Position numbers and translations under genes: made by a program. 64,000 nucleotides of DNA from Thermodesulfovibrionales bacterium. Lineage in GTDB: Bacteria; Nitrospirota; Thermodesulfovibrionia; Thermodesulfovibrionales; UBA6898. Location of the stretch: positions 29,696 through 93,695 of the forward strand of contig JBIOIY010000006.1 of NCBI GenBank assembly GCA_044450345.1, given 5' to 3'. Position 1 is the first letter of the stretch; every line of letters begins with the position of its first letter. Below are positions 1 to 64,000 of this stretch, piece after piece. Under the pieces are notes generated by a model. The model was given only the letters and a program-made list of their open reading frames with translations. It did not search any database and was not told the origin of the DNA.

Positions 1-192
1 AGACCGGCCATCCAGTTTGCCATATAATACCTTCACCATCATCAAGCGACAATAACGATGTTCCCAGGACCGAATTTCGCCAAATAATCATCATGGATAC
101 TTTTCTCGATCGATTCAATAATGCTATAGTCAATCATGGGAAATCAATTTTATGAAATTATGTGCCAAGGCATATAATTTCTATGGCAGTTG

Positions 193-951
193 ATGAATAC
201 AAACTTTTGTCAAGATCAATTCGAAAATGCATATCCAGACGGCATAGAGCACCACTGGTGGCAGTTGGCGCGAAACAGCGTTATCGCACATGCGGTAAAG
301 ACGCTTGCTGTGCCTGATTCCGTTGTTCTGGATATAGGATGCGGGCGAGGGATTACAGTCAAATACCTGAGAGATAAAGGCATAAACTGTTCGGGCGTAG
401 AGATAGCAAGAACCTCCCCTGTTCCCGGTGCCGGGGAGTTTATTCGGGTCGGGGCCGATGTCATGGACCTCTCTCCCGCCGACCGACAGCGGTATGACAC
501 GCTTCTCTTGCTTGATGTCATTGAACATGTCCCTGATCCTATCTCTTTTCTCCAGAACCTGGCCGATGCATTTCCAAATATAGCCCATGTGATCTTTACT
601 GTTCCTGCCCGCCAGGAGTTGTGGTCGAATTATGATGAATTTTACTGCCATTTCAGGAGATACTCGCTGAAGATGGTCGAAGATCTCGCCGGCCGGCTCG
701 GCTGGAAGATCAGATGGCGAGGATACTTCTTCCGGTTGGTGTACCCCGCTGCGTATGTGCTCGCCAAGCTTGGGATAAAAAGGGAGACGAAGCTTACAGG
801 ACCAGGCGGTATAAGGAAGCTGGGACATAAGCTGATTTCATATATTATGATCCTTGACCGTCACATACTTCCGAGCCAATTGAGAGGCACAAGTATTCTC
901 GCATGCTTCTGCCCTCATAAGAACGTAACCGAGACATCACCTTCCATCTGA
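193..951 (+). CDS. Class I SAM-dependent methyltransferase
   Basis: VLDIGCGRG SAM motif I, LLDVIEH and TVPA...HFRRY motifs. ATG at 193 (TTG at 190 is an alternative). Confidence 0.85.
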   Translation: MNTNFCQDQFENAYPDGIEHHWWQLARNSVIAHAVKTLAVPDSVVLDIGCGRGITVKYLRDKGINCSGVEIARTSPVPGAGEFIRVGADVMDLSPADRQRYDTLLLLDVIEHVPDPISFLQNLADAFPNIAHVIFTVPARQELWSNYDEFYCHFRRYSLKMVEDLAGRLGWKIRWRGYFFRLVYPAAYVLAKLGIKRETKLTGPGGIRKLGHKLISYIMILDRHILPSQLRGTSILACFCPHKNVTETSPSI

Positions 952-1061
952 TCGGAAACGGAGGTTATAAAAGCCGGACGTCAATTTACGGCACGGCCGA
1001 TTCACTTATATTTGTGCCGTAGACCACCCCATACCTGAGTCATATGAATGTAAAAAATCTG

Positions 1062-1070
1062 TGGTATAAT
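1062..1070 (+). promoter_or_regulatory. Extended -10 sigma70 promoter element
   Basis: TGGTATAAT (TGn-TATAAT) 28 nt upstream of the ATG at 1099. Confidence 0.55.
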
Positions 1071-1098
1071 CTAAGAAATTTTAATCGCCAAAAATCTA

Positions 1099-4000
1099 AT
1101 GAAATACATCGGTCTTGACGCAGGCTCGGTAAGTGTCAAACTTGTTGTCTTCGATGAGGACGGCAAGATGCTGCATAGTTTTTATCAGCGGCATAAGGGA
1201 CAACCCCTGGTGCGCGCGCTTGAAATATTAATAAAAGTCTCAGAACATGATGCAGAAGCAGGGGGTAAGGACCTTTCACTCTCCCTTACCGGTTCGGCAG
1301 GCAGGCTGATCGGCCAAATACTCGCCATCGAACCTGTCAACGAAGTCGTAGCATATGCCTATGCCACCCGCAGGCTTTATCCCCACGTCAAATCGATAAT
1401 CGAACTCGGCGGCGAAGATTCAAAACTCATCATCGTGGACGAAGACTCCCTTTCAGCAAAAGATTTCGCGATGAATTCCGTCTGCGCGGCAGGCACGGGC
1501 TCTTTCCTCGACCAGCAGGCAGAGAGGCTCAGGCTTTCCATCGAGGAATTCAGCGCGCTCTGCCTGAAATCGAAAAAGCCGCCGCGGATCGCCGGGAGAT
1601 GCAGTGTCTTCGCAAAATCCGATATGATCCATCTCCAGCAGATCGCAACCCCCGTAGAGGACATCGTCGCAGGACTCTGTTTCGCCGTTGCAAGAAACTT
1701 CAAGGGTTCCATCGCCAGGGGGAGAGAGATACTTTCCCCTGTATCTTTCCAGGGTGGTGTCGCCGCAAACTCCGGCATGGTCAGGGCATTTAAGGAGGTG
1801 TTCGGTCTTGAAGACCTCGTTGTGCCCGAAGAGCATGCATTGATGGGGGCCATCGGAGCAGCGTTAAGGAACATGGAGGCAAAGAGACCTCAGCCTTTCG
1901 ATTTGCGGAAGTTAGAGGAATTCGTGAATTCGAGCAGGCCCTCTGAAAAAGGGCATAAACCTCTGGTACAAAAGGGGGAAGACTTCTTTGAAAGGCACCA
2001 TAAAGCAGATGAAGAGATGGAAAGAAAGATCGAAAAGCTGGAAAATGGAGGTCCTTCACGAATAAATGCCTATCTCGGCGTAGATATCGGCTCGATAAGC
2101 ACGAACCTCGCGGTCATAGATGAGAATTGCCGGTTGTTGGCCAAGCGTTATCTGATGACCGCCGGCAGGCCGATCGAGGCGGTCAAACAAGGGCTGGAGG
2201 AAATAGGCGATGAATTAGGGGAAGAAGTGGTGATCTGTGGTGTCGGGACAACGGGGTCGGGGAGATATATGATCGCGGATTACGTGGGGGCAGACATCGT
2301 AAAAAACGAGATCACGGCGCAGGCGACTGCGGCTGTCTTCATTGATAATAACGTCGACACTATTTTCGAGATCGGCGGCCAGGACTCCAAGTACATATCC
2401 CTCAAAAACGGCGTGATAGTCGATTTCGAGATGAACAAAGCCTGCGCTGCAGGCACAGGCTCTTTTCTCGAGGAACAGGCCGAAAAACTCAACATCCCTA
2501 TAAAGAAAGAATTTGAGCGACTTGCATTGAAGGCATCGAGTCCTTGCAGACTCGGGGAGAGGTGCACGGTCTTCATGGAGAATTCACTGATGGCCAGCCT
2601 TCAGCGCGGCGCCAACAGGGAAGACCTGCTGGCAGGACTTTCATATTCTATTGTGCAAAATTATATCAACCGCGTTGTCGTCAAGCGGCCGATCGGGCAG
2701 AAGATTTTTTTCCAGGGCGGAGTAGCATTCAATAAATCGGTAGTCGCGGCTTTCGAAAAATACCTTGACAGGCAGATTACCGTGCCGCCGAACCATGATG
2801 TGACGGGCGCCATAGGCATGGGGCTGATCGCGATGAAGCATATGAGGGAAAGGAACACGGTCGCCACGAATTTTAAGGGTTTCGGGTTATCAAAGAGGCC
2901 CTATGAGATATCCTCCTTCGAATGCAAAGGATGCCCGAACGTATGTGAGATCAACCGGGTAAAAATCGAAGGTGAGAAGGGCTATCTCTTTTACGGCGGC
3001 AGGTGCGAGAAGTATGATGTGAAAAAGGACCGGAAAGAAAATAACCTCCCCGACCTCTTCGCCTTGAGGGAGGGATGGCTCTGGAAGGCTCATCTTGAGA
3101 GACAGGCCAGTATGGGCGCTGTCACCTCTGCCGTACATTCAATAACTAAAAGTGGGGCTCCGCGAACAAAAATAGGTATTCCCTATATATTCTATTTTCA
3201 TGACTACCTCCCCTTCTGGACAACGCTTTTATGGGAACTGGGATTCGAGGTAGAAGTGTCCGGCAAGACCGACAGAAACATCGTAGACCTAGGGCTTGAG
3301 AGCGTGCTTTCCGAGACATGTTTCCCTGTAAAAACCGCTCATGGGCATATCAAGCATCTTCTTGATCGGGGGGTGGAAACGATATTTGTCCCGAGCTTCG
3401 TTAATCTGAATGTACCGGGAGACGCTTTCGAGAGGGGATTTGCCTGTCCCTACACCCAGACGATCCCGTATTCTGCCCGGATCGCATTTAAGAAAGCGCG
3501 TCTTCTGACGCCGGTCATCGATATGAGCAGAGGAAAAGCCTTCCTTAAAAAAGAACTTCTGAAGGTCCTCAAGCCTTTTAAGATCAGCTCGTCGCAGATA
3601 TCGAAAGCCCTCACGACTGCGCAGGGGGCGCAGGAAAAATTCCAGAGGCAGGTCAGGAACGAGGGAGAAAAAATCCTTTCGTCTTTAAAGGAACGGGCCG
3701 TAGTTATCACGGGAAGGGCATACAATTCCTTTGACAAAGGCATGAACCTGAACATCCCGAAGAAGCTTGCGGACCTTGGAGTACTCTCGATACCCATGGA
3801 TTTCCTTCCCCTTGAATCTTCCGATATCGACCGGGATTGGCCCAACATGTATTGGCGGGCCGGCCAGAGGATATTGAGCGCAGCGAGGACCGTGAGGGAC
3901 AACCCCTTGCTCCACTCGGTCTATATAGGCAACTTTTCCTGCGGCCCCGACTCTTTCATCATCAAGTTCTATGAGGAGGAGATGTCCGGAAAACCATATC

Positions 4001-5352
4001 TTCATCTCGAGATAGATGCACACAGCGCCGATGCCGGGGCCGTCACACGGTGCGAGGCGTTCCTCGACAGCATCGAAAATGAAGGGGTCAGAAATCAGGG
4101 GGCGGGGGGCCGGAGAGCCGCTGCGACAAAAAAATCGCTTCACTCCTCGCCTCTTACTCGTCACTCAAAACGGACTATTTACATCCCCCGGATGTCAGAC
4201 CATGCCTTCGCCCTTGCTGCGGCATTCGAATACTGCGGGGTTGATGCCGAGGTACTCCCGGAATCTTCAAAGGATGCCGTGGACCTCGGCAAGAAATTCG
4301 TCTCGGGTAAAGAGTGCTACCCCTGCGCGGTGACGACCGGCGACATGGTGAAAAAGATATCGGGACCCGGTTTTGTTCCGGAGAGATCGGCCTTCTTTAT
4401 GCCCTCCGGCGCCGGTCCCTGCAGATTCGGTCAGTACAATGTATTTCACAGGCTCGTAATAAAAGAACTGGGGTATGAAGATGTCCCCGTATTTTCGCCC
4501 AACCAGGACGAAAACTTCTATGAACATCTCGGCGCAATCAGCAGGAATTTTGCTATGAGGTCCTGGAAGGGCATTATCGCCCTCGAACTTCTTCATAAAT
4601 GTCTGCACGAAACACGCCCTTATGAAATCGACAGAGGTTCCTCTGATGCGATATACGGCAACTACCTCCGGCGGGCCTGCCAATCCATTAAAGGCGCCGA
4701 CGGCGCTATCGGGAAACTCCTCGGAAAAGCCAGGGCCGACTTCGAAAACGTCCGGAAGACCCGGGACAGGAAACCACTCATAGGGATCGTGGGCGAAATA
4801 TTCGTGCGGTCCAATAGGTTCTCCAATGAAGACCTGGCAAGAAAGATCGAGGCCCTCGGCGGCGAGGCATATCTCGCACCGGTTGAAGAATGGATATCGT
4901 ACGTCAACTATATGGCCCTGCGGAGGGTCTTGATAAAAAAAGATTGGTCTGGTATCATTAGTCTTCTGTTGAAGAGGTTCTTTCAAAAGAGGATCGAGCA
5001 CGGACTAGGAAGGCAATTCGCGGGTTTTCTGCAAAACCCGGACGAGCCGGATACAAAAGAGATATTGGCAAAAGCGGGTCCTTACCTCCACTCCTCCTTT
5101 GAGGGGGAGGCAATCCTCAGCATAGGCAAGAGCATCGACCTCATACATAGGGGGGCATCCGGCCTTGTAAATGCCATGCCCTTTGGATGTATGCCGGGCA
5201 CGATCGTCAGCGGGTTGATGCGCGGCATCAGTACGGACTTTGGCGTCCCGTGTCTCAGCATACCCTATGACGGCACGGAGTCTCTGACAACGGAGATCCA
5301 GTTAGAGGCGTTCATGGACCAGGCCAGAGAATATAAAAGCAAAAAAAGATAA
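1099..5352 (+). CDS. Acyl-CoA dehydratase activase fusion (two BadF/BadG/BcrA/BcrD ATPase domains plus C-terminal dehydratase-like domains)
   Basis: Two GxDxGS...GG(E/Q)DSK...CAAGTGSFL ASKHA repeats, a CKGCPNVC motif, then CFP, SCGPD, CYP, GPCRFGQY and PFGCMP motifs. Confidence 0.85.
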   Translation: MKYIGLDAGSVSVKLVVFDEDGKMLHSFYQRHKGQPLVRALEILIKVSEHDAEAGGKDLSLSLTGSAGRLIGQILAIEPVNEVVAYAYATRRLYPHVKSIIELGGEDSKLIIVDEDSLSAKDFAMNSVCAAGTGSFLDQQAERLRLSIEEFSALCLKSKKPPRIAGRCSVFAKSDMIHLQQIATPVEDIVAGLCFAVARNFKGSIARGREILSPVSFQGGVAANSGMVRAFKEVFGLEDLVVPEEHALMGAIGAALRNMEAKRPQPFDLRKLEEFVNSSRPSEKGHKPLVQKGEDFFERHHKADEEMERKIEKLENGGPSRINAYLGVDIGSISTNLAVIDENCRLLAKRYLMTAGRPIEAVKQGLEEIGDELGEEVVICGVGTTGSGRYMIADYVGADIVKNEITAQATAAVFIDNNVDTIFEIGGQDSKYISLKNGVIVDFEMNKACAAGTGSFLEEQAEKLNIPIKKEFERLALKASSPCRLGERCTVFMENSLMASLQRGANREDLLAGLSYSIVQNYINRVVVKRPIGQKIFFQGGVAFNKSVVAAFEKYLDRQITVPPNHDVTGAIGMGLIAMKHMRERNTVATNFKGFGLSKRPYEISSFECKGCPNVCEINRVKIEGEKGYLFYGGRCEKYDVKKDRKENNLPDLFALREGWLWKAHLERQASMGAVTSAVHSITKSGAPRTKIGIPYIFYFHDYLPFWTTLLWELGFEVEVSGKTDRNIVDLGLESVLSETCFPVKTAHGHIKHLLDRGVETIFVPSFVNLNVPGDAFERGFACPYTQTIPYSARIAFKKARLLTPVIDMSRGKAFLKKELLKVLKPFKISSSQISKALTTAQGAQEKFQRQVRNEGEKILSSLKERAVVITGRAYNSFDKGMNLNIPKKLADLGVLSIPMDFLPLESSDIDRDWPNMYWRAGQRILSAARTVRDNPLLHSVYIGNFSCGPDSFIIKFYEEEMSGKPYLHLEIDAHSADAGAVTRCEAFLDSIENEGVRNQGAGGRRAAATKKSLHSSPLTRHSKRTIYIPRMSDHAFALAAAFEYCGVDAEVLPESSKDAVDLGKKFVSGKECYPCAVTTGDMVKKISGPGFVPERSAFFMPSGAGPCRFGQYNVFHRLVIKELGYEDVPVFSPNQDENFYEHLGAISRNFAMRSWKGIIALELLHKCLHETRPYEIDRGSSDAIYGNYLRRACQSIKGADGAIGKLLGKARADFENVRKTRDRKPLIGIVGEIFVRSNRFSNEDLARKIEALGGEAYLAPVEEWISYVNYMALRRVLIKKDWSGIISLLLKRFFQKRIEHGLGRQFAGFLQNPDEPDTKEILAKAGPYLHSSFEGEAILSIGKSIDLIHRGASGLVNAMPFGCMPGTIVSGLMRGISTDFGVPCLSIPYDGTESLTTEIQLEAFMDQAREYKSKKR

Positions 5353-5457
5353 ATGATGGATAATAGAAGTAGCAGTAAAGAGAGATTTGTCATACTTTTT
5401 CTTATTTTTCTGCTTGCTGCTTACTCTAAATTTTAACTATAAAAAGGAGGTGAGTCC

Positions 5458-5556
5458 GTGGGGAGCGTTGTAAAATGGCGTAAGAAAAAAATGAGCAAGC
5501 ACAAACACAAGAAGCTGCTCAAGAAGACCAAACATCAAAGAAGAAGGAATAAATAA
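5458..5556 (+). CDS. Small basic AURKAIP1/COX24-domain protein (bS22/mS38-like ribosomal protein), 32 aa, absent from the ORF track
   Basis: Strong SD AAGGAGGTGA at 5444-5453, GTG start, translation MGSVVKWRKKKMSKHKHKKLLKKTKHQRRRNK. Confidence 0.85.
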   Translation: MGSVVKWRKKKMSKHKHKKLLKKTKHQRRRNK

Positions 5557-5609
5557 AGGTTGGACATCTTGTCGCTTTCATACTTTATTTCATTATTTCA
5601 GGATAAGCT

Positions 5610-6359
5610 CTATTCGGACCTCTGCACGTCCGCAGGGAAACGGGTCACTCTTATCCCCGCAAACGGCATTCTCGATAGGTAATCCCTAAAGAGGACTTTT
5701 TTTACGCTGCCGCCTGTCTCTTTTCTACCGTTCGCATGGATCAGATAGACTTTGCCGGCCTCTTTCTTGATGATCCCGATGTGACCAACAATCACTCCGG
5801 CCGCGATCTTCTCCGGAGGATTTACAAAGAAGACGATATCGCCGCTCCTGAGACCGCCGAAGGATCCGGCGGCATCGCCCGGCACGATGAATGCGGTCGC
5901 CTTCCCCGAAGGCCCCGCAACAGTGAGGGTCTCCCCCAGAGTCGGCGTTATCTCTTTCCCCCACTTGCCGCTCTCGATCATCTCTTCGCCGTATTGAAAC
6001 CTGTCTCCATAGTTGACAACCTTGCCGTCCTCAACCTTGCCGCCGTGAAGAAAACGAATGTCGAGAGCAATGCGCAGGGAATCGTCGGGATCTTTCCCAA
6101 GGGCGAGTTCGACGGCCCTGAAGGTCAGATACATGCAGTCCACCCTGTCATCCGCGACGATAACACTTTTCCTCACATACTCTCCAAGCGGGTCCGTGTC
6201 ATAGGGTGTTCCGACAAACTGCTCTCCCCAGAAGGCGATGCGCTCGCCCGCCGGCAACACCCTGGTTTCCCTCTGAAGGGCCGCCACATCGACTCCCGAC
6301 GTAAAGGCCGCTGCCAGAGAGCATGGCGCAAGAAGCATGAAAAGGAGCAACCGTAACAT
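5610..6359 (-). CDS. Secreted DUF1460 / NlpC-P60-like amidase-like protein
   Basis: Signal peptide; FVGTPY, VDC, HIGII and LIHA motifs. Confidence 0.75.
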   Translation of the reverse strand: MLRLLLFMLLAPCSLAAAFTSGVDVAALQRETRVLPAGERIAFWGEQFVGTPYDTDPLGEYVRKSVIVADDRVDCMYLTFRAVELALGKDPDDSLRIALDIRFLHGGKVEDGKVVNYGDRFQYGEEMIESGKWGKEITPTLGETLTVAGPSGKATAFIVPGDAAGSFGGLRSGDIVFFVNPPEKIAAGVIVGHIGIIKKEAGKVYLIHANGRKETGGSVKKVLFRDYLSRMPFAGIRVTRFPADVQRSE

Positions 6360-6421
6360 TTCTTATTATAATCGCAACAAAACTTTTGAAACAACGCGGC
6401 CCGATAGGGTATTATTCATAG

Positions 6422-7426
6422 ATGATCAAACCTTTTTCTACGACGGGGATAGGCAGCCTGCCACACGTAAATGCTGAAGATGCGTGCAGGCTCATCCTTG
6501 ACACGTTCGACATCCCCTTCTGGCCTCAGCTTCCGCGGACATCATTCAGGGAATTCATGGTCCCTCAGTATTCCGAGGGTATGCCTTTTGTCAAGACAGA
6601 CCCGGAGAAGCAGACGGTCTGGGTCGAAAGAGGCCCTTCTGATGAACTCGAACGGTTCTATGAAGGATGGAAAGAAGAAAGCCGTATAGCGATATCAGAA
6701 GACTATGCAAAGGGCCTTCACGCCTTTCTGCATATCATCAAAAACAAGAAATTTGAATTCCTGAAAGGCCATGTGACCGGCCCCCTGACATTCACGCTTG
6801 GGCTGAAGGATACAGGGGGAAAACCGATATATTTCGACGAGGAACTGCGGGAGATAGCCCTGATGCTTCTGAAGGCCAAAACGAGGTGGCAGATCGATAC
6901 CCTGAAGGTCCACGCCGGAAAGGTGATCGTATTTATCGATGAGCCGATCCTCTCTGCCCTTGGCGGTTCGGCCTATCTCGGCGTCAGTGAAGTAGAAAGT
7001 ATGAGGCTGATCGCAGAGATGGCGGAAGTCATACGCTTCGAAGGCGGCATACCGGGCATTCATTGCTGCGGCAACGCAAACTGGCCGCTCGTGATCCGAT
7101 GCGGGGCGGACATCATCAACTTCGACGCCTATGACTATGTCGATACGATCGCCCTGTACCCCGAAGAGTTCAGGAGATTTCTCGAAAGGGGTGGGTCACT
7201 CGCATGGGGGATCGTCCCCACATCGGATGCGATAACCCTTGAAACCCCGGATTCGGTGATCAAACGGTTTCGTGAAGGAATCGAGAAGCTTTCCCGGCAT
7301 TACCCGGAGGAACTCCTCCTTTCGCGCATACTCATAACGCCTTCGTGCGGCACCGGGTCGCGGACCGTTGAAGAAACACTCAAGGTCTTTCAGATCCTGA
7401 TGAGGCTGAAAGAGGCCTTAGCGTGA
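6422..7426 (+). CDS. Core (single-domain) MetE-type methionine synthase, MesB-like
   Basis: TGIGSLPH, GPLT, DEP, HCC and TPSCG motifs; 334 aa with no N-terminal folate-binding half. Confidence 0.7.
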   Translation: MIKPFSTTGIGSLPHVNAEDACRLILDTFDIPFWPQLPRTSFREFMVPQYSEGMPFVKTDPEKQTVWVERGPSDELERFYEGWKEESRIAISEDYAKGLHAFLHIIKNKKFEFLKGHVTGPLTFTLGLKDTGGKPIYFDEELREIALMLLKAKTRWQIDTLKVHAGKVIVFIDEPILSALGGSAYLGVSEVESMRLIAEMAEVIRFEGGIPGIHCCGNANWPLVIRCGADIINFDAYDYVDTIALYPEEFRRFLERGGSLAWGIVPTSDAITLETPDSVIKRFREGIEKLSRHYPEELLLSRILITPSCGTGSRTVEETLKVFQILMRLKEALA

Positions 7427-8055
7427 AGGGCATCTTCATATCTTTAGAGGGAATCGAGGGCACCGGCAAATCTACGCAGACAGAGCTCCTTGCGGAATAC
7501 CTCAGGAGCAAAGGGTACGGGGTCACAAAGACGGCGGAGCCCGGAGGCACCAGGATAAGCCTCAAGATAAGGGATCTCCTTCTTTCCACCGACAGTACCG
7601 ACATGGACCCTCTCACAGAGTTGCTGCTCTACAACGCCGCGCGGGTCCAGCATATAAAAGAGATTATCATGCCGGCGTTGCTAAGGGGAGACGTGGTGGT
7701 TACCGACAGGTTCAGCGATTCGACAACGGCCTATCAGGGATACGGCAGAGGCATCGACCTTAAACTCATCGATGCCCTCGATGCCGTCACCACTAATAGA
7801 TTGAGGCCGCATCTTACGGTACTCCTGGATATCGACGTCGAAACCGGATTAGCGAGGAACCGAAAGATACAGAAATACGATCGGCTCGAACTTGAAGAAG
7901 TCTCCTTTCATGAAAGAGTGAGGAAGGGGTTTATAAGTATCGCTGCAAAGGAACAGGAGCGGGTAACGCTGATCGACTGCTCCGGGGACATAGAAACAGT
8001 GCACAAAAAAGTCGTCGGTATTGTGGAAGCTTTTCTGGAAACGTTTCGCAAATGA
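7423..8055 (+). CDS. tmk: Thymidylate kinase
   Basis: EGIEGTGKSTQ P-loop; DRF..ST.AYQG motif. Confidence 0.95.
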   Translation: MKGIFISLEGIEGTGKSTQTELLAEYLRSKGYGVTKTAEPGGTRISLKIRDLLLSTDSTDMDPLTELLLYNAARVQHIKEIIMPALLRGDVVVTDRFSDSTTAYQGYGRGIDLKLIDALDAVTTNRLRPHLTVLLDIDVETGLARNRKIQKYDRLELEEVSFHERVRKGFISIAAKEQERVTLIDCSGDIETVHKKVVGIVEAFLETFRK

Positions 8056-8091
8056 ACCACGAAGGCGCAATGCCCACAGGGTGTAAAAGCC

Positions 8092-9075
8092 GTGTCGCTT
8101 AAAGATATCGTCGGGCAGGAAAAGGCGGTCCTGATGCTTTTGGGGATTCTCAGGAGACAGAAGGTCGCATCTTCCTATCTTTTCTGCGGAGAGGCCGGAG
8201 TGGGCAAGAAAACCGCCGCGATCGATTTCGCAAAGGCGGTAAACTGTCTCAGTCCGAGATCCCCCGGTCCGCAATTTCCGGCTGACGGCCCTGTTGATGC
8301 CTGTGACGGATGCGAATCGTGTGAAAAGATCAATGCGGGCGTCCATCCTGATTTTCTCCTTGTATCTCCGGAGGAGAGACTCATAAGGATAGAGGAGATC
8401 CGCATGGTGGACGAGACGCTTTCTTATAAACCTTTCGAGGGAAGAAAAAAAACAGTCATCGTCGACGATGCCGAGACAATGAACATCTCGGCCGCAAACG
8501 CATTTTTGAAAACGCTTGAAGAGCCTCCGGAGGACAGCGTCATTATCCTAATCTCTTCCAAGCCTGACCTGCTCCCCGCGACGATACGGTCGCGCTGTTC
8601 CCGGATCAACTTCTCCCCCCTGCCGACGGACGCCTGCATGCGGGTGCTTTCCGGTAAAGAAACAGACACTGAAAAACTTTCCCTGGCGGTCAGACTATCG
8701 ATGGGTCGGCCGGGGACTGCACTGTCCGCCGATCTCGCGGAGGAAAGGACGTGGTTTCTGAACCTCTTCAGGGGGATGTTGCACGCTGAAAAAGACGGGT
8801 GGTCGTCGCGTGACGATATGGAACGCTGGTTCGACCATGTGCTGGTCTTCTTCAGGGACATGACCGTCCTGAAGATAACGAAAGATCCCGCACGTCTGAT
8901 CAATGCCGACCTTGAAGCGTATTTCTCAGACTTGAGCAAATCCGTTGACGTAAAAGTTATAATATATATTTATCAGGAATTGAGCCGGATAAGAAGGCTG
9001 TTGTCGTTCAATCTCAACAAGTCAATCACATGGAATTACACAGCCTCGATGTTGAGAAAGGTACTGGTGTTTTAG
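8092..9075 (+). CDS. holB: DNA polymerase III delta' subunit
   Basis: GVGK, Cys cluster, HPD, AANAFLKTLEEPP and TIRSRC motifs; follows tmk. Confidence 0.93.
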   Translation: MSLKDIVGQEKAVLMLLGILRRQKVASSYLFCGEAGVGKKTAAIDFAKAVNCLSPRSPGPQFPADGPVDACDGCESCEKINAGVHPDFLLVSPEERLIRIEEIRMVDETLSYKPFEGRKKTVIVDDAETMNISAANAFLKTLEEPPEDSVIILISSKPDLLPATIRSRCSRINFSPLPTDACMRVLSGKETDTEKLSLAVRLSMGRPGTALSADLAEERTWFLNLFRGMLHAEKDGWSSRDDMERWFDHVLVFFRDMTVLKITKDPARLINADLEAYFSDLSKSVDVKVIIYIYQELSRIRRLLSFNLNKSITWNYTASMLRKVLVF

Positions 9076-9076
9076 A

Positions 9077-9943
9077 ATGCCGAATGTAATCGGAATACGA
9101 TTTAAGAGCTGCGGGAAAATATATGATTTCGAGGTGGACGGACTTGAAGTCACCAAGGGAGACCGCGTTATCGTGGAGTCCGAATTCGGACTGAGCATAG
9201 GCCAGGTAATCACGGGCCCCGTTTCCATTGATATGCCTGAAAAAGACCTGAAAAAAGTCCTTCGTGTGGCGACTGAAGAGGACCTCAGGCAGAAGCAGGA
9301 CAATGAAAAGTTCGAGCGCGAAGCCAGGAGTTTCTGCATCGAGAGGATCATGGCGCGGGGGCTTCCTATGAAGCTGGTCTGTTCTGAGGTGACGCTCGAC
9401 CGTAAAAGGATCGTTTTTTATTTTACCGCCGACGGCAGGATAGATTTCAGGGAACTCGTAAAAGACCTCGCCGCAAAATTCAAGACACGGATCGAGATGC
9501 GACAGATCGGCGTACGCGATAAGGCAAAAATGGTGGGGGGGCTCGGCCTCTGCGGAAAAGAGCTTTGCTGCAAGCTGTTCCTAACCTCCTTCGAGCCCAT
9601 TTCGATAAAGATGGCAAAGCAGCAGGAACTTGTTCTGAATACCGGTAAACTCTCGGGCATCTGCGGGAGGTTGATGTGCTGTCTGGGATATGAGTATAAC
9701 GAAGGCGGCGATGCTACCGCGCGGACGGACGAGAAGGCCATCCTCCTGAAGGAAGAGGAAGTGGCGTCCGATTCCGTTGCGGAATCCTTGATCGGCCCTG
9801 AAGTCCCCTGCTGCACCGACGTGCAGCCTGCGGGCATCGCTCCGGCCCAGCCGGAGAAACAGGGTGAAAAGAAAAAGCCCGAGGGGTTCAGAAAACATAA
9901 GAGAAGAAGGAGATACAGGAAGAAGGCCCACAAGGATGAATAA
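9077..9943 (+). CDS. ricT: PSP1 / RicT (YaaT) family protein
   Basis: RIDFRELVKDLA, RIEMRQIGVRD, CGKELCC and CGRLMCCL motifs; lies between holB and metG. Confidence 0.88.
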   Translation: MPNVIGIRFKSCGKIYDFEVDGLEVTKGDRVIVESEFGLSIGQVITGPVSIDMPEKDLKKVLRVATEEDLRQKQDNEKFEREARSFCIERIMARGLPMKLVCSEVTLDRKRIVFYFTADGRIDFRELVKDLAAKFKTRIEMRQIGVRDKAKMVGGLGLCGKELCCKLFLTSFEPISIKMAKQQELVLNTGKLSGICGRLMCCLGYEYNEGGDATARTDEKAILLKEEEVASDSVAESLIGPEVPCCTDVQPAGIAPAQPEKQGEKKKPEGFRKHKRRRRYRKKAHKDE

Positions 9944-11912
9944 GAAATTCTATGTAACCACGCCGATTTATTATGTCAACGACGTCCCGCATATAGGACA
10001 TGCCTATACGACGGTGGCTGCCGATATCCTCGCCAGACACAACCGGCTTTTGGGGAACGAAGTGTTCTTCCTTACCGGGACCGATGAACACGGCCAAAAG
10101 GTCGAAAAGGCGGCTAAAGAAAATGGTCGTTCTCCCAAAGAGCATGCCGACCTGATGGTCGGCAACTTCAAGGAGCTCTGGAAGAGATTGAACATATCGA
10201 ACGACGGTTTCATTCGCACTACCGATGACGCTCATATCAAGACCGTGCAGGGGCTCCTTCAACTGTTACTGGACAGGGGAGAGATCGAAAAGAGGGAATA
10301 TTCGGGCTGGTATTGCACACCTGACGAGAGGTTCTGGACTGAGAAAGACCTTATCAACGGTCAGTGTCCGGACTGCGGCCGTCCTGTCGAACAGATACAT
10401 GAGGAGAATTATTTTTTCCTCATGTCCAGATATCAGGAGAGGCTGATCGAATATATAGAAAAAAATCCTGACTATATCCTGCCCGAGACCCGAAGAAACG
10501 AAGTCCTCGGGTTTCTGAGAAACAATGCCCTCGGCGACCTCTGCATCTCCCGGCCGAAGAGCAGGCTCTCGTGGGGCATCCCCCTTCCCTTTGACGAGAA
10601 CTTCGTCACCTACGTCTGGTTCGACGCTCTCGTCAACTATTTTTCGGCGACGCGCTATCTGGCGCCTGAGGCCTGCAAGGCGCGCGAGGGCAATTTCTGG
10701 TGGCCTGCGAATCATCACCTTGTCGGAAAAGACATCCTCACCACCCATGCGGTGTATTGGTCCACGATGCTAATGGCCCTGAACCTGCCATTGCCGCGCA
10801 ATATCTTTGCCCACGGCTGGTGGACAATTGAGGGGAAGAAGATGTCAAAATCCCTCGGCAATGTGGTTGATCCGAACGCGATCATTGAAAAATATGGGGC
10901 CGATGCCTTAAGATATTTCCTCTTCAGGGAAGTTTCGTTCGGCCTTGACGGAGATTATTCCGAAGACGCGTTGATACGGCGCATAAACACTGACCTTGCC
11001 AACGACCTGGGAAATCTTCTTTCACGGTTCCTTACCATGTCAGAGAAGTATTACGGCGGGCAAATTCCATTGCCTTCCGGAGCCTCGAATGATCTTGCCC
11101 GCGCGTGCATTGGCGAAATAGGGCACATTGTCGATGAAGATAATTTTACCCATTGGTCTCATCTTCGCTTTACCGTAATCCTAGATCATATTTGGGGGAT
11201 CATCAGCGCCGCCAATAACTTCATTGCGTCGCAGGAGCCATGGAAACTGCAAAAAACAAATCCGCAATTGCTCGAAACGGTGATGTTCAGCCTCTGGAAC
11301 GCCCTCCGGCTCAGCGCAATTTTTCTTTCACCATTCATGCCGGAAACTGCTGAGAAGATATGGAAACAGATAGGCTTTAGAGAGACGATGTTCGACAAGA
11401 TATCCGGAAGTCGTTCCCGGTCCGCCGGCCGAAAGTACCCCGATATCTTCACCTGGGAGTGGCGGCCTGATTATGAAATAAGAGTTTCCAAGGGGGAGCA
11501 GCTCTTCCCGAGGATCGAAAAGAAAAGGGGTGAAGAGGAGAAGGGGTTGACGGAAAAGACTGTGGAAGAGAAGGCGAAGTCGGCTGAAAATGCTATATCC
11601 ATACAGGACTTTATGAAGGTCGAGATGAAGATTGGGAAAGTAGTGAGCGCCGAAAGAGTAAAAAAATCAGAAAAACTTCTGAAACTGCAGGTGGACACCG
11701 GTGAAATGAGGCAGGTCGTTGCAGGCATCGGCAAGGCATACGCCCCTGAGGACCTCTTAGGCAGAAAGATAGTAGTCGTGACGAACCTTCAGCCGGCAAA
11801 GCTGATGGGCAATGAATCAAACGGGATGCTCCTTGCAGCAACGGGGGCCGACGGAACGCCTGTAATTCTCGTCCCTGAAAAAGACGTCGAAGAAGGCTCC
11901 CGGATAAAGTAG
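9936..11912 (+). CDS. metG: Methionyl-tRNA synthetase with C-terminal tRNA-binding domain
   Basis: YVTTPIYY, HIGH and KMSKS motifs. ATG at 9936 (MNKKFYV) preferred over the track start. Confidence 0.96.
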   Translation: MNKKFYVTTPIYYVNDVPHIGHAYTTVAADILARHNRLLGNEVFFLTGTDEHGQKVEKAAKENGRSPKEHADLMVGNFKELWKRLNISNDGFIRTTDDAHIKTVQGLLQLLLDRGEIEKREYSGWYCTPDERFWTEKDLINGQCPDCGRPVEQIHEENYFFLMSRYQERLIEYIEKNPDYILPETRRNEVLGFLRNNALGDLCISRPKSRLSWGIPLPFDENFVTYVWFDALVNYFSATRYLAPEACKAREGNFWWPANHHLVGKDILTTHAVYWSTMLMALNLPLPRNIFAHGWWTIEGKKMSKSLGNVVDPNAIIEKYGADALRYFLFREVSFGLDGDYSEDALIRRINTDLANDLGNLLSRFLTMSEKYYGGQIPLPSGASNDLARACIGEIGHIVDEDNFTHWSHLRFTVILDHIWGIISAANNFIASQEPWKLQKTNPQLLETVMFSLWNALRLSAIFLSPFMPETAEKIWKQIGFRETMFDKISGSRSRSAGRKYPDIFTWEWRPDYEIRVSKGEQLFPRIEKKRGEEEKGLTEKTVEEKAKSAENAISIQDFMKVEMKIGKVVSAERVKKSEKLLKLQVDTGEMRQVVAGIGKAYAPEDLLGRKIVVVTNLQPAKLMGNESNGMLLAATGADGTPVILVPEKDVEEGSRIK

Positions 11913-12001
11913 CTTATTTAATTTTATAATAGATTTATTAAAGGCCCAAAAAACATCAGTTCGGCGTTATCATAATGATTATTCCGTAGCGAGAGGACTA
12001 T

Positions 12002-12208
12002 ATGTCATTCAGGTGTAAGAATATGGAAGGCTGCCCCATGTATGATCTCCTCACCACAGCGGTGCGGATAATCCAGCTTCAGCCTTTTTTGATCGGCTAT
12101 TGTGAAAACCCCGCGAATTGCCGCGAGTGCGCCAGATATAAGCTTATTGAAATCGGCAAGGAACCGCCAATCGACCTCCTGCCCGATGGCAAGAAGCTGC
12201 CTTCTTAG
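12002..12208 (+). CDS. Small Cys-rich hypothetical protein (68 aa)
   Basis: SD GAGG; C-x5-CP...YC...C-x2-CARY...P.DLLP pattern. Confidence 0.6.
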   Translation: MSFRCKNMEGCPMYDLLTTAVRIIQLQPFLIGYCENPANCRECARYKLIEIGKEPPIDLLPDGKKLPS

Positions 12209-12504
12209 CCTTCATCCCCTTTCAGTCTTTCGATATATTCTTCCCATTCGAGCGGCAGCATATGCTTTTTTTTGTTGTTGCATTCCTTGCACGAAGGGAC
12301 GACGTTGCCCTTCGTCGACTTTCCCCCTCTGATTAGAGGGACGATATGGTCCATCGTGAGTTCTTTCGGAAGAAATTTATTATTACAGAAATAACAGACA
12401 CCCTCCGACCGTTTCCTTTTCCACCATTGTGACTGCCTCAACTCCCGCGCCCTGGCGCGCTCCCTTCTGACTTCTTCCTCGGCCACCTCCGGGACAAATG
12501 CCAT
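12205..12504 (-). CDS. Stand-alone HNH endonuclease family protein
   Basis: CYFC...TMDHIVP...N...CKECNN zinc-HNH motif. Confidence 0.9.
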   Translation of the reverse strand: MAFVPEVAEEEVRRERARARELRQSQWWKRKRSEGVCYFCNNKFLPKELTMDHIVPLIRGGKSTKGNVVPSCKECNNKKKHMLPLEWEEYIERLKGDEG

Positions 12505-12506
12505 CG

Positions 12507-14585
12507 CTATGGGAGGCCCGACCAGAGCATGCTTTGGTCCCTTCCGTTCTGCTTTGCATAGTAGAGGGCCTGGTCCGCCTTTTCTATAAGCTCTTCCTTG
12601 CTCTTCGCGTCGGAAGGAGAGGTAGCGATGCCTATGCTTACTGAGACCTCAATCTGCCTGCCGTTTGCAGAAAAGGGATTTTCTTTGACTTTACGTCTTA
12701 ACCTCTCTGCGATGTTCTTTGCCCCTTCGCCGGAGGTCCCCGGGAGGACGACGGCAAACTCCTCTCCCCCGTATCTTGCGGGAATGTCTATGTCGCGGAT
12801 CGTCTCCCTTATCACTGATGCAACCCCCTTAAGTACGAGGTCACCTATGGGATGGCCGTATGTGTCATTCACCTTCTTGAAATAGTCGATGTCCGTAAGG
12901 ATGAGGGAGATAGGTTCAGCAAACCTCTTCATGCGTTTGAACTCGTCCGCTAGCTCCTCTTGAAACTTCCTATGGTTGAAGAGGCCCGTGAGACCATCTG
13001 TCGCAGCCATCTTTTCGATCCTGGCATGCAGCTGTGCATTTGCTATCGAAGTCGAAGCCTGATTGGAGAAAATATCCAGCAGATTTATGCGGGAGCTGTC
13101 GAGAAAATCCTTTTCCTCGGAAAGCATGACCAGCAGCCCCAGGAGATTGCGCTCATATATCATGGGAATAGCCATGACCGAAAGAACATTTTCCGTCTCG
13201 AACGGCATAATTTTAATTGAGGGGTATTCCCGCAGGTCGGGGACATAATGTCTGTGCCTGTTCTCAATTGCAAAATTGACGATGGTCCCCCTGAAATCGA
13301 CAATGGCGGCCGCGCCGGATACGACGCCGGTATGGTACTTCAACTCAAAATTCCTGCCCTGACTGATAAAAAAAAATGATCGGGCCCCGGATATCTTCTC
13401 AGCCACCTTGCAGAGCTTCTCGGAAATCTCATCGATCTTCAGAGAGGTTACGAGGGATGAACTCTCCCGCTCCAGCATCTTCAACCCGGATAATTCACGG
13501 TTGAGCGCCATGGATATCCTCTGTCTTTCGAGGATCCTGATAAGGTGGTCTGCAAACATCTTGACCGTTTTTTCCGTGCCCTCTATCCCGCTGAAGGCCT
13601 GGTAGCGGGAGCTGTCGACGGTCAACACCCCGGTTACGGCTGACCCTTCCATGATCGGCGCTGCGATAACAGAGGTGATCTTCATCTTTCCTGTTTTGTG
13701 ATAGCCAAGGTCTGCGCCTTTGTCGTCAAGCTCACCGGACGAGAAAGTCTTCCTATCGCTCAGGCATTTGGCGATGACTCCACCATTTTTTGTAACAACA
13801 ACATCCTTTCCCTCTGTAGTGCACCTCAGTTCGATGCCTTCGCTGCAAGGAACGAAAAAATTGACGGAGTCGGCAAGGACGGCCTTTTTAATGGTGAGGA
13901 GGAGCTCTTTTATTTCCTCGTCGGTACTGCGGGCAAAAGCCACATAATGGACCATCATCTCGTCGTTGCTCAAAGATTCCATCTCGGCCTCACGCGTGAT
14001 GCCTTTTGCCTTGTCCCTGATCGCATTCAGCGATCTTTCAAGTTCTTCTTTCCCCTTTTTCGACTTATCGAACACTACTCCTGCCGTCAGCGCCGTAAGC
14101 ATAAGGAACAAAGAAAATGCCGCCTCTTCAATGAGTATCTCGGAAGAAAATGATGCCTTATGCAGCAGATAAGAAGCAAATGCCGAGAGAGAACCCTTTA
14201 ATCCAACGACAGGGATAAGCAAAGACAGACGAAGAATGGCCTTAACCGGAAAAAAATAAACTGCGGCAATAATAAGAGGGAAAAAGACCAGTTTAAGCCA
14301 AGGCAGCTTCAGTGCCGAAATAATACCAGCCAGGGCCACTAATACCACAAATAAAAACTCCGCAGACAATTCCCTTTTGTCAGCGCTGAAAACCAGAAAG
14401 GCATAGAGCAAGGCCGTCGCAACAGACAGCGGGAACCAGATGATAGGGCGTGTTACAGGGATATCAGTCAGCAGGAAAAGCCAGGAGACAACGAGCAAAA
14501 GGAGCGCCGTGCTCCTCTTCAGCCAGTAGCTCTGCCTTTCTTTATCTCCTCTTCCCGGAAGAATTTTTTGTAGAGTACTTCCCAT
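12507..14585 (-). CDS. Membrane diguanylate cyclase (TM-GAF-GAF-GGDEF); start uncertain
   Basis: N-terminal hydrophobic helices, two GAF-like regions, DGLTGLFN, RxxD I-site (RDID) and GGEEF. Confidence 0.88.
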   Translation of the reverse strand: MGSTLQKILPGRGDKERQSYWLKRSTALLLLVVSWLFLLTDIPVTRPIIWFPLSVATALLYAFLVFSADKRELSAEFLFVVLVALAGIISALKLPWLKLVFFPLIIAAVYFFPVKAILRLSLLIPVVGLKGSLSAFASYLLHKASFSSEILIEEAAFSLFLMLTALTAGVVFDKSKKGKEELERSLNAIRDKAKGITREAEMESLSNDEMMVHYVAFARSTDEEIKELLLTIKKAVLADSVNFFVPCSEGIELRCTTEGKDVVVTKNGGVIAKCLSDRKTFSSGELDDKGADLGYHKTGKMKITSVIAAPIMEGSAVTGVLTVDSSRYQAFSGIEGTEKTVKMFADHLIRILERQRISMALNRELSGLKMLERESSSLVTSLKIDEISEKLCKVAEKISGARSFFFISQGRNFELKYHTGVVSGAAAIVDFRGTIVNFAIENRHRHYVPDLREYPSIKIMPFETENVLSVMAIPMIYERNLLGLLVMLSEEKDFLDSSRINLLDIFSNQASTSIANAQLHARIEKMAATDGLTGLFNHRKFQEELADEFKRMKRFAEPISLILTDIDYFKKVNDTYGHPIGDLVLKGVASVIRETIRDIDIPARYGGEEFAVVLPGTSGEGAKNIAERLRRKVKENPFSANGRQIEVSVSIGIATSPSDAKSKEELIEKADQALYYAKQNGRDQSMLWSGLP

Positions 14586-14803
14586 TCGGGGCTGCCTTCT
14601 ATCAACTTCTTCGAAAACGACTGGAGTTTCTTTCTGACAATCTGATCTATATCCTCCCCTATCTTCAGTTCCGAAACGATCGTGCGTTTTATCTCGCGCC
14701 GTATTGCGCCCTCGTCCTCAACCAGTTCGACCAGGCCCTGCTGCATCAGGCCCTTGAGGAGTACATGACTGAGATGAGATATCTTATCCTCGGAGAGCAT
14801 CAT
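14519..14803 (-). CDS. DUF507 family protein
   Basis: LSEDKISHLSH...IEGSPEWEVLYKK pattern; tandem with a paralogue. Confidence 0.75.
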   Translation of the reverse strand: MMLSEDKISHLSHVLLKGLMQQGLVELVEDEGAIRREIKRTIVSELKIGEDIDQIVRKKLQSFSKKLIEGSPEWEVLYKKFFREEEIKKGRATG

Positions 14804-15081
14804 AGGACCAGGTTTCTCTCCTTCACAAGCTTATGTTTCGTGAGTTCAAAAAGCTTCCGGTAGTCCATCCTGCCCCGTTCGATATCCGTGGAGTGCTTTT
14901 TCAACAGTTCCCGCACCTCGTCATTGAGCCTGTCTTCCACCATGAGCTCTTCCATGACGATCTCTTCCGTCTTCGCGATGAACTTGTCCATGGGGACCGT
15001 GATCTTCACAACCTCCCTTGAAGTCAGGTTCTCGGCCACCTTCCTGGCCAGTATCTGCACCCAGGACTTCGGGACCCTCAT
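14800..15081 (-). CDS. DUF507 family protein
   Basis: EDRLNDEVRELL...DYRKLFEL.K.KL..ER pattern. Confidence 0.78.
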   Translation of the reverse strand: MRVPKSWVQILARKVAENLTSREVVKITVPMDKFIAKTEEIVMEELMVEDRLNDEVRELLKKHSTDIERGRMDYRKLFELTKHKLVKERNLVL

Positions 15082-15082
15082 C

Positions 15083-15313
15083 TTATTTCTCTACGAAGGA
15101 AAGGAGCGCTATATTCCTGCCTCTCATGATCGCTTCGTTCAGTTCCCTCTGGTGCTTCGCGCACGTGCCTGTCATCCTCCTTGAAAGTATCTTCCCTCTT
15201 TCGGTCAGATATGACCTGAGGAGCCTGATGTCCTTATAATCTATAAACTCCGTCTTCTCAGAGCAGAACTTGCAGAACTTTCTCCTCTGGAACCTTTTCT
15301 GTTGATACGCCAT
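15083..15313 (-). CDS. rpsR: 30S ribosomal protein S18 (Cys-containing form)
   Basis: CKFC, IDYKD, ERGKI..RR.TG.CAKHQR motifs. Confidence 0.97.
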
Positions 15314-15368
15314 GATGTCTCCTTTCGAATGTATATCTAAGTAATTAGTTTGTCAGATCGATCTATCG

Positions 15369-15764
15369 TTAAAACGGTTCTAAATCGGTCGTTTCTTCCG
15401 GCGGAGCGAAATCCTCTCCTCCGCCTCCGCTCTGTGCCCCGCTCTTTTTAGATGAAAGGAACTTGACAGATTGGGCAACGACCTCAAATTTTCTCCGCTG
15501 CTGTCCGTCCGATTCCCATCGTCTTTCCTGGAGCCTGCCTTCGACAAGGGCAGAACTGCCCTTGTTCAGGTACTGGCCGCAGGACTCGGCCTGCTTGCCG
15601 AAGACAACGATATCGATAAAGGTCGTCTCCTTTTTCCATTCATCACCCTGTTTGTAAGAGTAGTTTATGGCAAGACTGAATGTGGCCACAGGCGTTCCCT
15701 GCGGGGTATATCTCAGTTCGGGGTCTTTGGTAAGATTTCCGATGAGTATTACCTTGTTATACAT
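15369..15764 (-). CDS. ssb: Single-stranded DNA-binding protein
   Basis: NKVILIGNLTKDPELRYT; acidic C-terminal tail ending PF. Confidence 0.97.
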   Translation of the reverse strand: MYNKVILIGNLTKDPELRYTPQGTPVATFSLAINYSYKQGDEWKKETTFIDIVVFGKQAESCGQYLNKGSSALVEGRLQERRWESDGQQRRKFEVVAQSVKFLSSKKSGAQSGGGGEDFAPPEETTDLEPF

Positions 15765-16115
15765 TTAGGCCTCGCTTTTCGGTTGTTCGGCCTCGGCGGC
15801 CTGGATGGCCTCAAAGTGTTTTACCTGCTTCGGCCCGAGCTTGATCACCATATACTTGATAACCGGATCGAAGACCTTGTAAAACTCCTCGAGTTTCTTG
15901 ACAGTCGCAGGCGGGGTCTTGAAGATGAGAAGCGTATACATACCCTTGTTCTGCTTCTTGATCTCGTAGGCCAGTTTTCTCCTGCCCCACATGTCGGTCT
16001 TGAGGATCTCTCCTCCCGAATTGACGATCAAGTCCTTGATCTTCTGGAGTGATGCGTTGATTTCTTCGTCGGGGAGCGCAGCGTTAAGGATAACGATATT
16101 TTCGTAGATGTTCAT
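15765..16115 (-). CDS. rpsF: 30S ribosomal protein S6
   Basis: YE...WGRRKLAYEI motif. Confidence 0.96.
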   Translation of the reverse strand: MNIYENIVILNAALPDEEINASLQKIKDLIVNSGGEILKTDMWGRRKLAYEIKKQNKGMYTLLIFKTPPATVKKLEEFYKVFDPVIKYMVIKLGPKQVKHFEAIQAAEAEQPKSEA

Positions 16116-16120
16116 TCAAA

Positions 16121-16190
16121 CACCTCCTTATGGATTTTTCCCCACCGTGGCAGGGACTAAAGCCCTTCCCAAAGGAAAGAGCAAGGAGCA
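16121..16190 (-). promoter_or_regulatory. rpsF leader (S6:S18-binding RNA)
   Basis: CTCCTT pairs with the SD AAGGAG; inner hairpin GCTCTTTCC/GGGAAGGGC; CCA motif just before the SD. Confidence 0.75.
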
Positions 16191-16194
16191 TTAA

Positions 16195-16224
16195 TTTATA
16201 CCACATATGTACAAGATCCGTCAA
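16195..16224 (-). promoter_or_regulatory. sigma70 promoter of the rpsF operon
   Basis: TTGACG-18 nt-TATAAA with a TG extension, immediately upstream of the leader. Confidence 0.65.
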
Positions 16225-16355
16225 CAAAACCGCGCCGCCTAATCCACCATCACCTTTCCGCGGAGACGCATTCGATCGGCTTCATCAGGTCCTGCATCGC
16301 GGGATCCTCGCAGTTGAGCGCTCCCTGTCGTCAATATCCCTAATGAGATGACTTC

Positions 16356-16664
16356 TTAATTTCCCCTCACCCGTATGACCACAGTGTTGATTTTGTCGAT
16401 CACCACCACGGCGTCATAGAAGTCCCTGCCCGACAACTTTGTGATGTGAACCAGGTGGCTGCCGACCTTTGTAACAGTCCCCTCTAATGCCTCCCCGGTG
16501 TCTGTCCTAACCGACACTCGCTTTCCAATATATGAGTTCAAGACATCCTTGATCCCATATGACTCGTTAAGCTCGAATTTGCTCTCCTCTGCAAAAAGAT
16601 TCACGGTAAAAACCAAACAAAAAATCACCGCTACTGCCACCGACACTGTCTTTTTGGTTTTCAT
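16356..16664 (-). CDS. Exported hypothetical protein, possibly Sm-like beta fold
   Basis: SD GAGGAG, signal peptide ending LFA, beta-rich GKRVSV...LEGTVTKVG pattern. Confidence 0.65.
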   Translation of the reverse strand: MKTKKTVSVAVAVIFCLVFTVNLFAEESKFELNESYGIKDVLNSYIGKRVSVRTDTGEALEGTVTKVGSHLVHITKLSGRDFYDAVVVIDKINTVVIRVRGN

Positions 16665-16811
16665 TCTCTCCTCCTCTTGTAACGCATTAGGACATTATTG
16701 CTTCTTTCTGTACGGTTCTCACACGCAGTTAACTTATCACTTCGGCAAATAAATATCAAAAGCTTCTTTCGACTTTTGGTCTTCCCGATGCCATTTGATT
16801 TATAATTAAGA

Positions 16812-17879
16812 GTGGTCAAAAAGATAGAAGAAAAGATCCTCTCCGGCAAGCGCCTAACAGAGCGTGACGCGCTCAAGCTCTTTGAGACTGATGATATCTT
16901 TTCCCTGGGCAGGCTCGCATCTTCCATAGCGGAAAAGAAAAACGGGAACAAGGCCTACTTCATACGCAACAGGCATATCAACCCGACGAACATCTGCGTA
17001 AACAGATGCAGGTTCTGTGCATTCAGCAGGTCTGCCGGGCAGGAAGGCGCCTTTGAACTGACTATCGAAGAAATTGTCAACAAACTTCGGCCGCTGGTCC
17101 GCACTGGTCGTCCTATTTCCGAGGTCCACATTGTGGGCGGACTCCATCCAGACTGGCCTTTCGAATATTACCTCGAGATGATCTCGACGATTAAAAAACA
17201 CTTCCCGCAGTTGCATATCAAGGCATTTACGGCGGTCGAGGTCGACTATATGGCCGGGATAAGCGGCCTCGGACTTGGAGAAACACTCACGGCCCTGAAG
17301 TCGAACGGCCTCGGATCGATGCCAGGAGGGGGGGCCGAGATATTCGCCCCTGCAATCAGGGGCCGTCTCTGCCCGGAAAAAATATCCGGCACGAGATGGC
17401 TTGAAGTGATGATGGCAGCCCACCGCGCCGGAATTAGGACAAACGCCACTATGTTGTACGGACACATCGAAAAATATGAGGACCGTGCCGACCATCTCGT
17501 CAGGCTCAGAAAACTCCAGGACAGGACAGGAGGGTTCCAGGCGTTTATTCCCCTTGCGTATCATCCTAAGAATACAAGAATAAAAGGGAGATACACATCC
17601 GGGATCGATGACCTAAAGACTATTGCGATAAGTCGTTTGTTTCTGGATAATTTCGATCACATCAAGGCATATTGGATCATGCTCGGAGAAAAGATATCCC
17701 AGCTCGCACTGAAATTCGGTGCCGACGACATCGACGGAACGATCATCGAGGAAAAGATCACGCACTCGGCCGGAGCGATGACAGGGGAACAGCTTTCGGC
17801 TGATCAGCTTATATTCTTGATAAAGAGGGCCGGGAAGGTCCCGGTTGAAAGAGATTCGTTTTATCGGAAGGTCCGATGA
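16812..17879 (+). CDS. mqnE: Aminofutalosine synthase (radical SAM)
   Basis: CxxxCxxC (CVNRCRFC), HIKAFTAVE and HIKAYWIM motifs; adjacent to mqnC. Confidence 0.88.
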   Translation: MVKKIEEKILSGKRLTERDALKLFETDDIFSLGRLASSIAEKKNGNKAYFIRNRHINPTNICVNRCRFCAFSRSAGQEGAFELTIEEIVNKLRPLVRTGRPISEVHIVGGLHPDWPFEYYLEMISTIKKHFPQLHIKAFTAVEVDYMAGISGLGLGETLTALKSNGLGSMPGGGAEIFAPAIRGRLCPEKISGTRWLEVMMAAHRAGIRTNATMLYGHIEKYEDRADHLVRLRKLQDRTGGFQAFIPLAYHPKNTRIKGRYTSGIDDLKTIAISRLFLDNFDHIKAYWIMLGEKISQLALKFGADDIDGTIIEEKITHSAGAMTGEQLSADQLIFLIKRAGKVPVERDSFYRKVR

Positions 17880-18934
17880 AGAAGAGGGAACGCGGTAGGA
17901 TTTCTAAGAGGCGCGCGCTCACCATGCTGAAAAATGCCGACCTGCTCGAACTTGGTGCCGAGGCGGACGGTATAAGAAAGGCGATCCATCCGGAAGGCAT
18001 CGTTACTTTTATAGTCGACAGGAACATTAACTATACGAATGTATGCATCAACAAGTGCAGGTTCTGCGCCTTCTGGAGGGACGAGGACGCGCCGGATGCC
18101 TACCTTCTCGATGAAAAAACTCTCTTTGCAAAGATCGAGGAGACCATAAAACTCGGCGGTACCCAGATACTGATACAGGGCGGGCTTCACCCTTCACTCG
18201 ACATCAATTACTACGTGAAATTACTGACATCGATTAAACAAAGATTCAACATTAATGTGCATGGCTTTTCACCTCCTGAAATATGCTATATCGCTGATAC
18301 CTCCGACCTTACGATAAGAGAGACCCTCAGCATATTGAGAGGGGCAGGGCTTGATTCGGTCCCCGGCGGCGGTGCGGAAATCCTTTCGGACAGGGTGAGG
18401 GAGATACTCAGCCCTAAAAAGATAAAGTCCTCCCGCTGGCTAGCCGTCATGGAAAGCGCCCACAGAATCGGTATGAGGACCACCGCAACCATGATGTTCG
18501 GCAGCATCGAAAGCCCGGAGGACATCATCGAACATCTCGATTCCATCAGGAAACTGCAGGACAGGACCGGGGGCTTTACCGCCTTCATCCCATGGTCGTT
18601 CCAGCCGGGGAACACCGAATTAAGTAGGAGCTTATCGCACTACACCTCTGTTACCGCTGTCGATTATCTCAGGGTGCTCGCCCTTTCGAGGATCTATCTT
18701 GACAACGTTGATAACATTCAGGCCTCCTGGGTAACACAGGGGCTTAAACTGGCCCAGGTCAGTCTGAGATTCGGGGCGAACGACTTCGGCTCGACGATGA
18801 TAGAGGAAAATGTGGTCGCGTCTACAGGCGTCAGCTACCAGGTGTCGAAAGACGATATTCTCAACGCCATCAAAACATCGGGATTTAAACCGGCACAGAG
18901 AGACACCTACTACAACCTGATTAAAAGATTTTAA
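17876..18934 (+). CDS. mqnC: Cyclic dehypoxanthinyl futalosine synthase (radical SAM)
   Basis: DRNINYTNVC..KCRFC, IQASWVTQG and GANDFGSTMIEENVV motifs. Confidence 0.9.
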   Translation: MKKRERGRISKRRALTMLKNADLLELGAEADGIRKAIHPEGIVTFIVDRNINYTNVCINKCRFCAFWRDEDAPDAYLLDEKTLFAKIEETIKLGGTQILIQGGLHPSLDINYYVKLLTSIKQRFNINVHGFSPPEICYIADTSDLTIRETLSILRGAGLDSVPGGGAEILSDRVREILSPKKIKSSRWLAVMESAHRIGMRTTATMMFGSIESPEDIIEHLDSIRKLQDRTGGFTAFIPWSFQPGNTELSRSLSHYTSVTAVDYLRVLALSRIYLDNVDNIQASWVTQGLKLAQVSLRFGANDFGSTMIEENVVASTGVSYQVSKDDILNAIKTSGFKPAQRDTYYNLIKRF

Positions 18935-19065
18935 AGCTTCCCTGATCCCTGTAACCCTTTAGTATTGTCGAGTTAGTATTGTCGAGGAAAAAGCCGGCGA
19001 CGGGCTCGATCTCGATGACTCCTTAGATAATCCTAAATTGCTTGTCTAATCTCTTCTTTTTCCAT
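18931..19065 (-). pseudogene. Collapsed gene remnant, possibly of a pyridoxamine-5'-phosphate-oxidase-like protein
   Basis: SD-like AAGGGG + MEKEEIRQAI*DYLRSH joined out of frame to VIEIEPVAGFFLDNT..KG, with an internal 14-bp duplication. Confidence 0.4.
18959..18986. repeat. Perfect 14-bp tandem duplication (TTAGTATTGTCGAG x2)
   Basis: Read directly from the sequence. Confidence 0.95.
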
Positions 19066-19220
19066 CCGATGCCCCTTATTAAACCGGAATCTCCCTCTTA
19101 CTTTATATGGGGGCTTGGATCGGCGTGCAACGGGCGGTTTCCGAAGGCCCTTCATGCTGACAAGTCCTCATGGAGTATGGTTAAATAATTATTAAATGAG
19201 TGGAGATTTCCGGAGGAGAT

Positions 19221-20168
19221 ATGACCGAATCTGAAGAAATATACGATGTAGTTATCATAGGCGGTGGTCCAGGCGGACTTTCCGCGGCGCAATATGCTTC
19301 CAGGTCGAGACTCAGAACGATAGTCCTCGACAAGTCAGCCACGGCAGGGGCACTTGCATATACCAGTCACATAGAGAACTATCCGGGACTTTTATCCCCG
19401 ATATCCGGCAAAGAGCTTCTCGACATCTTCCGCCGGCAGGCTATCAATTTCGGGACAGAGTACATTGAAACGCAGGTTGTCGGGGTAAAACTCGACTCTG
19501 ATGTCAAAGAAGTCTTCACCATGGAACAGAGCTACCGAGGGAAGGCGGTAATCATCGCAACAGGCTCAATGGGGCGGAAGGCCACCATAAAAGGAGAGGC
19601 CGACTTCCTCGGCAAAGGGGTAAGTTACTGCGCCGTCTGCGACGCCGCATTCTATAAGGGCAAAACAGTATGCGTCATCGGCAACTCGGAGGAGGCGGTA
19701 AAAGAAGCGGGGTACTTAACGAGGTTTGCCGAAATTGTCTATCTGATTTCACCAACCCCAAAACTCAAGATCGAAAGCCATCCCTCGCTTGCAGCAGAAA
19801 ATCTCAAGGTCATACCGGAAAGTTCCGTAATCGCTATCGAGGGCAGCGAGACCGTCGAAAAGATCAGGGTCGTCGGTCCCGATAGACAAGAGAAGGAAAT
19901 CCCGCTGTCAGGCGTCTTCGTGTATATCCATGGCAGCAGGCCGATAGTTGACTTCCTTTACGGGTCCCTTGAACTGACCGAAACGGAATGCATCGAGACA
20001 AGCCGTATGATGGAAACGTCCATGCCGGGAGTTTTCGCAGTTGGCGACGTGACCTGCACTGAGGTAAGACAGGTAGTGATCGCTGCTGCCAACGGCTGCC
20101 TCGCAGCACTCTCGGCTGAAAAATATATCCACCACCGGTCGAGACTCAAGTCTGACTGGGGGAAATAG
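19221..20168 (+). CDS. trxB: Thioredoxin reductase family FAD/NAD(P) oxidoreductase
   Basis: GGGPGG, GVSYCAVCD (CxxC) and GVFAVGD motifs; SD GGAGGA before ATG 19221. Confidence 0.85.
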   Translation: MTESEEIYDVVIIGGGPGGLSAAQYASRSRLRTIVLDKSATAGALAYTSHIENYPGLLSPISGKELLDIFRRQAINFGTEYIETQVVGVKLDSDVKEVFTMEQSYRGKAVIIATGSMGRKATIKGEADFLGKGVSYCAVCDAAFYKGKTVCVIGNSEEAVKEAGYLTRFAEIVYLISPTPKLKIESHPSLAAENLKVIPESSVIAIEGSETVEKIRVVGPDRQEKEIPLSGVFVYIHGSRPIVDFLYGSLELTETECIETSRMMETSMPGVFAVGDVTCTEVRQVVIAAANGCLAALSAEKYIHHRSRLKSDWGK

Positions 20169-20178
20169 GGTTCCCGGC

Positions 20179-20718
20179 TCAGAACCAATATTCCGGGTAT
20201 TTTCTGGACTTTGAGAGATTATTCACGACGAGTGCAATGAGCAAGAGGAGAACGGCGCCGAGACCTGCGGGAACAAGTGCATAGAGGAAGCCCAGGTCAT
20301 GCACCTTTTTCCCGCCTATGACCGCTATCAAGGCAGTTGCACCGCCGGGCGGATGGAGCGTCTTCGTGCACAGCATCACCACAATAGAGAGGGAGACCGA
20401 CATCGCAGAGGCTATCCAAAGCGTATCTCCGAAGAATTTATAGCATACGACTCCGACAAGTCCTGAAAGGATATGCCCCCCGAGGAGATTTCTCGGCTGC
20501 GCAAGGGGGCTCTTTATTGCGGCATAAACAAGGACGGCAGAAGCACCGAAGGAACCTATTATCAGACTCATATCCCTCGGTTCAAAATATTTTGCAGAAA
20601 TATATCCACATAATGCTATCCCCACTGAGGAGCCGAGCCATGCCCACAGTATTTCGGTCATTCCGACGCCGGGAGGGCTCTTTGCCCCGCCTTTTATCTT
20701 CACAAAGAAGCCTGTCAT
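20179..20718 (-). CDS. HPP family membrane protein
   Basis: FGASAVL, SPLAQPRN and HPPGGA motifs. Confidence 0.92.
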   Translation of the reverse strand: MTGFFVKIKGGAKSPPGVGMTEILWAWLGSSVGIALCGYISAKYFEPRDMSLIIGSFGASAVLVYAAIKSPLAQPRNLLGGHILSGLVGVVCYKFFGDTLWIASAMSVSLSIVVMLCTKTLHPPGGATALIAVIGGKKVHDLGFLYALVPAGLGAVLLLLIALVVNNLSKSRKYPEYWF

Positions 20719-21314
20719 TTTTTTGCGACCGCCCTCACGATATCGGTCCTTGAGACGATGCCGACCAGCACGCCCCTGGAGTCTACCACGGGAAGTCTCT
20801 TGATCCTTCGTTCTTCCAATATTCCTGCGATCTCCAGTATGAGTGCGTCGGGTGTGGTCGATATAGCGGGAGATGACATAACTTGCCTAACGGTATTTCC
20901 GGCCTTGTTTCCCGGCACAGACTCACCAAGCAGGCGCGCCACGATATCCTTGAAGGTGTGCCCCCTTTTCATCCCCATGACAGAGAGGATGTCGGCCTCT
21001 GTGATTACACCTAGGACACGATTTTCCTTATCTACGACTGGCAATCCGCTCACCCTGTGACCTGAAAGGAGCATTATCGCCTCTTCGATATCGGCATCCT
21101 CATTTACAGCCACCGCCTCGATCGTCATCACTTCGGACACCTTCCTATGAAGGGCCGGCCTCTCCTTCGCATGCCGGAGGGCGAGAGAATAGATCTTGAG
21201 GAGATCTTCTTCGGTCACATCGACATACGTCTTCATATCGCTGAGGGCCGCCCTCAGATCCTCTCCGGAAATCTCTGATTCCTCTGTCCTATCGTCCATA
21301 GCCCAAATGCTCAC
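20715..21314 (-). CDS. CBS domain pair protein (ATG 21299 is an alternative start)
   Basis: Two CBS repeats (LPVVD..LGVITEADI; LPVVD..VGIVSRTDI); ATGA overlap with the HPP gene. Confidence 0.9.
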   Translation of the reverse strand: MSIWAMDDRTEESEISGEDLRAALSDMKTYVDVTEEDLLKIYSLALRHAKERPALHRKVSEVMTIEAVAVNEDADIEEAIMLLSGHRVSGLPVVDKENRVLGVITEADILSVMGMKRGHTFKDIVARLLGESVPGNKAGNTVRQVMSSPAISTTPDALILEIAGILEERRIKRLPVVDSRGVLVGIVSRTDIVRAVAKK

Positions 21315-21352
21315 TCCGAAACTGCGGCATGACCAAAAAACGTCTATGTTTT

Positions 21353-21395
21353 AGCTTAGTACAAAACTCAGGCTAAGGATATGACGTGCATCATA
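21353..21395 (-). promoter_or_regulatory. Putative class II Crp/Fnr-family activated promoter
   Basis: Palindrome TATGA-N6-TCATA at 21380-21395; -10 TAAGCT at 21358-21353. Confidence 0.55.
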
Positions 21396-21405
21396 CGGAG
21401 CAGAT

Positions 21406-21438
21406 AAAAAAAGGGCGATGGAAATTCCATCGCCCTTT
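21406..21438 (-). terminator. Intrinsic terminator at the end of dsrP-ferredoxin
   Basis: Perfect inverted repeat AAAGGGCGATGGAA/TTCCATCGCCCTTT followed by a U-run on the minus strand. Confidence 0.88.
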
Positions 21439-21460
21439 CAAAAAATTAGAGATTCTTTTC

Positions 21461-21646
21461 TTACATTTCAGTAAGAGTGACCGCGCTCGTTGAGCATACA
21501 CTAGTACAGGTCTCGCAGCCTTCGCAGAGATCAGCCTGCTCAGCAAATGCCTTTCCGTCCTTCATTACAAAAACACTGACAGGACAGTTATTTACACACT
21601 CTTCGCAAGCCTCGCATTTTGATGCGTCCACAGAAACTTGATACAT
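21461..21646 (-). CDS. 2x[4Fe-4S] ferredoxin
   Basis: CEACEECVNNCP and CEGCETCTSVC motifs; strong SD. Confidence 0.93.
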   Translation of the reverse strand: MYQVSVDASKCEACEECVNNCPVSVFVMKDGKAFAEQADLCEGCETCTSVCSTSAVTLTEM

Positions 21647-21728
21647 GATACAATCCTCCTTTAAGTCATTAGCCAGAGAGTTCTGGTTTTTCTAATTATA
21701 AATAATTTTCTTTATAAAATCCAGTAAT

Positions 21729-22892
21729 TTATTCGTGGTATCCGCCTTCTTCCCTGACAGAGATAGCAACCTTATAGAGTACGGTCAGGACCAGGAACCC
21801 GATCGCCCAGACACCGAGCGTAATCATCGCCTCAGGCGCGGTCGGCCAATACTCCGTGATGCCCTCGAACATGTTGGGCACAAACCCGCCGATGACCAAC
21901 CCAAACCCTTTATCTATCCAGAGAGAGATGAAAAGTGATGCGCAGGCAACTGCAAGCAGGTTTTCGTTCTTGCGGAAACCGGGGAAAACCAGAAGAAACA
22001 GCGCGACCACCGCAAGGATACTGGAAGTCCACATGATCGGCACGAGTTTATCATGCCCTTCAATCCCGGCATAGAGGTACCTGAAGGGACTAATGTGACC
22101 GGGGATATTGCTATAGAAAGCAGTAAAGAACTCGAGCCCAAGGAGAAACACGTTGGCGAACATGGCATACGTTACGATCTTTCCGAGCGCCTGGATCGGC
22201 TCCTGTCCCGGATCGAATTTCGTCAGCTTTCTGACGAGAAGGGCCAGGATGATCAGCAGCGCCGGGCCTCCGGCAAAAGCGGATGCGAGAAACCGGGCTG
22301 CCATCACGGCCGTCAGCCAGAAATGCCTGCCGGGGATACCCGCATACAGGAAGGCCGTAACCGTATGGATACTGACCGCCCACGGTACCGAAAGATAGAT
22401 AAGGGGCTTTACCCATTGGGGCGGATGCACTCCTTTGCTGTCTGCGGCCAGCGTAGTCCAACCGATCACGATATTCAGCACGAGGTAGCCCATTAACACA
22501 ACGCTATCCCAGAACATAACCGAGTTTGGTGTGGGATGAAGAATAACGTTTGTTATCCTCATCGGCTGTCCCATGTCGACAAAGATAAAGAGGATGCACA
22601 TGATCACGGCCGAGACTGCGAGGAATTCACCCAATATAACTATCTTCCCGAATTTCTTGAAATCATGGAGATAGTACGGAATGACGAGCATCACCGCAGA
22701 GGCGGCAACCCCGACCAGAAAGGTGAACTGGCCGATATAGAGTCCCCAAGACACGTCGCGGCTCAGTCCGGTGATACCCAGACCATAGCTGAACTGTCTG
22801 AGGTACTGGGTCATGGCTATGCCGATGACTACCAGCAACACGCCTATCCACAGCCAATATCGTTTACTTCCAATAAGAGCTTTCTCGAGCAT
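21729..22892 (-). CDS. dsrP: DsrP (NrfD/PsrC family membrane subunit)
   Basis: Polytopic membrane protein with VSWGLYI and SIHTVTAFL; last gene of MKJOP. Confidence 0.92.
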   Translation of the reverse strand: MLEKALIGSKRYWLWIGVLLVVIGIAMTQYLRQFSYGLGITGLSRDVSWGLYIGQFTFLVGVAASAVMLVIPYYLHDFKKFGKIVILGEFLAVSAVIMCILFIFVDMGQPMRITNVILHPTPNSVMFWDSVVLMGYLVLNIVIGWTTLAADSKGVHPPQWVKPLIYLSVPWAVSIHTVTAFLYAGIPGRHFWLTAVMAARFLASAFAGGPALLIILALLVRKLTKFDPGQEPIQALGKIVTYAMFANVFLLGLEFFTAFYSNIPGHISPFRYLYAGIEGHDKLVPIMWTSSILAVVALFLLVFPGFRKNENLLAVACASLFISLWIDKGFGLVIGGFVPNMFEGITEYWPTAPEAMITLGVWAIGFLVLTVLYKVAISVREEGGYHE

Positions 22893-23686
22893 TATTCCTT
22901 ACCTCCTATCACGTAGTAAATACTGGGCTGTGTTCCTAGTTCGGGTTTACGCCTGATCGTATACTTCGACTCTATGATCTTTCTCACCTCGGAATTCGGG
23001 TCTCCGAGATCTCCGAATACGATAGCCCCGTTCGATGCCTCAACACATGCCGGCATCTGCCCGATTGCCAGCCGTTCGTAACACATGGTACATTTCTCGA
23101 CAACACCGATCGTGCGAGTAGGGAACTGCTTGTTTTCCTTCTTGATGAAGGGCCGGGGATCACGGTAGTTGAAGCTCCTCGCCCCAAACGGACAGGCCGC
23201 CATACAGAACCTGCAGCCGATGCACCGGTGCATATCCATCATCACTATTCCGTCTTTGCGCTTAAAAGTGGCCTTGGTGGGACACACCCTGACACACGGC
23301 GGCTGTTCGCAATGGTTGCATAAAAGAAGGAAATTCTTCTCCTTCATCTCCTTGTTCATATACTCGTCTTCCGTGGATGTGGGGAACGTACGCTCGTAGT
23401 TGTCCTTCCAGATCCACTTCACCTCGTCTTTGGGATTGCCGATGTCGGGCACGTTGTGGATGCTGTGGCAGGCGTCGACGCACTTCTGATAATCTTCAGG
23501 CGTCCTCAACTTGCTCACGTCGATGACAAAACCCCATCGTTTGGCCGTAAGGGACCTGGGATCAGGATGCGTCTGTGTCGCCTCCAATATCTTTCCTCCC
23601 ATGCCGTTAAGGACAGCGGGGCCGCCGATCCCGAGCACGGTCGAAACTCCGGCTAGTTTTAAAAATTGTCTTCTATTTATGCTCAT
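22892..23686 (-). CDS. dsrO: DsrO iron-sulfur subunit, Tat-exported
   Basis: NRRQFLK Tat signal from ATG 23686; CNHCEQPPC and CIGCRFCMAAC motifs. Confidence 0.92.
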   Translation of the reverse strand: MSINRRQFLKLAGVSTVLGIGGPAVLNGMGGKILEATQTHPDPRSLTAKRWGFVIDVSKLRTPEDYQKCVDACHSIHNVPDIGNPKDEVKWIWKDNYERTFPTSTEDEYMNKEMKEKNFLLLCNHCEQPPCVRVCPTKATFKRKDGIVMMDMHRCIGCRFCMAACPFGARSFNYRDPRPFIKKENKQFPTRTIGVVEKCTMCYERLAIGQMPACVEASNGAIVFGDLGDPNSEVRKIIESKYTIRRKPELGTQPSIYYVIGGKE

Positions 23687-24093
23687 GACTCTTTCTCCTT
23701 CGGTGCGATGTGGCAACTGAAGCAGTATGGGTTCACCCCGATATAATTGTGGCATTTATCGCAGAACTCTTTTTTATTCGAATGGCAGTTCAAGCATGTG
23801 TTCTGAAGACTCATGGTGAAACTCTTGCCTCCGGAATTCACATAGATACGATCGCCGTTCCGGACGACCGAGTCACGCCACTGGTTGATCATCTGCATAT
23901 GTTCCGCCCTCATAAACGCCTTGGGTTCAACACATTCCTTCTTGCCATGCTCTTTTTCCCATTGGAGTATCGCCGGCGTGTCGAACTTCAGCTCGGGCTT
24001 TGCATTGGCCTTGCCGAGGTTATAATAAAAGGGGAACGCGAAGATTGCCACGAAGGCAATCACCACCCCGATGACTATTTTTCCTGAGTTCAT
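23683..24093 (-). CDS. dsrJ: DsrJ triheme cytochrome c
   Basis: N-terminal TM helix, CVE..FMR.EHM, three CxxCH. Confidence 0.92.
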   Translation of the reverse strand: MNSGKIVIGVVIAFVAIFAFPFYYNLGKANAKPELKFDTPAILQWEKEHGKKECVEPKAFMRAEHMQMINQWRDSVVRNGDRIYVNSGGKSFTMSLQNTCLNCHSNKKEFCDKCHNYIGVNPYCFSCHIAPKEKES

Positions 24094-24094
24094 C

Positions 24095-25714
24095 TCAGTT
24101 GCCCTCCTTTCCCGGCAGGGGATCACCGCGTAAGTTGGTCTCCCTCTCCTTTTCGCCTTTCATAATCAGGGCATTGGCAACCATTTCGTGTATGCCCGTG
24201 ACCCGCACACCCGGGACCCAGTAATCCATGGAGGCCGAAAGCGTGGCCCTGTCTATCGCACAGATATTCGCAAGCATATTGACGCCATGCTTGTCCTTGA
24301 CGTGCTTCACTGCATTGGCCCTCGGGAATCCGCCTCTCATCCTGAGTTCCATATTTTCACTTGCGTTGAGGCCCGTACCACTGCCGCAGCAGAACGTCTG
24401 CTCCCTGATGGTATTCTCAGGCATCTCATGGAAGTGGTTGCAGACGTTCCTGATAATATAGCGCGGCTCTTCCAGAAGCCCCATTCCCCTTGCGGTATTG
24501 CAGGAATCATGGTATGTCACCACGAGGTCATCGTTCCTCGAAGGGTCGAGTTTCAGTTTGCCGTGTTTGATAAGGTCTGCCGTGAACTCAGCGACATGGA
24601 TCATCTTGGTTGACCTGGCATTTTCAAACTTAGTCCCGGTTATAGGGGAAACCGGCACCTCCATGAAATCGGTCGGGCCATTCCAGGTATCCATATATTG
24701 ATGAAGGACACGCCACATATGTCCGCACTCCCCGCCGATGATATATTTCACGCCAAGCCGTTTGGCCTCGGCGTATATTTTTGAGTTGAGCCTTTTAGCC
24801 ATATCATTAGACGTGAAGAAGCCGAAATTGCCGCCTTCGGATGCATAGGTAGACCACGTGTAGTCAAGACCAAGTTCGTGAAAGAGTGCGAGGTAGCCCA
24901 TGCAGGTGAAGGTGCCGGGATCGGCAAAGAGGTCGCCCGAGGGGGTAACAAAGAGTATCTCTGCGCCCTTCCGGTTGAAAGAGGGGTTCACCCTGACCCC
25001 AGTGACGGTCTCTATGTCGTCGATCATGCCCTCGATGCTGTTCATGATGGCGTGGGGCTCGAGACCCAGGTGATTGCCCTTCATATAACAGTTGGCCACA
25101 GGCCCTGATATCCAGTCAGTATTCAATCCAAGCAGGTTCAGAAGCTCCCTGCACATTATCGTTATCTCAGCGGTATCAATACCGTAGGGACAGTAGAGCG
25201 AACAGCGGCGGCACTCGGTGCACTGGTATGCATAGTACCAAAGCTCTTTCAGCACATCGACGGTCAGTTCCCTGGCGCCCGCGGTCTTTCCGAGGATCTT
25301 TCCTGATGTTGTGAAATATTTCCTGTAGACCGACCTTAGGAGTTCAGCCCTCCCCACGGGCATGTTTTTGGGGTCCCCCGAGCCGATGAAGAAGTGGCAC
25401 TTGTCGGCGCATGCACCGCACCTGACACAGATGTCCATGAAGACTTTGAAGGAACGGTATTTACTAAGGAGGTCCTGCATCCCTTTTAAGAATATCTCCT
25501 GCCAGTTCTCCGGGAGTTTCCAGTCCTCATCGGACGGGTTCCAGTCCCTCGCGTTTGGGAACTCTACGGTAGCGAGGTTCTTTCCCTTTGCGCCCCAGCA
25601 GAATGTCCCCGGTTTTATTACCGTCGGGGTGTCCATCCACTCGGTCTTGGGCGGGGTAAAATCTATAGAAGTTACCAGTTCAGCGGGTTTTGGAGTAGTT
25701 ACTTTTGTCGCCAT
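24095..25714 (-). CDS. dsrK: DsrK (HdrD-like Fe-S subunit)
   Basis: CVRCGACADKC, CTECRRCSLYC, GECGH, HDSC and CCG motifs. Confidence 0.94.
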   Translation of the reverse strand: MATKVTTPKPAELVTSIDFTPPKTEWMDTPTVIKPGTFCWGAKGKNLATVEFPNARDWNPSDEDWKLPENWQEIFLKGMQDLLSKYRSFKVFMDICVRCGACADKCHFFIGSGDPKNMPVGRAELLRSVYRKYFTTSGKILGKTAGARELTVDVLKELWYYAYQCTECRRCSLYCPYGIDTAEITIMCRELLNLLGLNTDWISGPVANCYMKGNHLGLEPHAIMNSIEGMIDDIETVTGVRVNPSFNRKGAEILFVTPSGDLFADPGTFTCMGYLALFHELGLDYTWSTYASEGGNFGFFTSNDMAKRLNSKIYAEAKRLGVKYIIGGECGHMWRVLHQYMDTWNGPTDFMEVPVSPITGTKFENARSTKMIHVAEFTADLIKHGKLKLDPSRNDDLVVTYHDSCNTARGMGLLEEPRYIIRNVCNHFHEMPENTIREQTFCCGSGTGLNASENMELRMRGGFPRANAVKHVKDKHGVNMLANICAIDRATLSASMDYWVPGVRVTGIHEMVANALIMKGEKERETNLRGDPLPGKEGN

Positions 25715-25716
25715 TT

Positions 25717-26709
25717 TCACTCCTTCTCGACCGGCAGACCGGCCTTTTTCATTTTTTCTCTGAAGTCGTTTTCATACTCTTCATAAGTATGGACATGCAC
25801 CGGATGGTTCCACGGGTTGATGTGTCTTACCTCCCTGCTGTTGTTGGCCATGTTCCTCGTCGGGCTGAGGAAAACACCGCCCATGTGCATGAGCTTGCTC
25901 ATAGGGAAGTAGGCAAGCAGGGTGCTGACGAGGAAGAGGTGGATATAAAAGACAGGGCTGATGCCTTCCGGGATCGTCGGACTAAAAGAGAGAAGCCCCA
26001 TCACAAGTTCTTTTACGCCCACTACGTGCACCTTGGTAAAATACCGCATAAAAATGCCCGAGATGGCGATACCGAGTATGAGAAACAGGGGGAAATAATC
26101 AGCAGGAAGGGATATATACTTTATCTGGGGCATTAAGACTCTTCTTAAAAACAGAAACGTCACCGCCCCCACAAGGACAACGTCTGTCATATAGAGCAGC
26201 GGGGCGCCGATTTGCAAGAAACTGTCCAGCCCCTCTATCGTCTTTATGACGAATGGTACATCCAGCATGAAGAACCTAAAATGTCTTACAAAGATAATAA
26301 GAAACGACCAGTGGAACGCGAGCCCCGCGAGCCAGAGGAACTTCTCTGACCCGTAGGCGAGCTTAGTGCCGGGATAGAGCTGCGTCTTCGTGTTCCTGAA
26401 AAGAGAACGGAAAAAGAACACTTCGAGCACCATTCTCACAAACACAGCCCCGGGCGTCGACGGGTTGTCGATCTTATTCGCCTTGATCCAGGGCGCGAAG
26501 GACTTCATCTGCCCGGCAGTAGTCGGGATGCGGTAAGGCACCGGCGAGTTTCCCCACTTAAACACTCGGACCACAAATCCTATGATGAAGATCGCAACGG
26601 CAATATATGGGATAATAATCCCGAACACGGACTGGAGGTTCGCCTGCACCCCCACAAATGCGATCACGACAAGCGCTATGACGGTAAATAAGGGCAGCAA
26701 GATTTTCAT
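25717..26709 (-). CDS. dsrM: DsrM (NarI-like cytochrome b)
   Basis: PYRIPTT, FHW...RH and SKLMHMGG.FLSPTRN motifs. Confidence 0.93.
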   Translation of the reverse strand: MKILLPLFTVIALVVIAFVGVQANLQSVFGIIIPYIAVAIFIIGFVVRVFKWGNSPVPYRIPTTAGQMKSFAPWIKANKIDNPSTPGAVFVRMVLEVFFFRSLFRNTKTQLYPGTKLAYGSEKFLWLAGLAFHWSFLIIFVRHFRFFMLDVPFVIKTIEGLDSFLQIGAPLLYMTDVVLVGAVTFLFLRRVLMPQIKYISLPADYFPLFLILGIAISGIFMRYFTKVHVVGVKELVMGLLSFSPTIPEGISPVFYIHLFLVSTLLAYFPMSKLMHMGGVFLSPTRNMANNSREVRHINPWNHPVHVHTYEEYENDFREKMKKAGLPVEKE

Positions 26710-26747
26710 TGAGTTACCTCTTTTTCTTTTGCGTTATCATCATTGCT

Positions 26748-27275
26748 TTAGGTGAGACCGTCTTTTTTATCCTCGCCCTCACCAATATCGTTAACTCTCT
26801 GCAATAACCTGAAGGTCATATTCCTCAATTCGTTTGCCTTGATATCGTATAGCTTCTCACGGCACTTCATAAACAGGTCGAACGAGGAAAGCGCCAGGGC
26901 ATCGATTCCGGCCTCAAGCGAAAGAACCTCCTCATAAGGGATGTTTCCCTGGAAACTCTGTCTAAGCTCCTCCCGTATCACCTTCTTCAGGGAGAAGATA
27001 AAGGAAATCGCCTTGGACGGCGAGAAATCCTGGACAGCCCTGACCCTGATAATGTCGTCCAGAAATTCGAAAAGATCGCCGGAAACCGGACTGATCAGCT
27101 CGTCAAAGATTTTTTCTATCCCCTGATAAATGGTATGCCCTACAGGATTGGCAAAGGGATTCTTTTGGTTTCTCAGGAAAGTTGAAGTATCAGCTGGATA
27201 CGTTTCCAGTACAAGATCGAACCACTTCTTAAGGATATCGGCTCTTTTCTCAGAGAGGAACTTCTCAAGTGTCAT
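26748..27275 (-). CDS. dsrT: DsrT (RsbRD N-terminal domain)
   Basis: FANPVG and IIRVRAVQDFSPS motifs; directly upstream of dsrM. Confidence 0.9.
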   Translation of the reverse strand: MTLEKFLSEKRADILKKWFDLVLETYPADTSTFLRNQKNPFANPVGHTIYQGIEKIFDELISPVSGDLFEFLDDIIRVRAVQDFSPSKAISFIFSLKKVIREELRQSFQGNIPYEEVLSLEAGIDALALSSFDLFMKCREKLYDIKANELRNMTFRLLQRVNDIGEGEDKKDGLT

Positions 27276-27402
27276 ACGATGTGAACGCCGCTCCTGAGGA
27301 TTTCGAAACTATCGTATCCCTTGTAAGAGCACTTTCCCGGTGTCTTGTCAAATGTCGAGTGTCGTACCTTCTCTTTCATCGTTATCAATTGAGACAGAAC
27401 GT

Positions 27403-27477
27403 TTCTCCCCTCATCCGACCCTCGGGGTCTCGACGAGTGAGAGAACGGCACCCCACCGGGTTAACGATGGAGTGCCG
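27403..27477 (-). terminator. Tandem hairpins downstream of dsrC (terminator or stabiliser)
   Basis: CGGCACTCCATCG/CGGTGGGGTGCCG followed immediately by a second long stem. Confidence 0.55.
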
Positions 27478-27501
27478 CGTCAAATACTGCTTACACAAGA
27501 A

Positions 27502-27837
27502 CTATACGCAGCCAGTAGGTTTCGGAAGGCCAGCATACCTACAAGCCTGTTTTGCGGGTCCGGCCGGATAGAGCTCGTACAGGTATTTTGTATTGCCTTT
27601 TTCAGGCCCCATAGCCTTTCCGATCTCTTTGACAAGGATCTTGATCATCGGAGCTATCTGATACTGCTTGTAATATTCTCTCAGAAAGTTGATGACTTCC
27701 CAATGAGCATCGGTAAGGGCAAGTCCATCTCCCTTAGCCAGTTCTTCGGCCAAATCCTTGGTCCAGTCGTCGAGGTTCAAAAGATAACCATCATCATCAA
27801 CCTCGATCTGTTTTCCTTGAAAATCCATAGTCGGCAT
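27502..27837 (-). CDS. dsrC: Sulfur carrier DsrC
   Basis: C-terminal ACRYAGLPKPTGCV retains both conserved cysteines. Confidence 0.96.
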   Translation of the reverse strand: MPTMDFQGKQIEVDDDGYLLNLDDWTKDLAEELAKGDGLALTDAHWEVINFLREYYKQYQIAPMIKILVKEIGKAMGPEKGNTKYLYELYPAGPAKQACRYAGLPKPTGCV

Positions 27838-27992
27838 TTTTTCTTCCCCCTTTCTTCATTAAATATTAGGTTTCCAAATTTTGAAGGGACCAACTCCCAA
27901 CAATTCGAAACAAAAAACTCTCTGTAAACGACACACCTCTGTTCAAAATACCAGAATCAATATAATCTCACAATTATCAAATCGAGCTATAA

Positions 27993-28059
27993 AAAATAAT
28001 ACAGATACCCATGCCCGGTCAAATAAAAAAAACTTATCGATCAATCACCTTTATTTATT
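27993..28059 (-). promoter_or_regulatory. dsrC promoter with conserved upstream motif
   Basis: TTGACC-18 nt-TATTTT; 28017-28059 matches 33487-33529 at 34 of 43 positions. Confidence 0.55.
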
Positions 28060-28130
28060 TCTTTAAAATCCATTGGTTTTTCAATTACTCACCGCTCCGA
28101 AACTGATCCGTTTGCCAACAAGACAGATGG

Positions 28131-28487
28131 CTACGCCACAGGTTTATTGATGAGAAGAAATAAAAAAACAGGAGAATTTTTCCTGCGTTTCGGGTCTCCA
28201 CCTAACTTGTTACGCCTGCGGTCAAAACCAAGCTCCATAACCGTGTAGTCTTTATCAGGGATAAGGCTCCAGGCCTTGTCCATGTCATCATTACATGCAA
28301 GCCCGAGCGCATCTATATATGCGTCACCAAGACTATGCCCGGTACTGTCATACACATAGACCGCCCCGCATTGGCACTTTCCGCCTTCAAAGGAACTCCC
28401 GAACCTCGCCTTTATTTCGCCGGGAGGATCCAAAGGGCGGCTGCAAAACGGACAATCCAACGATGAACCATTAGCAATTCCTGCCAT
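28131..28487 (-). CDS. Hypothetical Zn-ribbon-like protein in the dsr cluster
   Basis: CPFC...CQCGAVY motif; abuts the upstream gene's stop codon. Confidence 0.75.
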   Translation of the reverse strand: MAGIANGSSLDCPFCSRPLDPPGEIKARFGSSFEGGKCQCGAVYVYDSTGHSLGDAYIDALGLACNDDMDKAWSLIPDKDYTVMELGFDRRRNKLGGDPKRRKNSPVFLFLLINKPVA

Positions 28488-29138
28488 CTATTTACCTTTC
28501 AGAGTAAGTAGTATAACAGTTTCTTCTGCAATTTTTCCGACGGCGATGCTTTCGAAATCTCCATGAGAATACATGCTCACGATCGCACGGTCGTGCATAA
28601 GCGCCTCTGCAGCCGCAAGAAATTCCTTCAACATTAAGTTACGCACGAGTTCCAGCGCATAGGCCCTCGTAACCGCGTCGCTGTGTCCGAGATATAACCC
28701 GGCAACTGCAGATGACCCTTCCACAAGGTCGGCCCTTACCTCGCTGATCCTCACCAGCGCCCTCAACACGCCCCGCCTAAGTATTTCCTCATCATGGAAA
28801 GAAGCAATGATCGGCGCGATGTCTGCGAATTCTTCAGGCGCGTTCCTCACTATCTCACCGAGCATTTCGGGAGCGCTCCACGGATTGTTCCCTGATTCTT
28901 CACGCATCATCCAGAGGATTCTCTGCACAAGGTTCCTGATGAGACCGGGCTCGGTCCTCGCCCTTTCTCCAGCTATGATGCCGATAGCCTCCATCGCCCT
29001 CCAGGAAATAACGGACTCCTTGTCGTACGAAAGGGAGATGAGGGTCCTGAAAATGCTATTGTCTTTTCCTGCTTGCGCCACAAGCCCTGCGATATCACCT
29101 TCTTTGAGCAGTCTTGATATCTTTTCTCTCTTCGACAC
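28488..29138 (-). CDS. HEAT/ARM-repeat protein (DVU0298-like by recollection); start uncertain
   Basis: Helical repeats WRAMEAIG, W.M.EESG...W.APEMLGEI; probable GTG at 29138 overlapping the dsrN end. Confidence 0.72.
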   Translation of the reverse strand: MSKREKISRLLKEGDIAGLVAQAGKDNSIFRTLISLSYDKESVISWRAMEAIGIIAGERARTEPGLIRNLVQRILWMMREESGNNPWSAPEMLGEIVRNAPEEFADIAPIIASFHDEEILRRGVLRALVRISEVRADLVEGSSAVAGLYLGHSDAVTRAYALELVRNLMLKEFLAAAEALMHDRAIVSMYSHGDFESIAVGKIAEETVILLTLKGK

Positions 29139-30537
29139 CTTTATCTTTTTCTTTTTTATATAGAGCAGCTCTATTGACGAGTCCCTCGGCCCATTCGGGC
29201 GCTCCATACGCATGCAAATGAGTGTAGGTCGCCAAAACATTCTTATAACATACTCCGTCCGACTTCTGCTTTATCCCCTGACCGCGTTTCATCGTGAACG
29301 AAAAAGTCACCCCATCCTTGTTCCTGCAGTCTGCAACTCGTGAATAATGGAACTCATGGCCTTTCAGCAACGTCCCCTTAGCGTAGAAAGGGTTTTTCCC
29401 AGATACTTCGACTACGGTATACCCGTGGGCCTGAGGTTTCTTCTCCAGGCAGAAAGTTATCGGGAAGACCCCGGTCATCGGATATTTTTTGCCGTCTATA
29501 AGCAAAACCTCGCCTAGGTACATCAATCCCCCGCATTCCGCGTAGACGGGCAGCCCCCTTTCGACCGCAACAAGAACCGATCTTCTGAATGAGTTGTTTT
29601 TTGCCAGGGGTATGGCGTTTGTCTCGGGGAAACCACCCCCTATATAGAGGGCATCGATATCGGGAAGTTCTTTCCCGGTCAGTGCGCTGACCTCCAAAAG
29701 TTCAGCACCACGGTTGAGGAGTTCTTCCATGTTTTCGGGGTAATAGAATTGGAAAGCCGAATCCCTTAAGACACCGATCACGGGTCTCCCGGATGTCTCA
29801 CTTCTCTGCCGCGGAGGTTCCCCCCGTCCGGCACTGAGATATCTCGCCCCCTTGGCTATATCCTCGATCGCGGCAATATCCACATATTTCGCGGCAATAT
29901 CGCCGGCCAGAGAAATCGCCTTTTCCACATCGGGATGCTCCTGAAAAGAGGTGAGTCCCATATGTCTCTCCGAAATTAATTCATCTTCAAGTCGAGGGAT
30001 AGCTCCGACGACAGGCACCCCGCAGTAGCGTTCAATCGCTTCTCTCACAATTCTTTCATGTCTTGACCCTGCGATCCTGTTCAAGACTACCCCTTTTACT
30101 TCGATCTCCCTGTCGAACTTCTGTACGCCTAGAACCAGAGCCGCAGCAGTCCTCGTGACCTTGGTGCAGTCGATAATCAGCACAACAGGGGCCTTCAGTA
30201 TTTTTGCAAGTTCCGCAGTACTGAATGTTCCGGCAGAATCCATGCCGTCATACAAACCCCGGTTCCCTTCTATCACCGCGTATTCGGCGTCTTGAAAATG
30301 CTCCCTGAAGGACGACATGATTTTTTCCTTACCTATCAGGAAGGGGTCGAGGTTATAGCATAAACGCCCCGCTGCCAAAGACAGCCACCCCGCATCAATA
30401 TAGTCCGGGCCTTTCTTGTACGGAATTACGGCACGACCTCTCTTTCTCCAGGCCGCTATCAGTCCGAGAGAGAGCGTGGTTTTACCTGCGCCGCCCTTAA
30501 GACCGGCGATCACAAGTCTTGGAAATGGAGATTTCAT
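29095..30537 (-). CDS. dsrN: DsrN (siroheme amidase, CbiA/CobB family)
   Basis: GKTT, KKGPDYID, AECGG and GHEFHYS motifs; lies inside the dsr cluster. Confidence 0.9.
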   Translation of the reverse strand: MKSPFPRLVIAGLKGGAGKTTLSLGLIAAWRKRGRAVIPYKKGPDYIDAGWLSLAAGRLCYNLDPFLIGKEKIMSSFREHFQDAEYAVIEGNRGLYDGMDSAGTFSTAELAKILKAPVVLIIDCTKVTRTAAALVLGVQKFDREIEVKGVVLNRIAGSRHERIVREAIERYCGVPVVGAIPRLEDELISERHMGLTSFQEHPDVEKAISLAGDIAAKYVDIAAIEDIAKGARYLSAGRGEPPRQRSETSGRPVIGVLRDSAFQFYYPENMEELLNRGAELLEVSALTGKELPDIDALYIGGGFPETNAIPLAKNNSFRRSVLVAVERGLPVYAECGGLMYLGEVLLIDGKKYPMTGVFPITFCLEKKPQAHGYTVVEVSGKNPFYAKGTLLKGHEFHYSRVADCRNKDGVTFSFTMKRGQGIKQKSDGVCYKNVLATYTHLHAYGAPEWAEGLVNRAALYKKEKDKGVEERKDIKTAQRR

Positions 30538-30660
30538 CCTATAAATTTTTGCATCGCACCACGCCGAAATATATGCACATCTTTTTTTTATATTGCCTTA
30601 ATTAGGAGGAGATTATCAAGGCTGCAACCGGCGCGGGAACTTACTTCGGCTATTTCAGCA

Positions 30661-30705
30661 AAAAAAGATAAGGCTACAGAGGGGCTGAATAGGAAACCCC
30701 TCTGT
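30661..30705 (-). terminator. Probable terminator after dsrD
   Basis: ACAGAGGGG/CCCCTCTGT stem with a T-run shortly after it on the minus strand. Confidence 0.55.
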
Positions 30706-30728
30706 TATTCCTGCAAGATGAAGCTGTT

Positions 30729-30977
30729 TTACTTTATAAGACCTTTTTCTCTGAGGTACTCATCGCTGGGTATCTCGACGGAACTCGCACCGCCTCCATA
30801 TGAATACATGAGCCTTCCTACGTCTATCATACCTCTCATTGCCTTCTTTACTTCATCTCCGGGCAGGCTCTGCTCTTCAGATACGCCTTTGATGATGTCT
30901 TTCTCTTTCAGTTTTTTCTTACCCTTTGCCGCTAGTACGAAGGCAAAAATCTTGTCTTGAAGCTCAGCTGTTTCCAT
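30729..30977 (-). CDS. dsrD: DsrD-like small protein (divergent)
   Basis: 82 aa, basic, EVKK.M..MI..G.L.Y pattern; directly after dsrB. Confidence 0.72.
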   Translation of the reverse strand: METAELQDKIFAFVLAAKGKKKLKEKDIIKGVSEEQSLPGDEVKKAMRGMIDVGRLMYSYGGGASSVEIPSDEYLREKGLIK

Positions 30978-31011
30978 ACTTACCCCCGTTTTTTGAAATG
31001 TCGTTTATACG

Positions 31012-31040
31012 AAGGCAGTCCCGAATATCGAGACTGCCTT
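31012..31040 (-). other. Stable hairpin between dsrB and dsrD, no U-tract
   Basis: AAGGCAGTCTCGA/TCGGGACTGCCTT. Confidence 0.65.
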
Positions 31041-31059
31041 ACCGATCATTATACAACAA

Positions 31060-32130
31060 CTACCACTTGAAGGTTGAAGCAGTCCTTAACGTGTCCCTCA
31101 TGAACGTGAAGTCGTCGATGGACTGGAACGTGAATTCTATGCCGGTAAGAGAGAAGAACCTCTCCCAGCCTACCCTCTCTATCCACTCGCCTATCCTTTC
31201 ATGCTTTCTTGCATTCGCGGCATAGACCTCAACGATATGCTTTACCGCGGCGACGACCTTCGGCCATCTCGGCGGCTCATTAGAGATATAAGGAATAACA
31301 AGCTTCGAGAACTTAGGATTACTTCTGAGGCTGTTTACCTTTCCGCCTACGACTATGGCAATGCCGTCGCGCTCGGGGTCCTTGATACTGATGGGCGGGC
31401 ATACGGTGAAACAGTTACCGCAGTACATGCACTTGTCAGGGTTTATCTTCACGCTCTTGTTCGCAGGATCAGGGCTGATCGCGCGGGTCGGGCATGAACC
31501 GATGACCGTCGGCAGTTCGCACATATTCTTAAAGTTCGCATGGTTGACCACAGGCACCTTCGTATGAACCGCGACGATTGCGATATCGGAACAATGCACT
31601 GCGCCGCACATATTCACGCAGCATGCGACCGCGAGCCTGACCTTGTTGGGAAGCCTCTTCGACTCGAAATACTCAAAGAGTTCATCCATCATCGCCTTCA
31701 CGATGCCGGATGCGTCGGTCGCTGCACTGTGGCAGTGTACCCAGCCCTGTGTATGGACGACGTTCGTTATGCCATAGCCGATACCGCCCATCTTGAAGCC
31801 GCGGGCTGAGAGGTCTTTCTTTATCGGCTCGAGGTTCTTCTCGTCGGATACGAGAAACTCCACGTTGTTTCTCGTTGTGAAGCGGAGGTGGCCGCCGCAG
31901 AATTTCTCCGCAACGTCGCAGATCTCGCGGATCGTGGTCGTTGATAAAATCCTCGGGGAAGCAACCCTGACCGTCCAGAGTTTATCGCCGCTTTCGGCCA
32001 CGTGGACCATGGTGCCGGGCGTAAGCACCTCATGATATTTCCACTTCCCGTAATTCTTATCTATTACAGGCGGCATGAACTGCCTATAATGGGGCGGCCC
32101 TATGTCTGTTTTTCTCTGTGGTAATGCCAT
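31060..32130 (-). CDS. dsrB: Dissimilatory sulfite reductase beta subunit
   Basis: [20 protein letters not shown] and CMYCGNC motifs. Confidence 0.98.
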
Positions 32131-32164
32131 TTTTATGTATCCTCCTTATTTAAATTTTTAAAAG

Positions 32165-33394
32165 TTAAAACTTATATTTACCGGTCTTCTTCTCTTCGGC
32201 TTCCTTCGCCTTATATGATGCGATATCAGCCTCCGTGTAGAACATGAACGGATCTTTCCTCGGCTCCTTGATCTGCTGCGGCGCCGGCGGCACGCCGATA
32301 GCCTCCAGGAACGACCTCATGCCCTTCACCTCGATGACCTCGCCGATCCTCTCTCTGGGCTTCCCGTTATCATCCCACCAGTCCCATATCTTGCGGAGCA
32401 GGTCTTTCAGCTCCGTATACGGCGGCTCGATTTTGATGAACGGAATGATGACCCATGAGAGCAGCGAACCGACGACGATAGGGGCCTTGCTTCCCATACA
32501 GATTGTGGCTCCCCTTTCACCGCTCGGCTTCAACGCCTTTGTCATCCTCGTTATGCAGTGCATGCACCTGCTGCATTCTTTGTTATCTATCTTAAGTTCC
32601 TTGCCGTCATAACTCATGCACTGTGTCGGACACATACCGACGATTTCGGACATTATATTCATGCCTTTTTTGGCATAATTCTGGACCTCTTTCTGGTCGA
32701 TCAATATGTCGCCCTTCCAGGTCCCGATTATGGAGAAGTCCGAACGTGCGATCGAGGCAACACAGTCACAAGCGCAGCCCGCTGCCTTTATCTTGAACTT
32801 GTAAGAGAACATCGGCCTGTGCAGCTCGTCCTGGAATTCCTGCGTTAAATTGTAGACGAGGTCGAGGGTATCATAATTTGTCCATTCGCAGCGGCCTGGT
32901 CCTACACAGCAGCTTGGGGTCCTGAGGTCTGAACCTGAACCACCGAGGTCCCATCCGCGGGACGAATATTCAGCAAATATCGCTTCGAGGGCATCGGTCT
33001 TCGTTCCGAGAAGAACGATATCGCCCGTGGATCCGTGCATGTTCGTCAGCCCGCTTCCATATTTATCCCAGATATCGCAAATCTCCCTTAATGCCTTGCT
33101 GGTATAGAAAAACCCGCTGGGCTGGTTCAACCTGACAGTGTGGAAATGAGCGACACCCGGGAATTCTGCCCCGAGTTCCGAATACCTTCCGATAATTCCA
33201 CCACCGTAGCCGAGGACCCCGACTATTCCACCGTGCTTCCAGTAGCCCACCTTGGTAGAGTAACACTTCTCAAGATGTCCTACTGCATCGTTTGACATCT
33301 CGTTGTTTTTGCCGGCCTTCTTCATCTCGGTGACGAAGCTCGGCCATGGACCTTTTTCCAACTCATCGATCAACGGCGTATTATACTTCTTCAT
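32165..33394 (-). CDS. dsrA: Dissimilatory sulfite reductase alpha subunit
   Basis: [23 protein letters not shown]...GCACDC siroheme-[4Fe-4S] motif. Confidence 0.98.
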
Positions 33395-33462
33395 CTAATC
33401 CTCCTTCTTTATGGTGATTTTTTTTTCGTAGCCCAATAAATGCAAAACTGCAAGCGCTAAAA

Positions 33463-33529
33463 AGCTTAAAACACCTTTTATCTGTTGGTCAAATAAAATA
33501 AATTAATCTGTTAATCATAATTATTTATT
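33463..33529 (-). promoter_or_regulatory. dsrA promoter with conserved upstream motif
   Basis: TTGACC-18 nt-TAAGCT plus an AT-rich block shared with the dsrC promoter. Confidence 0.6.
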
Positions 33530-33654
33530 AACCTGATACTGAAAATATTAAAAATGGCCTTCGTGATGCGCTCTTGTCCCATTTTCTTATTTACTTTCCC
33601 CCCTATCCAAGTGCTATACTTATCGAGTTTTCAGTCTTAGCCGTACTATAGGCC

Positions 33655-35937
33655 ATGGAGAGAAATATGCGAAGACCGTTATTTATATTATTGTTTATTA
33701 TTCTTACCTCTGGTATCGCCTTCGCAGAGGCACTGCCTGTTGTCAATAAGATCGATATCCAAGGTCTAAAGCGCATAGAGGAAGGTGCAATCAAGGCCAA
33801 GGTCACTCAGAAAATAGGTGATCCCGTCTCTCAGGACAAAATAAACGAGGACATCAAGTCTATTTTCAAGATGGGGTACTTCGACGATGTGAGAGTCGAG
33901 ATCGAACCGTTTGAAGGCGGCGTCAGACTCATTTATATCGTAAAGGAGAAGCCCACGATCATCAAGGTCGATTTCCAGGGCAATAAGGAAATCGATGACA
34001 CCAAGCTGAAGGAAAAGATAACAATCACCGCAGGGGCGATCGCCGATACGGTCCTGATACAGGATAATGCCCTTAAATTAAAGAGTTTTTATGAGGAGGA
34101 AGGCTATTGGCTCGCAAATATAGTCCCGGTCACGAAGAAGATATCCGAAGACGAGATAGGCCTCACTTACCAGATCGACGAAGGCCCGAAGATAAAGATA
34201 AGGAAAATCTTTGTTGAAGGTAACAAGAACATTTCTTCGTCGAAGATCAAGAAGGCGATGGAAACAAAGGAATGGTGGCTTTTTTCATTTGTGACCTCGT
34301 CGGGATATTACAAAAAGGCCCAGATGGACGGTGATGTCGAAAAGATAAAGGCCCTTTATTTTGATAACGGGTATATCAAAGCGGTCGTTGCCGAACCCGA
34401 GATCACGGTCGACAAAGAAAAGAAAGGCATGACCATAACGGTCAGGGCATCCGAGGGCGACCAGTATAAGGTCTCGTCCCTAGATTTTAGCGGGAACAAG
34501 GTCTACGACGATGCCGCCATCAGGAAACTGATAACCATTTCACCAAACAGCATATTCAGAAAAAGCCAGCTCGAAAAAAACATACAGGCGATCTCCTCAC
34601 TCTATTCCGATAACGGGTACGCGCTGGTTTCTGTAATGCCCGATCTCGTCCCCGATGAAAGAGACAAGACAGTGCGCGTTTCCCTCGCCATCAGCGAAGG
34701 AGAGAAATACCGGGTAGGCCGAATCGAGGTATCAGGCAATACAAAGACCAGGGACAATGTCATCAGGCGGGAAATCAGGTTCGACGAAGGCGAGATCTTC
34801 AGCAGCTCAAAGCTGAAGAGGACTTATGAAAGGATCAACAACCTCCAGTTTTTCGATACTGTCGACATCGTGCCGAAGCCGAAATATGAGGAAAAGGTGG
34901 TAGACCTCGATGTCAGGGTCAAGGAAAAGCCCACGGGTTTTCTGAGTATCGGAGGAGGCTACAGTTCGGTGGATAAACTCATTGCGACCGCGGACCTGAC
35001 CCAGGGGAACCTCTTTGGAAAGGGCCAATATGTGAAAATCAAAGGTGAACTCGGGGGACTGAGTTCGCTTTACGAAATCTCGTTTCGGGACCCATGGTTT
35101 CTCAACAGACCTATTGCCCTGAATACAGGCATATATAGAACGACGCGCAACTACACGGAATATTCCAAAGAAGCATATGGGTTTTTCGTCGGTCTTGGAA
35201 AAAATTTCTCCGAATACTGGAACGCCGATGTTTCATATAATTTTGAGAGGGCGACTATCTCGAACATCACAGCTGGGTCATCGCCGATAATAACCGATCA
35301 GAGGGGGACAAAGTCTACGAGCAGTATCACTCCGACCATCGCAAGAGATTCGCGGGACAATCTACTCGACCCGTCGCGGGGGTCGAGGAATTCCCTTTCA
35401 GTGACATATGCCGGAATCGGGGGCGACAACTACTTTTTCAAGACATCTGCGGATTCTGCCTGGTACTTTCCCATTGGTCCGACGAGTATCATGCTGAGGG
35501 GCCGAATCGGTTATACAAAGGGGCTCTTTGATAAGAAAGTTCCTCTTTATGAAAATTTCTTTGTCGGGGGCATATACACTGTGAGAGGGCTGGGGTTCGC
35601 TCAAGCCGGGCCGATAGACAAGACCACCCTCGATGGAATCGGGGGTACGTCGGAACTGATCTTCAATACCGAGTATATCTTCCCCATCCTTCCTGATATG
35701 AAGTTGAAGGGCGTCGTCTTTTTCGATGCGGGCAACTCATATGGATGCTCAGGATCTTCTTGCGCGGACGTCGGCGCAGTAGCCGATTCCTTTGGCACCT
35801 TAAGATATACGACCGGCACAGGGATCAGATGGATCTCGCCGATCGGCCCCATCAGGATTGAATGGGGATATAACATACAGAAAAGACCCGGTGAAAGCTC
35901 CGGCAAATTTGAATTTGCCTTCGGAAGCTTTTTCTAG
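33655..35937 (+). CDS. bamA: Outer membrane assembly factor BamA (ATG 33667 is an alternative start)
   Basis: Signal peptide, POTRA repeats, VRG loop, C-terminal Phe. Confidence 0.95.
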   Translation: MERNMRRPLFILLFIILTSGIAFAEALPVVNKIDIQGLKRIEEGAIKAKVTQKIGDPVSQDKINEDIKSIFKMGYFDDVRVEIEPFEGGVRLIYIVKEKPTIIKVDFQGNKEIDDTKLKEKITITAGAIADTVLIQDNALKLKSFYEEEGYWLANIVPVTKKISEDEIGLTYQIDEGPKIKIRKIFVEGNKNISSSKIKKAMETKEWWLFSFVTSSGYYKKAQMDGDVEKIKALYFDNGYIKAVVAEPEITVDKEKKGMTITVRASEGDQYKVSSLDFSGNKVYDDAAIRKLITISPNSIFRKSQLEKNIQAISSLYSDNGYALVSVMPDLVPDERDKTVRVSLAISEGEKYRVGRIEVSGNTKTRDNVIRREIRFDEGEIFSSSKLKRTYERINNLQFFDTVDIVPKPKYEEKVVDLDVRVKEKPTGFLSIGGGYSSVDKLIATADLTQGNLFGKGQYVKIKGELGGLSSLYEISFRDPWFLNRPIALNTGIYRTTRNYTEYSKEAYGFFVGLGKNFSEYWNADVSYNFERATISNITAGSSPIITDQRGTKSTSSITPTIARDSRDNLLDPSRGSRNSLSVTYAGIGGDNYFFKTSADSAWYFPIGPTSIMLRGRIGYTKGLFDKKVPLYENFFVGGIYTVRGLGFAQAGPIDKTTLDGIGGTSELIFNTEYIFPILPDMKLKGVVFFDAGNSYGCSGSSCADVGAVADSFGTLRYTTGTGIRWISPIGPIRIEWGYNIQKRPGESSGKFEFAFGSFF

Positions 35938-35954
35938 AGGAAAAGGAGAGCGCG

Positions 35955-36479
35955 ATGAAAAAAACGTTATTGCTTTTGGGTATTTTTGTTCTGTTTTCGG
36001 TAAGCAGTGTCCATGCAGACATGAAGGTGGGCATCGTAGACCTGATGAAGACATTGAACGAATCGGATTCGGGCAAAAAAGCAAAGTCCGACCTCGAGGT
36101 ACTGATCAAATCGAAGCAGTCCGTACTGGATGAAAAAGGCAAAGAGATTGAGAAGCTGAAGGCGGACCTTGAAAAACAGTCTTCCGTACTGTCAGCCGAG
36201 GCAAAGAAGGCGAAAGAGGACGAACTCGAGAGATTACTCAGGGAATATCAGAGACTTGTCACCGATTCCCAAAACGAAGTCAAGAAGCGAGAAAGCGATC
36301 TGACAGGGGGAATTTTGAAAGAACTACGGGCCATCGTCGATAAAATGGGGGAAGATGCGGGATATACAATGATCCTGGAAAATGCCGATGGACTGGTCCT
36401 CTATTCCAAGAAGGAAATCAACCTGACCGATGTAGTGATAAAGAAATACAATGAGTCAAAGGCCAAGAACAAGAAGTAG
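35955..36479 (+). CDS. skp: Periplasmic chaperone Skp/OmpH
   Basis: Signal peptide, KVGIVD, coiled coil; lies between bamA and lpxD. Confidence 0.92.
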   Translation: MKKTLLLLGIFVLFSVSSVHADMKVGIVDLMKTLNESDSGKKAKSDLEVLIKSKQSVLDEKGKEIEKLKADLEKQSSVLSAEAKKAKEDELERLLREYQRLVTDSQNEVKKRESDLTGGILKELRAIVDKMGEDAGYTMILENADGLVLYSKKEINLTDVVIKKYNESKAKNKK

Positions 36480-36513
36480 TGTCGCCTTTGCCAAAATAGT
36501 GTTCCCGTTTCAC

Positions 36514-36547
36514 GCCTCCTGCTTCTCCGGAGCAGGGGGCATTCTTT
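36514..36547 (+). terminator. Terminator-like hairpin after skp
   Basis: GCCTCCTGCTTC/GGAGCAGGGGGC followed by ATTCTTT. Confidence 0.6.
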
Positions 36548-36669
36548 ATCTGAGTATAAACTGCCGGACCGCTCATTTGAGCCGCTGCGATCTCTCACCC
36601 GGGAAAGGAAGTTGTGAAATTCAGGTTGTGAGGCATGTGCCATAACCTTCGGATTCACGGGCGGATTCC

Positions 36670-37704
36670 ATGAAATTAAGAGACTTATCTGATATCGTGC
36701 ATGGCATGATAATAGGCGACCCTGATACAGAAATTACAGGGGTTGCAGGAATCAAAGATGCAGGTAAAGGGGACATAACCTTCCTCTCCTCTGCCAGGTT
36801 CCTGCAAGACCTCCGCAGTAGCAAGGCCTCCTGCGTTATCGTCAAGGAGCCCTTAGAAGAGATAGAGGTGCCCCAGCTAAAGGTGCCAAATCCGCATTAC
36901 GCTTTTGCCAAGGCGATAGAATGCTTTTATCCTGTCTCTTCTCCGGAACCTGGCATCAGCGACAAGGCCTATGTGTCGGATGAGGCAAGAATCGGCAGAG
37001 GGGTGACCATATCTCCATTTGCGTTTGTGGATAAGAATGTGTCTATCGGTGATGGGTCTGTCCTTTCACCCGGCGTTTTCATAGGTGAAGGATCGAAAAT
37101 AGGCTGCAACTGTTTCATCTACCCGAACGTAACGGTGAGGGATAAAGTCACGATTGGAGACCGGGTAATCGTTCATTCCGGCACAGTCGTCGGGTCCGAC
37201 GGCTTCGGCTACGTCTTCGAAAATGAAGTGCATTACAAGATACCGCAGGTGGGAGGGGTCATCATCGAAGACGATGTCGAGATCGGCTCAAACGTCTCTA
37301 TTGACCGTGCGACCCTCGGCAATACCATTATAGGGAAGGGTTCCAAAATAGATAATTTGGTGCAGATCGCACATAACGTCAAGATCGGTGAAAGGACCTT
37401 AATCGTCTCACAGGTGGGGATAGCGGGAAGCAGCGAGATCGGGAGTTTTGTGATTTTGGCCGGTCAGGCAGGGGTAGCGGACCATGCCTCGATAGATTCC
37501 GGAACGATACTTACGGCACAATCCGGGATCTCCGGGCGCGTGGCAAAAGGAACGTATTCGGGATCCCCTGCCATTCCGCATAACATATGGCTACGGGCAC
37601 AGGCCGCATTTGCGAAACTTCCCGAAATGAGCAAAAAGATAAGAGAACTTGAAAACAGACTGAATAAATTGGAAAAGGGGGATACTTATGATGACAGTAA
37701 ATGA
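36670..37704 (+). CDS. lpxD: UDP-3-O-acylglucosamine N-acyltransferase
   Basis: Hexapeptide repeats, [18 protein letters not shown]. Confidence 0.96.
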
Positions 37705-38119
37705 AATAATGAAGCTGCTTCCTCACAGATACCCGTTTCTCCTTGTGGACAGGATTGCCGATTTTCAGCCGGGCGTGAGCGCTACCGGGGTTAAGAACGT
37801 CACGATTAATGAGCCCTTCTTCCAGGGACATTTTCCGGGGCAGCCGATCATGCCGGGGGTGCTCATCATAGAGGCAATGGCCCAGGTTGCGGGGGTCATG
37901 GCATTTAGTTCCGGCGTTGAAGGAAAAGCAGTTTATTTCATGAGTATTGATAATGCAAAATTCAGGCGCCCGGTAGTGCCGGGTGATCAGGTAATGATGG
38001 ACATCAAGGTACTGAAGCAGAGGGGGAATGTCTGGAGATTCTCCGGCACCGCCACTGTCGACGGGAAATTAGTCTCCGAGGCCGAATTTACCGCCATGGT
38101 AACCGACAAGGAGATCTGA
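37688..38119 (+). CDS. fabZ: 3-hydroxyacyl-ACP dehydratase
   Basis: [11 protein letters not shown] and GHFP...[12 protein letters not shown] motifs. Confidence 0.97.
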
Positions 38120-38124
38120 AGATA

Positions 38125-38904
38125 ATGAAAACGAAAATCCATTCCTCTGCGATAGTGGACCCAAAGGCCGAAATAGACGGCAACGTCGAGATCGGCCCCT
38201 TCTGCATAATAAAAGGCGGAGCGAGAGTTAAAAAGGGGACAAGACTACTTTCGAACGTAATAGTCGAAGGCATTACCGAGATCGGAGAAAACTGTGTTAT
38301 TCATCCCTTCGCGAGCATCGGCGTCCCTCCCCAAGACCTCAAATATAAAGGCGAAGAGACCAGGCTTTCTATCGGCAACGGAAACATTGTCCGTGAATAC
38401 GCCTCAATACATCGGGCGTCTGTCGGCGGCGACGGCGTAACGTCAATTGGCGACAACAATTTCCTGATGGCCTATGTGCACATCGCCCATGACTGTAAGA
38501 TCGGCAGTAATGTCATCATGACCAATGCAGCTACCCTCGCCGGGCACATCCTCGTCGAAGACCATGCATACATCGGCGGCGTCGTGGCGATACACCAGTT
38601 CACACGAATAGGAAGATATGCCATGGTGGGAGGTTTCAGCGGCATCGGACAGGATATCCCACCCTATATGATAGCGGCGGGCGCCAGGGCAAAGCTCTTC
38701 GGCCCAAACACCATCGGTCTCCAGCGGCACGGTTTTCCTGAAAAAACGATCAACGAGATCAAGAAGGCATACAAGATCCTTTTCAGAGAAAAGCGCACCC
38801 TTAAGGACGCGCTGAAGAAGGTGCAGGAGGAGTTTCCGGATTCGGATGAGATCAGGCACCTTGTCGAATTCATCGGAAAAAATAAACGGGGGATCTGCAG
38901 ATAG
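38125..38904 (+). CDS. lpxA: UDP-GlcNAc O-acyltransferase
   Basis: PQDLKY, HIAHDC and HQF motifs. Confidence 0.97.
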   Translation: MKTKIHSSAIVDPKAEIDGNVEIGPFCIIKGGARVKKGTRLLSNVIVEGITEIGENCVIHPFASIGVPPQDLKYKGEETRLSIGNGNIVREYASIHRASVGGDGVTSIGDNNFLMAYVHIAHDCKIGSNVIMTNAATLAGHILVEDHAYIGGVVAIHQFTRIGRYAMVGGFSGIGQDIPPYMIAAGARAKLFGPNTIGLQRHGFPEKTINEIKKAYKILFREKRTLKDALKKVQEEFPDSDEIRHLVEFIGKNKRGICR

Positions 38905-38908
38905 ACTG

Positions 38909-39721
38909 ATGAAAAAGCTTGGTCTGATATGCGGCAGCGGCGAACTGCCCTTCGCCGTTGCGCAGGAGGCTCGGTCAAAGGGACATTATGTATTCGCCAT
39001 CGGACTTGAACCTGTCGCTGAAAAGGCGCTCGCCTCTGCAGTTGACGAGATAAAATGGATAAGCGTCGGCAAACTCGGTTCCGTTATCGATGCTTTGAAA
39101 AAAGCAGGCATAAAAGAGGCGGTAATGGCCGGCAAGGTCCCGAAATCACTTTTATATAAAAGCAAGATAACGCCGGACCTCCGTGCCGTAAAGGTTCTTT
39201 TTTCTCTGAAAGACCGGAGCGACGATGCAATCCTGCTTGCCGTAGCGAAAGAGCTGGAAAAAGACGGCATCACCCTCCTTAATACGACCGACTTCAGTTC
39301 CCGGCTATTGACTCCTGAAGGCACCTTGACCAAAGGCGTCCCTTCGGATGATGAGTGGAAGGACATTGCCTTCGGCTTCAAGATGGCAAAGGAAATGGGA
39401 AGATTGGACATCGGACAGACAGTGGTTGTGAAGAATCAGGCCGTAATGGCGGTCGAGGCGATAGAGGGGACGGATGAGGCGATACGAAGAGGGGGAAGCC
39501 TTGCAGGGCATGGGGCGGTGGTGATTAAGGTGAGCAAGCCGCAGCAGGACTTGAGGTTCGATGTGCCTGTAGTGGGCATGGACACCCTCCGGGCAATGAT
39601 CGAGGTAAAGGCACGCGTGTTGGCCCTTGAGGCAGACAAAAGCATCCTTCTTAATAGAGAAGAATTGCTGATGAAAGCCGACAAGTCAAAGATATCCATA
39701 GTCGGTTTTCATGGGCGTTAG
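38909..39721 (+). CDS. lpxI: UDP-2,3-diacylglucosamine hydrolase LpxI
   Basis: DIGQ, AVEAIEGTD and QDLRFDVP motifs; follows lpxA. Confidence 0.92.
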   Translation: MKKLGLICGSGELPFAVAQEARSKGHYVFAIGLEPVAEKALASAVDEIKWISVGKLGSVIDALKKAGIKEAVMAGKVPKSLLYKSKITPDLRAVKVLFSLKDRSDDAILLAVAKELEKDGITLLNTTDFSSRLLTPEGTLTKGVPSDDEWKDIAFGFKMAKEMGRLDIGQTVVVKNQAVMAVEAIEGTDEAIRRGGSLAGHGAVVIKVSKPQQDLRFDVPVVGMDTLRAMIEVKARVLALEADKSILLNREELLMKADKSKISIVGFHGR

Positions 39722-39800
39722 ACGTTTCCCTTGGTCTCTTCAACTTAATAAAGGGTGCATCCTACCCTTCACCATTAATGAGTCCATAAAATTAGTTACA

Positions 39801-39830
39801 TTGACAAAAAAGGGTAATTTTGTGTATATA
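39801..39830 (+). promoter_or_regulatory. Candidate sigma70 promoter of the cytochrome module
   Basis: TTGACA at 39801 with an imperfect -10 (TATATA) 18 nt downstream. Confidence 0.45.
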
Positions 39831-39906
39831 TACCCCTGTTAATCCCGGATTTAGCTTCGCCAGGCTATTCTTAAGCAATAGCTATAATTTAATTATTGAG
39901 GTGCTT

Positions 39907-40836
39907 ATGCCATACAGGAAGGTCATGTTCTTTGTCGTACCTTTGTTGGTCCTCGCCCTCGTTCTTCCCCTCGCGGTCTCGGCGCAGGAATCAGCGAACT
40001 GTCTTGCATGTCACAGTTCCATGAAGGGAAAAATCAAGACGACTGCCGGTAATCTTATCGAGCTAAATGTGGATTCCGAAAAGTTTCAGTCATCGGTCCA
40101 CGGCGCGCTGGCCTGTACCGACTGTCACATGAAATTCACGGACAATCCGCACTCCTCACCGGCCGCATCGGTGCCTCAGGATGTCCTCTCTCTATCATCA
40201 AAGATCTCCAAGAAATATCCTGTAGACCCCGTGGCTGCAGCGGCCTGCAGCAAGTGTCATGGAGAGATTTATCAAAAGGTCCTCGCAAGTGTCCACGGCA
40301 GGAACATCACCGAAAAACACCAGACGGACGGCGCACTTTGCATAGATTGCCATGGATCGCCTCATTACATTGTTCCTGTTAAGAACCCGGCATCGAAGGT
40401 CAGTCGCCAGCAGCAGGTTGAAACCTGCGGCAAGTGTCATGGGAACAAACAGATAATAGAGAAATACAACCTTGAAGAAAATGTAATGGAAAGCTTCAGG
40501 GAGAGTTTCCACGGGAGGAAACTCCACCTTGGGCATACAAAAGTCCCGGTCTGCTCAAGCTGTCACAATTCTCACGATATCATGTCCAAAAACGATCCTG
40601 CTTCCCCTGTCTTCGGCAACAACCGGCTTCAGACTTGCGGCAAGTGCCATAAGGGGGCCAACGAGAAGTTCATACCGGCCATCACCCATAAACGGCCCGG
40701 CCCGATACCTCATTACACAGAAAAGGCGCTGATATTCCTGGTGTTGGGGGTCTTCACCTTTATCATCTCTCATGTGCTGCTTGAGGCATTCTCCGACATC
40801 AGGGACGCTATCTTCAGGAAAGGGGGGCACGAATAA
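39907..40836 (+). CDS. Heptaheme cytochrome c with C-terminal membrane anchor (CbcA-like)
   Basis: Signal peptide from ATG 39907, seven CxxCH, C-terminal TM helix containing His. Confidence 0.88.
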   Translation: MPYRKVMFFVVPLLVLALVLPLAVSAQESANCLACHSSMKGKIKTTAGNLIELNVDSEKFQSSVHGALACTDCHMKFTDNPHSSPAASVPQDVLSLSSKISKKYPVDPVAAAACSKCHGEIYQKVLASVHGRNITEKHQTDGALCIDCHGSPHYIVPVKNPASKVSRQQQVETCGKCHGNKQIIEKYNLEENVMESFRESFHGRKLHLGHTKVPVCSSCHNSHDIMSKNDPASPVFGNNRLQTCGKCHKGANEKFIPAITHKRPGPIPHYTEKALIFLVLGVFTFIISHVLLEAFSDIRDAIFRKGGHE

Positions 40837-41579
40837 TGTCCACGACATCTACCCAGAAAATACCCAAGGAAATAGAGAGGTTCAATGTAACCTTCAGGAT
40901 ACAGCACATTCTCATGTTTACTACGTTTCTTCTCCTCAGTTTTACGGGATGGGGCCTGAAATACGCACAAGAACCCGCGGGCGTATCGAGCTGGTGGATA
41001 CGCGTATGGGGCGGGCCTGAGACCGCCGGCATCATCCACAGGGTAGCCGGGATCACCATGCTCCTCGACTTCATCTGGCATGTGGTCTACCTCGGGTATC
41101 TCTTCGCCACGAAACGGATGACTATCAACTTGAAGACAACGATCATACCCCTACCCAAGGACATCTTTGATGTGATACAGAATTTCTTATACTTCTTCGG
41201 ACTGTCAAAGGAAAAGCCGAGGTTCGGGAAATACTCCTATGCCCAGAAATTCGACTATTGGGCGGTCTTCTGGGGCATGTTCATCATCGGTTTCTCAGGT
41301 TTTGCCCTCGCCTTTCCGATGCTCGTATCGCATATCATCCCGAGGTTCGCCACGGCATGGATATGGGAGCTCCTGTCGATCATGCACAGCGACGAGGCGC
41401 TCCTGGCGATAGTCTTCATCCTCTTCTGGCACTTCTACAACGAACACCTCAAACCTGAGAATTTCCCGATGAGCTGGCTCTGGATAACCGGAAAGATATC
41501 GACGGAGAAGCTGAAACATCACCACCCCATCGAATACGAGCTGTTATTCCCGGATGCGAAAAAAAGTAAAAAGGATTAG
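40836..41579 (+). CDS. Membrane cytochrome b (FdnI/CbcB-like)
   Basis: RF...RIQH, IHR, KFDYWAVFWG and H.DEALLA....IxxWHFY motifs. Confidence 0.88.
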   Translation: MSTTSTQKIPKEIERFNVTFRIQHILMFTTFLLLSFTGWGLKYAQEPAGVSSWWIRVWGGPETAGIIHRVAGITMLLDFIWHVVYLGYLFATKRMTINLKTTIIPLPKDIFDVIQNFLYFFGLSKEKPRFGKYSYAQKFDYWAVFWGMFIIGFSGFALAFPMLVSHIIPRFATAWIWELLSIMHSDEALLAIVFILFWHFYNEHLKPENFPMSWLWITGKISTEKLKHHHPIEYELLFPDAKKSKKD

Positions 41580-41587
41580 GGGGAAAG

Positions 41588-42346
41588 ATGGTGAGAAGAT
41601 TAGCGGTCCTGTCCATCGTCTTGCTGCTTTTTTCCTGTAACAGATGGAAGGCCGGCGAAAAGCCGGTCCTCCAGGAGAAGGGGTCGCCGGTGATAGCCTC
41701 GCTGAAAGATTCCTCTCTCCCTTGTTTCAGGTGCCATTCCTACGAAAAATTTTCCCTTGACTCGAAGGGGAAGTTTTCCCATCCTAAACATCTCGGCCTT
41801 GGCGTGCATTGCAACCAGTGCCACGTCATGATGCCCCACAAAGAGATGGCCCTGAACAAAGATACGTGCAACAACTGCCATAACCTTACGATATTTACCT
41901 ACGCCGACTCTGGCATCCCTGTGACGTTTTCGCACCAGAACCATGCGAAGAAGTACGGCTGCGGCGAGTGCCACCCTAAGCTCTTCCAGATGAAAAAAGG
42001 CACCTCGAACATAGTAATGGACGAGATGTACAAAGGCGGCAATTGCGGCAGGTGCCATAATGGCAGGATTGCATTCGCTGCAAAGGACTGCGCCAGGTGC
42101 CACAACATGGCGGCCCTGAAGAAGGACTTCAGTTATCCTTCGGGCAATATGTCGGCCGCAATATTCAGCCACCAGGTGCATACGGCGATGTTCGAATGCG
42201 CCAACTGCCATACCGCGATCTTCAAATACAAAAAGGGCGGTTCAGGCATGAAGATGGACGACCTCTACCAGAACAAGTTCTGCGGCAAATGTCATGACGG
42301 CCAGGGCGCCTTCGCCACAAGCGATTGCCAGAAGTGTCATAAGTAA
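41588..42346 (+). CDS. Nonaheme c7-type cytochrome c lipoprotein
   Basis: Lipobox LFSC; nine CxxCH in three FSHxxH-led triheme repeats. Confidence 0.88.
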   Translation: MVRRLAVLSIVLLLFSCNRWKAGEKPVLQEKGSPVIASLKDSSLPCFRCHSYEKFSLDSKGKFSHPKHLGLGVHCNQCHVMMPHKEMALNKDTCNNCHNLTIFTYADSGIPVTFSHQNHAKKYGCGECHPKLFQMKKGTSNIVMDEMYKGGNCGRCHNGRIAFAAKDCARCHNMAALKKDFSYPSGNMSAAIFSHQVHTAMFECANCHTAIFKYKKGGSGMKMDDLYQNKFCGKCHDGQGAFATSDCQKCHK

Positions 42347-42354
42347 TCAATAAA

Positions 42355-42387
42355 AGAGGGGCGGATGAAAAATCCGCCCTCTACTTT
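42355..42387 (+). terminator. Terminator of the cytochrome operon
   Basis: AGAGGGGCGGAT/ATCCGCCCTCT followed by ACTTT. Confidence 0.75.
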
Positions 42388-42478
42388 GCCCACCGTTGCG
42401 TAATACAATCCTCGCCTGAGACACTGATTATTTTGTTATAATCATTCTGTTACTAACAAAGGCTCTGGAGGCACCATA

Positions 42479-43312
42479 ATGTGTGAGTTTTGCACGAGTC
42501 ACGGTGAAGGCAAGGAATGGTATCTCAACGTCAGAAATTACTCTGCCGAGCTGTTAAACGATCCTCATCGTAAGTCCATGATCAGGAACTTCTACAAGGA
42601 GATGGTCGAACAGGGGAACAACAAGATCACCCGCATGGAGCAGATGTTTCAGCACAATCCGAAACTTCTGGAGAGAATAAGGTCCGCTTACGTGAAGGAA
42701 ATGAAATCAACGCACTTCGGGCAGGTCCTTCCTTTGGAGGATGTGGGCAAAATCCTCACGACCTGCAACACCGCTGTAAGACTGCCATGCGGATGCCGCT
42801 GGGCGTTCAGCAAACAGGAGACCCGTGTCTGTTTCGGAATAAGCTTCGGAGCTCCCGAGTGGTTTAATGATCTCGACACGGACTATTTCGGATCGCCCGA
42901 TGTATCCAAATTCGACCATTTACACAAGGAACAGGTCCTCGATCAAATCAGACAACTGGACGGCCGGGGATTGGTCCATAGTGTCTGGACCTTTCAGACC
43001 CCTTTTATCGGCGCAATATGCAACTGCGAATTAAAATCGTGTCTTGCCATGCGAAGCACCATCGGGCTTCAGATGCCGCTGATGTTCAGATCTGAAAAAC
43101 TGGCTGAAGTGGACGCCGCGAAATGCAGAGGCTGCCGGGAATGTGGTCACCTCTGCCAGTTTGGCGCGGTCGAATATTCAGAGGCTGATAACAGATCGCA
43201 TATAAACTGGAGGCGCTGTTTCGGCTGCGGGGTTTGCCGGGCAGCTTGTTCTGAAGATGCAATCACCTTAGTGGACCGCAAGACGCACCCCTTTGCTTCT
43301 TCTCTTTGGTAA
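42479..43312 (+). CDS. Cys-rich protein with a C-terminal 2x[4Fe-4S] ferredoxin domain
   Basis: CEFC..HG, PCGCR, ICNC, CRGCRECGHLC and CFGCGVCRAAC motifs; SD GGAGG. Confidence 0.85.
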   Translation: MCEFCTSHGEGKEWYLNVRNYSAELLNDPHRKSMIRNFYKEMVEQGNNKITRMEQMFQHNPKLLERIRSAYVKEMKSTHFGQVLPLEDVGKILTTCNTAVRLPCGCRWAFSKQETRVCFGISFGAPEWFNDLDTDYFGSPDVSKFDHLHKEQVLDQIRQLDGRGLVHSVWTFQTPFIGAICNCELKSCLAMRSTIGLQMPLMFRSEKLAEVDAAKCRGCRECGHLCQFGAVEYSEADNRSHINWRRCFGCGVCRAACSEDAITLVDRKTHPFASSLW

Positions 43313-43468
43313 CTATAATATCGAGGTCCATCTGCCAAGCCCGTCCTTCCATCGACTGACTAAAAGGAGGGCCTTTCTTAGGCGGTTCGTTCAATACCCC
43401 GGTCTTCTCTGGAGGCTTGTCTGCGACCAGGATTTAAGGCATCTGGTTATTATTGATAGCAGAGTTTC

Positions 43469-44077
43469 CTATTTCGAAAGCTGCCTCACATTGTCACAGG
43501 CCGCCTGGTTACCCGCGTCACAGGCCTTACCGAAATCCGCCATCGCCTTTCTGACATAGGCTACGCCTCGGGACATATACACGTTCGTGTCCTTGGGCCT
43601 GATCGAGATGGCCTTATTATAGTCCTCGATTGCCTCGTCAAATTTTCCGGAATTCGCATAGGCGATCCCACGATTATGATAAGCCTCGACAGAGTTAGGG
43701 CTAAGCGAAATTATCTTATTGTAGTCACTCACCGCTTCGCTGTATTGCTTTGTTTTAAGGTATGCGAGCGCCCTGCTGTTATAATCCTGAACACTTTGCG
43801 GATTCTTCGCTATCACCTTGCTGAAATCAGAGATCGCCTCTTCATTCTTTCCGGTCTTGTAATACGCAAGCCCCCGGTTATGGTAGGCATCGATATACTC
43901 GGAATAAATTGAAATGGCTTGGGTATAAGCCTTTATCGCATTGTCATATTCTTCGCTATTATAATAGGTGTTTCCCCTGTCGAAATAGAAGCCGGCGTCG
44001 ACAGCCGCCTCCGATAACGCAGTATTTGCAGCAAGCAGCAGCCAGCACAGGAAAAATAGGGCGTTAGGTTTTATCAC
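43469..44077 (-). CDS. Exported TPR-repeat protein
   Basis: Repeated AYHNRG..Y...G..EAI.DY motifs; signal peptide from GTG 44077. Confidence 0.88.
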   Translation of the reverse strand: MIKPNALFFLCWLLLAANTALSEAAVDAGFYFDRGNTYYNSEEYDNAIKAYTQAISIYSEYIDAYHNRGLAYYKTGKNEEAISDFSKVIAKNPQSVQDYNSRALAYLKTKQYSEAVSDYNKIISLSPNSVEAYHNRGIAYANSGKFDEAIEDYNKAISIRPKDTNVYMSRGVAYVRKAMADFGKACDAGNQAACDNVRQLSK

Positions 44078-44298
44078 AGTCTCCACCTTCCAGTCATTAT
44101 AATGATAATTGCCGCCAAGGGGCAACTCACATAAATTATAGCAAAAGGAGGCTTTTTAAGGGGTTTCCTGGAATTTTCATATTTTCTTCAAATTTATAGA
44201 ATACACTTTTACTGAAAAAAGGATGGGTTTCGTTTTATTGACAACATTATAAATAAGGACCGGTCTCAGAAACATGAGCTGGGAGAGGATACGATAAA

Positions 44299-45729
44299 AT
44301 GGACAAAAATGAGCTATTTGAAGAGATCATCGAGATGGGAAAAAAGCGGGGTGGCCTTACCTATGATGAGATAAATGAGGCGATGTCTCCCGACTATTTT
44401 GCTCCGGAAGAGATGGAGGAACTCCTTGATATCCTTGAAGAATCAGGGATTGAAGTAGCCTCTTCCGAAGAATCCGGCGTTTTTGGGGCGGAAGACTGGG
44501 AAGAAGAGGAAGTACCCGAATCTGAAAAGACAGAAGACCTGGTACAGGCTTATTTCCATTCCATGGGCAACATTACGATTCTTACGAGGGAAGAGGAGAT
44601 CGAGATCGCCAAAAGGCTTGAGGAAGGCAGAAAGATCATCAGGAAAACCATTTCTTCGATGCCTCTTTATAAGAAGATTGAGGCAGACCTCGCTCAGCAA
44701 GAAGTATCGGAAGAGGAAGAAGCGGAAGAAAGGGCCTACAGAGCGGTTCTTTCAACCGTTGAGATACTCGACGGTTTGATGGAGCAGGTAGCAGCTGCGG
44801 ACCGCAGGATCTCGAGGTACGGGTCTTTGAAGGATTTGAGAAGGCTCATGCGTGAAAAAAAGAATAAGGGCGTCGATCCTATAAAGCTCCGGGAGTACGA
44901 AAAAGAGGTCCAGGCTGTCTATAAGGGTGTCGAATCGGCAGCCGGGCTGAAGGTGGATGACCTGAAAACTGCCTGGGACAGAATTACAAAGGCCCGAACT
45001 TTGTATGCCGATGCCAAGAACGAGTTGACTACCAGAAACCTCAGACTGGTCGTGAATATAGCGAAGAATTATCTTGGCAGGGGCCTCTCCTTGCTGGATC
45101 TAATCCAGGAGGGGAATATCGGACTTATGAAAGCAGTCGACAAGTTCAAGTATGAAAAGGGCTTCAAGTTCAGTACCTATGCTACCTGGTGGATAAGACA
45201 GGCCATTACGAGGGCGCTCATAGATCAAACTAAGACAATACGGGTGCCTGTTCATATGGTTGAGTTCTACAACAAGGTCACCAGGGCGGCGAGGGAGCTG
45301 ACCCAGGAACTGGGCAGGGAACCCCGCAATGAAGAAATCGCAGGGAAAATGGGGGTGTCCGCCACCAAGATTGAAGAAGTTTTCAGGGCGATCCAAGACC
45401 CTATAGCTCTTCAGACCAAGGTCGGCGATGAAGATTCGGAGCTTGAGGATTTTATAAGCGATGAAAACAGTCCATCGCCTTACTCCGGCACGGAAAAAAA
45501 TGAACTCTCGGAAAAGATGATCCAACTTCTCAAGACACTCCACCCCAATGAGGAGAAGGTCATCAGGATGAGATTCGGGATAGGGGTCGACAGAGACCAT
45601 ACGCTTGAAGAGGTGGGGAGATACCTTTCCCTTACTCGCGAGAGGGTAAGACAGATCGAGGCAAAGGCGCTGAGAAAGCTCAAACACCCTGGAAGACTAA
45701 GGGTGCTGAGGATACTGACTGCCGCATAG
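44299..45729 (+). CDS. RpoD/SigA-family sigma70 factor (possibly a paralogue)
   Basis: Regions 1.1, 1.2, 2 ([29 protein letters not shown]) and 4 (TLEEVG...TRERVRQIE). Confidence 0.92.
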
Positions 45730-45824
45730 TCAACCGACTAAGGGCTTCGACGCCTCCTGAGAGATTCATGGGCCGCCTGAATGATATAGGGATCAGGGTC
45801 GTCTCTGACACGGTGGGGACATAA

Positions 45825-47183
45825 CTAACCCTCCGCGATGCCGAGCTTCTTGATTTTTCTATAGAGCGTAGCGAGGTCTACGCCAAGTTGGAGCGCGGTC
45901 TCTTCCTTGCGCCAGTCATTCGCCTGGAGCGCCTCCTTTATGATCTTTTCTTCGTAGTGATCGAGCCTGTCCTTCAGCGTATTCAGCCCCGGCGAGCTGT
46001 CCCTGGTTTTTATCTTATCGGGGAGTTCGGCAATGCCTATCGCGCCCTCCCCGGATAGTACAACCGCCCTCTCGATGACATTCCGCAATTCTCTGATATT
46101 TCCCGGCCATGGGTAGTTATTCAGCGCTGCAAGCGCCTCGTCAGTTATGCCGGACACCCTTTTGTTATTTTCCTTGCTGTACTTCTCTATGAAATGATGC
46201 GCAAGAACGTTAATATCTTCTCTTCTCTCCCTGAGAGGAGGGATCTTCACCTCAATTACATTCAGCCTGTAATAGAGGTCTTCTCTGAAGAGCCCCTTCC
46301 TTATCTGCTCTTCGAGATCCTTGTTTGTAGCCGCGACAAGTCTGACGTCAGCAAATGCCGCCTTGGTATCGCCCAATGGTTGGACCTCGCCTGTTTCAAG
46401 GACCTTCAGTACCTTGGCCTGGAGGCCTAAAGGCATATCCCCTATCTCATCAAGGAAAAGTGTGCCCTGGTCGGCCATCGTTATCAAACCCTTCTTATCG
46501 GAGGTCGCACCTGTAAAGGCGCCCTTTCTGTACCCGAAGAGTTCGCTTTCGAGCAGGTTCTCCGGAATCGCCGAACAGTTTATGCATATGAAAGGTTTGT
46601 CCTTCCTCTGGCTATTGTTGTGTACAACCTCGGCGATCAGCCCTTTGCCGGTGCCGCTTTCCCCGAGGATGAGGATGTTGGAGCGGGTCGGAATCACCTT
46701 GCCCAGGACATCGAAGACCTTCGCTATCTGGGGGGAAACACCGACGAATGTCCTGCTGCCGAACTGCTGGCTCAGTTGCTGTCTCAGGGCCAGGTTTTCC
46801 ATCAGGACCTTTTTGTGCTCAAGGAGCCTCCTGACAGTCATCTTGACGTCTTCATTGATGAAAGGCTTAACGATATAGTCACTCGCGCCCTTTTTCATGG
46901 CCTCGACCGCCGATTCCACCGAGGCATAGGCGGTCATAATAATCACGATGAGGCCGGGATTAACGGCAAGGGCTTTTTCAAGCACCTGCAGACCGTCAAT
47001 GCCCTCCATCCTTAGATCGCTTATGACGAGATCGAAATCTTCGGACTCTATTTTCTTAAGCGCTTCCTGGCCGCTGTTTGCGGTCACCACTTTATATCCT
47101 TCACGCGACAAAAGGAATTCGAGGGCCCTGCAGATGTCCCTTTCATCATCTACCACAAGTATTTTCGATGTTTCAGCTTTCAT
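45825..47183 (-). CDS. Sigma54-dependent response regulator (NtrC/AtoC family)
   Basis: Receiver domain, GESGTGK, GAFTGA, LFLDEIG, Fis-type HTH. Confidence 0.95.
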   Translation of the reverse strand: MKAETSKILVVDDERDICRALEFLLSREGYKVVTANSGQEALKKIESEDFDLVISDLRMEGIDGLQVLEKALAVNPGLIVIIMTAYASVESAVEAMKKGASDYIVKPFINEDVKMTVRRLLEHKKVLMENLALRQQLSQQFGSRTFVGVSPQIAKVFDVLGKVIPTRSNILILGESGTGKGLIAEVVHNNSQRKDKPFICINCSAIPENLLESELFGYRKGAFTGATSDKKGLITMADQGTLFLDEIGDMPLGLQAKVLKVLETGEVQPLGDTKAAFADVRLVAATNKDLEEQIRKGLFREDLYYRLNVIEVKIPPLRERREDINVLAHHFIEKYSKENNKRVSGITDEALAALNNYPWPGNIRELRNVIERAVVLSGEGAIGIAELPDKIKTRDSSPGLNTLKDRLDHYEEKIIKEALQANDWRKEETALQLGVDLATLYRKIKKLGIAEG

Positions 47184-49623
47184 AATACGGCAGCCTCACC
47201 CTGAAAATCGTTCCGCCTTCCGGTCTGCTTTCGACAAGAATGTCGCCCTGATAACTTCTGATGATATTATAACTGACTGCAAGCCCGAGTCCGGTCCCTT
47301 TGTCCTTAGTAGTGAAAAAAGGATCGAATATTTTTTCCATGTGCTCCGCCGGAATCCCGGACCCGGTATCCGCTACCGTTATCTCTATCTCCTCGTCGAG
47401 CTCCCTGGCCCTTATGTCGAGATTTCCCCCGTCTGACATAGCATCAGCCGCGTTAAGAATGATATTCATGAGCACCTGGATCATCTGGGTCTCATTCACC
47501 CTGACGGGGGGGAGGGTTTCGGGTATTTCAACATTAATCTTTATCCCCTTCATCCTCTTGTCGTATTTCACAAGATCGAGTGTCATAGCTACGAGCTCGG
47601 CAGCGTCATGATGCCCGAGGTCCGATGCCCTTGTCTTCGAGAAACTCGACATCTGTCTGACGATGTCAGCGATACGGGTGATGTGCTTAGCCACTGTATC
47701 GAGGCTCTCCTTTGTAAACTCGTCATGGTCCATTTCTCTGAGTATCTGGACATACGAAGAGATAGAGGTAAGAGGGTTGCCTATCTCATGGGCGATGCCG
47801 GCGGAGATCCTCGCCAGAGCAGAAAGTTTCTCAGACTGCATCATCCGGTCTTCCATCTTCCTGATGTCAGTGACGTCTTGAATCAGGATAAGGGACTGCC
47901 GGTGTCCCTGCGGCGTGATAAGCGGAGTCGAGGTTATCTGGAAATAACCCTTCTTCCGGCCGTAGTTGTGGTAAATCACCTCGCGAAGCATCTTATCGTC
48001 GACGATCGCGCGGTGGATATTGTTTTCCCCATAAATCTTTTCGATCGTTATCTTCTGAAACGTCTCCTCTCCAAGCCATTCAAGGAGTGTCCTGTTCGCC
48101 CATAGCACCCTTCTGTCCACGTCGTCCATTACGCAAAGACCGCCTTCTATCGCGCTCACTATCGCATCGAGTTTTTCTTTTTCTCCCTTCAATTCGTCTG
48201 TCCTGCTGACCACCATCTCCTCAAGCCTCAGCGCATATTCCTGGATCTTGGTTTTCAGGTTGACTTCTTCAGTCACGTCGCTGCTCGAAAGTATAATGCC
48301 GGCCACTTCGCCGTGAAGTATAAGAGGGTTAATATTTATATTAAGATAGAGTGTCCGGCCGTCGAGGGGATAGGGATAGTTGCTGAGCCGACGGCTTTTC
48401 CCGCCGAGACATTCTTCGAGGATCCCTTTAATCGTTCCCGTCTCCCGGCCGGCATCGCTTGTCGGGAACATTTCGAAGAAACTTTCCCCGATGATATCCT
48501 CTTTCTTTTGCCTGCAGAGTCGCGCGTGCGCAGAGTTCACTGTTCTGATGATCATGTCCCTGTCGAGTACCATAATCTTGGACTCTGTGCTTTCAAGAAG
48601 GTTCTCCAGGTAGTCCTTTGTCTGCACAATCTCCTTTTCGAGCAGCTTTTGGGCCTCGAGATATTTTGTCTTCTCTTCGGCCTTTACCCTCTGTCTGTTT
48701 ATCATCACGATGGCGAATGCCCCCATCACCGTAGCGACAAAAATGGAGATCACGAGAAGCGAATGGAGCTTCATGCTTTTCCTCATGCTGAAGGTCACTT
48801 CGGAATACGGTATGGATATACAGACTATCCAGGACAGATCGGCGATCTTCGCCCGCGAAAAAGCGATAAGCTTGTCCTCGCCGTAAGGGGCGATATAAGA
48901 ACTGAAGCCGATGTCACCGCTCTCGAGAATCTTCCTCTCGACGTCAAAGGAGGTATGGCAGTCGAAACATGACCTGTCGGCCTTGTAAAGGTTCTTTCCG
49001 ACCATCTTCGGCTGGGTGGGATGATAGAGAAGCGTACCGTTTCCGGACATCATCCATGCATGCCCCCTGATGCCTGCCCTTATCGGCGCCAGGAATTTTT
49101 TGCTTATTGTGTCTATCGAGAGATCCATGATCAAAAGTCCCTTCGGCAATGAACCCTGTATTACGGGTGCCAAGAGGGTTATCTTCCTCTCCTGGGCAAG
49201 TTGGTCCAGATACGTCACCTTGCCCGGATGCAGTGAAGCAACATTTTTGAAATGCTTCATCTCTTCGGAGGTGACAGGGAGCCCGTGAGAACTGTAAGTC
49301 AGTCTGCCACGACCGTCCAGTATCTTGATCGTGACGTTCACGTCTTCACTTAAGTCCACGTAGGCGGTATAAACGGATTCTTCCATGGTCCGGCCGCTCA
49401 GTTTTCCTTCTCCCAAAAGACGCGCCAGAGATAACGTCTCGGCCTCGATATGCTGGAGATCCCCTTCGATGCCCTTCGCTACGGACTTCGCAGTAATCAG
49501 CTGCTGGCGGTTAAACTGTTCCGCCATCTCGCTCTGGTAGCTCTGCTGAAAAAACATATTGAGTGTAATAATGAGAGAGATTATGAAGATTACAAGTATA
49601 AAAAGAGATATGTTGGTCTTCAA
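47173..49623 (-). CDS. Sensor histidine kinase with Cache-like periplasmic domain carrying CxxCH, plus PAS domains
   Basis: Two TM helices, CFDCH, AHEIGNPL H-box, FFTTK..GTGLGL. Confidence 0.92.
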   Translation of the reverse strand: MKTNISLFILVIFIISLIITLNMFFQQSYQSEMAEQFNRQQLITAKSVAKGIEGDLQHIEAETLSLARLLGEGKLSGRTMEESVYTAYVDLSEDVNVTIKILDGRGRLTYSSHGLPVTSEEMKHFKNVASLHPGKVTYLDQLAQERKITLLAPVIQGSLPKGLLIMDLSIDTISKKFLAPIRAGIRGHAWMMSGNGTLLYHPTQPKMVGKNLYKADRSCFDCHTSFDVERKILESGDIGFSSYIAPYGEDKLIAFSRAKIADLSWIVCISIPYSEVTFSMRKSMKLHSLLVISIFVATVMGAFAIVMINRQRVKAEEKTKYLEAQKLLEKEIVQTKDYLENLLESTESKIMVLDRDMIIRTVNSAHARLCRQKKEDIIGESFFEMFPTSDAGRETGTIKGILEECLGGKSRRLSNYPYPLDGRTLYLNININPLILHGEVAGIILSSSDVTEEVNLKTKIQEYALRLEEMVVSRTDELKGEKEKLDAIVSAIEGGLCVMDDVDRRVLWANRTLLEWLGEETFQKITIEKIYGENNIHRAIVDDKMLREVIYHNYGRKKGYFQITSTPLITPQGHRQSLILIQDVTDIRKMEDRMMQSEKLSALARISAGIAHEIGNPLTSISSYVQILREMDHDEFTKESLDTVAKHITRIADIVRQMSSFSKTRASDLGHHDAAELVAMTLDLVKYDKRMKGIKINVEIPETLPPVRVNETQMIQVLMNIILNAADAMSDGGNLDIRARELDEEIEITVADTGSGIPAEHMEKIFDPFFTTKDKGTGLGLAVSYNIIRSYQGDILVESRPEGGTIFRVRLPYYES

Positions 49624-50108
49624 TGCTTTTCTTCTTCCGGCGATCGGCCCGCAGCGGCGGACAACACTCCCTTGACCTTATCCCTTATACCTTTGTGATG
49701 ACTCCCTTCCCAGTAAACCTTGCCGCAGTCCCGGCATCGTAAAAAACCGGAGAAATTAAGGTAGATAAAGTCAGGGACAAGTTCCCTCACCTCTTCTTTT
49801 TGCGCTACCTCATCGAGAACGCCGTTGCAAACTACGCACCTGCCGGAAAAAACAGTTTGATTGAAATCCAGACGCGTCATGATCAGGGCGAGCTGATCGA
49901 AAACATCGTCTTTTTCAATAAAGACCACGCCCGGTAACCCCTTCCGATTTGAAAGCTGTGTGTCTCTTGTCAGTATCGTCCGCTCCTGTTCCCTTGCAAT
50001 CCTCACAACCTCCCTGTCATCGATATCGGGATAATATAATACATCGAAACCCAAAATCCTCAGCCATTTTGCAAGACGGCCGAGCATGGCATCGGCAATG
50101 AATTTCAT
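49620..50108 (-). CDS. Mut7-C RNase domain protein (PIN-like + Zn ribbon)
   Basis: FIADAMLGRLAKWLR, LTRD, RCxxCN...CxxCGKVYWEGSH. Confidence 0.92.
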   Translation of the reverse strand: MKFIADAMLGRLAKWLRILGFDVLYYPDIDDREVVRIAREQERTILTRDTQLSNRKGLPGVVFIEKDDVFDQLALIMTRLDFNQTVFSGRCVVCNGVLDEVAQKEEVRELVPDFIYLNFSGFLRCRDCGKVYWEGSHHKGIRDKVKGVLSAAAGRSPEEEKH

Positions 50109-50164
50109 ATTCAATTATATGATAAAGTCGGGGAAATAGGCCAAGATTAATCGTTACATCGAAG

Positions 50165-51109
50165 CTATCGCGAAATAGGTTCCTTTTGGGACTCATCGAT
50201 AGGCCGGCCGGCCGCCTCAGCTGACGTCGCAACCCCACTTCCAGGACTCTTCATCATAGCCGTTTCCGAGTCTATAACCTTCAGAAATGTCTCCACAACA
50301 CCCGGATCGAACTGCGTCCCTGTTTTGTCTTTTATGTGAACGATCGCATCTTCCTTTGCCAATGCGCGTTTATACGGCCTGTCTGCGGTCATGGCATCGA
50401 ATGAATCGGCAACGCAAAGTATCCTTGCAAGAAGTGGGATATCATGGCCTTTGAGTCCGTCAGGATACCCCTTGCCGTCGATCCTTTCATGATGATATCT
50501 TATCATCGGGATCACCTTCCTGAGCTGCTCGATGTGGTCAAGTATGGCGGCCCCCTTTACGGGATGCATCTTGATGAGTTTCCATTCTTCTTCTGTCAGG
50601 GGATCGACCTTTTCGAGGATTACATCATAAGTCCCGAGCTTTCCGATGTCATGAAGCAAACTTCCGATCTTCAACATTTCCAGATCATTTTTGTCGACCC
50701 GCATTTCCCTTGCGATCGCCATGGCATAAGATGAAACCCTTTCCGAATGACCCATTGTCCAGTGACTCTTGGCGTCCAGGGCATTTGCAAAGGCCACAAC
50801 CAGTCCATTTAAAAGTGACCTGAGTTCACTTTCCGCCGAAAGGGTCTGCTGGAAGAGCTTCGCCCTCTCGTTGATGAGGTAACTTATCAGGGTAAGTGCA
50901 AGGGGTGCCAGGAGTATGAGTGCGCGGAACTTAACCCCCGATTCTTCCGTAGAAAGAAAGAATTTCACAATGCGGAGCGTTACTCCCGTATCCTCGATGA
51001 GGGCAAAGACATAAATCCCGAGGACGAACCACGCAAGGAAGACCGTATACGCCGCCAGTCTCGATAAAACCCTGTATGATTGGGTGTCGATTTTGGAATT
51101 ATCACTCAT
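50165..51109 (-). CDS. Membrane-anchored HD-GYP cyclic dinucleotide phosphodiesterase
   Basis: Two TM helices, HSERV, HDIGK, HHERIDGKGYP. Confidence 0.9.
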   Translation of the reverse strand: MSDNSKIDTQSYRVLSRLAAYTVFLAWFVLGIYVFALIEDTGVTLRIVKFFLSTEESGVKFRALILLAPLALTLISYLINERAKLFQQTLSAESELRSLLNGLVVAFANALDAKSHWTMGHSERVSSYAMAIAREMRVDKNDLEMLKIGSLLHDIGKLGTYDVILEKVDPLTEEEWKLIKMHPVKGAAILDHIEQLRKVIPMIRYHHERIDGKGYPDGLKGHDIPLLARILCVADSFDAMTADRPYKRALAKEDAIVHIKDKTGTQFDPGVVETFLKVIDSETAMMKSPGSGVATSAEAAGRPIDESQKEPISR

Positions 51110-51329
51110 CAGTGCACTTCGCAGGCATTTATTTCCCGCACAGCCGTCATACGAACATTATATAATGGTTTACTCACTTTGCACATAGGTCACGTTACGT
51201 TGTCGGCAGAATTATTACACCCAGTTGAATTACTATTGTAATCGGACAAAAAAGGCGATAGGATCACTGTAGGGAGTTGAATCGTAACGGTCCTGATATA
51301 AATCTTGCTTTACACAAGGGGGAAGGGCG

Positions 51330-51935
51330 ATGAAGGAACTTTTTGATGAACTGAAAGACGTTTACAGTCAATTCATTGACTACTTCGAGGCGACACTCAG
51401 CGTCTTTGCAAAGGCGGTAGACACAAGGAGCAGGGAAAGCGAGGGACATACCATTCGTCTGACCAGAATGACCGGCCTGCTTTGCCGGTCGATGGGCCTC
51501 GACGAGCATGCAGTGCTGCAGGCCAGATGGGGGGCCATACTTCATGATATAGGGACGATCTTCATTCCCGAGAGCATCCTTCTTAAGGCAGGCGGACTCT
51601 CAAATGAAGAATGGGATATTATGCGTACACATCCGATTCGTTCAGTCGAACTCCTCTCGTCCGTAAATCCCCTGAAAGCAGCCGTGGACATACCCCTTCA
51701 CCATCATGAGAAGTGGGACGGGACAGGGTATCCAATGGGCCTCAAAGGCTCTGAGATCCCTCTTCCCGCCCGCATCTTCGCTGTGGTGGACGTATGGGAT
51801 GCCCTCCTATCGGAAAGGCCCTACCGTAAACCATGGGCAGAAAAAACAATCCTCGATCATATCGGAGATGTGTCTGGAATTCACTACGATCCCGAAGTTG
51901 TGGAGCACTTTCTTAAGCTCAAGCAAAAAAACTAA
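51330..51935 (+). CDS. Stand-alone HD-GYP protein
   Basis: HDIG, HHEKWDGTGYP and RPY motifs; no sensory domain. Confidence 0.88.
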   Translation: MKELFDELKDVYSQFIDYFEATLSVFAKAVDTRSRESEGHTIRLTRMTGLLCRSMGLDEHAVLQARWGAILHDIGTIFIPESILLKAGGLSNEEWDIMRTHPIRSVELLSSVNPLKAAVDIPLHHHEKWDGTGYPMGLKGSEIPLPARIFAVVDVWDALLSERPYRKPWAEKTILDHIGDVSGIHYDPEVVEHFLKLKQKN

Positions 51936-51999
51936 TTCTTTCATGCAACATTTCACAATCGGTGAGGGCTGCATTTTGTTCGCCCGATATCTCTTATCG

Positions 52000-52036
52000 A
52001 AAAAAATCCCCCTGCATCTTTAGATACAGGGGGATT
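52000..52036 (-). terminator. rpoC intrinsic terminator
   Basis: AATCCCCCTGTATCT/AGATGCAGGGGGATT followed by a U-run. Confidence 0.85.
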
Positions 52037-52059
52037 AACTATGCGATAAACCGTTATAT

Positions 52060-55000
52060 CTATTCCTCCACGGCTGGCGGTGCAGCGAAGACCGGCGTCA
52101 CCTCGCGCTTCACGAAGGTGTTCTTGTACTTAGCCATCCCCGTGCCGGCGGGGATGACCCTGCCCATAATCACGTTTTCCTTCAGCCCCCGCAACTCGTC
52201 GAGCATGCCGTTGATCGCAGCCTCGGTGAGAACGCGGGTCGTCTCCTGGAACGAGGCAGCGGACACAAAGCTGTCCGTGGTAAGCGACGCTTTTGTGATG
52301 CCAAGGAGTAAGGGCTTGCCCTGCGCCGGTTTCCCGCTTTCGGCCTTGACCTTTTCGTTCTCTTCCTGGAAGGCCATCCTGTCCACCTGCTCTCCGATCA
52401 GATACACGGTGTCTCCCGGGTCTTCGATCCTGACCTTCCGCATCATCTGTCTGACTATGACTTCGATATGTTTGTCGTTGATCGAAACACCCTGGAGCCG
52501 GTACACCTTCTGCACCTCGTCGACGAGATATCTCTGAAGTTCTTTTGGACCGAGGATATCGAGAATGCTGTGGGGATTCACGGCGCCGTCCATGAGCGGC
52601 TCTCCGGCCTTCACCCAGTCGCCTTCGTGAACGCTTACGTGCTTCCCCTTGGGGATGTCATACTCCTTGACCGTCTCGCCGCCCCTGACCACTACAACAC
52701 GTTTTCCCTTCTGAGCAGACCTGAACTCGACTACGCCGTCGATCTCGGAAACGAGGGCCTGTTCTTTCGGCTTCCTCGCCTCAAAGAGTTCGGCAACCCT
52801 CGGCAGACCGCCCGTAATGTCCTTCGTCTTCGTCGTCTCCCTCGGTATCTTTGCGAGTATGTCGCCGGGGAAAACAAGGTCGTTTTTATCGACAAGTATG
52901 TGAGCTCCCGAAGGCAGGTTATATCGCGCCGGGTTGTTTGTACCGGGTATCTTCAGTGTTGTCTTCCCGTGCTCGTCCTTTATCGAGATCCTCGGCCTCA
53001 TGTTCGTAGAGTAGTCGATGATGACTTTATGAGAAAGTCCGGTCGTCTCGTCGACCTCTTCCTTGACGGTGGCGCCCTCAACGATGTCGCCAAGGGCGAT
53101 CTTGCCGCCGAGCTCGGTCAGTATGGGAGTGGAATAGGGGTCCCATTCGACGAGCCTCTGCCCGCCCTCGACCTTCTGTCCCTCCGTCACCCGCAGCTTG
53201 GCGCCGTACACAACGGAATAGTTCTCTTTCTCTCTGCCCTTCGAATCAACAATGGCTATGCTCCCGTTCCTGTTCATAACGATAAGCATACCTTCTCTGT
53301 TCTTTACGGTATTGATGTTGATGAACTTTATCGTACCGGAGTTCTTCGCCTCAAGGACCGTCTGTTCGACGACCTTTGAAGCCGTGCCGCCGATATGGAA
53401 CGTCCGCATGGTAAGCTGTGTCCCGGGTTCGCCGATCGACTGTGCAGCGATAATACCGACCGACTCCCCGATCTCCACGTGCTCGCCTCTCCCGAGGTCT
53501 CTTCCGTAACACTTGGCGCAGACGCCGAACTTCGACTGGCAAGTCAGCACAGACCGTATCTTCACGCTTTTCACGCCGGCCTCGATGATCTTCTGCGTGT
53601 AGATCTCATCAATCTCCTGGTTCCTCTTAATGATTAATTCTTTTGTCAGCGGGTCTTTTATGTCCTCCACCGCAAACCTTCCTATGAGCCTCTCCTCTAA
53701 CGGCTGGATGATCTCGCCGCCTTCTACCAGTGACGTGACGGTGATGCTGTCATTGGTGCCGCAGTCGTCTTCCATTATGAGGACGTCCTGGGAAACATCG
53801 ACGAGCCTGCGGGTAAGATATCCCGAGTTCGCCGTCTTCAGGGCGGTGTCGGCAAGACCTTTCCTCGCACCATGCGTCGAGATAAAGTACTGCAGCGGGG
53901 TAAGGCCCTCTCTGAAGTTTGCAGTGATCGGGGTCTCTATGATCTCGCCTGAGGGTTTCGCCATGAGGCCCCTCATGCCCGCCAGCTGACGGATCTGCGC
54001 TGCGCTTCCCCTCGCCCCGGAATCCGCCATCATGAAGATACTGTTAAAAGACCTTTTCTCTTTAAGTTCCTCTTCGCTGGCAATCTTGTCGTCTTCGGCG
54101 CCAAGTTCTTTCATCATCTCATCGGCAATCCGTTCGGTAACGTTTGCCCAAATATCGATGACCTTGTTGTAACGCTCGCCCTGCGTGATGAGACCGTCGG
54201 CGTATTGCTTCTGGACTTCCATGACTTCCGACTCAGCGTGGTGTATCATCTCGCCTTTCTTGGAAGGTATATGCATGTCAGCCATACAGATCGAGATACC
54301 GGAATTTGTCGCATACTTGAACCCAAGCTTTTCAAGGTTATCGAGGAAGACAACCGTCTTCCGCTTGCCTGCCTTCTTATAGGAGAATTCTATTATCTTC
54401 GATAGCTCCTTCTTAGTCATGTCCTTGTTTATCATCGGGAAAGTAATCTCCTCGGGGACTATCTCAGAGAAGAGGACCCTCCCGGTGGTTGTTTCGACGA
54501 ACTCACCGTTTATCCTGACCTTGATCCTGGCATGTTCGCTCAGCTGACCAGCGTCATAGGCCACCCTGACATCCTCGGGACCACCTAATACCTTGCCCTC
54601 TCCCAGCGCGCCGTTTCTCTCCTTCATCAGGTAGTAAATGCCGAGAACCATGTCCTGTGTCGGGACGAGGATAGGCTTGCCATTGGCGGGCGAGAGGACG
54701 TTGTTGACCGACATCATCAAGACCCTCGCCTCGATCTGCGCCTCTATAGAAAGCGGCACATGGACCGCCATCTGGTCGCCGTCGAAGTCCGCGTTGAAGG
54801 CGGTACAGACGAGGGGATGAAGCTTGATAGCCTTACCCTCGACGAGGATAGGATCGAACGCCTGTATCCCGAGTCTATGGAGGGTCGGGGCCCTGTTAAG
54901 GAGAACAGGAGTTTCCCTGATCACCTCTTCCAAGGCGTCCCATACCTCCGGAGACTCCTTCTCCACCAGCTTCTTCGCCGCTTTTATCGTAGTAGCATAT

Positions 55001-56169
55001 CCCTTTTCTTCTAGCTTGCTGAAAATGAAGGGCTTAAAGAGTTCAAGTGCCATCCTCTTCGGCAGACCGCATTGGTGCAATTTCAATTCGGGACCGACAA
55101 CGATAACCGACCTGCCGGAGTAGTCGACCCTCTTGCCCAGGAGATTCTGCCTGAAACGGCCCTGTTTGCCCTTGATCATATCGCTGAGGGACTTCAGCGG
55201 CCTCTTGGTGGCGGTCTTCAGCACCTTGCTCCTTCTGCCGTTGTCAAAGAGGGCATCGACCGCCTCCTGGAGCATCCTCTTCTCGTTTTTTATGATGACG
55301 CTCGGCGCCTTCAGCTCCACGAGCCTCTTGAGCCTGTTGTTCCTGTTTATGACCCTTCTATAAAGGTCGTTAAGGTCGGACGTTGCAAAACGTCCTCCCT
55401 CAAGGGGAACAAGCGGCCTAAGATCCGGAGGAAGTACGGGGATAACGTCCATGATCATCCATTCAGGCTTGTTGCCGGACTTTCTGAATGCCTCAACGAC
55501 CTTCAGTCTCTTGGTGAGTTTCTTTTTCACTCCGATGGAGACCGCTTCCTTTATCTTCAGCTTGAGCTCCACACTGAGCGTTTCTAGATCAATTATCTTG
55601 AGCAGCTCCCTGATCGCCTCTGCACCCATTCCGGACTTAAAACGGGTGCCGTGTTCGGCGGTCTTCTTCTTGTGATCGTCGTCACTGAGCAGTTCCTTCG
55701 CCTTAAGCGGCGTGTCACCTGGATCCGTCACAATATAGCTTTCGAAATAGAGGACCTTTTCGAGATTGCGCATCGTCATGTCGAGCAGCGTGCCGATCCG
55801 GCTCGGGACCCCCTTGAGAAACCAGATATGTGCGACAGGGGTTGCAAGCTCGATATGTCCGAGCCTCTCACGCCTCACCTTCGACTGGATGACCTCGACC
55901 CCGCACTTGTCGCATACGATGCCCCTGTGCTTCATCCTCTTGTACTTGCCGCATATGCATTCCCAGTCCTTTATCGGGCCGAATATCTTCGCGCAGAAGA
56001 GTCCGTCCCTTTCAGGCTTGAATGTCCGGTAGTTGATCGTCTCGGGTTTTTTCACCTCGCCGTACGACCACTCACGTATCCTCTCCGGAGAGGCAAGTTT
56101 GATCCTAATCGCTTCGAAGTCAGTTGGATTTTTAGGTTTTTGGAAAATGGCGTAAATATCTTCTGCCAC
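52060..56169 (-). CDS. rpoC: RNA polymerase beta' subunit
   Basis: NADFDGD catalytic motif; N-terminal Zn finger. Confidence 0.99.
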
Positions 56170-56170
56170 T

Positions 56171-59100
56171 CTATTCCCCCTTCTTCTTTTTCTCCAGAAG
56201 CTCTACGTCGAGTCCCAGACTCTGGAGTTCTTTTATTAATACATGGAAGGACTCTGGGACGCCAGGTTCCAGCATCGCGTCGCCCTTGACTATCGCCTCG
56301 TACATCCTTGCCCTTCCCGTAACATCATCACTCTTGACGGTTAGAAATTCCTGGAGCGTATAGGCGGCCCCGTAACCCTCAAGCGCCCAAACTTCCATTT
56401 CGCCGAGTCTCTGCCCGCCGAACTGCGCCTTACCGCCCAGCGGCTGCTGGGTAACAAGAGAGTATGGGCCGATTGACCTGGCGTGTATCTTGTCATCTAC
56501 GAGATGATGCAGCTTCAGCATGTATGTATAACCCACCGTGATCGGCCTTTTAAAAGGCTCGCCTGTCTTCCCGTCGTACATGATCGTCTGCCCTGTCGCC
56601 GAGATTCCCGCCCGCTTCAGCATTGCCTTTATCTCGGTTTCCTTTGCGCCCTCAAATACAGGGGTCGCCACAGGAATACCTTCCTGGAGCTGTATGGCCA
56701 GCTCGCGGAGATCGCCCTTGTCAAGATCGTCCACCAGCTTTATCATATCCTTGTTCGTGTCCTTATTCCCAAAGGTGCTGTATGTGTCCTTAATGTGCTT
56801 CCTGAGTGCATCGGTATCCTTCGGAGAGATCTTTTTTATCTGGAGTCCAAGCATCTTTGCCGCCAGTCCCAGATGGGTCTCAAGTATCTGTCCCACATTC
56901 ATACGCGAAGGCACACCGAGCGGGTTAAGCACAAAGTCCACAGGGGTTCCGTCAGGAAGATAGGGCATATCTTCCTCAGGCAATACCATTGCCACTACGC
57001 CCTTGTTGCCGTGGCGTCCGGCCATCTTGTCGCCAATCTGGACCTTCCTCTTCATCGCAATGTAGACCTTCACCAACTTGTTGACGCCTGGGGGAAGTTC
57101 ATCTCCCTTCCTCACCCTGTCCACCTTTTCGTCATATCTCGATTCAAGTTCCCTGATGTAGTGGTTAGCTTCGGCATTGACAGTCTCTATTTTTTCCTGG
57201 ACTTCGGCCTTCTCGACCTTGATCCTTATCAGGTATTCGTCCTTAATGCCTTCGAGATGCTTAGCAGTGATCGCCTTTCCGGCCTGGCAGATGACCTCCT
57301 TTGTCTTGGAGTTTTTTATCTCTTCTGCCGCGCGCTGCCCCACAAAGAGTTCACGCAGTTTTTTGAATTTTTCTTCTTTTACGACTGTGATCTCCTCCTC
57401 GAGGTCACGCTGGAGCTTCTGGATATCTTCCTCTTCGATATGCTTGGCCCTTCCGTCTTTTGCGATGCCCTTCCTCGAAAAAATCCTTACGTCTACGATC
57501 GTGCCTTCAATGCCCGGCGGAACGTAAAGGCAGCTCTCTTTGACCTCTTCAGCCTTTTCTCCAAAGATGGCCCTTAGCAGCTTCTCCTCGGGAGTAAGCT
57601 GTGTTTCCCCCTTGGGAGTGACCTTCCCGACAAGGATGTCTCCGGGTTTCACCTCGGCGCCTATCCTTATGATGCCGCTTTCATCGAGGTCCTTTAATGC
57701 CTCTTCGCCGACGTTGGGGATGTCCCTCGTTATCTCTTCAGAACCGAGTTTAGTCTCGCGCGCCTCCACCTCGAACTCCTCTATATGGATGGATGTATAC
57801 ACGTCTTCCCTGACGAGCCTCTCGTTGAGGAGAATCGCGTCCTCAAAGTTATATCCGCCCCAGGGCATAAATGCCACGAGCACATTCTGTCCCAGAGCAA
57901 GTTCTCCGAGGTCCGTGGACTGGCCGTCCGCAAGTATGTCGCCCTTCTTTACCTTATCGCCTACATAGACGATCGGCCTCTGGTTTATGCACGTGGCTTG
58001 GTTTGATCTCTGGAACTTGATGAGGCTGTAGATATCCACACCGCTTTCGCTGCCTGAGACTCTGACAACTATCCTCGATGCGTCAACGCTCTCAACCCTG
58101 CCGCTTCGTTTCGCAAGCACGAGAGCACCCGAATCCCTTGCCGCCACATATTCCATCCCTGTGCCGACTATCGGCGCATCGGGTTTCAGCAAGGGCACCG
58201 CCTGCCTCTGCATGTTGGATCCCATGAGCGCCCTGTTGGCGTCGTCGTTTTCAAGAAAAGGGATTAGCGCCGCAGAGATGCCGACCACCTGCTTAGGCGA
58301 AACGTCCATATACTGGACCTCGTGCGGAGTGACCATCCTGAAATCCCCGCCTTCCCTGGCCGATACGGATTCGCCGATGAGATTTCCTTTCTTGTCCATA
58401 GGGGAAGTGGCTTCGGCGATGATGAATTTTTCGCCCTCTATCGCCGAGAAATACTGCACCTCCTCGCTGACCCTGCCGTTCACTACCTTTCTGTACGGCA
58501 CCTCTATGAAGCCGTAATCGTTGACCCTGGCGTAAGAGGCAAGCGACGTAATAAGTCCGATATTCGGGCCTTCAGGCGTTTCGATCGGGCATATCCTTCC
58601 GTAATGAGTCGGATGGACGTCCCTGACCTCGAAGCCGGCCCTTTCCCTGGTCAAACCGCCCGGGCCTAATGCAGACAGCCTTCTTTTATGGGTAATCTCG
58701 GACAGGAGGTTCGTCTGGTCCATAAACTGGCTCAACTGGCTCGAACCGAAGAACTCCTTTACCGCAGCCATCACGGGCTTTGAGTTTATAAGGTCATGCG
58801 GCATCGCGGTCTCGAGTTCGGTAAGGGTCATCTTTTCCTTGATCGCGCGTTCCATTCTCACCAGCCCTATCCTGAACTGGTTTTCAAGAAGTTCGCCGAT
58901 GCCTCTTATTCTCCGGTTGCCGAGATGGTCGATGTCATCGACTTCTCCTTTGCCGGTTCTGAGGCTCAAAATGTACCGCACGATCTCGATGATATCCTTG
59001 TCTGTCAGGACCTTTGTATCGAGCCCCACGTCGAGCCCCAACCGCTTGTTGAGCTTAAGCCTTCCAACGGGGGAAAGGTCATACCGTTTCGGGTCGAAAA

Positions 59101-60274
59101 AGAGTCCGTTAAAGAGGTCCCTTGCCGCCCTTATCGTCGGCGGTTCTCCGGGCCTCAGTTTCTTGTAAATCTCGATAAGCGCCTCATCCTGAGTGCTCAC
59201 CTTGTCCGTCAGTAACGTATCGCGGAGCGATGAGAGGTAATGCACATTATCGATAAAAAGCAGGGTCAGCGAATCTATCTTCAAGGAAAGGACCTTGTTG
59301 AAGGCATCTTCCGTGAGGACTTCATTGCCCTCCAGGATGACCTCTCCCGTCGTGGGATCGATGATGTCTTTTAAGGTGATCCTTCCTATGATTTCATCCT
59401 TGTTGATGCGGATCGTCTTTATGCCCGCAGCCTCCATCTTTCGTATGGCGCCCTTCGTAATCTTGCCGCCCTCTTTCACAATGACTTCTTTGGTGTCGGT
59501 TGCGGTGATATTCTTTGCAGTTTTGTACCCGACGAGCACATCGCTGACGACGATCGAAAAATCGTTACTGCCCTTGAGAATGATCGTGTCCACGGGATAG
59601 AACGTCTTCAGCAGGTCTTCATTGGAATATCCAAGGGCCTTGAGGACTATCGTGGCCGGGAGTTTCTTCCTGCGGTCGATCCTCACGTAGAGAATGTCCT
59701 TTGTGTCGAACTCAAAGTCGAGCCATGAACCGCGCGACGGGATGACCCTCGCGGAATACAGAAGCCGTCCGCTCGCATGCGTTTTGCCTTTGTCATGACT
59801 GAAGAAAACTCCGGGAGAACGGTGCAGCTGGCTTACGACAACGCGTTCCGTCCCGTTCACGATAAAAGTACCGGTTTCGGTCATCATCGGCATCTCGCCG
59901 ATATATACCTCCTGTTCCCTCGATTCCTTCAGCTTTTTCTTCTCATTCGAATCCACCTCGAACAGGTTGAGCTTGACGCTTATCTTGATGGGAGCTGCGA
60001 ACGTCGTGCCTTTCTGAAGACACTCCCGGACCGTATACTTAGGCTCGCCCACGGTATAGCCGATAAATTCTATCTCCGCGGTTTCGTTGTAGTCCGTGAT
60101 GGGGAAAACACTGAGAAACGCCGACTGCAGCCCGCTTTCCTCTCGCTTCACAATAGGGATATCGCGCTGCAGGAATTTATCGAATGACCTCTTCTGTATC
60201 TCAATAAGATTAGGCACTTCCAGGAATTGAGGAACCTTCCCAAAATCCAATCTCTGTCTAAGAACCCTTGCCAT
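56171..60274 (-). CDS. rpoB: RNA polymerase beta subunit
   Basis: [12 protein letters not shown] and GGQRLGEME motifs. Confidence 0.99.
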
Positions 60275-60290
60275 ATATCTCCTTCTCCGA

Positions 60291-60337
60291 TTAAAGGAAA
60301 AGGTAGAGGCGGAGCAAACGCCCCGGTCCCTCTACCT
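60291..60337 (-). terminator. Attenuator/terminator between rplL and rpoB
   Basis: AGGTAGAGG/CCTCTACCT stem followed by TTTCCTTT. Confidence 0.65.
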
Positions 60338-60361
60338 GATTCTAACCCTTTAACACAATTT

Positions 60362-60739
60362 CTACTTAATTTCTACTGATGCTCCCTGCTCTTCCAGTTT
60401 CGCCTTCATCGAGGCGGCCTCTTCCTTCGACACGCCGGTCTTAACAGGCTTGGGAGCGCCGTCGACAAGGTCTTTAGCCTCCTTAAGTCCAAGACCCGTC
60501 AGTTCCCTGACGACCTTGATCACCTGTATCTTCTTGTCTCCTGCGCCGGTCAGAACAACGTCAAAGCTCGTCTTCTCTTCCGCGGCGGGTGCTGCTGCCG
60601 CGGCTCCGACCGCCGCGACGGCGACAGGGGCTGCTGCGGTAACTCCATACCTCTCTTCAAACTCCTTGACGAACTTCGACATATCGAGGATCGTCATATT
60701 ATCGATAAATTCAAAAACCTCTTCCTTGGTAATAGACAT
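60362..60739 (-). CDS. rplL: 50S ribosomal protein L7/L12
   Basis: Ala-rich hinge; [20 protein letters not shown]. Confidence 0.98.
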
Positions 60740-60825
60740 TTACTGAAACCTCCTTGTATTAGTTCTTAATGTAAGTGTTCGTGTAAGTAACCCGTGTTTT
60801 AATGTTCTCCAAGCTGATGCCGGCA

Positions 60826-61350
60826 CTATCCACTGACACTTTTTTTCTTTTCAAGCGCCTGCAGCGCGTAAGCGAAACTGCTGACCGTAGCGGAAAGAGC
60901 CCCGCACATCTTCGACGCCGGCGCCTGGAAGGCACCTGCCATCATAGACAGAATGACTTCCCTCGAAGGCAACTCGGCGATTTCCTTGACCTCGGCCGGC
61001 TCGCACAGCTTCCCTTCTATGACAGCGCCTTTTACCCGCAGCTTCTCATTCGTCTTCATGAATTCGAGGACTTTTTTCACCGCAAGCACCGGATCGTCAT
61101 AGCCTATTGCCACCCCGATGGGGCCCTTGAATATACTCTCGGCCACGGCAACGCTGGTGTCCTTGGCGGCTATCTTCGCGAGCGTATTCTTTACTACGCC
61201 ATAATCCAGGGTAGATTTCTTGAGCAGCCTTCTGAGATCCGTGAGTTCGGCCACGGTCATCCCTTTATAGTCCGTGAAGACCACCACCTTAGCCTTCGAA
61301 AACTTTTCTTTCAGGCCGGCTATTACCTGTCCTTTTTCTTCCTTGTTCAG
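60826..61350 (-). CDS. rplJ: 50S ribosomal protein L10 (probable CTG start)
   Basis: DYKG.TV.EL..LR, VVKNTL and LPSRE motifs; SD AAGGAGGT 5 nt before CTG at 61350. Confidence 0.93.
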   Translation of the reverse strand: MNKEEKGQVIAGLKEKFSKAKVVVFTDYKGMTVAELTDLRRLLKKSTLDYGVVKNTLAKIAAKDTSVAVAESIFKGPIGVAIGYDDPVLAVKKVLEFMKTNEKLRVKGAVIEGKLCEPAEVKEIAELPSREVILSMMAGAFQAPASKMCGALSATVSSFAYALQALEKKKSVSG

Positions 61351-61359
61351 TTTAGACCT

Positions 61360-61590
61360 CCTTTCCCAGAGACCCAGGCAGGCGAACTAACATTCCGTGA
61401 AAATGAGAGATGTACGACAAGGGTTCACTGTGCGATCCCCTCATCAGCACCTCCGGCCATTTTCTCATTACTTTCGCCTCGCATATCTAACGAGTGCAGA
61501 TTAGCCTCGGTAGGCCCTTCCCCTCGGCCGCCCGGCGTACTGGCGGGTCCTCGGTCCGGATTAAGTCTTTGCGCCTACTGTCTCTGACTA
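61360..61590 (-). promoter_or_regulatory. L10 leader RNA
   Basis: CAGAGACAGTAGG...TTAA...CCTACCGAGG...GTCTCTG upstream of rplJ. Confidence 0.8.
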
Positions 61591-61619
61591 AATATAATAC
61601 GAACTCATGTCCGATTTTA

Positions 61620-62312
61620 CTATTTACCCGCGCTGACGGACCCCGGGTCTATCTTCAGCCCCGGTCCCATCGTGGATGAGATACTCAGCTTCTTCACATA
61701 CTTGCCCTTACTCGTAGAGGGCTTTGCCTTGTTCACCGAATCGATTATCGCCTTTGCATTGTCGATAAGCTTCTGCTCGTCAAAGGAGACCTTGCCTATC
61801 GGCACCTGCACGACTCCCGCCTTTTCAGCCTTATACTCGACCTTTCCGGCCTTGATTTCTCTGACCGCCTTTCCCACATCAAAGGTGACCGTACCGAGTT
61901 TCGGATTCGGCATTAATCCTCTCGGACCGAGGACTTTGCCTAGCTTCCCGACAACGCCCATAATATCCGGGGTCGCCACCACCTTATCGAAGTCGAGCCA
62001 CCCTTTGGTTATCTTATCGACCAGGTCCTCAGCGCCGACAAAATCGGCCCCAGCGTCCCTGGCCTCTGTTTCCTTCTCTCCTTTTGCGAATACAAGGACC
62101 CGTACGCTCTTGCCGCTTCCATGCGGAAGAACCACGGTGCCTCTGACCATCTGGTCGGATTTTCTCGGATCAACCCCGAGGTTGAACGCCAGATCAACGC
62201 TTTCGTCGAACTTCGCATAGGCCATCTTCTTTACAAGGCCTACCGCCTCTTCAAGCGAGTATTCCTTGCCCGGTTCCGTCTTCTCTATCGCCGCCTTTAT
62301 TTTCTTACCCAT
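61620..62312 (-). CDS. rplA: 50S ribosomal protein L1
   Basis: [23 protein letters not shown] and STMGP motifs. Confidence 0.98.
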
Positions 62313-62325
62313 CTCGTGCCTCCTC

Positions 62326-62754
62326 TTAATCCACTATCTCAACGCCCATGCTCCTGGCGGTACCGGCGATGATCCTCATTCCCTCATCAGCGGAGTATGC
62401 ATTCAGGTCAGGGAGTTTTGTCTGCGCTACTTCTCTCAACTGCGCCGATGAGATCTTTCCTACCTTGTCCTTGTTTGGTGCGCTGGAGCCCTTTATGATG
62501 CCCGCCGCCTTCTTGAGCAGTTCCGACGCGGGCGGCGTCTTCGTGATGAATGTAAAAGACCGGTCGGCGTAAATGGTCATTACAACCGGGATTATAGTAT
62601 CACCAAGCGCCTGGGTCTGCGCGTTGAATGCCTTACAGAACTCCATGATATTCACGCCGTGGGGACCGAGCGCGGGGCCGATCGGCGGCGCAGGTGTCGC
62701 CTTCCCTGCGGATATCTGAAGTTTCACCTGGGCGATCATCGGTTTCTTAGCCAT
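62326..62754 (-). CDS. rplK: 50S ribosomal protein L11
   Basis: [10 protein letters not shown] and GTARSMG motifs. Confidence 0.98.
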
Positions 62755-62792
62755 TTTTCTTTATCCTCCTGCCTTATTCAAACTGCTGAAAG

Positions 62793-63317
62793 TTAATTCT
62801 TTTCCACCTGGAAAAAATTGAGCTCTACCGGAGTATTCCTCCCGAAGATGCTGACCATAACGCGAAGTCGGCCATGGTCCATGTCAATGTCCTCGACAAA
62901 GCCGTTGAAATTACTGAAGGGACCGTCGGTGATCCTGACGCTGTCACCTTTCTGATACTGGGTCTTGACCTGCGGAACAGGGCCCTTCTCAACCTGTTGC
63001 ATGATAATCTCGACCTCTTCCTCAGGTATCGGAACAGGCTTCTTCCCGCCGACAAAACCGGTCACCCTCGGAATATTTTTTATAAGATGCCATGTCTCGT
63101 CATCGAGCTCCATTTCGACAAGGATATACCCGGGATAGAACTTTTTATCGCTCTCCTTCTTTTTTCCTGCCCTCAGTTCCACGACCCTCTCGGTAGGGAT
63201 GAGCACTTTCGATATCTTCTCCTGTATGCCTAAGGCTCCGATCTTTTCCTCGATGGAAAGCCTCACCTTCTCTTCGAACCCGGAGTACGTATGAACTACA
63301 TACCAGTTTTTTCCCAT
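62793..63317 (-). CDS. nusG: Transcription factor NusG
   Basis: [14 protein letters not shown] domain, IFGR.TPVEL. Confidence 0.98.
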
Positions 63318-63321
63318 GTCC

Positions 63322-63507
63322 CTACCTTATCGCCAGCCCGATCAGCTTCGTAAGCCCGAGGTCTACTATCCCGAGGAAAACGGAGACGACGACTACCGTA
63401 ATGATCACTATCCATGTGGAGCCTATCAGCTCCTCCCTGCTCGGATACACAACCTTGTTGGTCTCGACCTTGACTTCTCTGAAAAACTGCTTAATCCTCT
63501 CTATCAT
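63322..63507 (-). CDS. secE: Preprotein translocase SecE
   Basis: E..KVVYPSREE plus one TM helix; upstream of nusG. Confidence 0.93.
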   Translation of the reverse strand: MIERIKQFFREVKVETNKVVYPSREELIGSTWIVIITVVVVSVFLGIVDLGLTKLIGLAIR

Positions 63508-63526
63508 TCATCCGTCCTCGTTCATA

Positions 63527-63603
63527 TGGCAGGCCAGGAGGGATTTGAACCCCCATCCCTCGGATTTGGAGTCCGATGCTCTAGCCGTTAGAGCTACTGG
63601 CCT
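63527..63603 (-). tRNA. trnW: tRNA-Trp (CCA)
   Basis: 77-nt cloverleaf, acceptor AGGCCAG/CTGGCCT, anticodon loop CTCCAAA, encoded 3' CCA. Confidence 0.97.
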
Positions 63604-63608
63604 ACATT

Positions 63609-63691
63609 TAGTGTCAGTGATTAGTGCCTGCGTCAGTAACAAGGTCAGATGATGCCCTGCAATAAGTCTCTGACACTGTTCACTGACACTA
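63609..63691. repeat. Palindromic intergenic element; related copy at 60814-60840
   Basis: TAGTGTCAGTGA/TCACTGACACTA terminal inverted repeat. Confidence 0.7.
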
Positions 63692-63700
63692 TCCACTTCT

Positions 63701-63853
63701 TTATGCCTTCGTCTCTTTATGCATCGTGTGCTTCGCGCAGTGCCTGCAGTACTTCTTCCTCTGGAGCTTGTCCGTCGTATTCTTTTTGTTTTTCATGGTC
63801 GAATAGTTCTTGCTCTTGCACTCGCTGCACTGAAAAAGGAATATGTCCCTCAT
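63701..63853 (-). CDS. rpmG: 50S ribosomal protein L33 (four-Cys form), absent from the ORF track
   Basis: [50 protein letters not shown]. Confidence 0.96.
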
Positions 63854-64000
63854 GCGATCACCTCGGTAACGACTCCGGCTCCGACGGTGCGGCCGCCCTC
63901 TCTTATGGCGAACCTCAGCTCTTTCTCCATCGCGATCGGCGAGATCAGCTCAACCGAGAGACTCACGTTGTCCCCGGGCATCACCATCTCCACTCCCTCG
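63850..64000 (-). CDS. tuf: Elongation factor Tu, 3' end only (truncated by the window edge)
   Basis: EMVMPGDNV...[15 protein letters not shown]; stop overlaps the rpmG start (ATGA). Confidence 0.96.

Follow-up and report, generated by a model that had tools for sequence, protein, structure and literature searches.

A predicted LysR-type tandem operator at the dsrA, dsrC and sat promoters of a Thermodesulfovibrionales bacterium, with a putative sulfite-sensing regulator as candidate

Transcriptional control of the core dsr genes is largely open in the literature consulted, and DsrD, the long-time candidate regulator, is described as binding DNA non-specifically in the available sections of PMC8794893. 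Sulfite sensing has been described for several LysR-type regulators (LTTRs). In the available sections of the sources cited, YeiE is a sulfite-sensing, autorepressing LTTR (PMC8931317, PMC12880088) that binds the yeiE-yeiH spacer region (PMC12880088), and its pocket glutamate selects sulfite over sulfate (PMC8931317). The same sections present CysL of Bacillus subtilis as a sulfite-responsive LTTR activator of the sulfite reductase operon (PMC8931317, PMC11495319), with sulfate, sulfite and thiosulfate tabulated as inducers (PMC11495319). The available sections of PMC12880088 describe FinR as a homologue of YeiE that selects its sites depending on sulfite, and FinR of P. aeruginosa binds ATCC-N7-GGAT and has fprA as its target (PMC5302815, available sections).

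We analysed a 64,000-nt stretch of a Thermodesulfovibrionales genome (the window), in which a first-pass annotation had reported a 43-nt motif shared in register upstream of dsrA and dsrC. Realignment reproduced the ungapped match of 34/43 positions between 33487-33529 and 28017-28059, and both copies are indeed anchored on a minus-strand TTGACC with TAnnnT 18 nt downstream. When both strands of the 3.19-Mb genome were searched, the dsrA and dsrC 43-mers were reciprocal best matches. The best unrelated match was 28/43 for the dsrA query and 27/43 for the dsrC query, a 29/43 match of the latter being the reverse strand of the dsrC site itself. Shuffling the two intergenic regions 300 times in 20-nt blocks gave best 43-mer identities of 22-30 and never 34, and the identity over the 37 nt upstream of the -35 hexamer (28/37) was reached in 0 of 200,000 shuffles. 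The shared element also forms a 38-nt imperfect dyad, a feature absent from the first-pass annotation. The features of the locus are listed in Table 1.

Table 1. Promoter elements and genes of the dsr locus (positions counted from the first letter of the window).
Feature	Position	Strand	Remark
dsrA distal box ATAA-N7-TGAT (T-N11-A)	33514..33528	-	Putative LTTR recognition site, centre about -65
dsrA proximal box ATTA-N7-TTAT	33493..33507	-	Touches -35; putative activation site
dsrA -35 hexamer TTGACC	33487..33492	-	
dsrA -10 hexamer TAAGCT	33463..33468	-	18-nt spacer
dsrA	32165..33394	-	TIGR02064, 540.9 bits vs cut-off 392.85
dsrB	31060..32130	-	TIGR02066 over cut-off
DsrD-like 82-aa ORF	30729..30977	-	Name inferred from position and size
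dsrN, CobB family amidotransferase	29095..30537	-	TIGR00379 over cut-off; dsrN name inferred from context
dsrC distal box ATAA-N7-TGAT	28044..28058	-	
dsrC proximal box ATAA-N7-TTAT	28023..28037	-	Touches -35
dsrC -35 hexamer TTGACC	28017..28022	-	
dsrC -10 hexamer TATTTT	27993..27998	-	18-nt spacer
dsrC	27502..27837	-	TIGR03342 over cut-off; first gene after internal promoter
dsrT-like (RsbRD_N) and dsrMKJOP	21729..27275	-	Downstream of dsrC

The conserved letters form four tetramers, ATAA-N7-TSAT-N6-ATWA-N7-TTAT, whose starts are spaced 11, 10 and 11 bp. These make up two T-N11-A boxes of imperfect dyad symmetry with centres near -65 and -44, which is the LTTR layout. Counted from the predicted -10 hexamer, with the start site assumed 7 nt after it, the boxes lie at about -72 to -58 and -51 to -37, within the LTTR arrangement of a regulatory site at -80 to -50 and an activation site at -35. 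Counted by column over 28 distinct dsrA sites and 29 distinct dsrC sites, the letters of the tetramers hardly vary in either set, and the distal N7 and the central N6 of one set are unlike those of the other. TTGAC, on which the sites had been anchored, is present in 28/28 distinct dsrA sites, as are the T, A and final T of the -10 hexamer. No third box for a sliding dimer is conserved at the dsr promoters by column counts; third LTTR sites may be unrecognisable from sequence, according to the available text of PMC11495319 (section 6). The motif had been said not to resemble Rex or Crp palindromes, and its conserved letters do not form TTGTGA-N6-TCACAA. An FNR/CRP reading of the inner TGAT-N6-ATWA was rejected on two grounds: conservation is just as high in the outer tetramers, and TTAT stands in its place at sat and in a family of another class (f19). 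Rex was also rejected, with no PF06971 match in the 91%-complete genome; a Rex-like string (C7:8135) scores 12.3 bits and lies near unrelated ORFs.

The dsrA gene is the first of the unit dsrA-dsrB-dsrD-like-dsrN, in which the DsrD-like ORF has no Pfam or NCBIfam match. The dsrT-like gene and dsrMKJOP are probably read from the dsrC promoter, as their order and strand suggest. A metatranscriptome contig of ~98% identity covers 27350 to 27976 and comes close to the start predicted for dsrC. The metatranscriptomes comprise four runs of one study, in the form of contigs, with a share of words of 0.09-0.17; since contigs cannot show a transcript start, this contig was not counted as evidence.

With the genome's own sites excluded from the matrix, they score 41.2 and 39.7 bits, and the next match 12.4. 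We derived a 15-letter pattern from the family sites, and its only two 15/15 matches in the genome are those at dsrA and dsrC. For the ranking that follows, the pattern was widened by one letter once the sat site had been seen. Among the genome's 28 AT-rich TTGAC..TAnnnT sites, dsrA (15/15), dsrC (15/15) and sat (14/15; 13/15 in the same orientation under the first pattern) rank as the top three, and the next reaches 11/15, showing that equal scores at unrelated AT-rich promoters, a concern raised in the first-pass annotation, are not common. Besides sat, none of the 12 regions inspected in the genome for other 14/15 matches lies before a recognisable sulfur gene.

Conservation was judged at a threshold of at least 13/14 letters before TTGAY. 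Within the family, the dsrA motif is kept in 30/31 genomes and the dsrC motif in 26/28; the order's other families keep them in 21/26 and 15/22 cases, respectively, and the dsrA motif is kept in 2/2 cases elsewhere in the class. In f19, the dsrA motif is found in 12/16 cases and its proximal box in 16/16, and no separate dsrC site was found in the four loci examined (4/4). The distal box decays in several families and the proximal box stays. A scan of GTDB with a pattern tuned to Nitrospirota gave at least 120 matches. Among those listed, all 108 placeable matches lie before dsrA (74) or dsrC (34), 12 have too little flank for placement, and the 80 titled records carry 79 Nitrospirota-type names and 1 Nitrospinota name. 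AT-rich boxes of like kind (12/14) also precede an unrelated LysR gene in two genomes (G116 and G101), which makes the pattern in part a general feature of LTTRs. The expected conservation in orthologous promoters is seen at the relatives' dsr genes, and the specificity and conservation together support the earlier proposal of a shared regulator predicted to bind just upstream of the -35 hexamer.

Extending the scan to sat and to related genomes, as had been suggested, revealed a further site that is kept in relatives. The sat promoter reads ATAA-N7-TTAT-N6-ATGA-N7-GAAT, followed by TTGACT-N18-TATAGT; the tetramers are kept and the proximal spacer differs from that of the dsr sites. The site is conserved at 13/14 in 15/15 family loci and at 12/14 or better in 7/15 loci of other families, and a 13/14 site precedes adk-sat in two f19 genomes. 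The LysR two-box layout, the candidate regulator described below and the predicted reach to sat-aprBA go beyond the first-pass annotation.

The genome encodes two LysR substrate domains, LysR1 and LysR2. LysR1 (G000:C21:11166-12071, minus strand) is encoded behind the RNase P RNA gene (rnpB) on another contig than dsr, its gene is not divergent from a target, and orthologues with at least 50% identity to it are spread across the whole order. Seven of the eight sulfite-pocket residues of YeiE are kept (S96, S97, N126, S127, E145, R191, S195 and T197 correspond to S98, S99, N128, T129, E147, R194, S198 and T200 in LysR1); in 30 family orthologues seven positions are invariant, including E147 (30/30), and S99 is found in 29/30. 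The structure model matches the YeiE regulatory domains with a TM-score of 0.89-0.91. LysR1 scores 209.2 bits against the curated YeiE model NF040889, below its cut-off of 480, and passes NF040786, a model named for selenium metabolism (288 against a cut-off of 250). LysR1 belongs to the YeiE/CysL group and is a putative sulfite sensor. In genus g7, four genomes have the start of sat 1.1-1.3 kb behind the LysR1 gene, and in family f17 the gene follows cysK-like and Rrf2-like ORFs (names read from sequence). Outside Nitrospirota, a representative search of sequences without genomic context gave homologues at 35-48%. LysR1 paralogues (52-56% identity, 9 loci) have no strong site nearby.

In a phylum sample of 141 genomes, 74 have both LysR1 and dsrA, 3 only LysR1, 3 only dsrA and 61 neither; 74/77 LysR1 genomes therefore also have dsrA, a co-occurrence that rests on few independent lineage splits. 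G116 (closed) and G101 are without LysR1 and sat, and their different dsr cluster is without the motif. G124 is without dsrA, and residues E147 and T200 are gone from its LysR1; G046 is without dsrA and sat, the recognition helix of its LysR1 is changed and the distal box at dsrC is lost. Several observations count against LysR1. Families f16, f17 and f20 lack the dsrA motif (0/12 regions) despite a LysR1 with a largely intact pocket, and their dsrA either has an internal position or belongs to a different type of cluster. G156 has an intact LysR1 despite having no dsrA, and LysR1 was not found in G146, G003 and G005, though they bear the motif. A neighbouring zinc-ribbon gene is also missing in G003 and G005, which suggests, but does not prove, assembly gaps. 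These three motif-bearing genomes and the DsrD-like ORF within the dsr cluster would fit binding by another protein, be it DsrD (a winged-helix protein), LysR2 or some further regulator, which could be missing from the assembly because the genome is 91% complete. We regard another binder as very unlikely. DsrD of A. fulgidus is the protein described as binding DNA non-specifically (PMC8794893, available sections); LysR2 was rejected as too narrow, with orthologues in 18/61 relatives and none outside the family, in contrast to a motif found across the order and in a second class; and neither protein explains a box on LysR1's own promoter.

This box, TTAT-N6-ATWA-N7-TTAT, lies over TATAAT in 30/30 family loci and also occurs in several other families of the order. 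Among 223 AT-rich TATAAT hexamers in the genome, the full box is found only at the LysR1 transcription unit. In G039, G041 and G042 it stands directly before lysR, and rnpB is there absent from the locus or upstream of the box. RF00010 was found in one of five genomes in which lysR is not behind rnpB, and that rnpB promoter, a single case, is without the site (9/14). No consistent autoregulatory box was found outside the order, where 16 loci of f16, f17, f19 and f20 score 8-13/14. As a sequence feature, the own-promoter site suggests negative autoregulation of LysR1. It also bears on the suspicion, voiced in the first-pass annotation, that the motif is only an UP element. Under such an explanation there would be no dedicated regulator; dsrA and dsrC would share copies of the architecture of a strong promoter (UP element, A-tract bend), kept for constitutive high expression. 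A T-tract is near-invariant at about -46 to -39, the position at which the alpha subunit binds in an UP element; the dsrA and dsrC promoters have TGTWT before and TAGC after the -10 hexamer in common, as common descent would give; and the decay of the distal box with the proximal box kept points the same way. However, conservation is periodic and extends to -72, whereas UP elements usually lie between -38 and -59, and at sat the tetramers are retained around a different proximal spacer. The 25 other AT-rich TTGAC promoters are without the pattern (11/15 or less), and at the LysR1 gene these boxes cover -10/+1, where an UP element cannot act. We consider this the least probable of the alternatives, and a very improbable one. 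The T-tract in the proximal box may have a second function as an UP element.

The motif, its layout and conservation, the further sites, the pocket residues and the co-occurrence are observed, and from them we infer binding, ligand and direction: with a probability of about 0.7, a sulfite-responsive LTTR, LysR1, activates the sulfate-reduction genes and represses itself. The motif would be the tandem operator of a LysR-type regulator, most likely LysR1 of the YeiE/CysL group, bound as a tetramer with one DNA-binding dimer on the distal box (about -65) and the other on the proximal box adjoining -35, making contacts in four successive major grooves. Sulfite, the product of AprAB and substrate of DsrAB, would fill the LysR1 pocket, and the sulfite-loaded tetramer would activate the promoters of dsrAB, dsrC-dsrT-dsrMKJOP and sat-aprBA, which appear to be of a weak sigma-70 type (18-nt spacer, poor -10). 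Binding to the box over the -10/start region of its own transcription unit would give the negative autoregulation. LysR1 could also bind with a different signal or sign, namely thiosulfate, sulfate or persulfide sensing, constitutive activity, or mainly repression. Sulfate and thiosulfate are on the CysL inducer list (PMC11495319, available sections), the model that LysR1 passes is named for selenium metabolism, sulfite-activated sat-aprBA would mean positive feedback on sulfite production, and D. vulgaris dsrAB is described as constitutive in the available sections of PMC8794893. We find this unlikely, as E147 corresponds to the sulfite-over-sulfate glutamate of YeiE throughout the family orthologues. 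Both boxes lie upstream of -35 and not over -10/+1, which, together with the weak promoters, fits activation.

Sulfite-responsive activation by LysR1 could be part of a wider scheme, to which we give even odds: a YeiE/CysL-group sensor would be the master activator of the dissimilatory core in Dsr-bearing Nitrospirota (sat-aprBA with the qmo-like genes that follow it, dsrABD-N and dsrC-T-MKJOP). It would have been inherited across at least two classes and have decayed where the pathway was lost or replaced, and a toxic intermediate would turn on its own production and removal. In the host's family, rnpB shares the transcription unit of LysR1 and would be co-tuned by the box. The analysis names a candidate protein, predicts its ligand, defines four DNA sites and points to cases of natural loss, all of which can be tested in vitro without culturing. 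If true, a type of sensor known from sulfite detoxification and cysteine synthesis governs a sulfur-cycle pathway of energy metabolism, and Nitrospirota genomes with regulated sulfate or sulfite respiration can be recognised by the motif.

We found no description of this dsr operator in the literature searched, which did not cover a 2025 preprint on FinR and sulfur homeostasis. Rex-type sites stand at sat and aprBA of Desulfovibrio, and in BenM the first two sites are separated by a 6-nt gap. Unlike the predicted dsr operator, Rex-type and HcpR-type sites involve a TTGTGA-N6-TCACAA-type palindrome and repression. Control of sulfate-reduction genes is likewise predicted from HcpR-type sites at Desulfovibrio sat and aprBA, in a regulon that does not include dsrAB (PMC545781, available sections). 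The BenM-type operator ATAC-N7-GTAT also has T-N11-A boxes of tetramer-N7-tetramer type and sites near -65 and at -35 (PMC11495319, available sections); the dsr operator has the bases ATAA/TTAT, and no third box over -10 was found at the dsr promoters. YeiE (Cronobacter, Salmonella and E. coli; PDB 7ERP, 7ERQ and 8SBH) shares its pocket and regulatory-domain fold with LysR1 at only about 30-35% identity. LysR1's best PDB sequence match, which also gives the best full-length TM-score (0.80), is 8SBF (ACIAD0746 of Acinetobacter baylyi), which we take to be a FinR. The FinR half-site ATCC/GGAT differs from ATAA/TTAT at the dsr boxes, so the YeiE/CysL group has no single common half-site, which, like the low identity to YeiE, counts against LysR1. 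CysL has the pocket glutamate too, as stated in the available sections of PMC8931317; its target is the assimilatory CysJI of cysteine synthesis, whereas the predicted targets of LysR1 are respiratory. For YeiE, the sections available to us likewise report assimilatory cysJI as a target, together with yeiH, a gene of sulfite stress, and no respiratory dsr or sat-apr genes. In E. coli, the yeiE-yeiH spacer itself contains ATAA-N7-TTAT-N6-ATAA-N7-TATT (14/16), a score reached by chance in 15/20,000 global and 185/20,000 local shuffles, and the box on LysR1's own promoter suggests that LysR1 resembles YeiE in autorepression as well.

The 43-mers upstream of dsrA and dsrC align without gaps at 34 of 43 positions, as the first-pass annotation had read them, and they are mutual best matches in the 3.19-Mb genome, where unrelated matches reach 28 and 27. 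Block shuffles of both intergenic regions yield 22-30 identities in 300 trials, compared with the 34 observed, and none of 200,000 shuffles equals the 28/37 identity of the stretch ahead of the -35. The shared motif upstream of the two genes is real. The cluster order is dsrA-dsrB-(dsrD-like)-dsrN-(DVU0298 family)-(118-aa ORF)-dsrC-(dsrT-like)-dsrMKJOP. The 118-aa ORF has no Pfam or NCBIfam match, and by eye a similar ORF also precedes dsrC in loci of f19, a family outside the order. The promoter region of bamA, which is divergent from dsrA, contains a block conserved in most loci of the source genome's own family (hereafter the family); some 60 nt separate this block from the dsrA distal box.

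Orthologous upstream regions were aligned with the -35 as anchor, and columns were tallied over 28 distinct sites for dsrA and 29 for dsrC, mostly from the family, with 1 dsrA and 5 dsrC sites from other families. In both sets, ATAA, T-x-A-T, A-T-x-A, and TTAT are near-invariant at offsets 0, 11, 21, and 32, as is a T-tract in the last spacer, followed by TTGACC, 18 nt, and TAnnnT; these counts reveal no third box. The consensus ATAA-N7-TSAT-N6-ATWA-N7-TTAT comprises two T-N11-A boxes, with the four tetramers in consecutive major grooves along the same helix face. Assuming a start about 7 nt after the predicted -10, the box centres lie near -65 and -44. Passages of a review of LysR-type regulators (LTTRs) describe T-N11-A boxes, a regulatory site around -65, within -80 to -50, and activation sites at promoter elements (PMC11495319). 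The dsrA/dsrC motif is very probably an LTTR-type operator, a prediction made with high confidence.

Coordinates of the sites and genes discussed (G000, source genome; Cn, contig; L061, a fetched locus)
Feature	Location	Strand	Remark
43-mer upstream of dsrA	window 33487-33529
43-mer upstream of dsrC	window 28017-28059
118-aa ORF	window 28131-28487	minus	two CxxC-type pairs; between DVU0298-family gene and dsrC
Conserved block, bamA promoter region	window 33590-33655
sat site	C3:54705		14/15 match, upstream of sat
14/15 matches	G000:C2:169232, C2:78654, C15:17563, C28:24536, C1:225820, C1:9374		no -35 in register
LysR1	G000:C21:11166-12071		302 aa; candidate regulator
RNase P RNA gene	G000:C21 ~12100-12530 (L061 2400-2850)		directly upstream of lysR1; shares promoter with predicted autoregulatory box

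A weight matrix that excludes the genome's own sites scores them at 41.2 and 39.7 bits, and the next match at 12.4. Across the whole genome, only dsrA and dsrC match the plain tetramer pattern at 15/15 (motif letters matched), and a further 15 strand-hits reach 14/15. Three of the six 14/15 matches without a -35 in register lie near ORFs that, read from sequence, resemble one-carbon/folate genes (methyltransferase, formate-THF ligase, folE/folD). Another of the 14/15 hits lies before sat, one of the promoters that the first-pass annotation had proposed to scan, in the same register as at dsrA and dsrC: ATAA-N7-TTAT-N6-ATGA-N7-GAAT, then TTGACT, 18 nt, and TATAGT. Downstream are sat and then aprB-like, aprA, and qmo-like ORFs, the aprB and qmo names being read from sequence. 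The sat site is conserved at 13/14 in 15/15 family loci, even with adk inserted before sat, and at 12/14 or better in 7/15 loci of other families, one of 31 loci having been dropped at the BLAST step. A 13/14 site precedes adk-sat in the relatives G135 and G146, and a 12/14 site precedes sat in G071.

Conservation at dsrA and dsrC was scored as at least 13/14 letters directly before TTGAY in the fetched upstream regions, a subset of all dsrA/dsrC matches. The dsrA site is found in 30/31 family genomes (the one miss is a contig end), 21/26 in the order's other families (24 with a complete proximal box), 2/2 elsewhere in the class, and 12/16 in f19, which belongs to another class (proximal box 16/16), but in only 1/3 of the f19 genomes without the candidate regulator LysR1 and in 0/12 regions of f16, f17, and f20, also outside the order. 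The dsrC site is found in 26/28 in the family and 15/22 in other families (proximal box 21). Four f19 dsrN-dsrC intervals that were read contain an ORF and no site, so a single promoter probably drives the f19 dsr cluster. In f20 (L200, L201, L203), each genome has two divergent dsrAB copies, one with dsrC transcribed divergently. A single scan of GTDB genomes with a pattern including the -35 gave at least 120 matches; among the 120 listed, 74 lie before dsrA, 34 before dsrC, and 12 have 300 nt of flank or less, and 79 of the 80 titled records have Nitrospirota-type names, the other being a Nitrospinota record with a DsrA that shares 85% identity with that of the window. In several families the distal box has decayed, as would also be predicted if the site were purely an UP element without a dedicated regulator, the alternative raised in the first-pass annotation. 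Equal-scoring matches are not common at AT-rich promoters: of the genome's 28 AT-rich TTGAC..TAnnnT sites, dsrA, dsrC, and sat rank highest (15, 15, 14) and the next scores 11, under a pattern widened by one letter after the sat site was seen (with the first pattern, sat scores 13 in this orientation). We favor the LTTR-type operator.

Of the two proteins with a LysR substrate-binding domain encoded in the genome, LysR2 has orthologues in 18/61 relatives, all inside the family, and LysR1 is present throughout the order, with 83-98% identity over 29 family orthologues and an almost invariant helix-turn-helix. LysR1 passes NF040786, its next closest model is YeiE, and its PDB neighbours are ACIAD0746, CcmR, and the YeiE regulatory domains. 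An excerpt on Cronobacter YeiE describes a sulfite site lined by eight residues (PMC8931317); these align to LysR1 S98, S99, N128, T129, E147, R194, S198, and T200, seven being identical and one changed from S to T. The serine of the YeiE E145S structure falls at LysR1 E147. In 30 family sequences, seven pocket positions are invariant and S99 is kept in 29, and the LysR1 model (pLDDT 91.8) superposes on YeiE regulatory domains with TM 0.89-0.91. Some genomes of the order (L134-L141, L143) have a paralogue 52-56% identical to LysR1 with a similar helix-turn-helix. In genus g7 (G013:C4, G025:C96, G032:C48, G036:C224), lysR1 and sat share a strand, with sat beginning 1.1-1.3 kb downstream, and in f17 (L375-L378) ORFs named from N-terminal sequence as cysK-like and Rrf2-like precede lysR1, clearly in 3/4 loci.

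In a phylum-wide set of 141 genomes, LysR1 and dsrA occur together in 74, LysR1 alone in 3, dsrA alone in 3, and neither in 61, although kin are not independent and the counts amount to a few events. LysR1 is missing from G116 (closed) and G101, whose fetched LysR genes are 35-38% identical to it. Both genomes also lack sat, and 18 kb read at the dsr cluster contain no motif; this minimal ferredoxin-dsrAB-dsrMK-dsrC cluster (L194, L195), with DsrA 51% identical to the window's, probably came from another lineage. In G124, which belongs to the same genus, there is no match to dsrA, and LysR1 lacks E147 and T200. Neither dsrA nor sat has a match in G046, whose LysR1 recognition helix is changed and whose dsrC promoter retains the proximal box but not the distal one. 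Several observations count against the association: G156 has an intact LysR1 but no dsrA; f16, f17, and f20 keep LysR1 with no site before dsrA (in f17, a 13/15 match lies further upstream of the dsrC promoter in 2/4 loci); in G116 and G101, AT boxes resembling the site lie before a different LysR gene; and G003, G005, and G146 yield no LysR1 match despite their motifs. Since the neighbouring zinc-ribbon gene is likewise missing from G003 and G005, and the glucan-branching gene from G005, the absence of LysR1 in these two probably reflects an assembly gap. That LysR1 reads the site is a prediction we consider quite likely.

In the family, lysR1 lies directly behind rnpB, the RNase P RNA gene as recognized by eye and by a motif, in 30/30 loci. 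TTAT-N6-ATWA-N7-TTAT overlies TATAAT and the start region upstream of rnpB-lysR1 in 30/30 family loci, and only 1 of 223 AT-rich TATAAT hexamers of the genome, that of the lysR1 promoter, carries the complete box. G039, G041, and G042 have a 13-14/15 match 48-60 nt before the lysR1 start, with rnpB upstream of the box in G042. No RF00010 match was found in G039, G041, G044, and G045; some thermophiles have protein-only RNase P, which these genomes may use. In G041 (one contig), the zinc-ribbon gene leads straight to lysR1. The lysR1 promoters outside the order show no consistent site.

The dsrA, dsrC, and sat promoters each carry two boxes in LTTR register, the lysR1 promoter has a box in repressor position, and LysR1 has a YeiE-type pocket. 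On these elements rests a model in which LysR1 responds to sulfite and activates sulfate-respiration promoters; we assign this model a probability of roughly two in three. A LysR1 tetramer would be anchored at about -65; sulfite would close the regulatory domains, and the second dimer would settle beside the -35 and recruit polymerase to weak promoters. Unliganded LysR1 would limit its own synthesis.

By analogy, LysR1 would work like the YeiE/CysL sulfite sensors, whose published targets are assimilatory or protective, and a BenM-type operator has the same two-box layout as the dsr sites. LysR1 scores below the YeiE model cut-off, and its gene has no divergently oriented target; we therefore do not class it as YeiE. 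The E. coli yeiE-yeiH spacer contains a 14/16 match to ATAA-N7-TTAT-N6-ATAA-N7-TTAT, reached in 15/20,000 global and 185/20,000 local shuffles; one report, in excerpt, has YeiE binding this region, with the exact site not specified there (PMC12880088), and the accessible part of another gives no YeiE motif (PMC9068703). Counting against the likeness, the P. aeruginosa YeiE homologue FinR binds, according to an extract, ATCC-N7-GGAT, unlike ATAA-N7-TTAT (PMC5302815). Sections of published work report that DsrD binds DNA non-specifically and call dsrAB constitutive in D. vulgaris (PMC8794893), and a portion of another places dsrAB outside the predicted HcpR regulon (PMC545781). A full-text search of a literature collection with few subscription papers returned no paper on a LysR or this motif at Nitrospirota dsr genes. 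Judged from sequence, the motif, for which we found no prior description, appears to be a variant, at dsr genes, on the LTTR two-box and sulfite-sensor theme.
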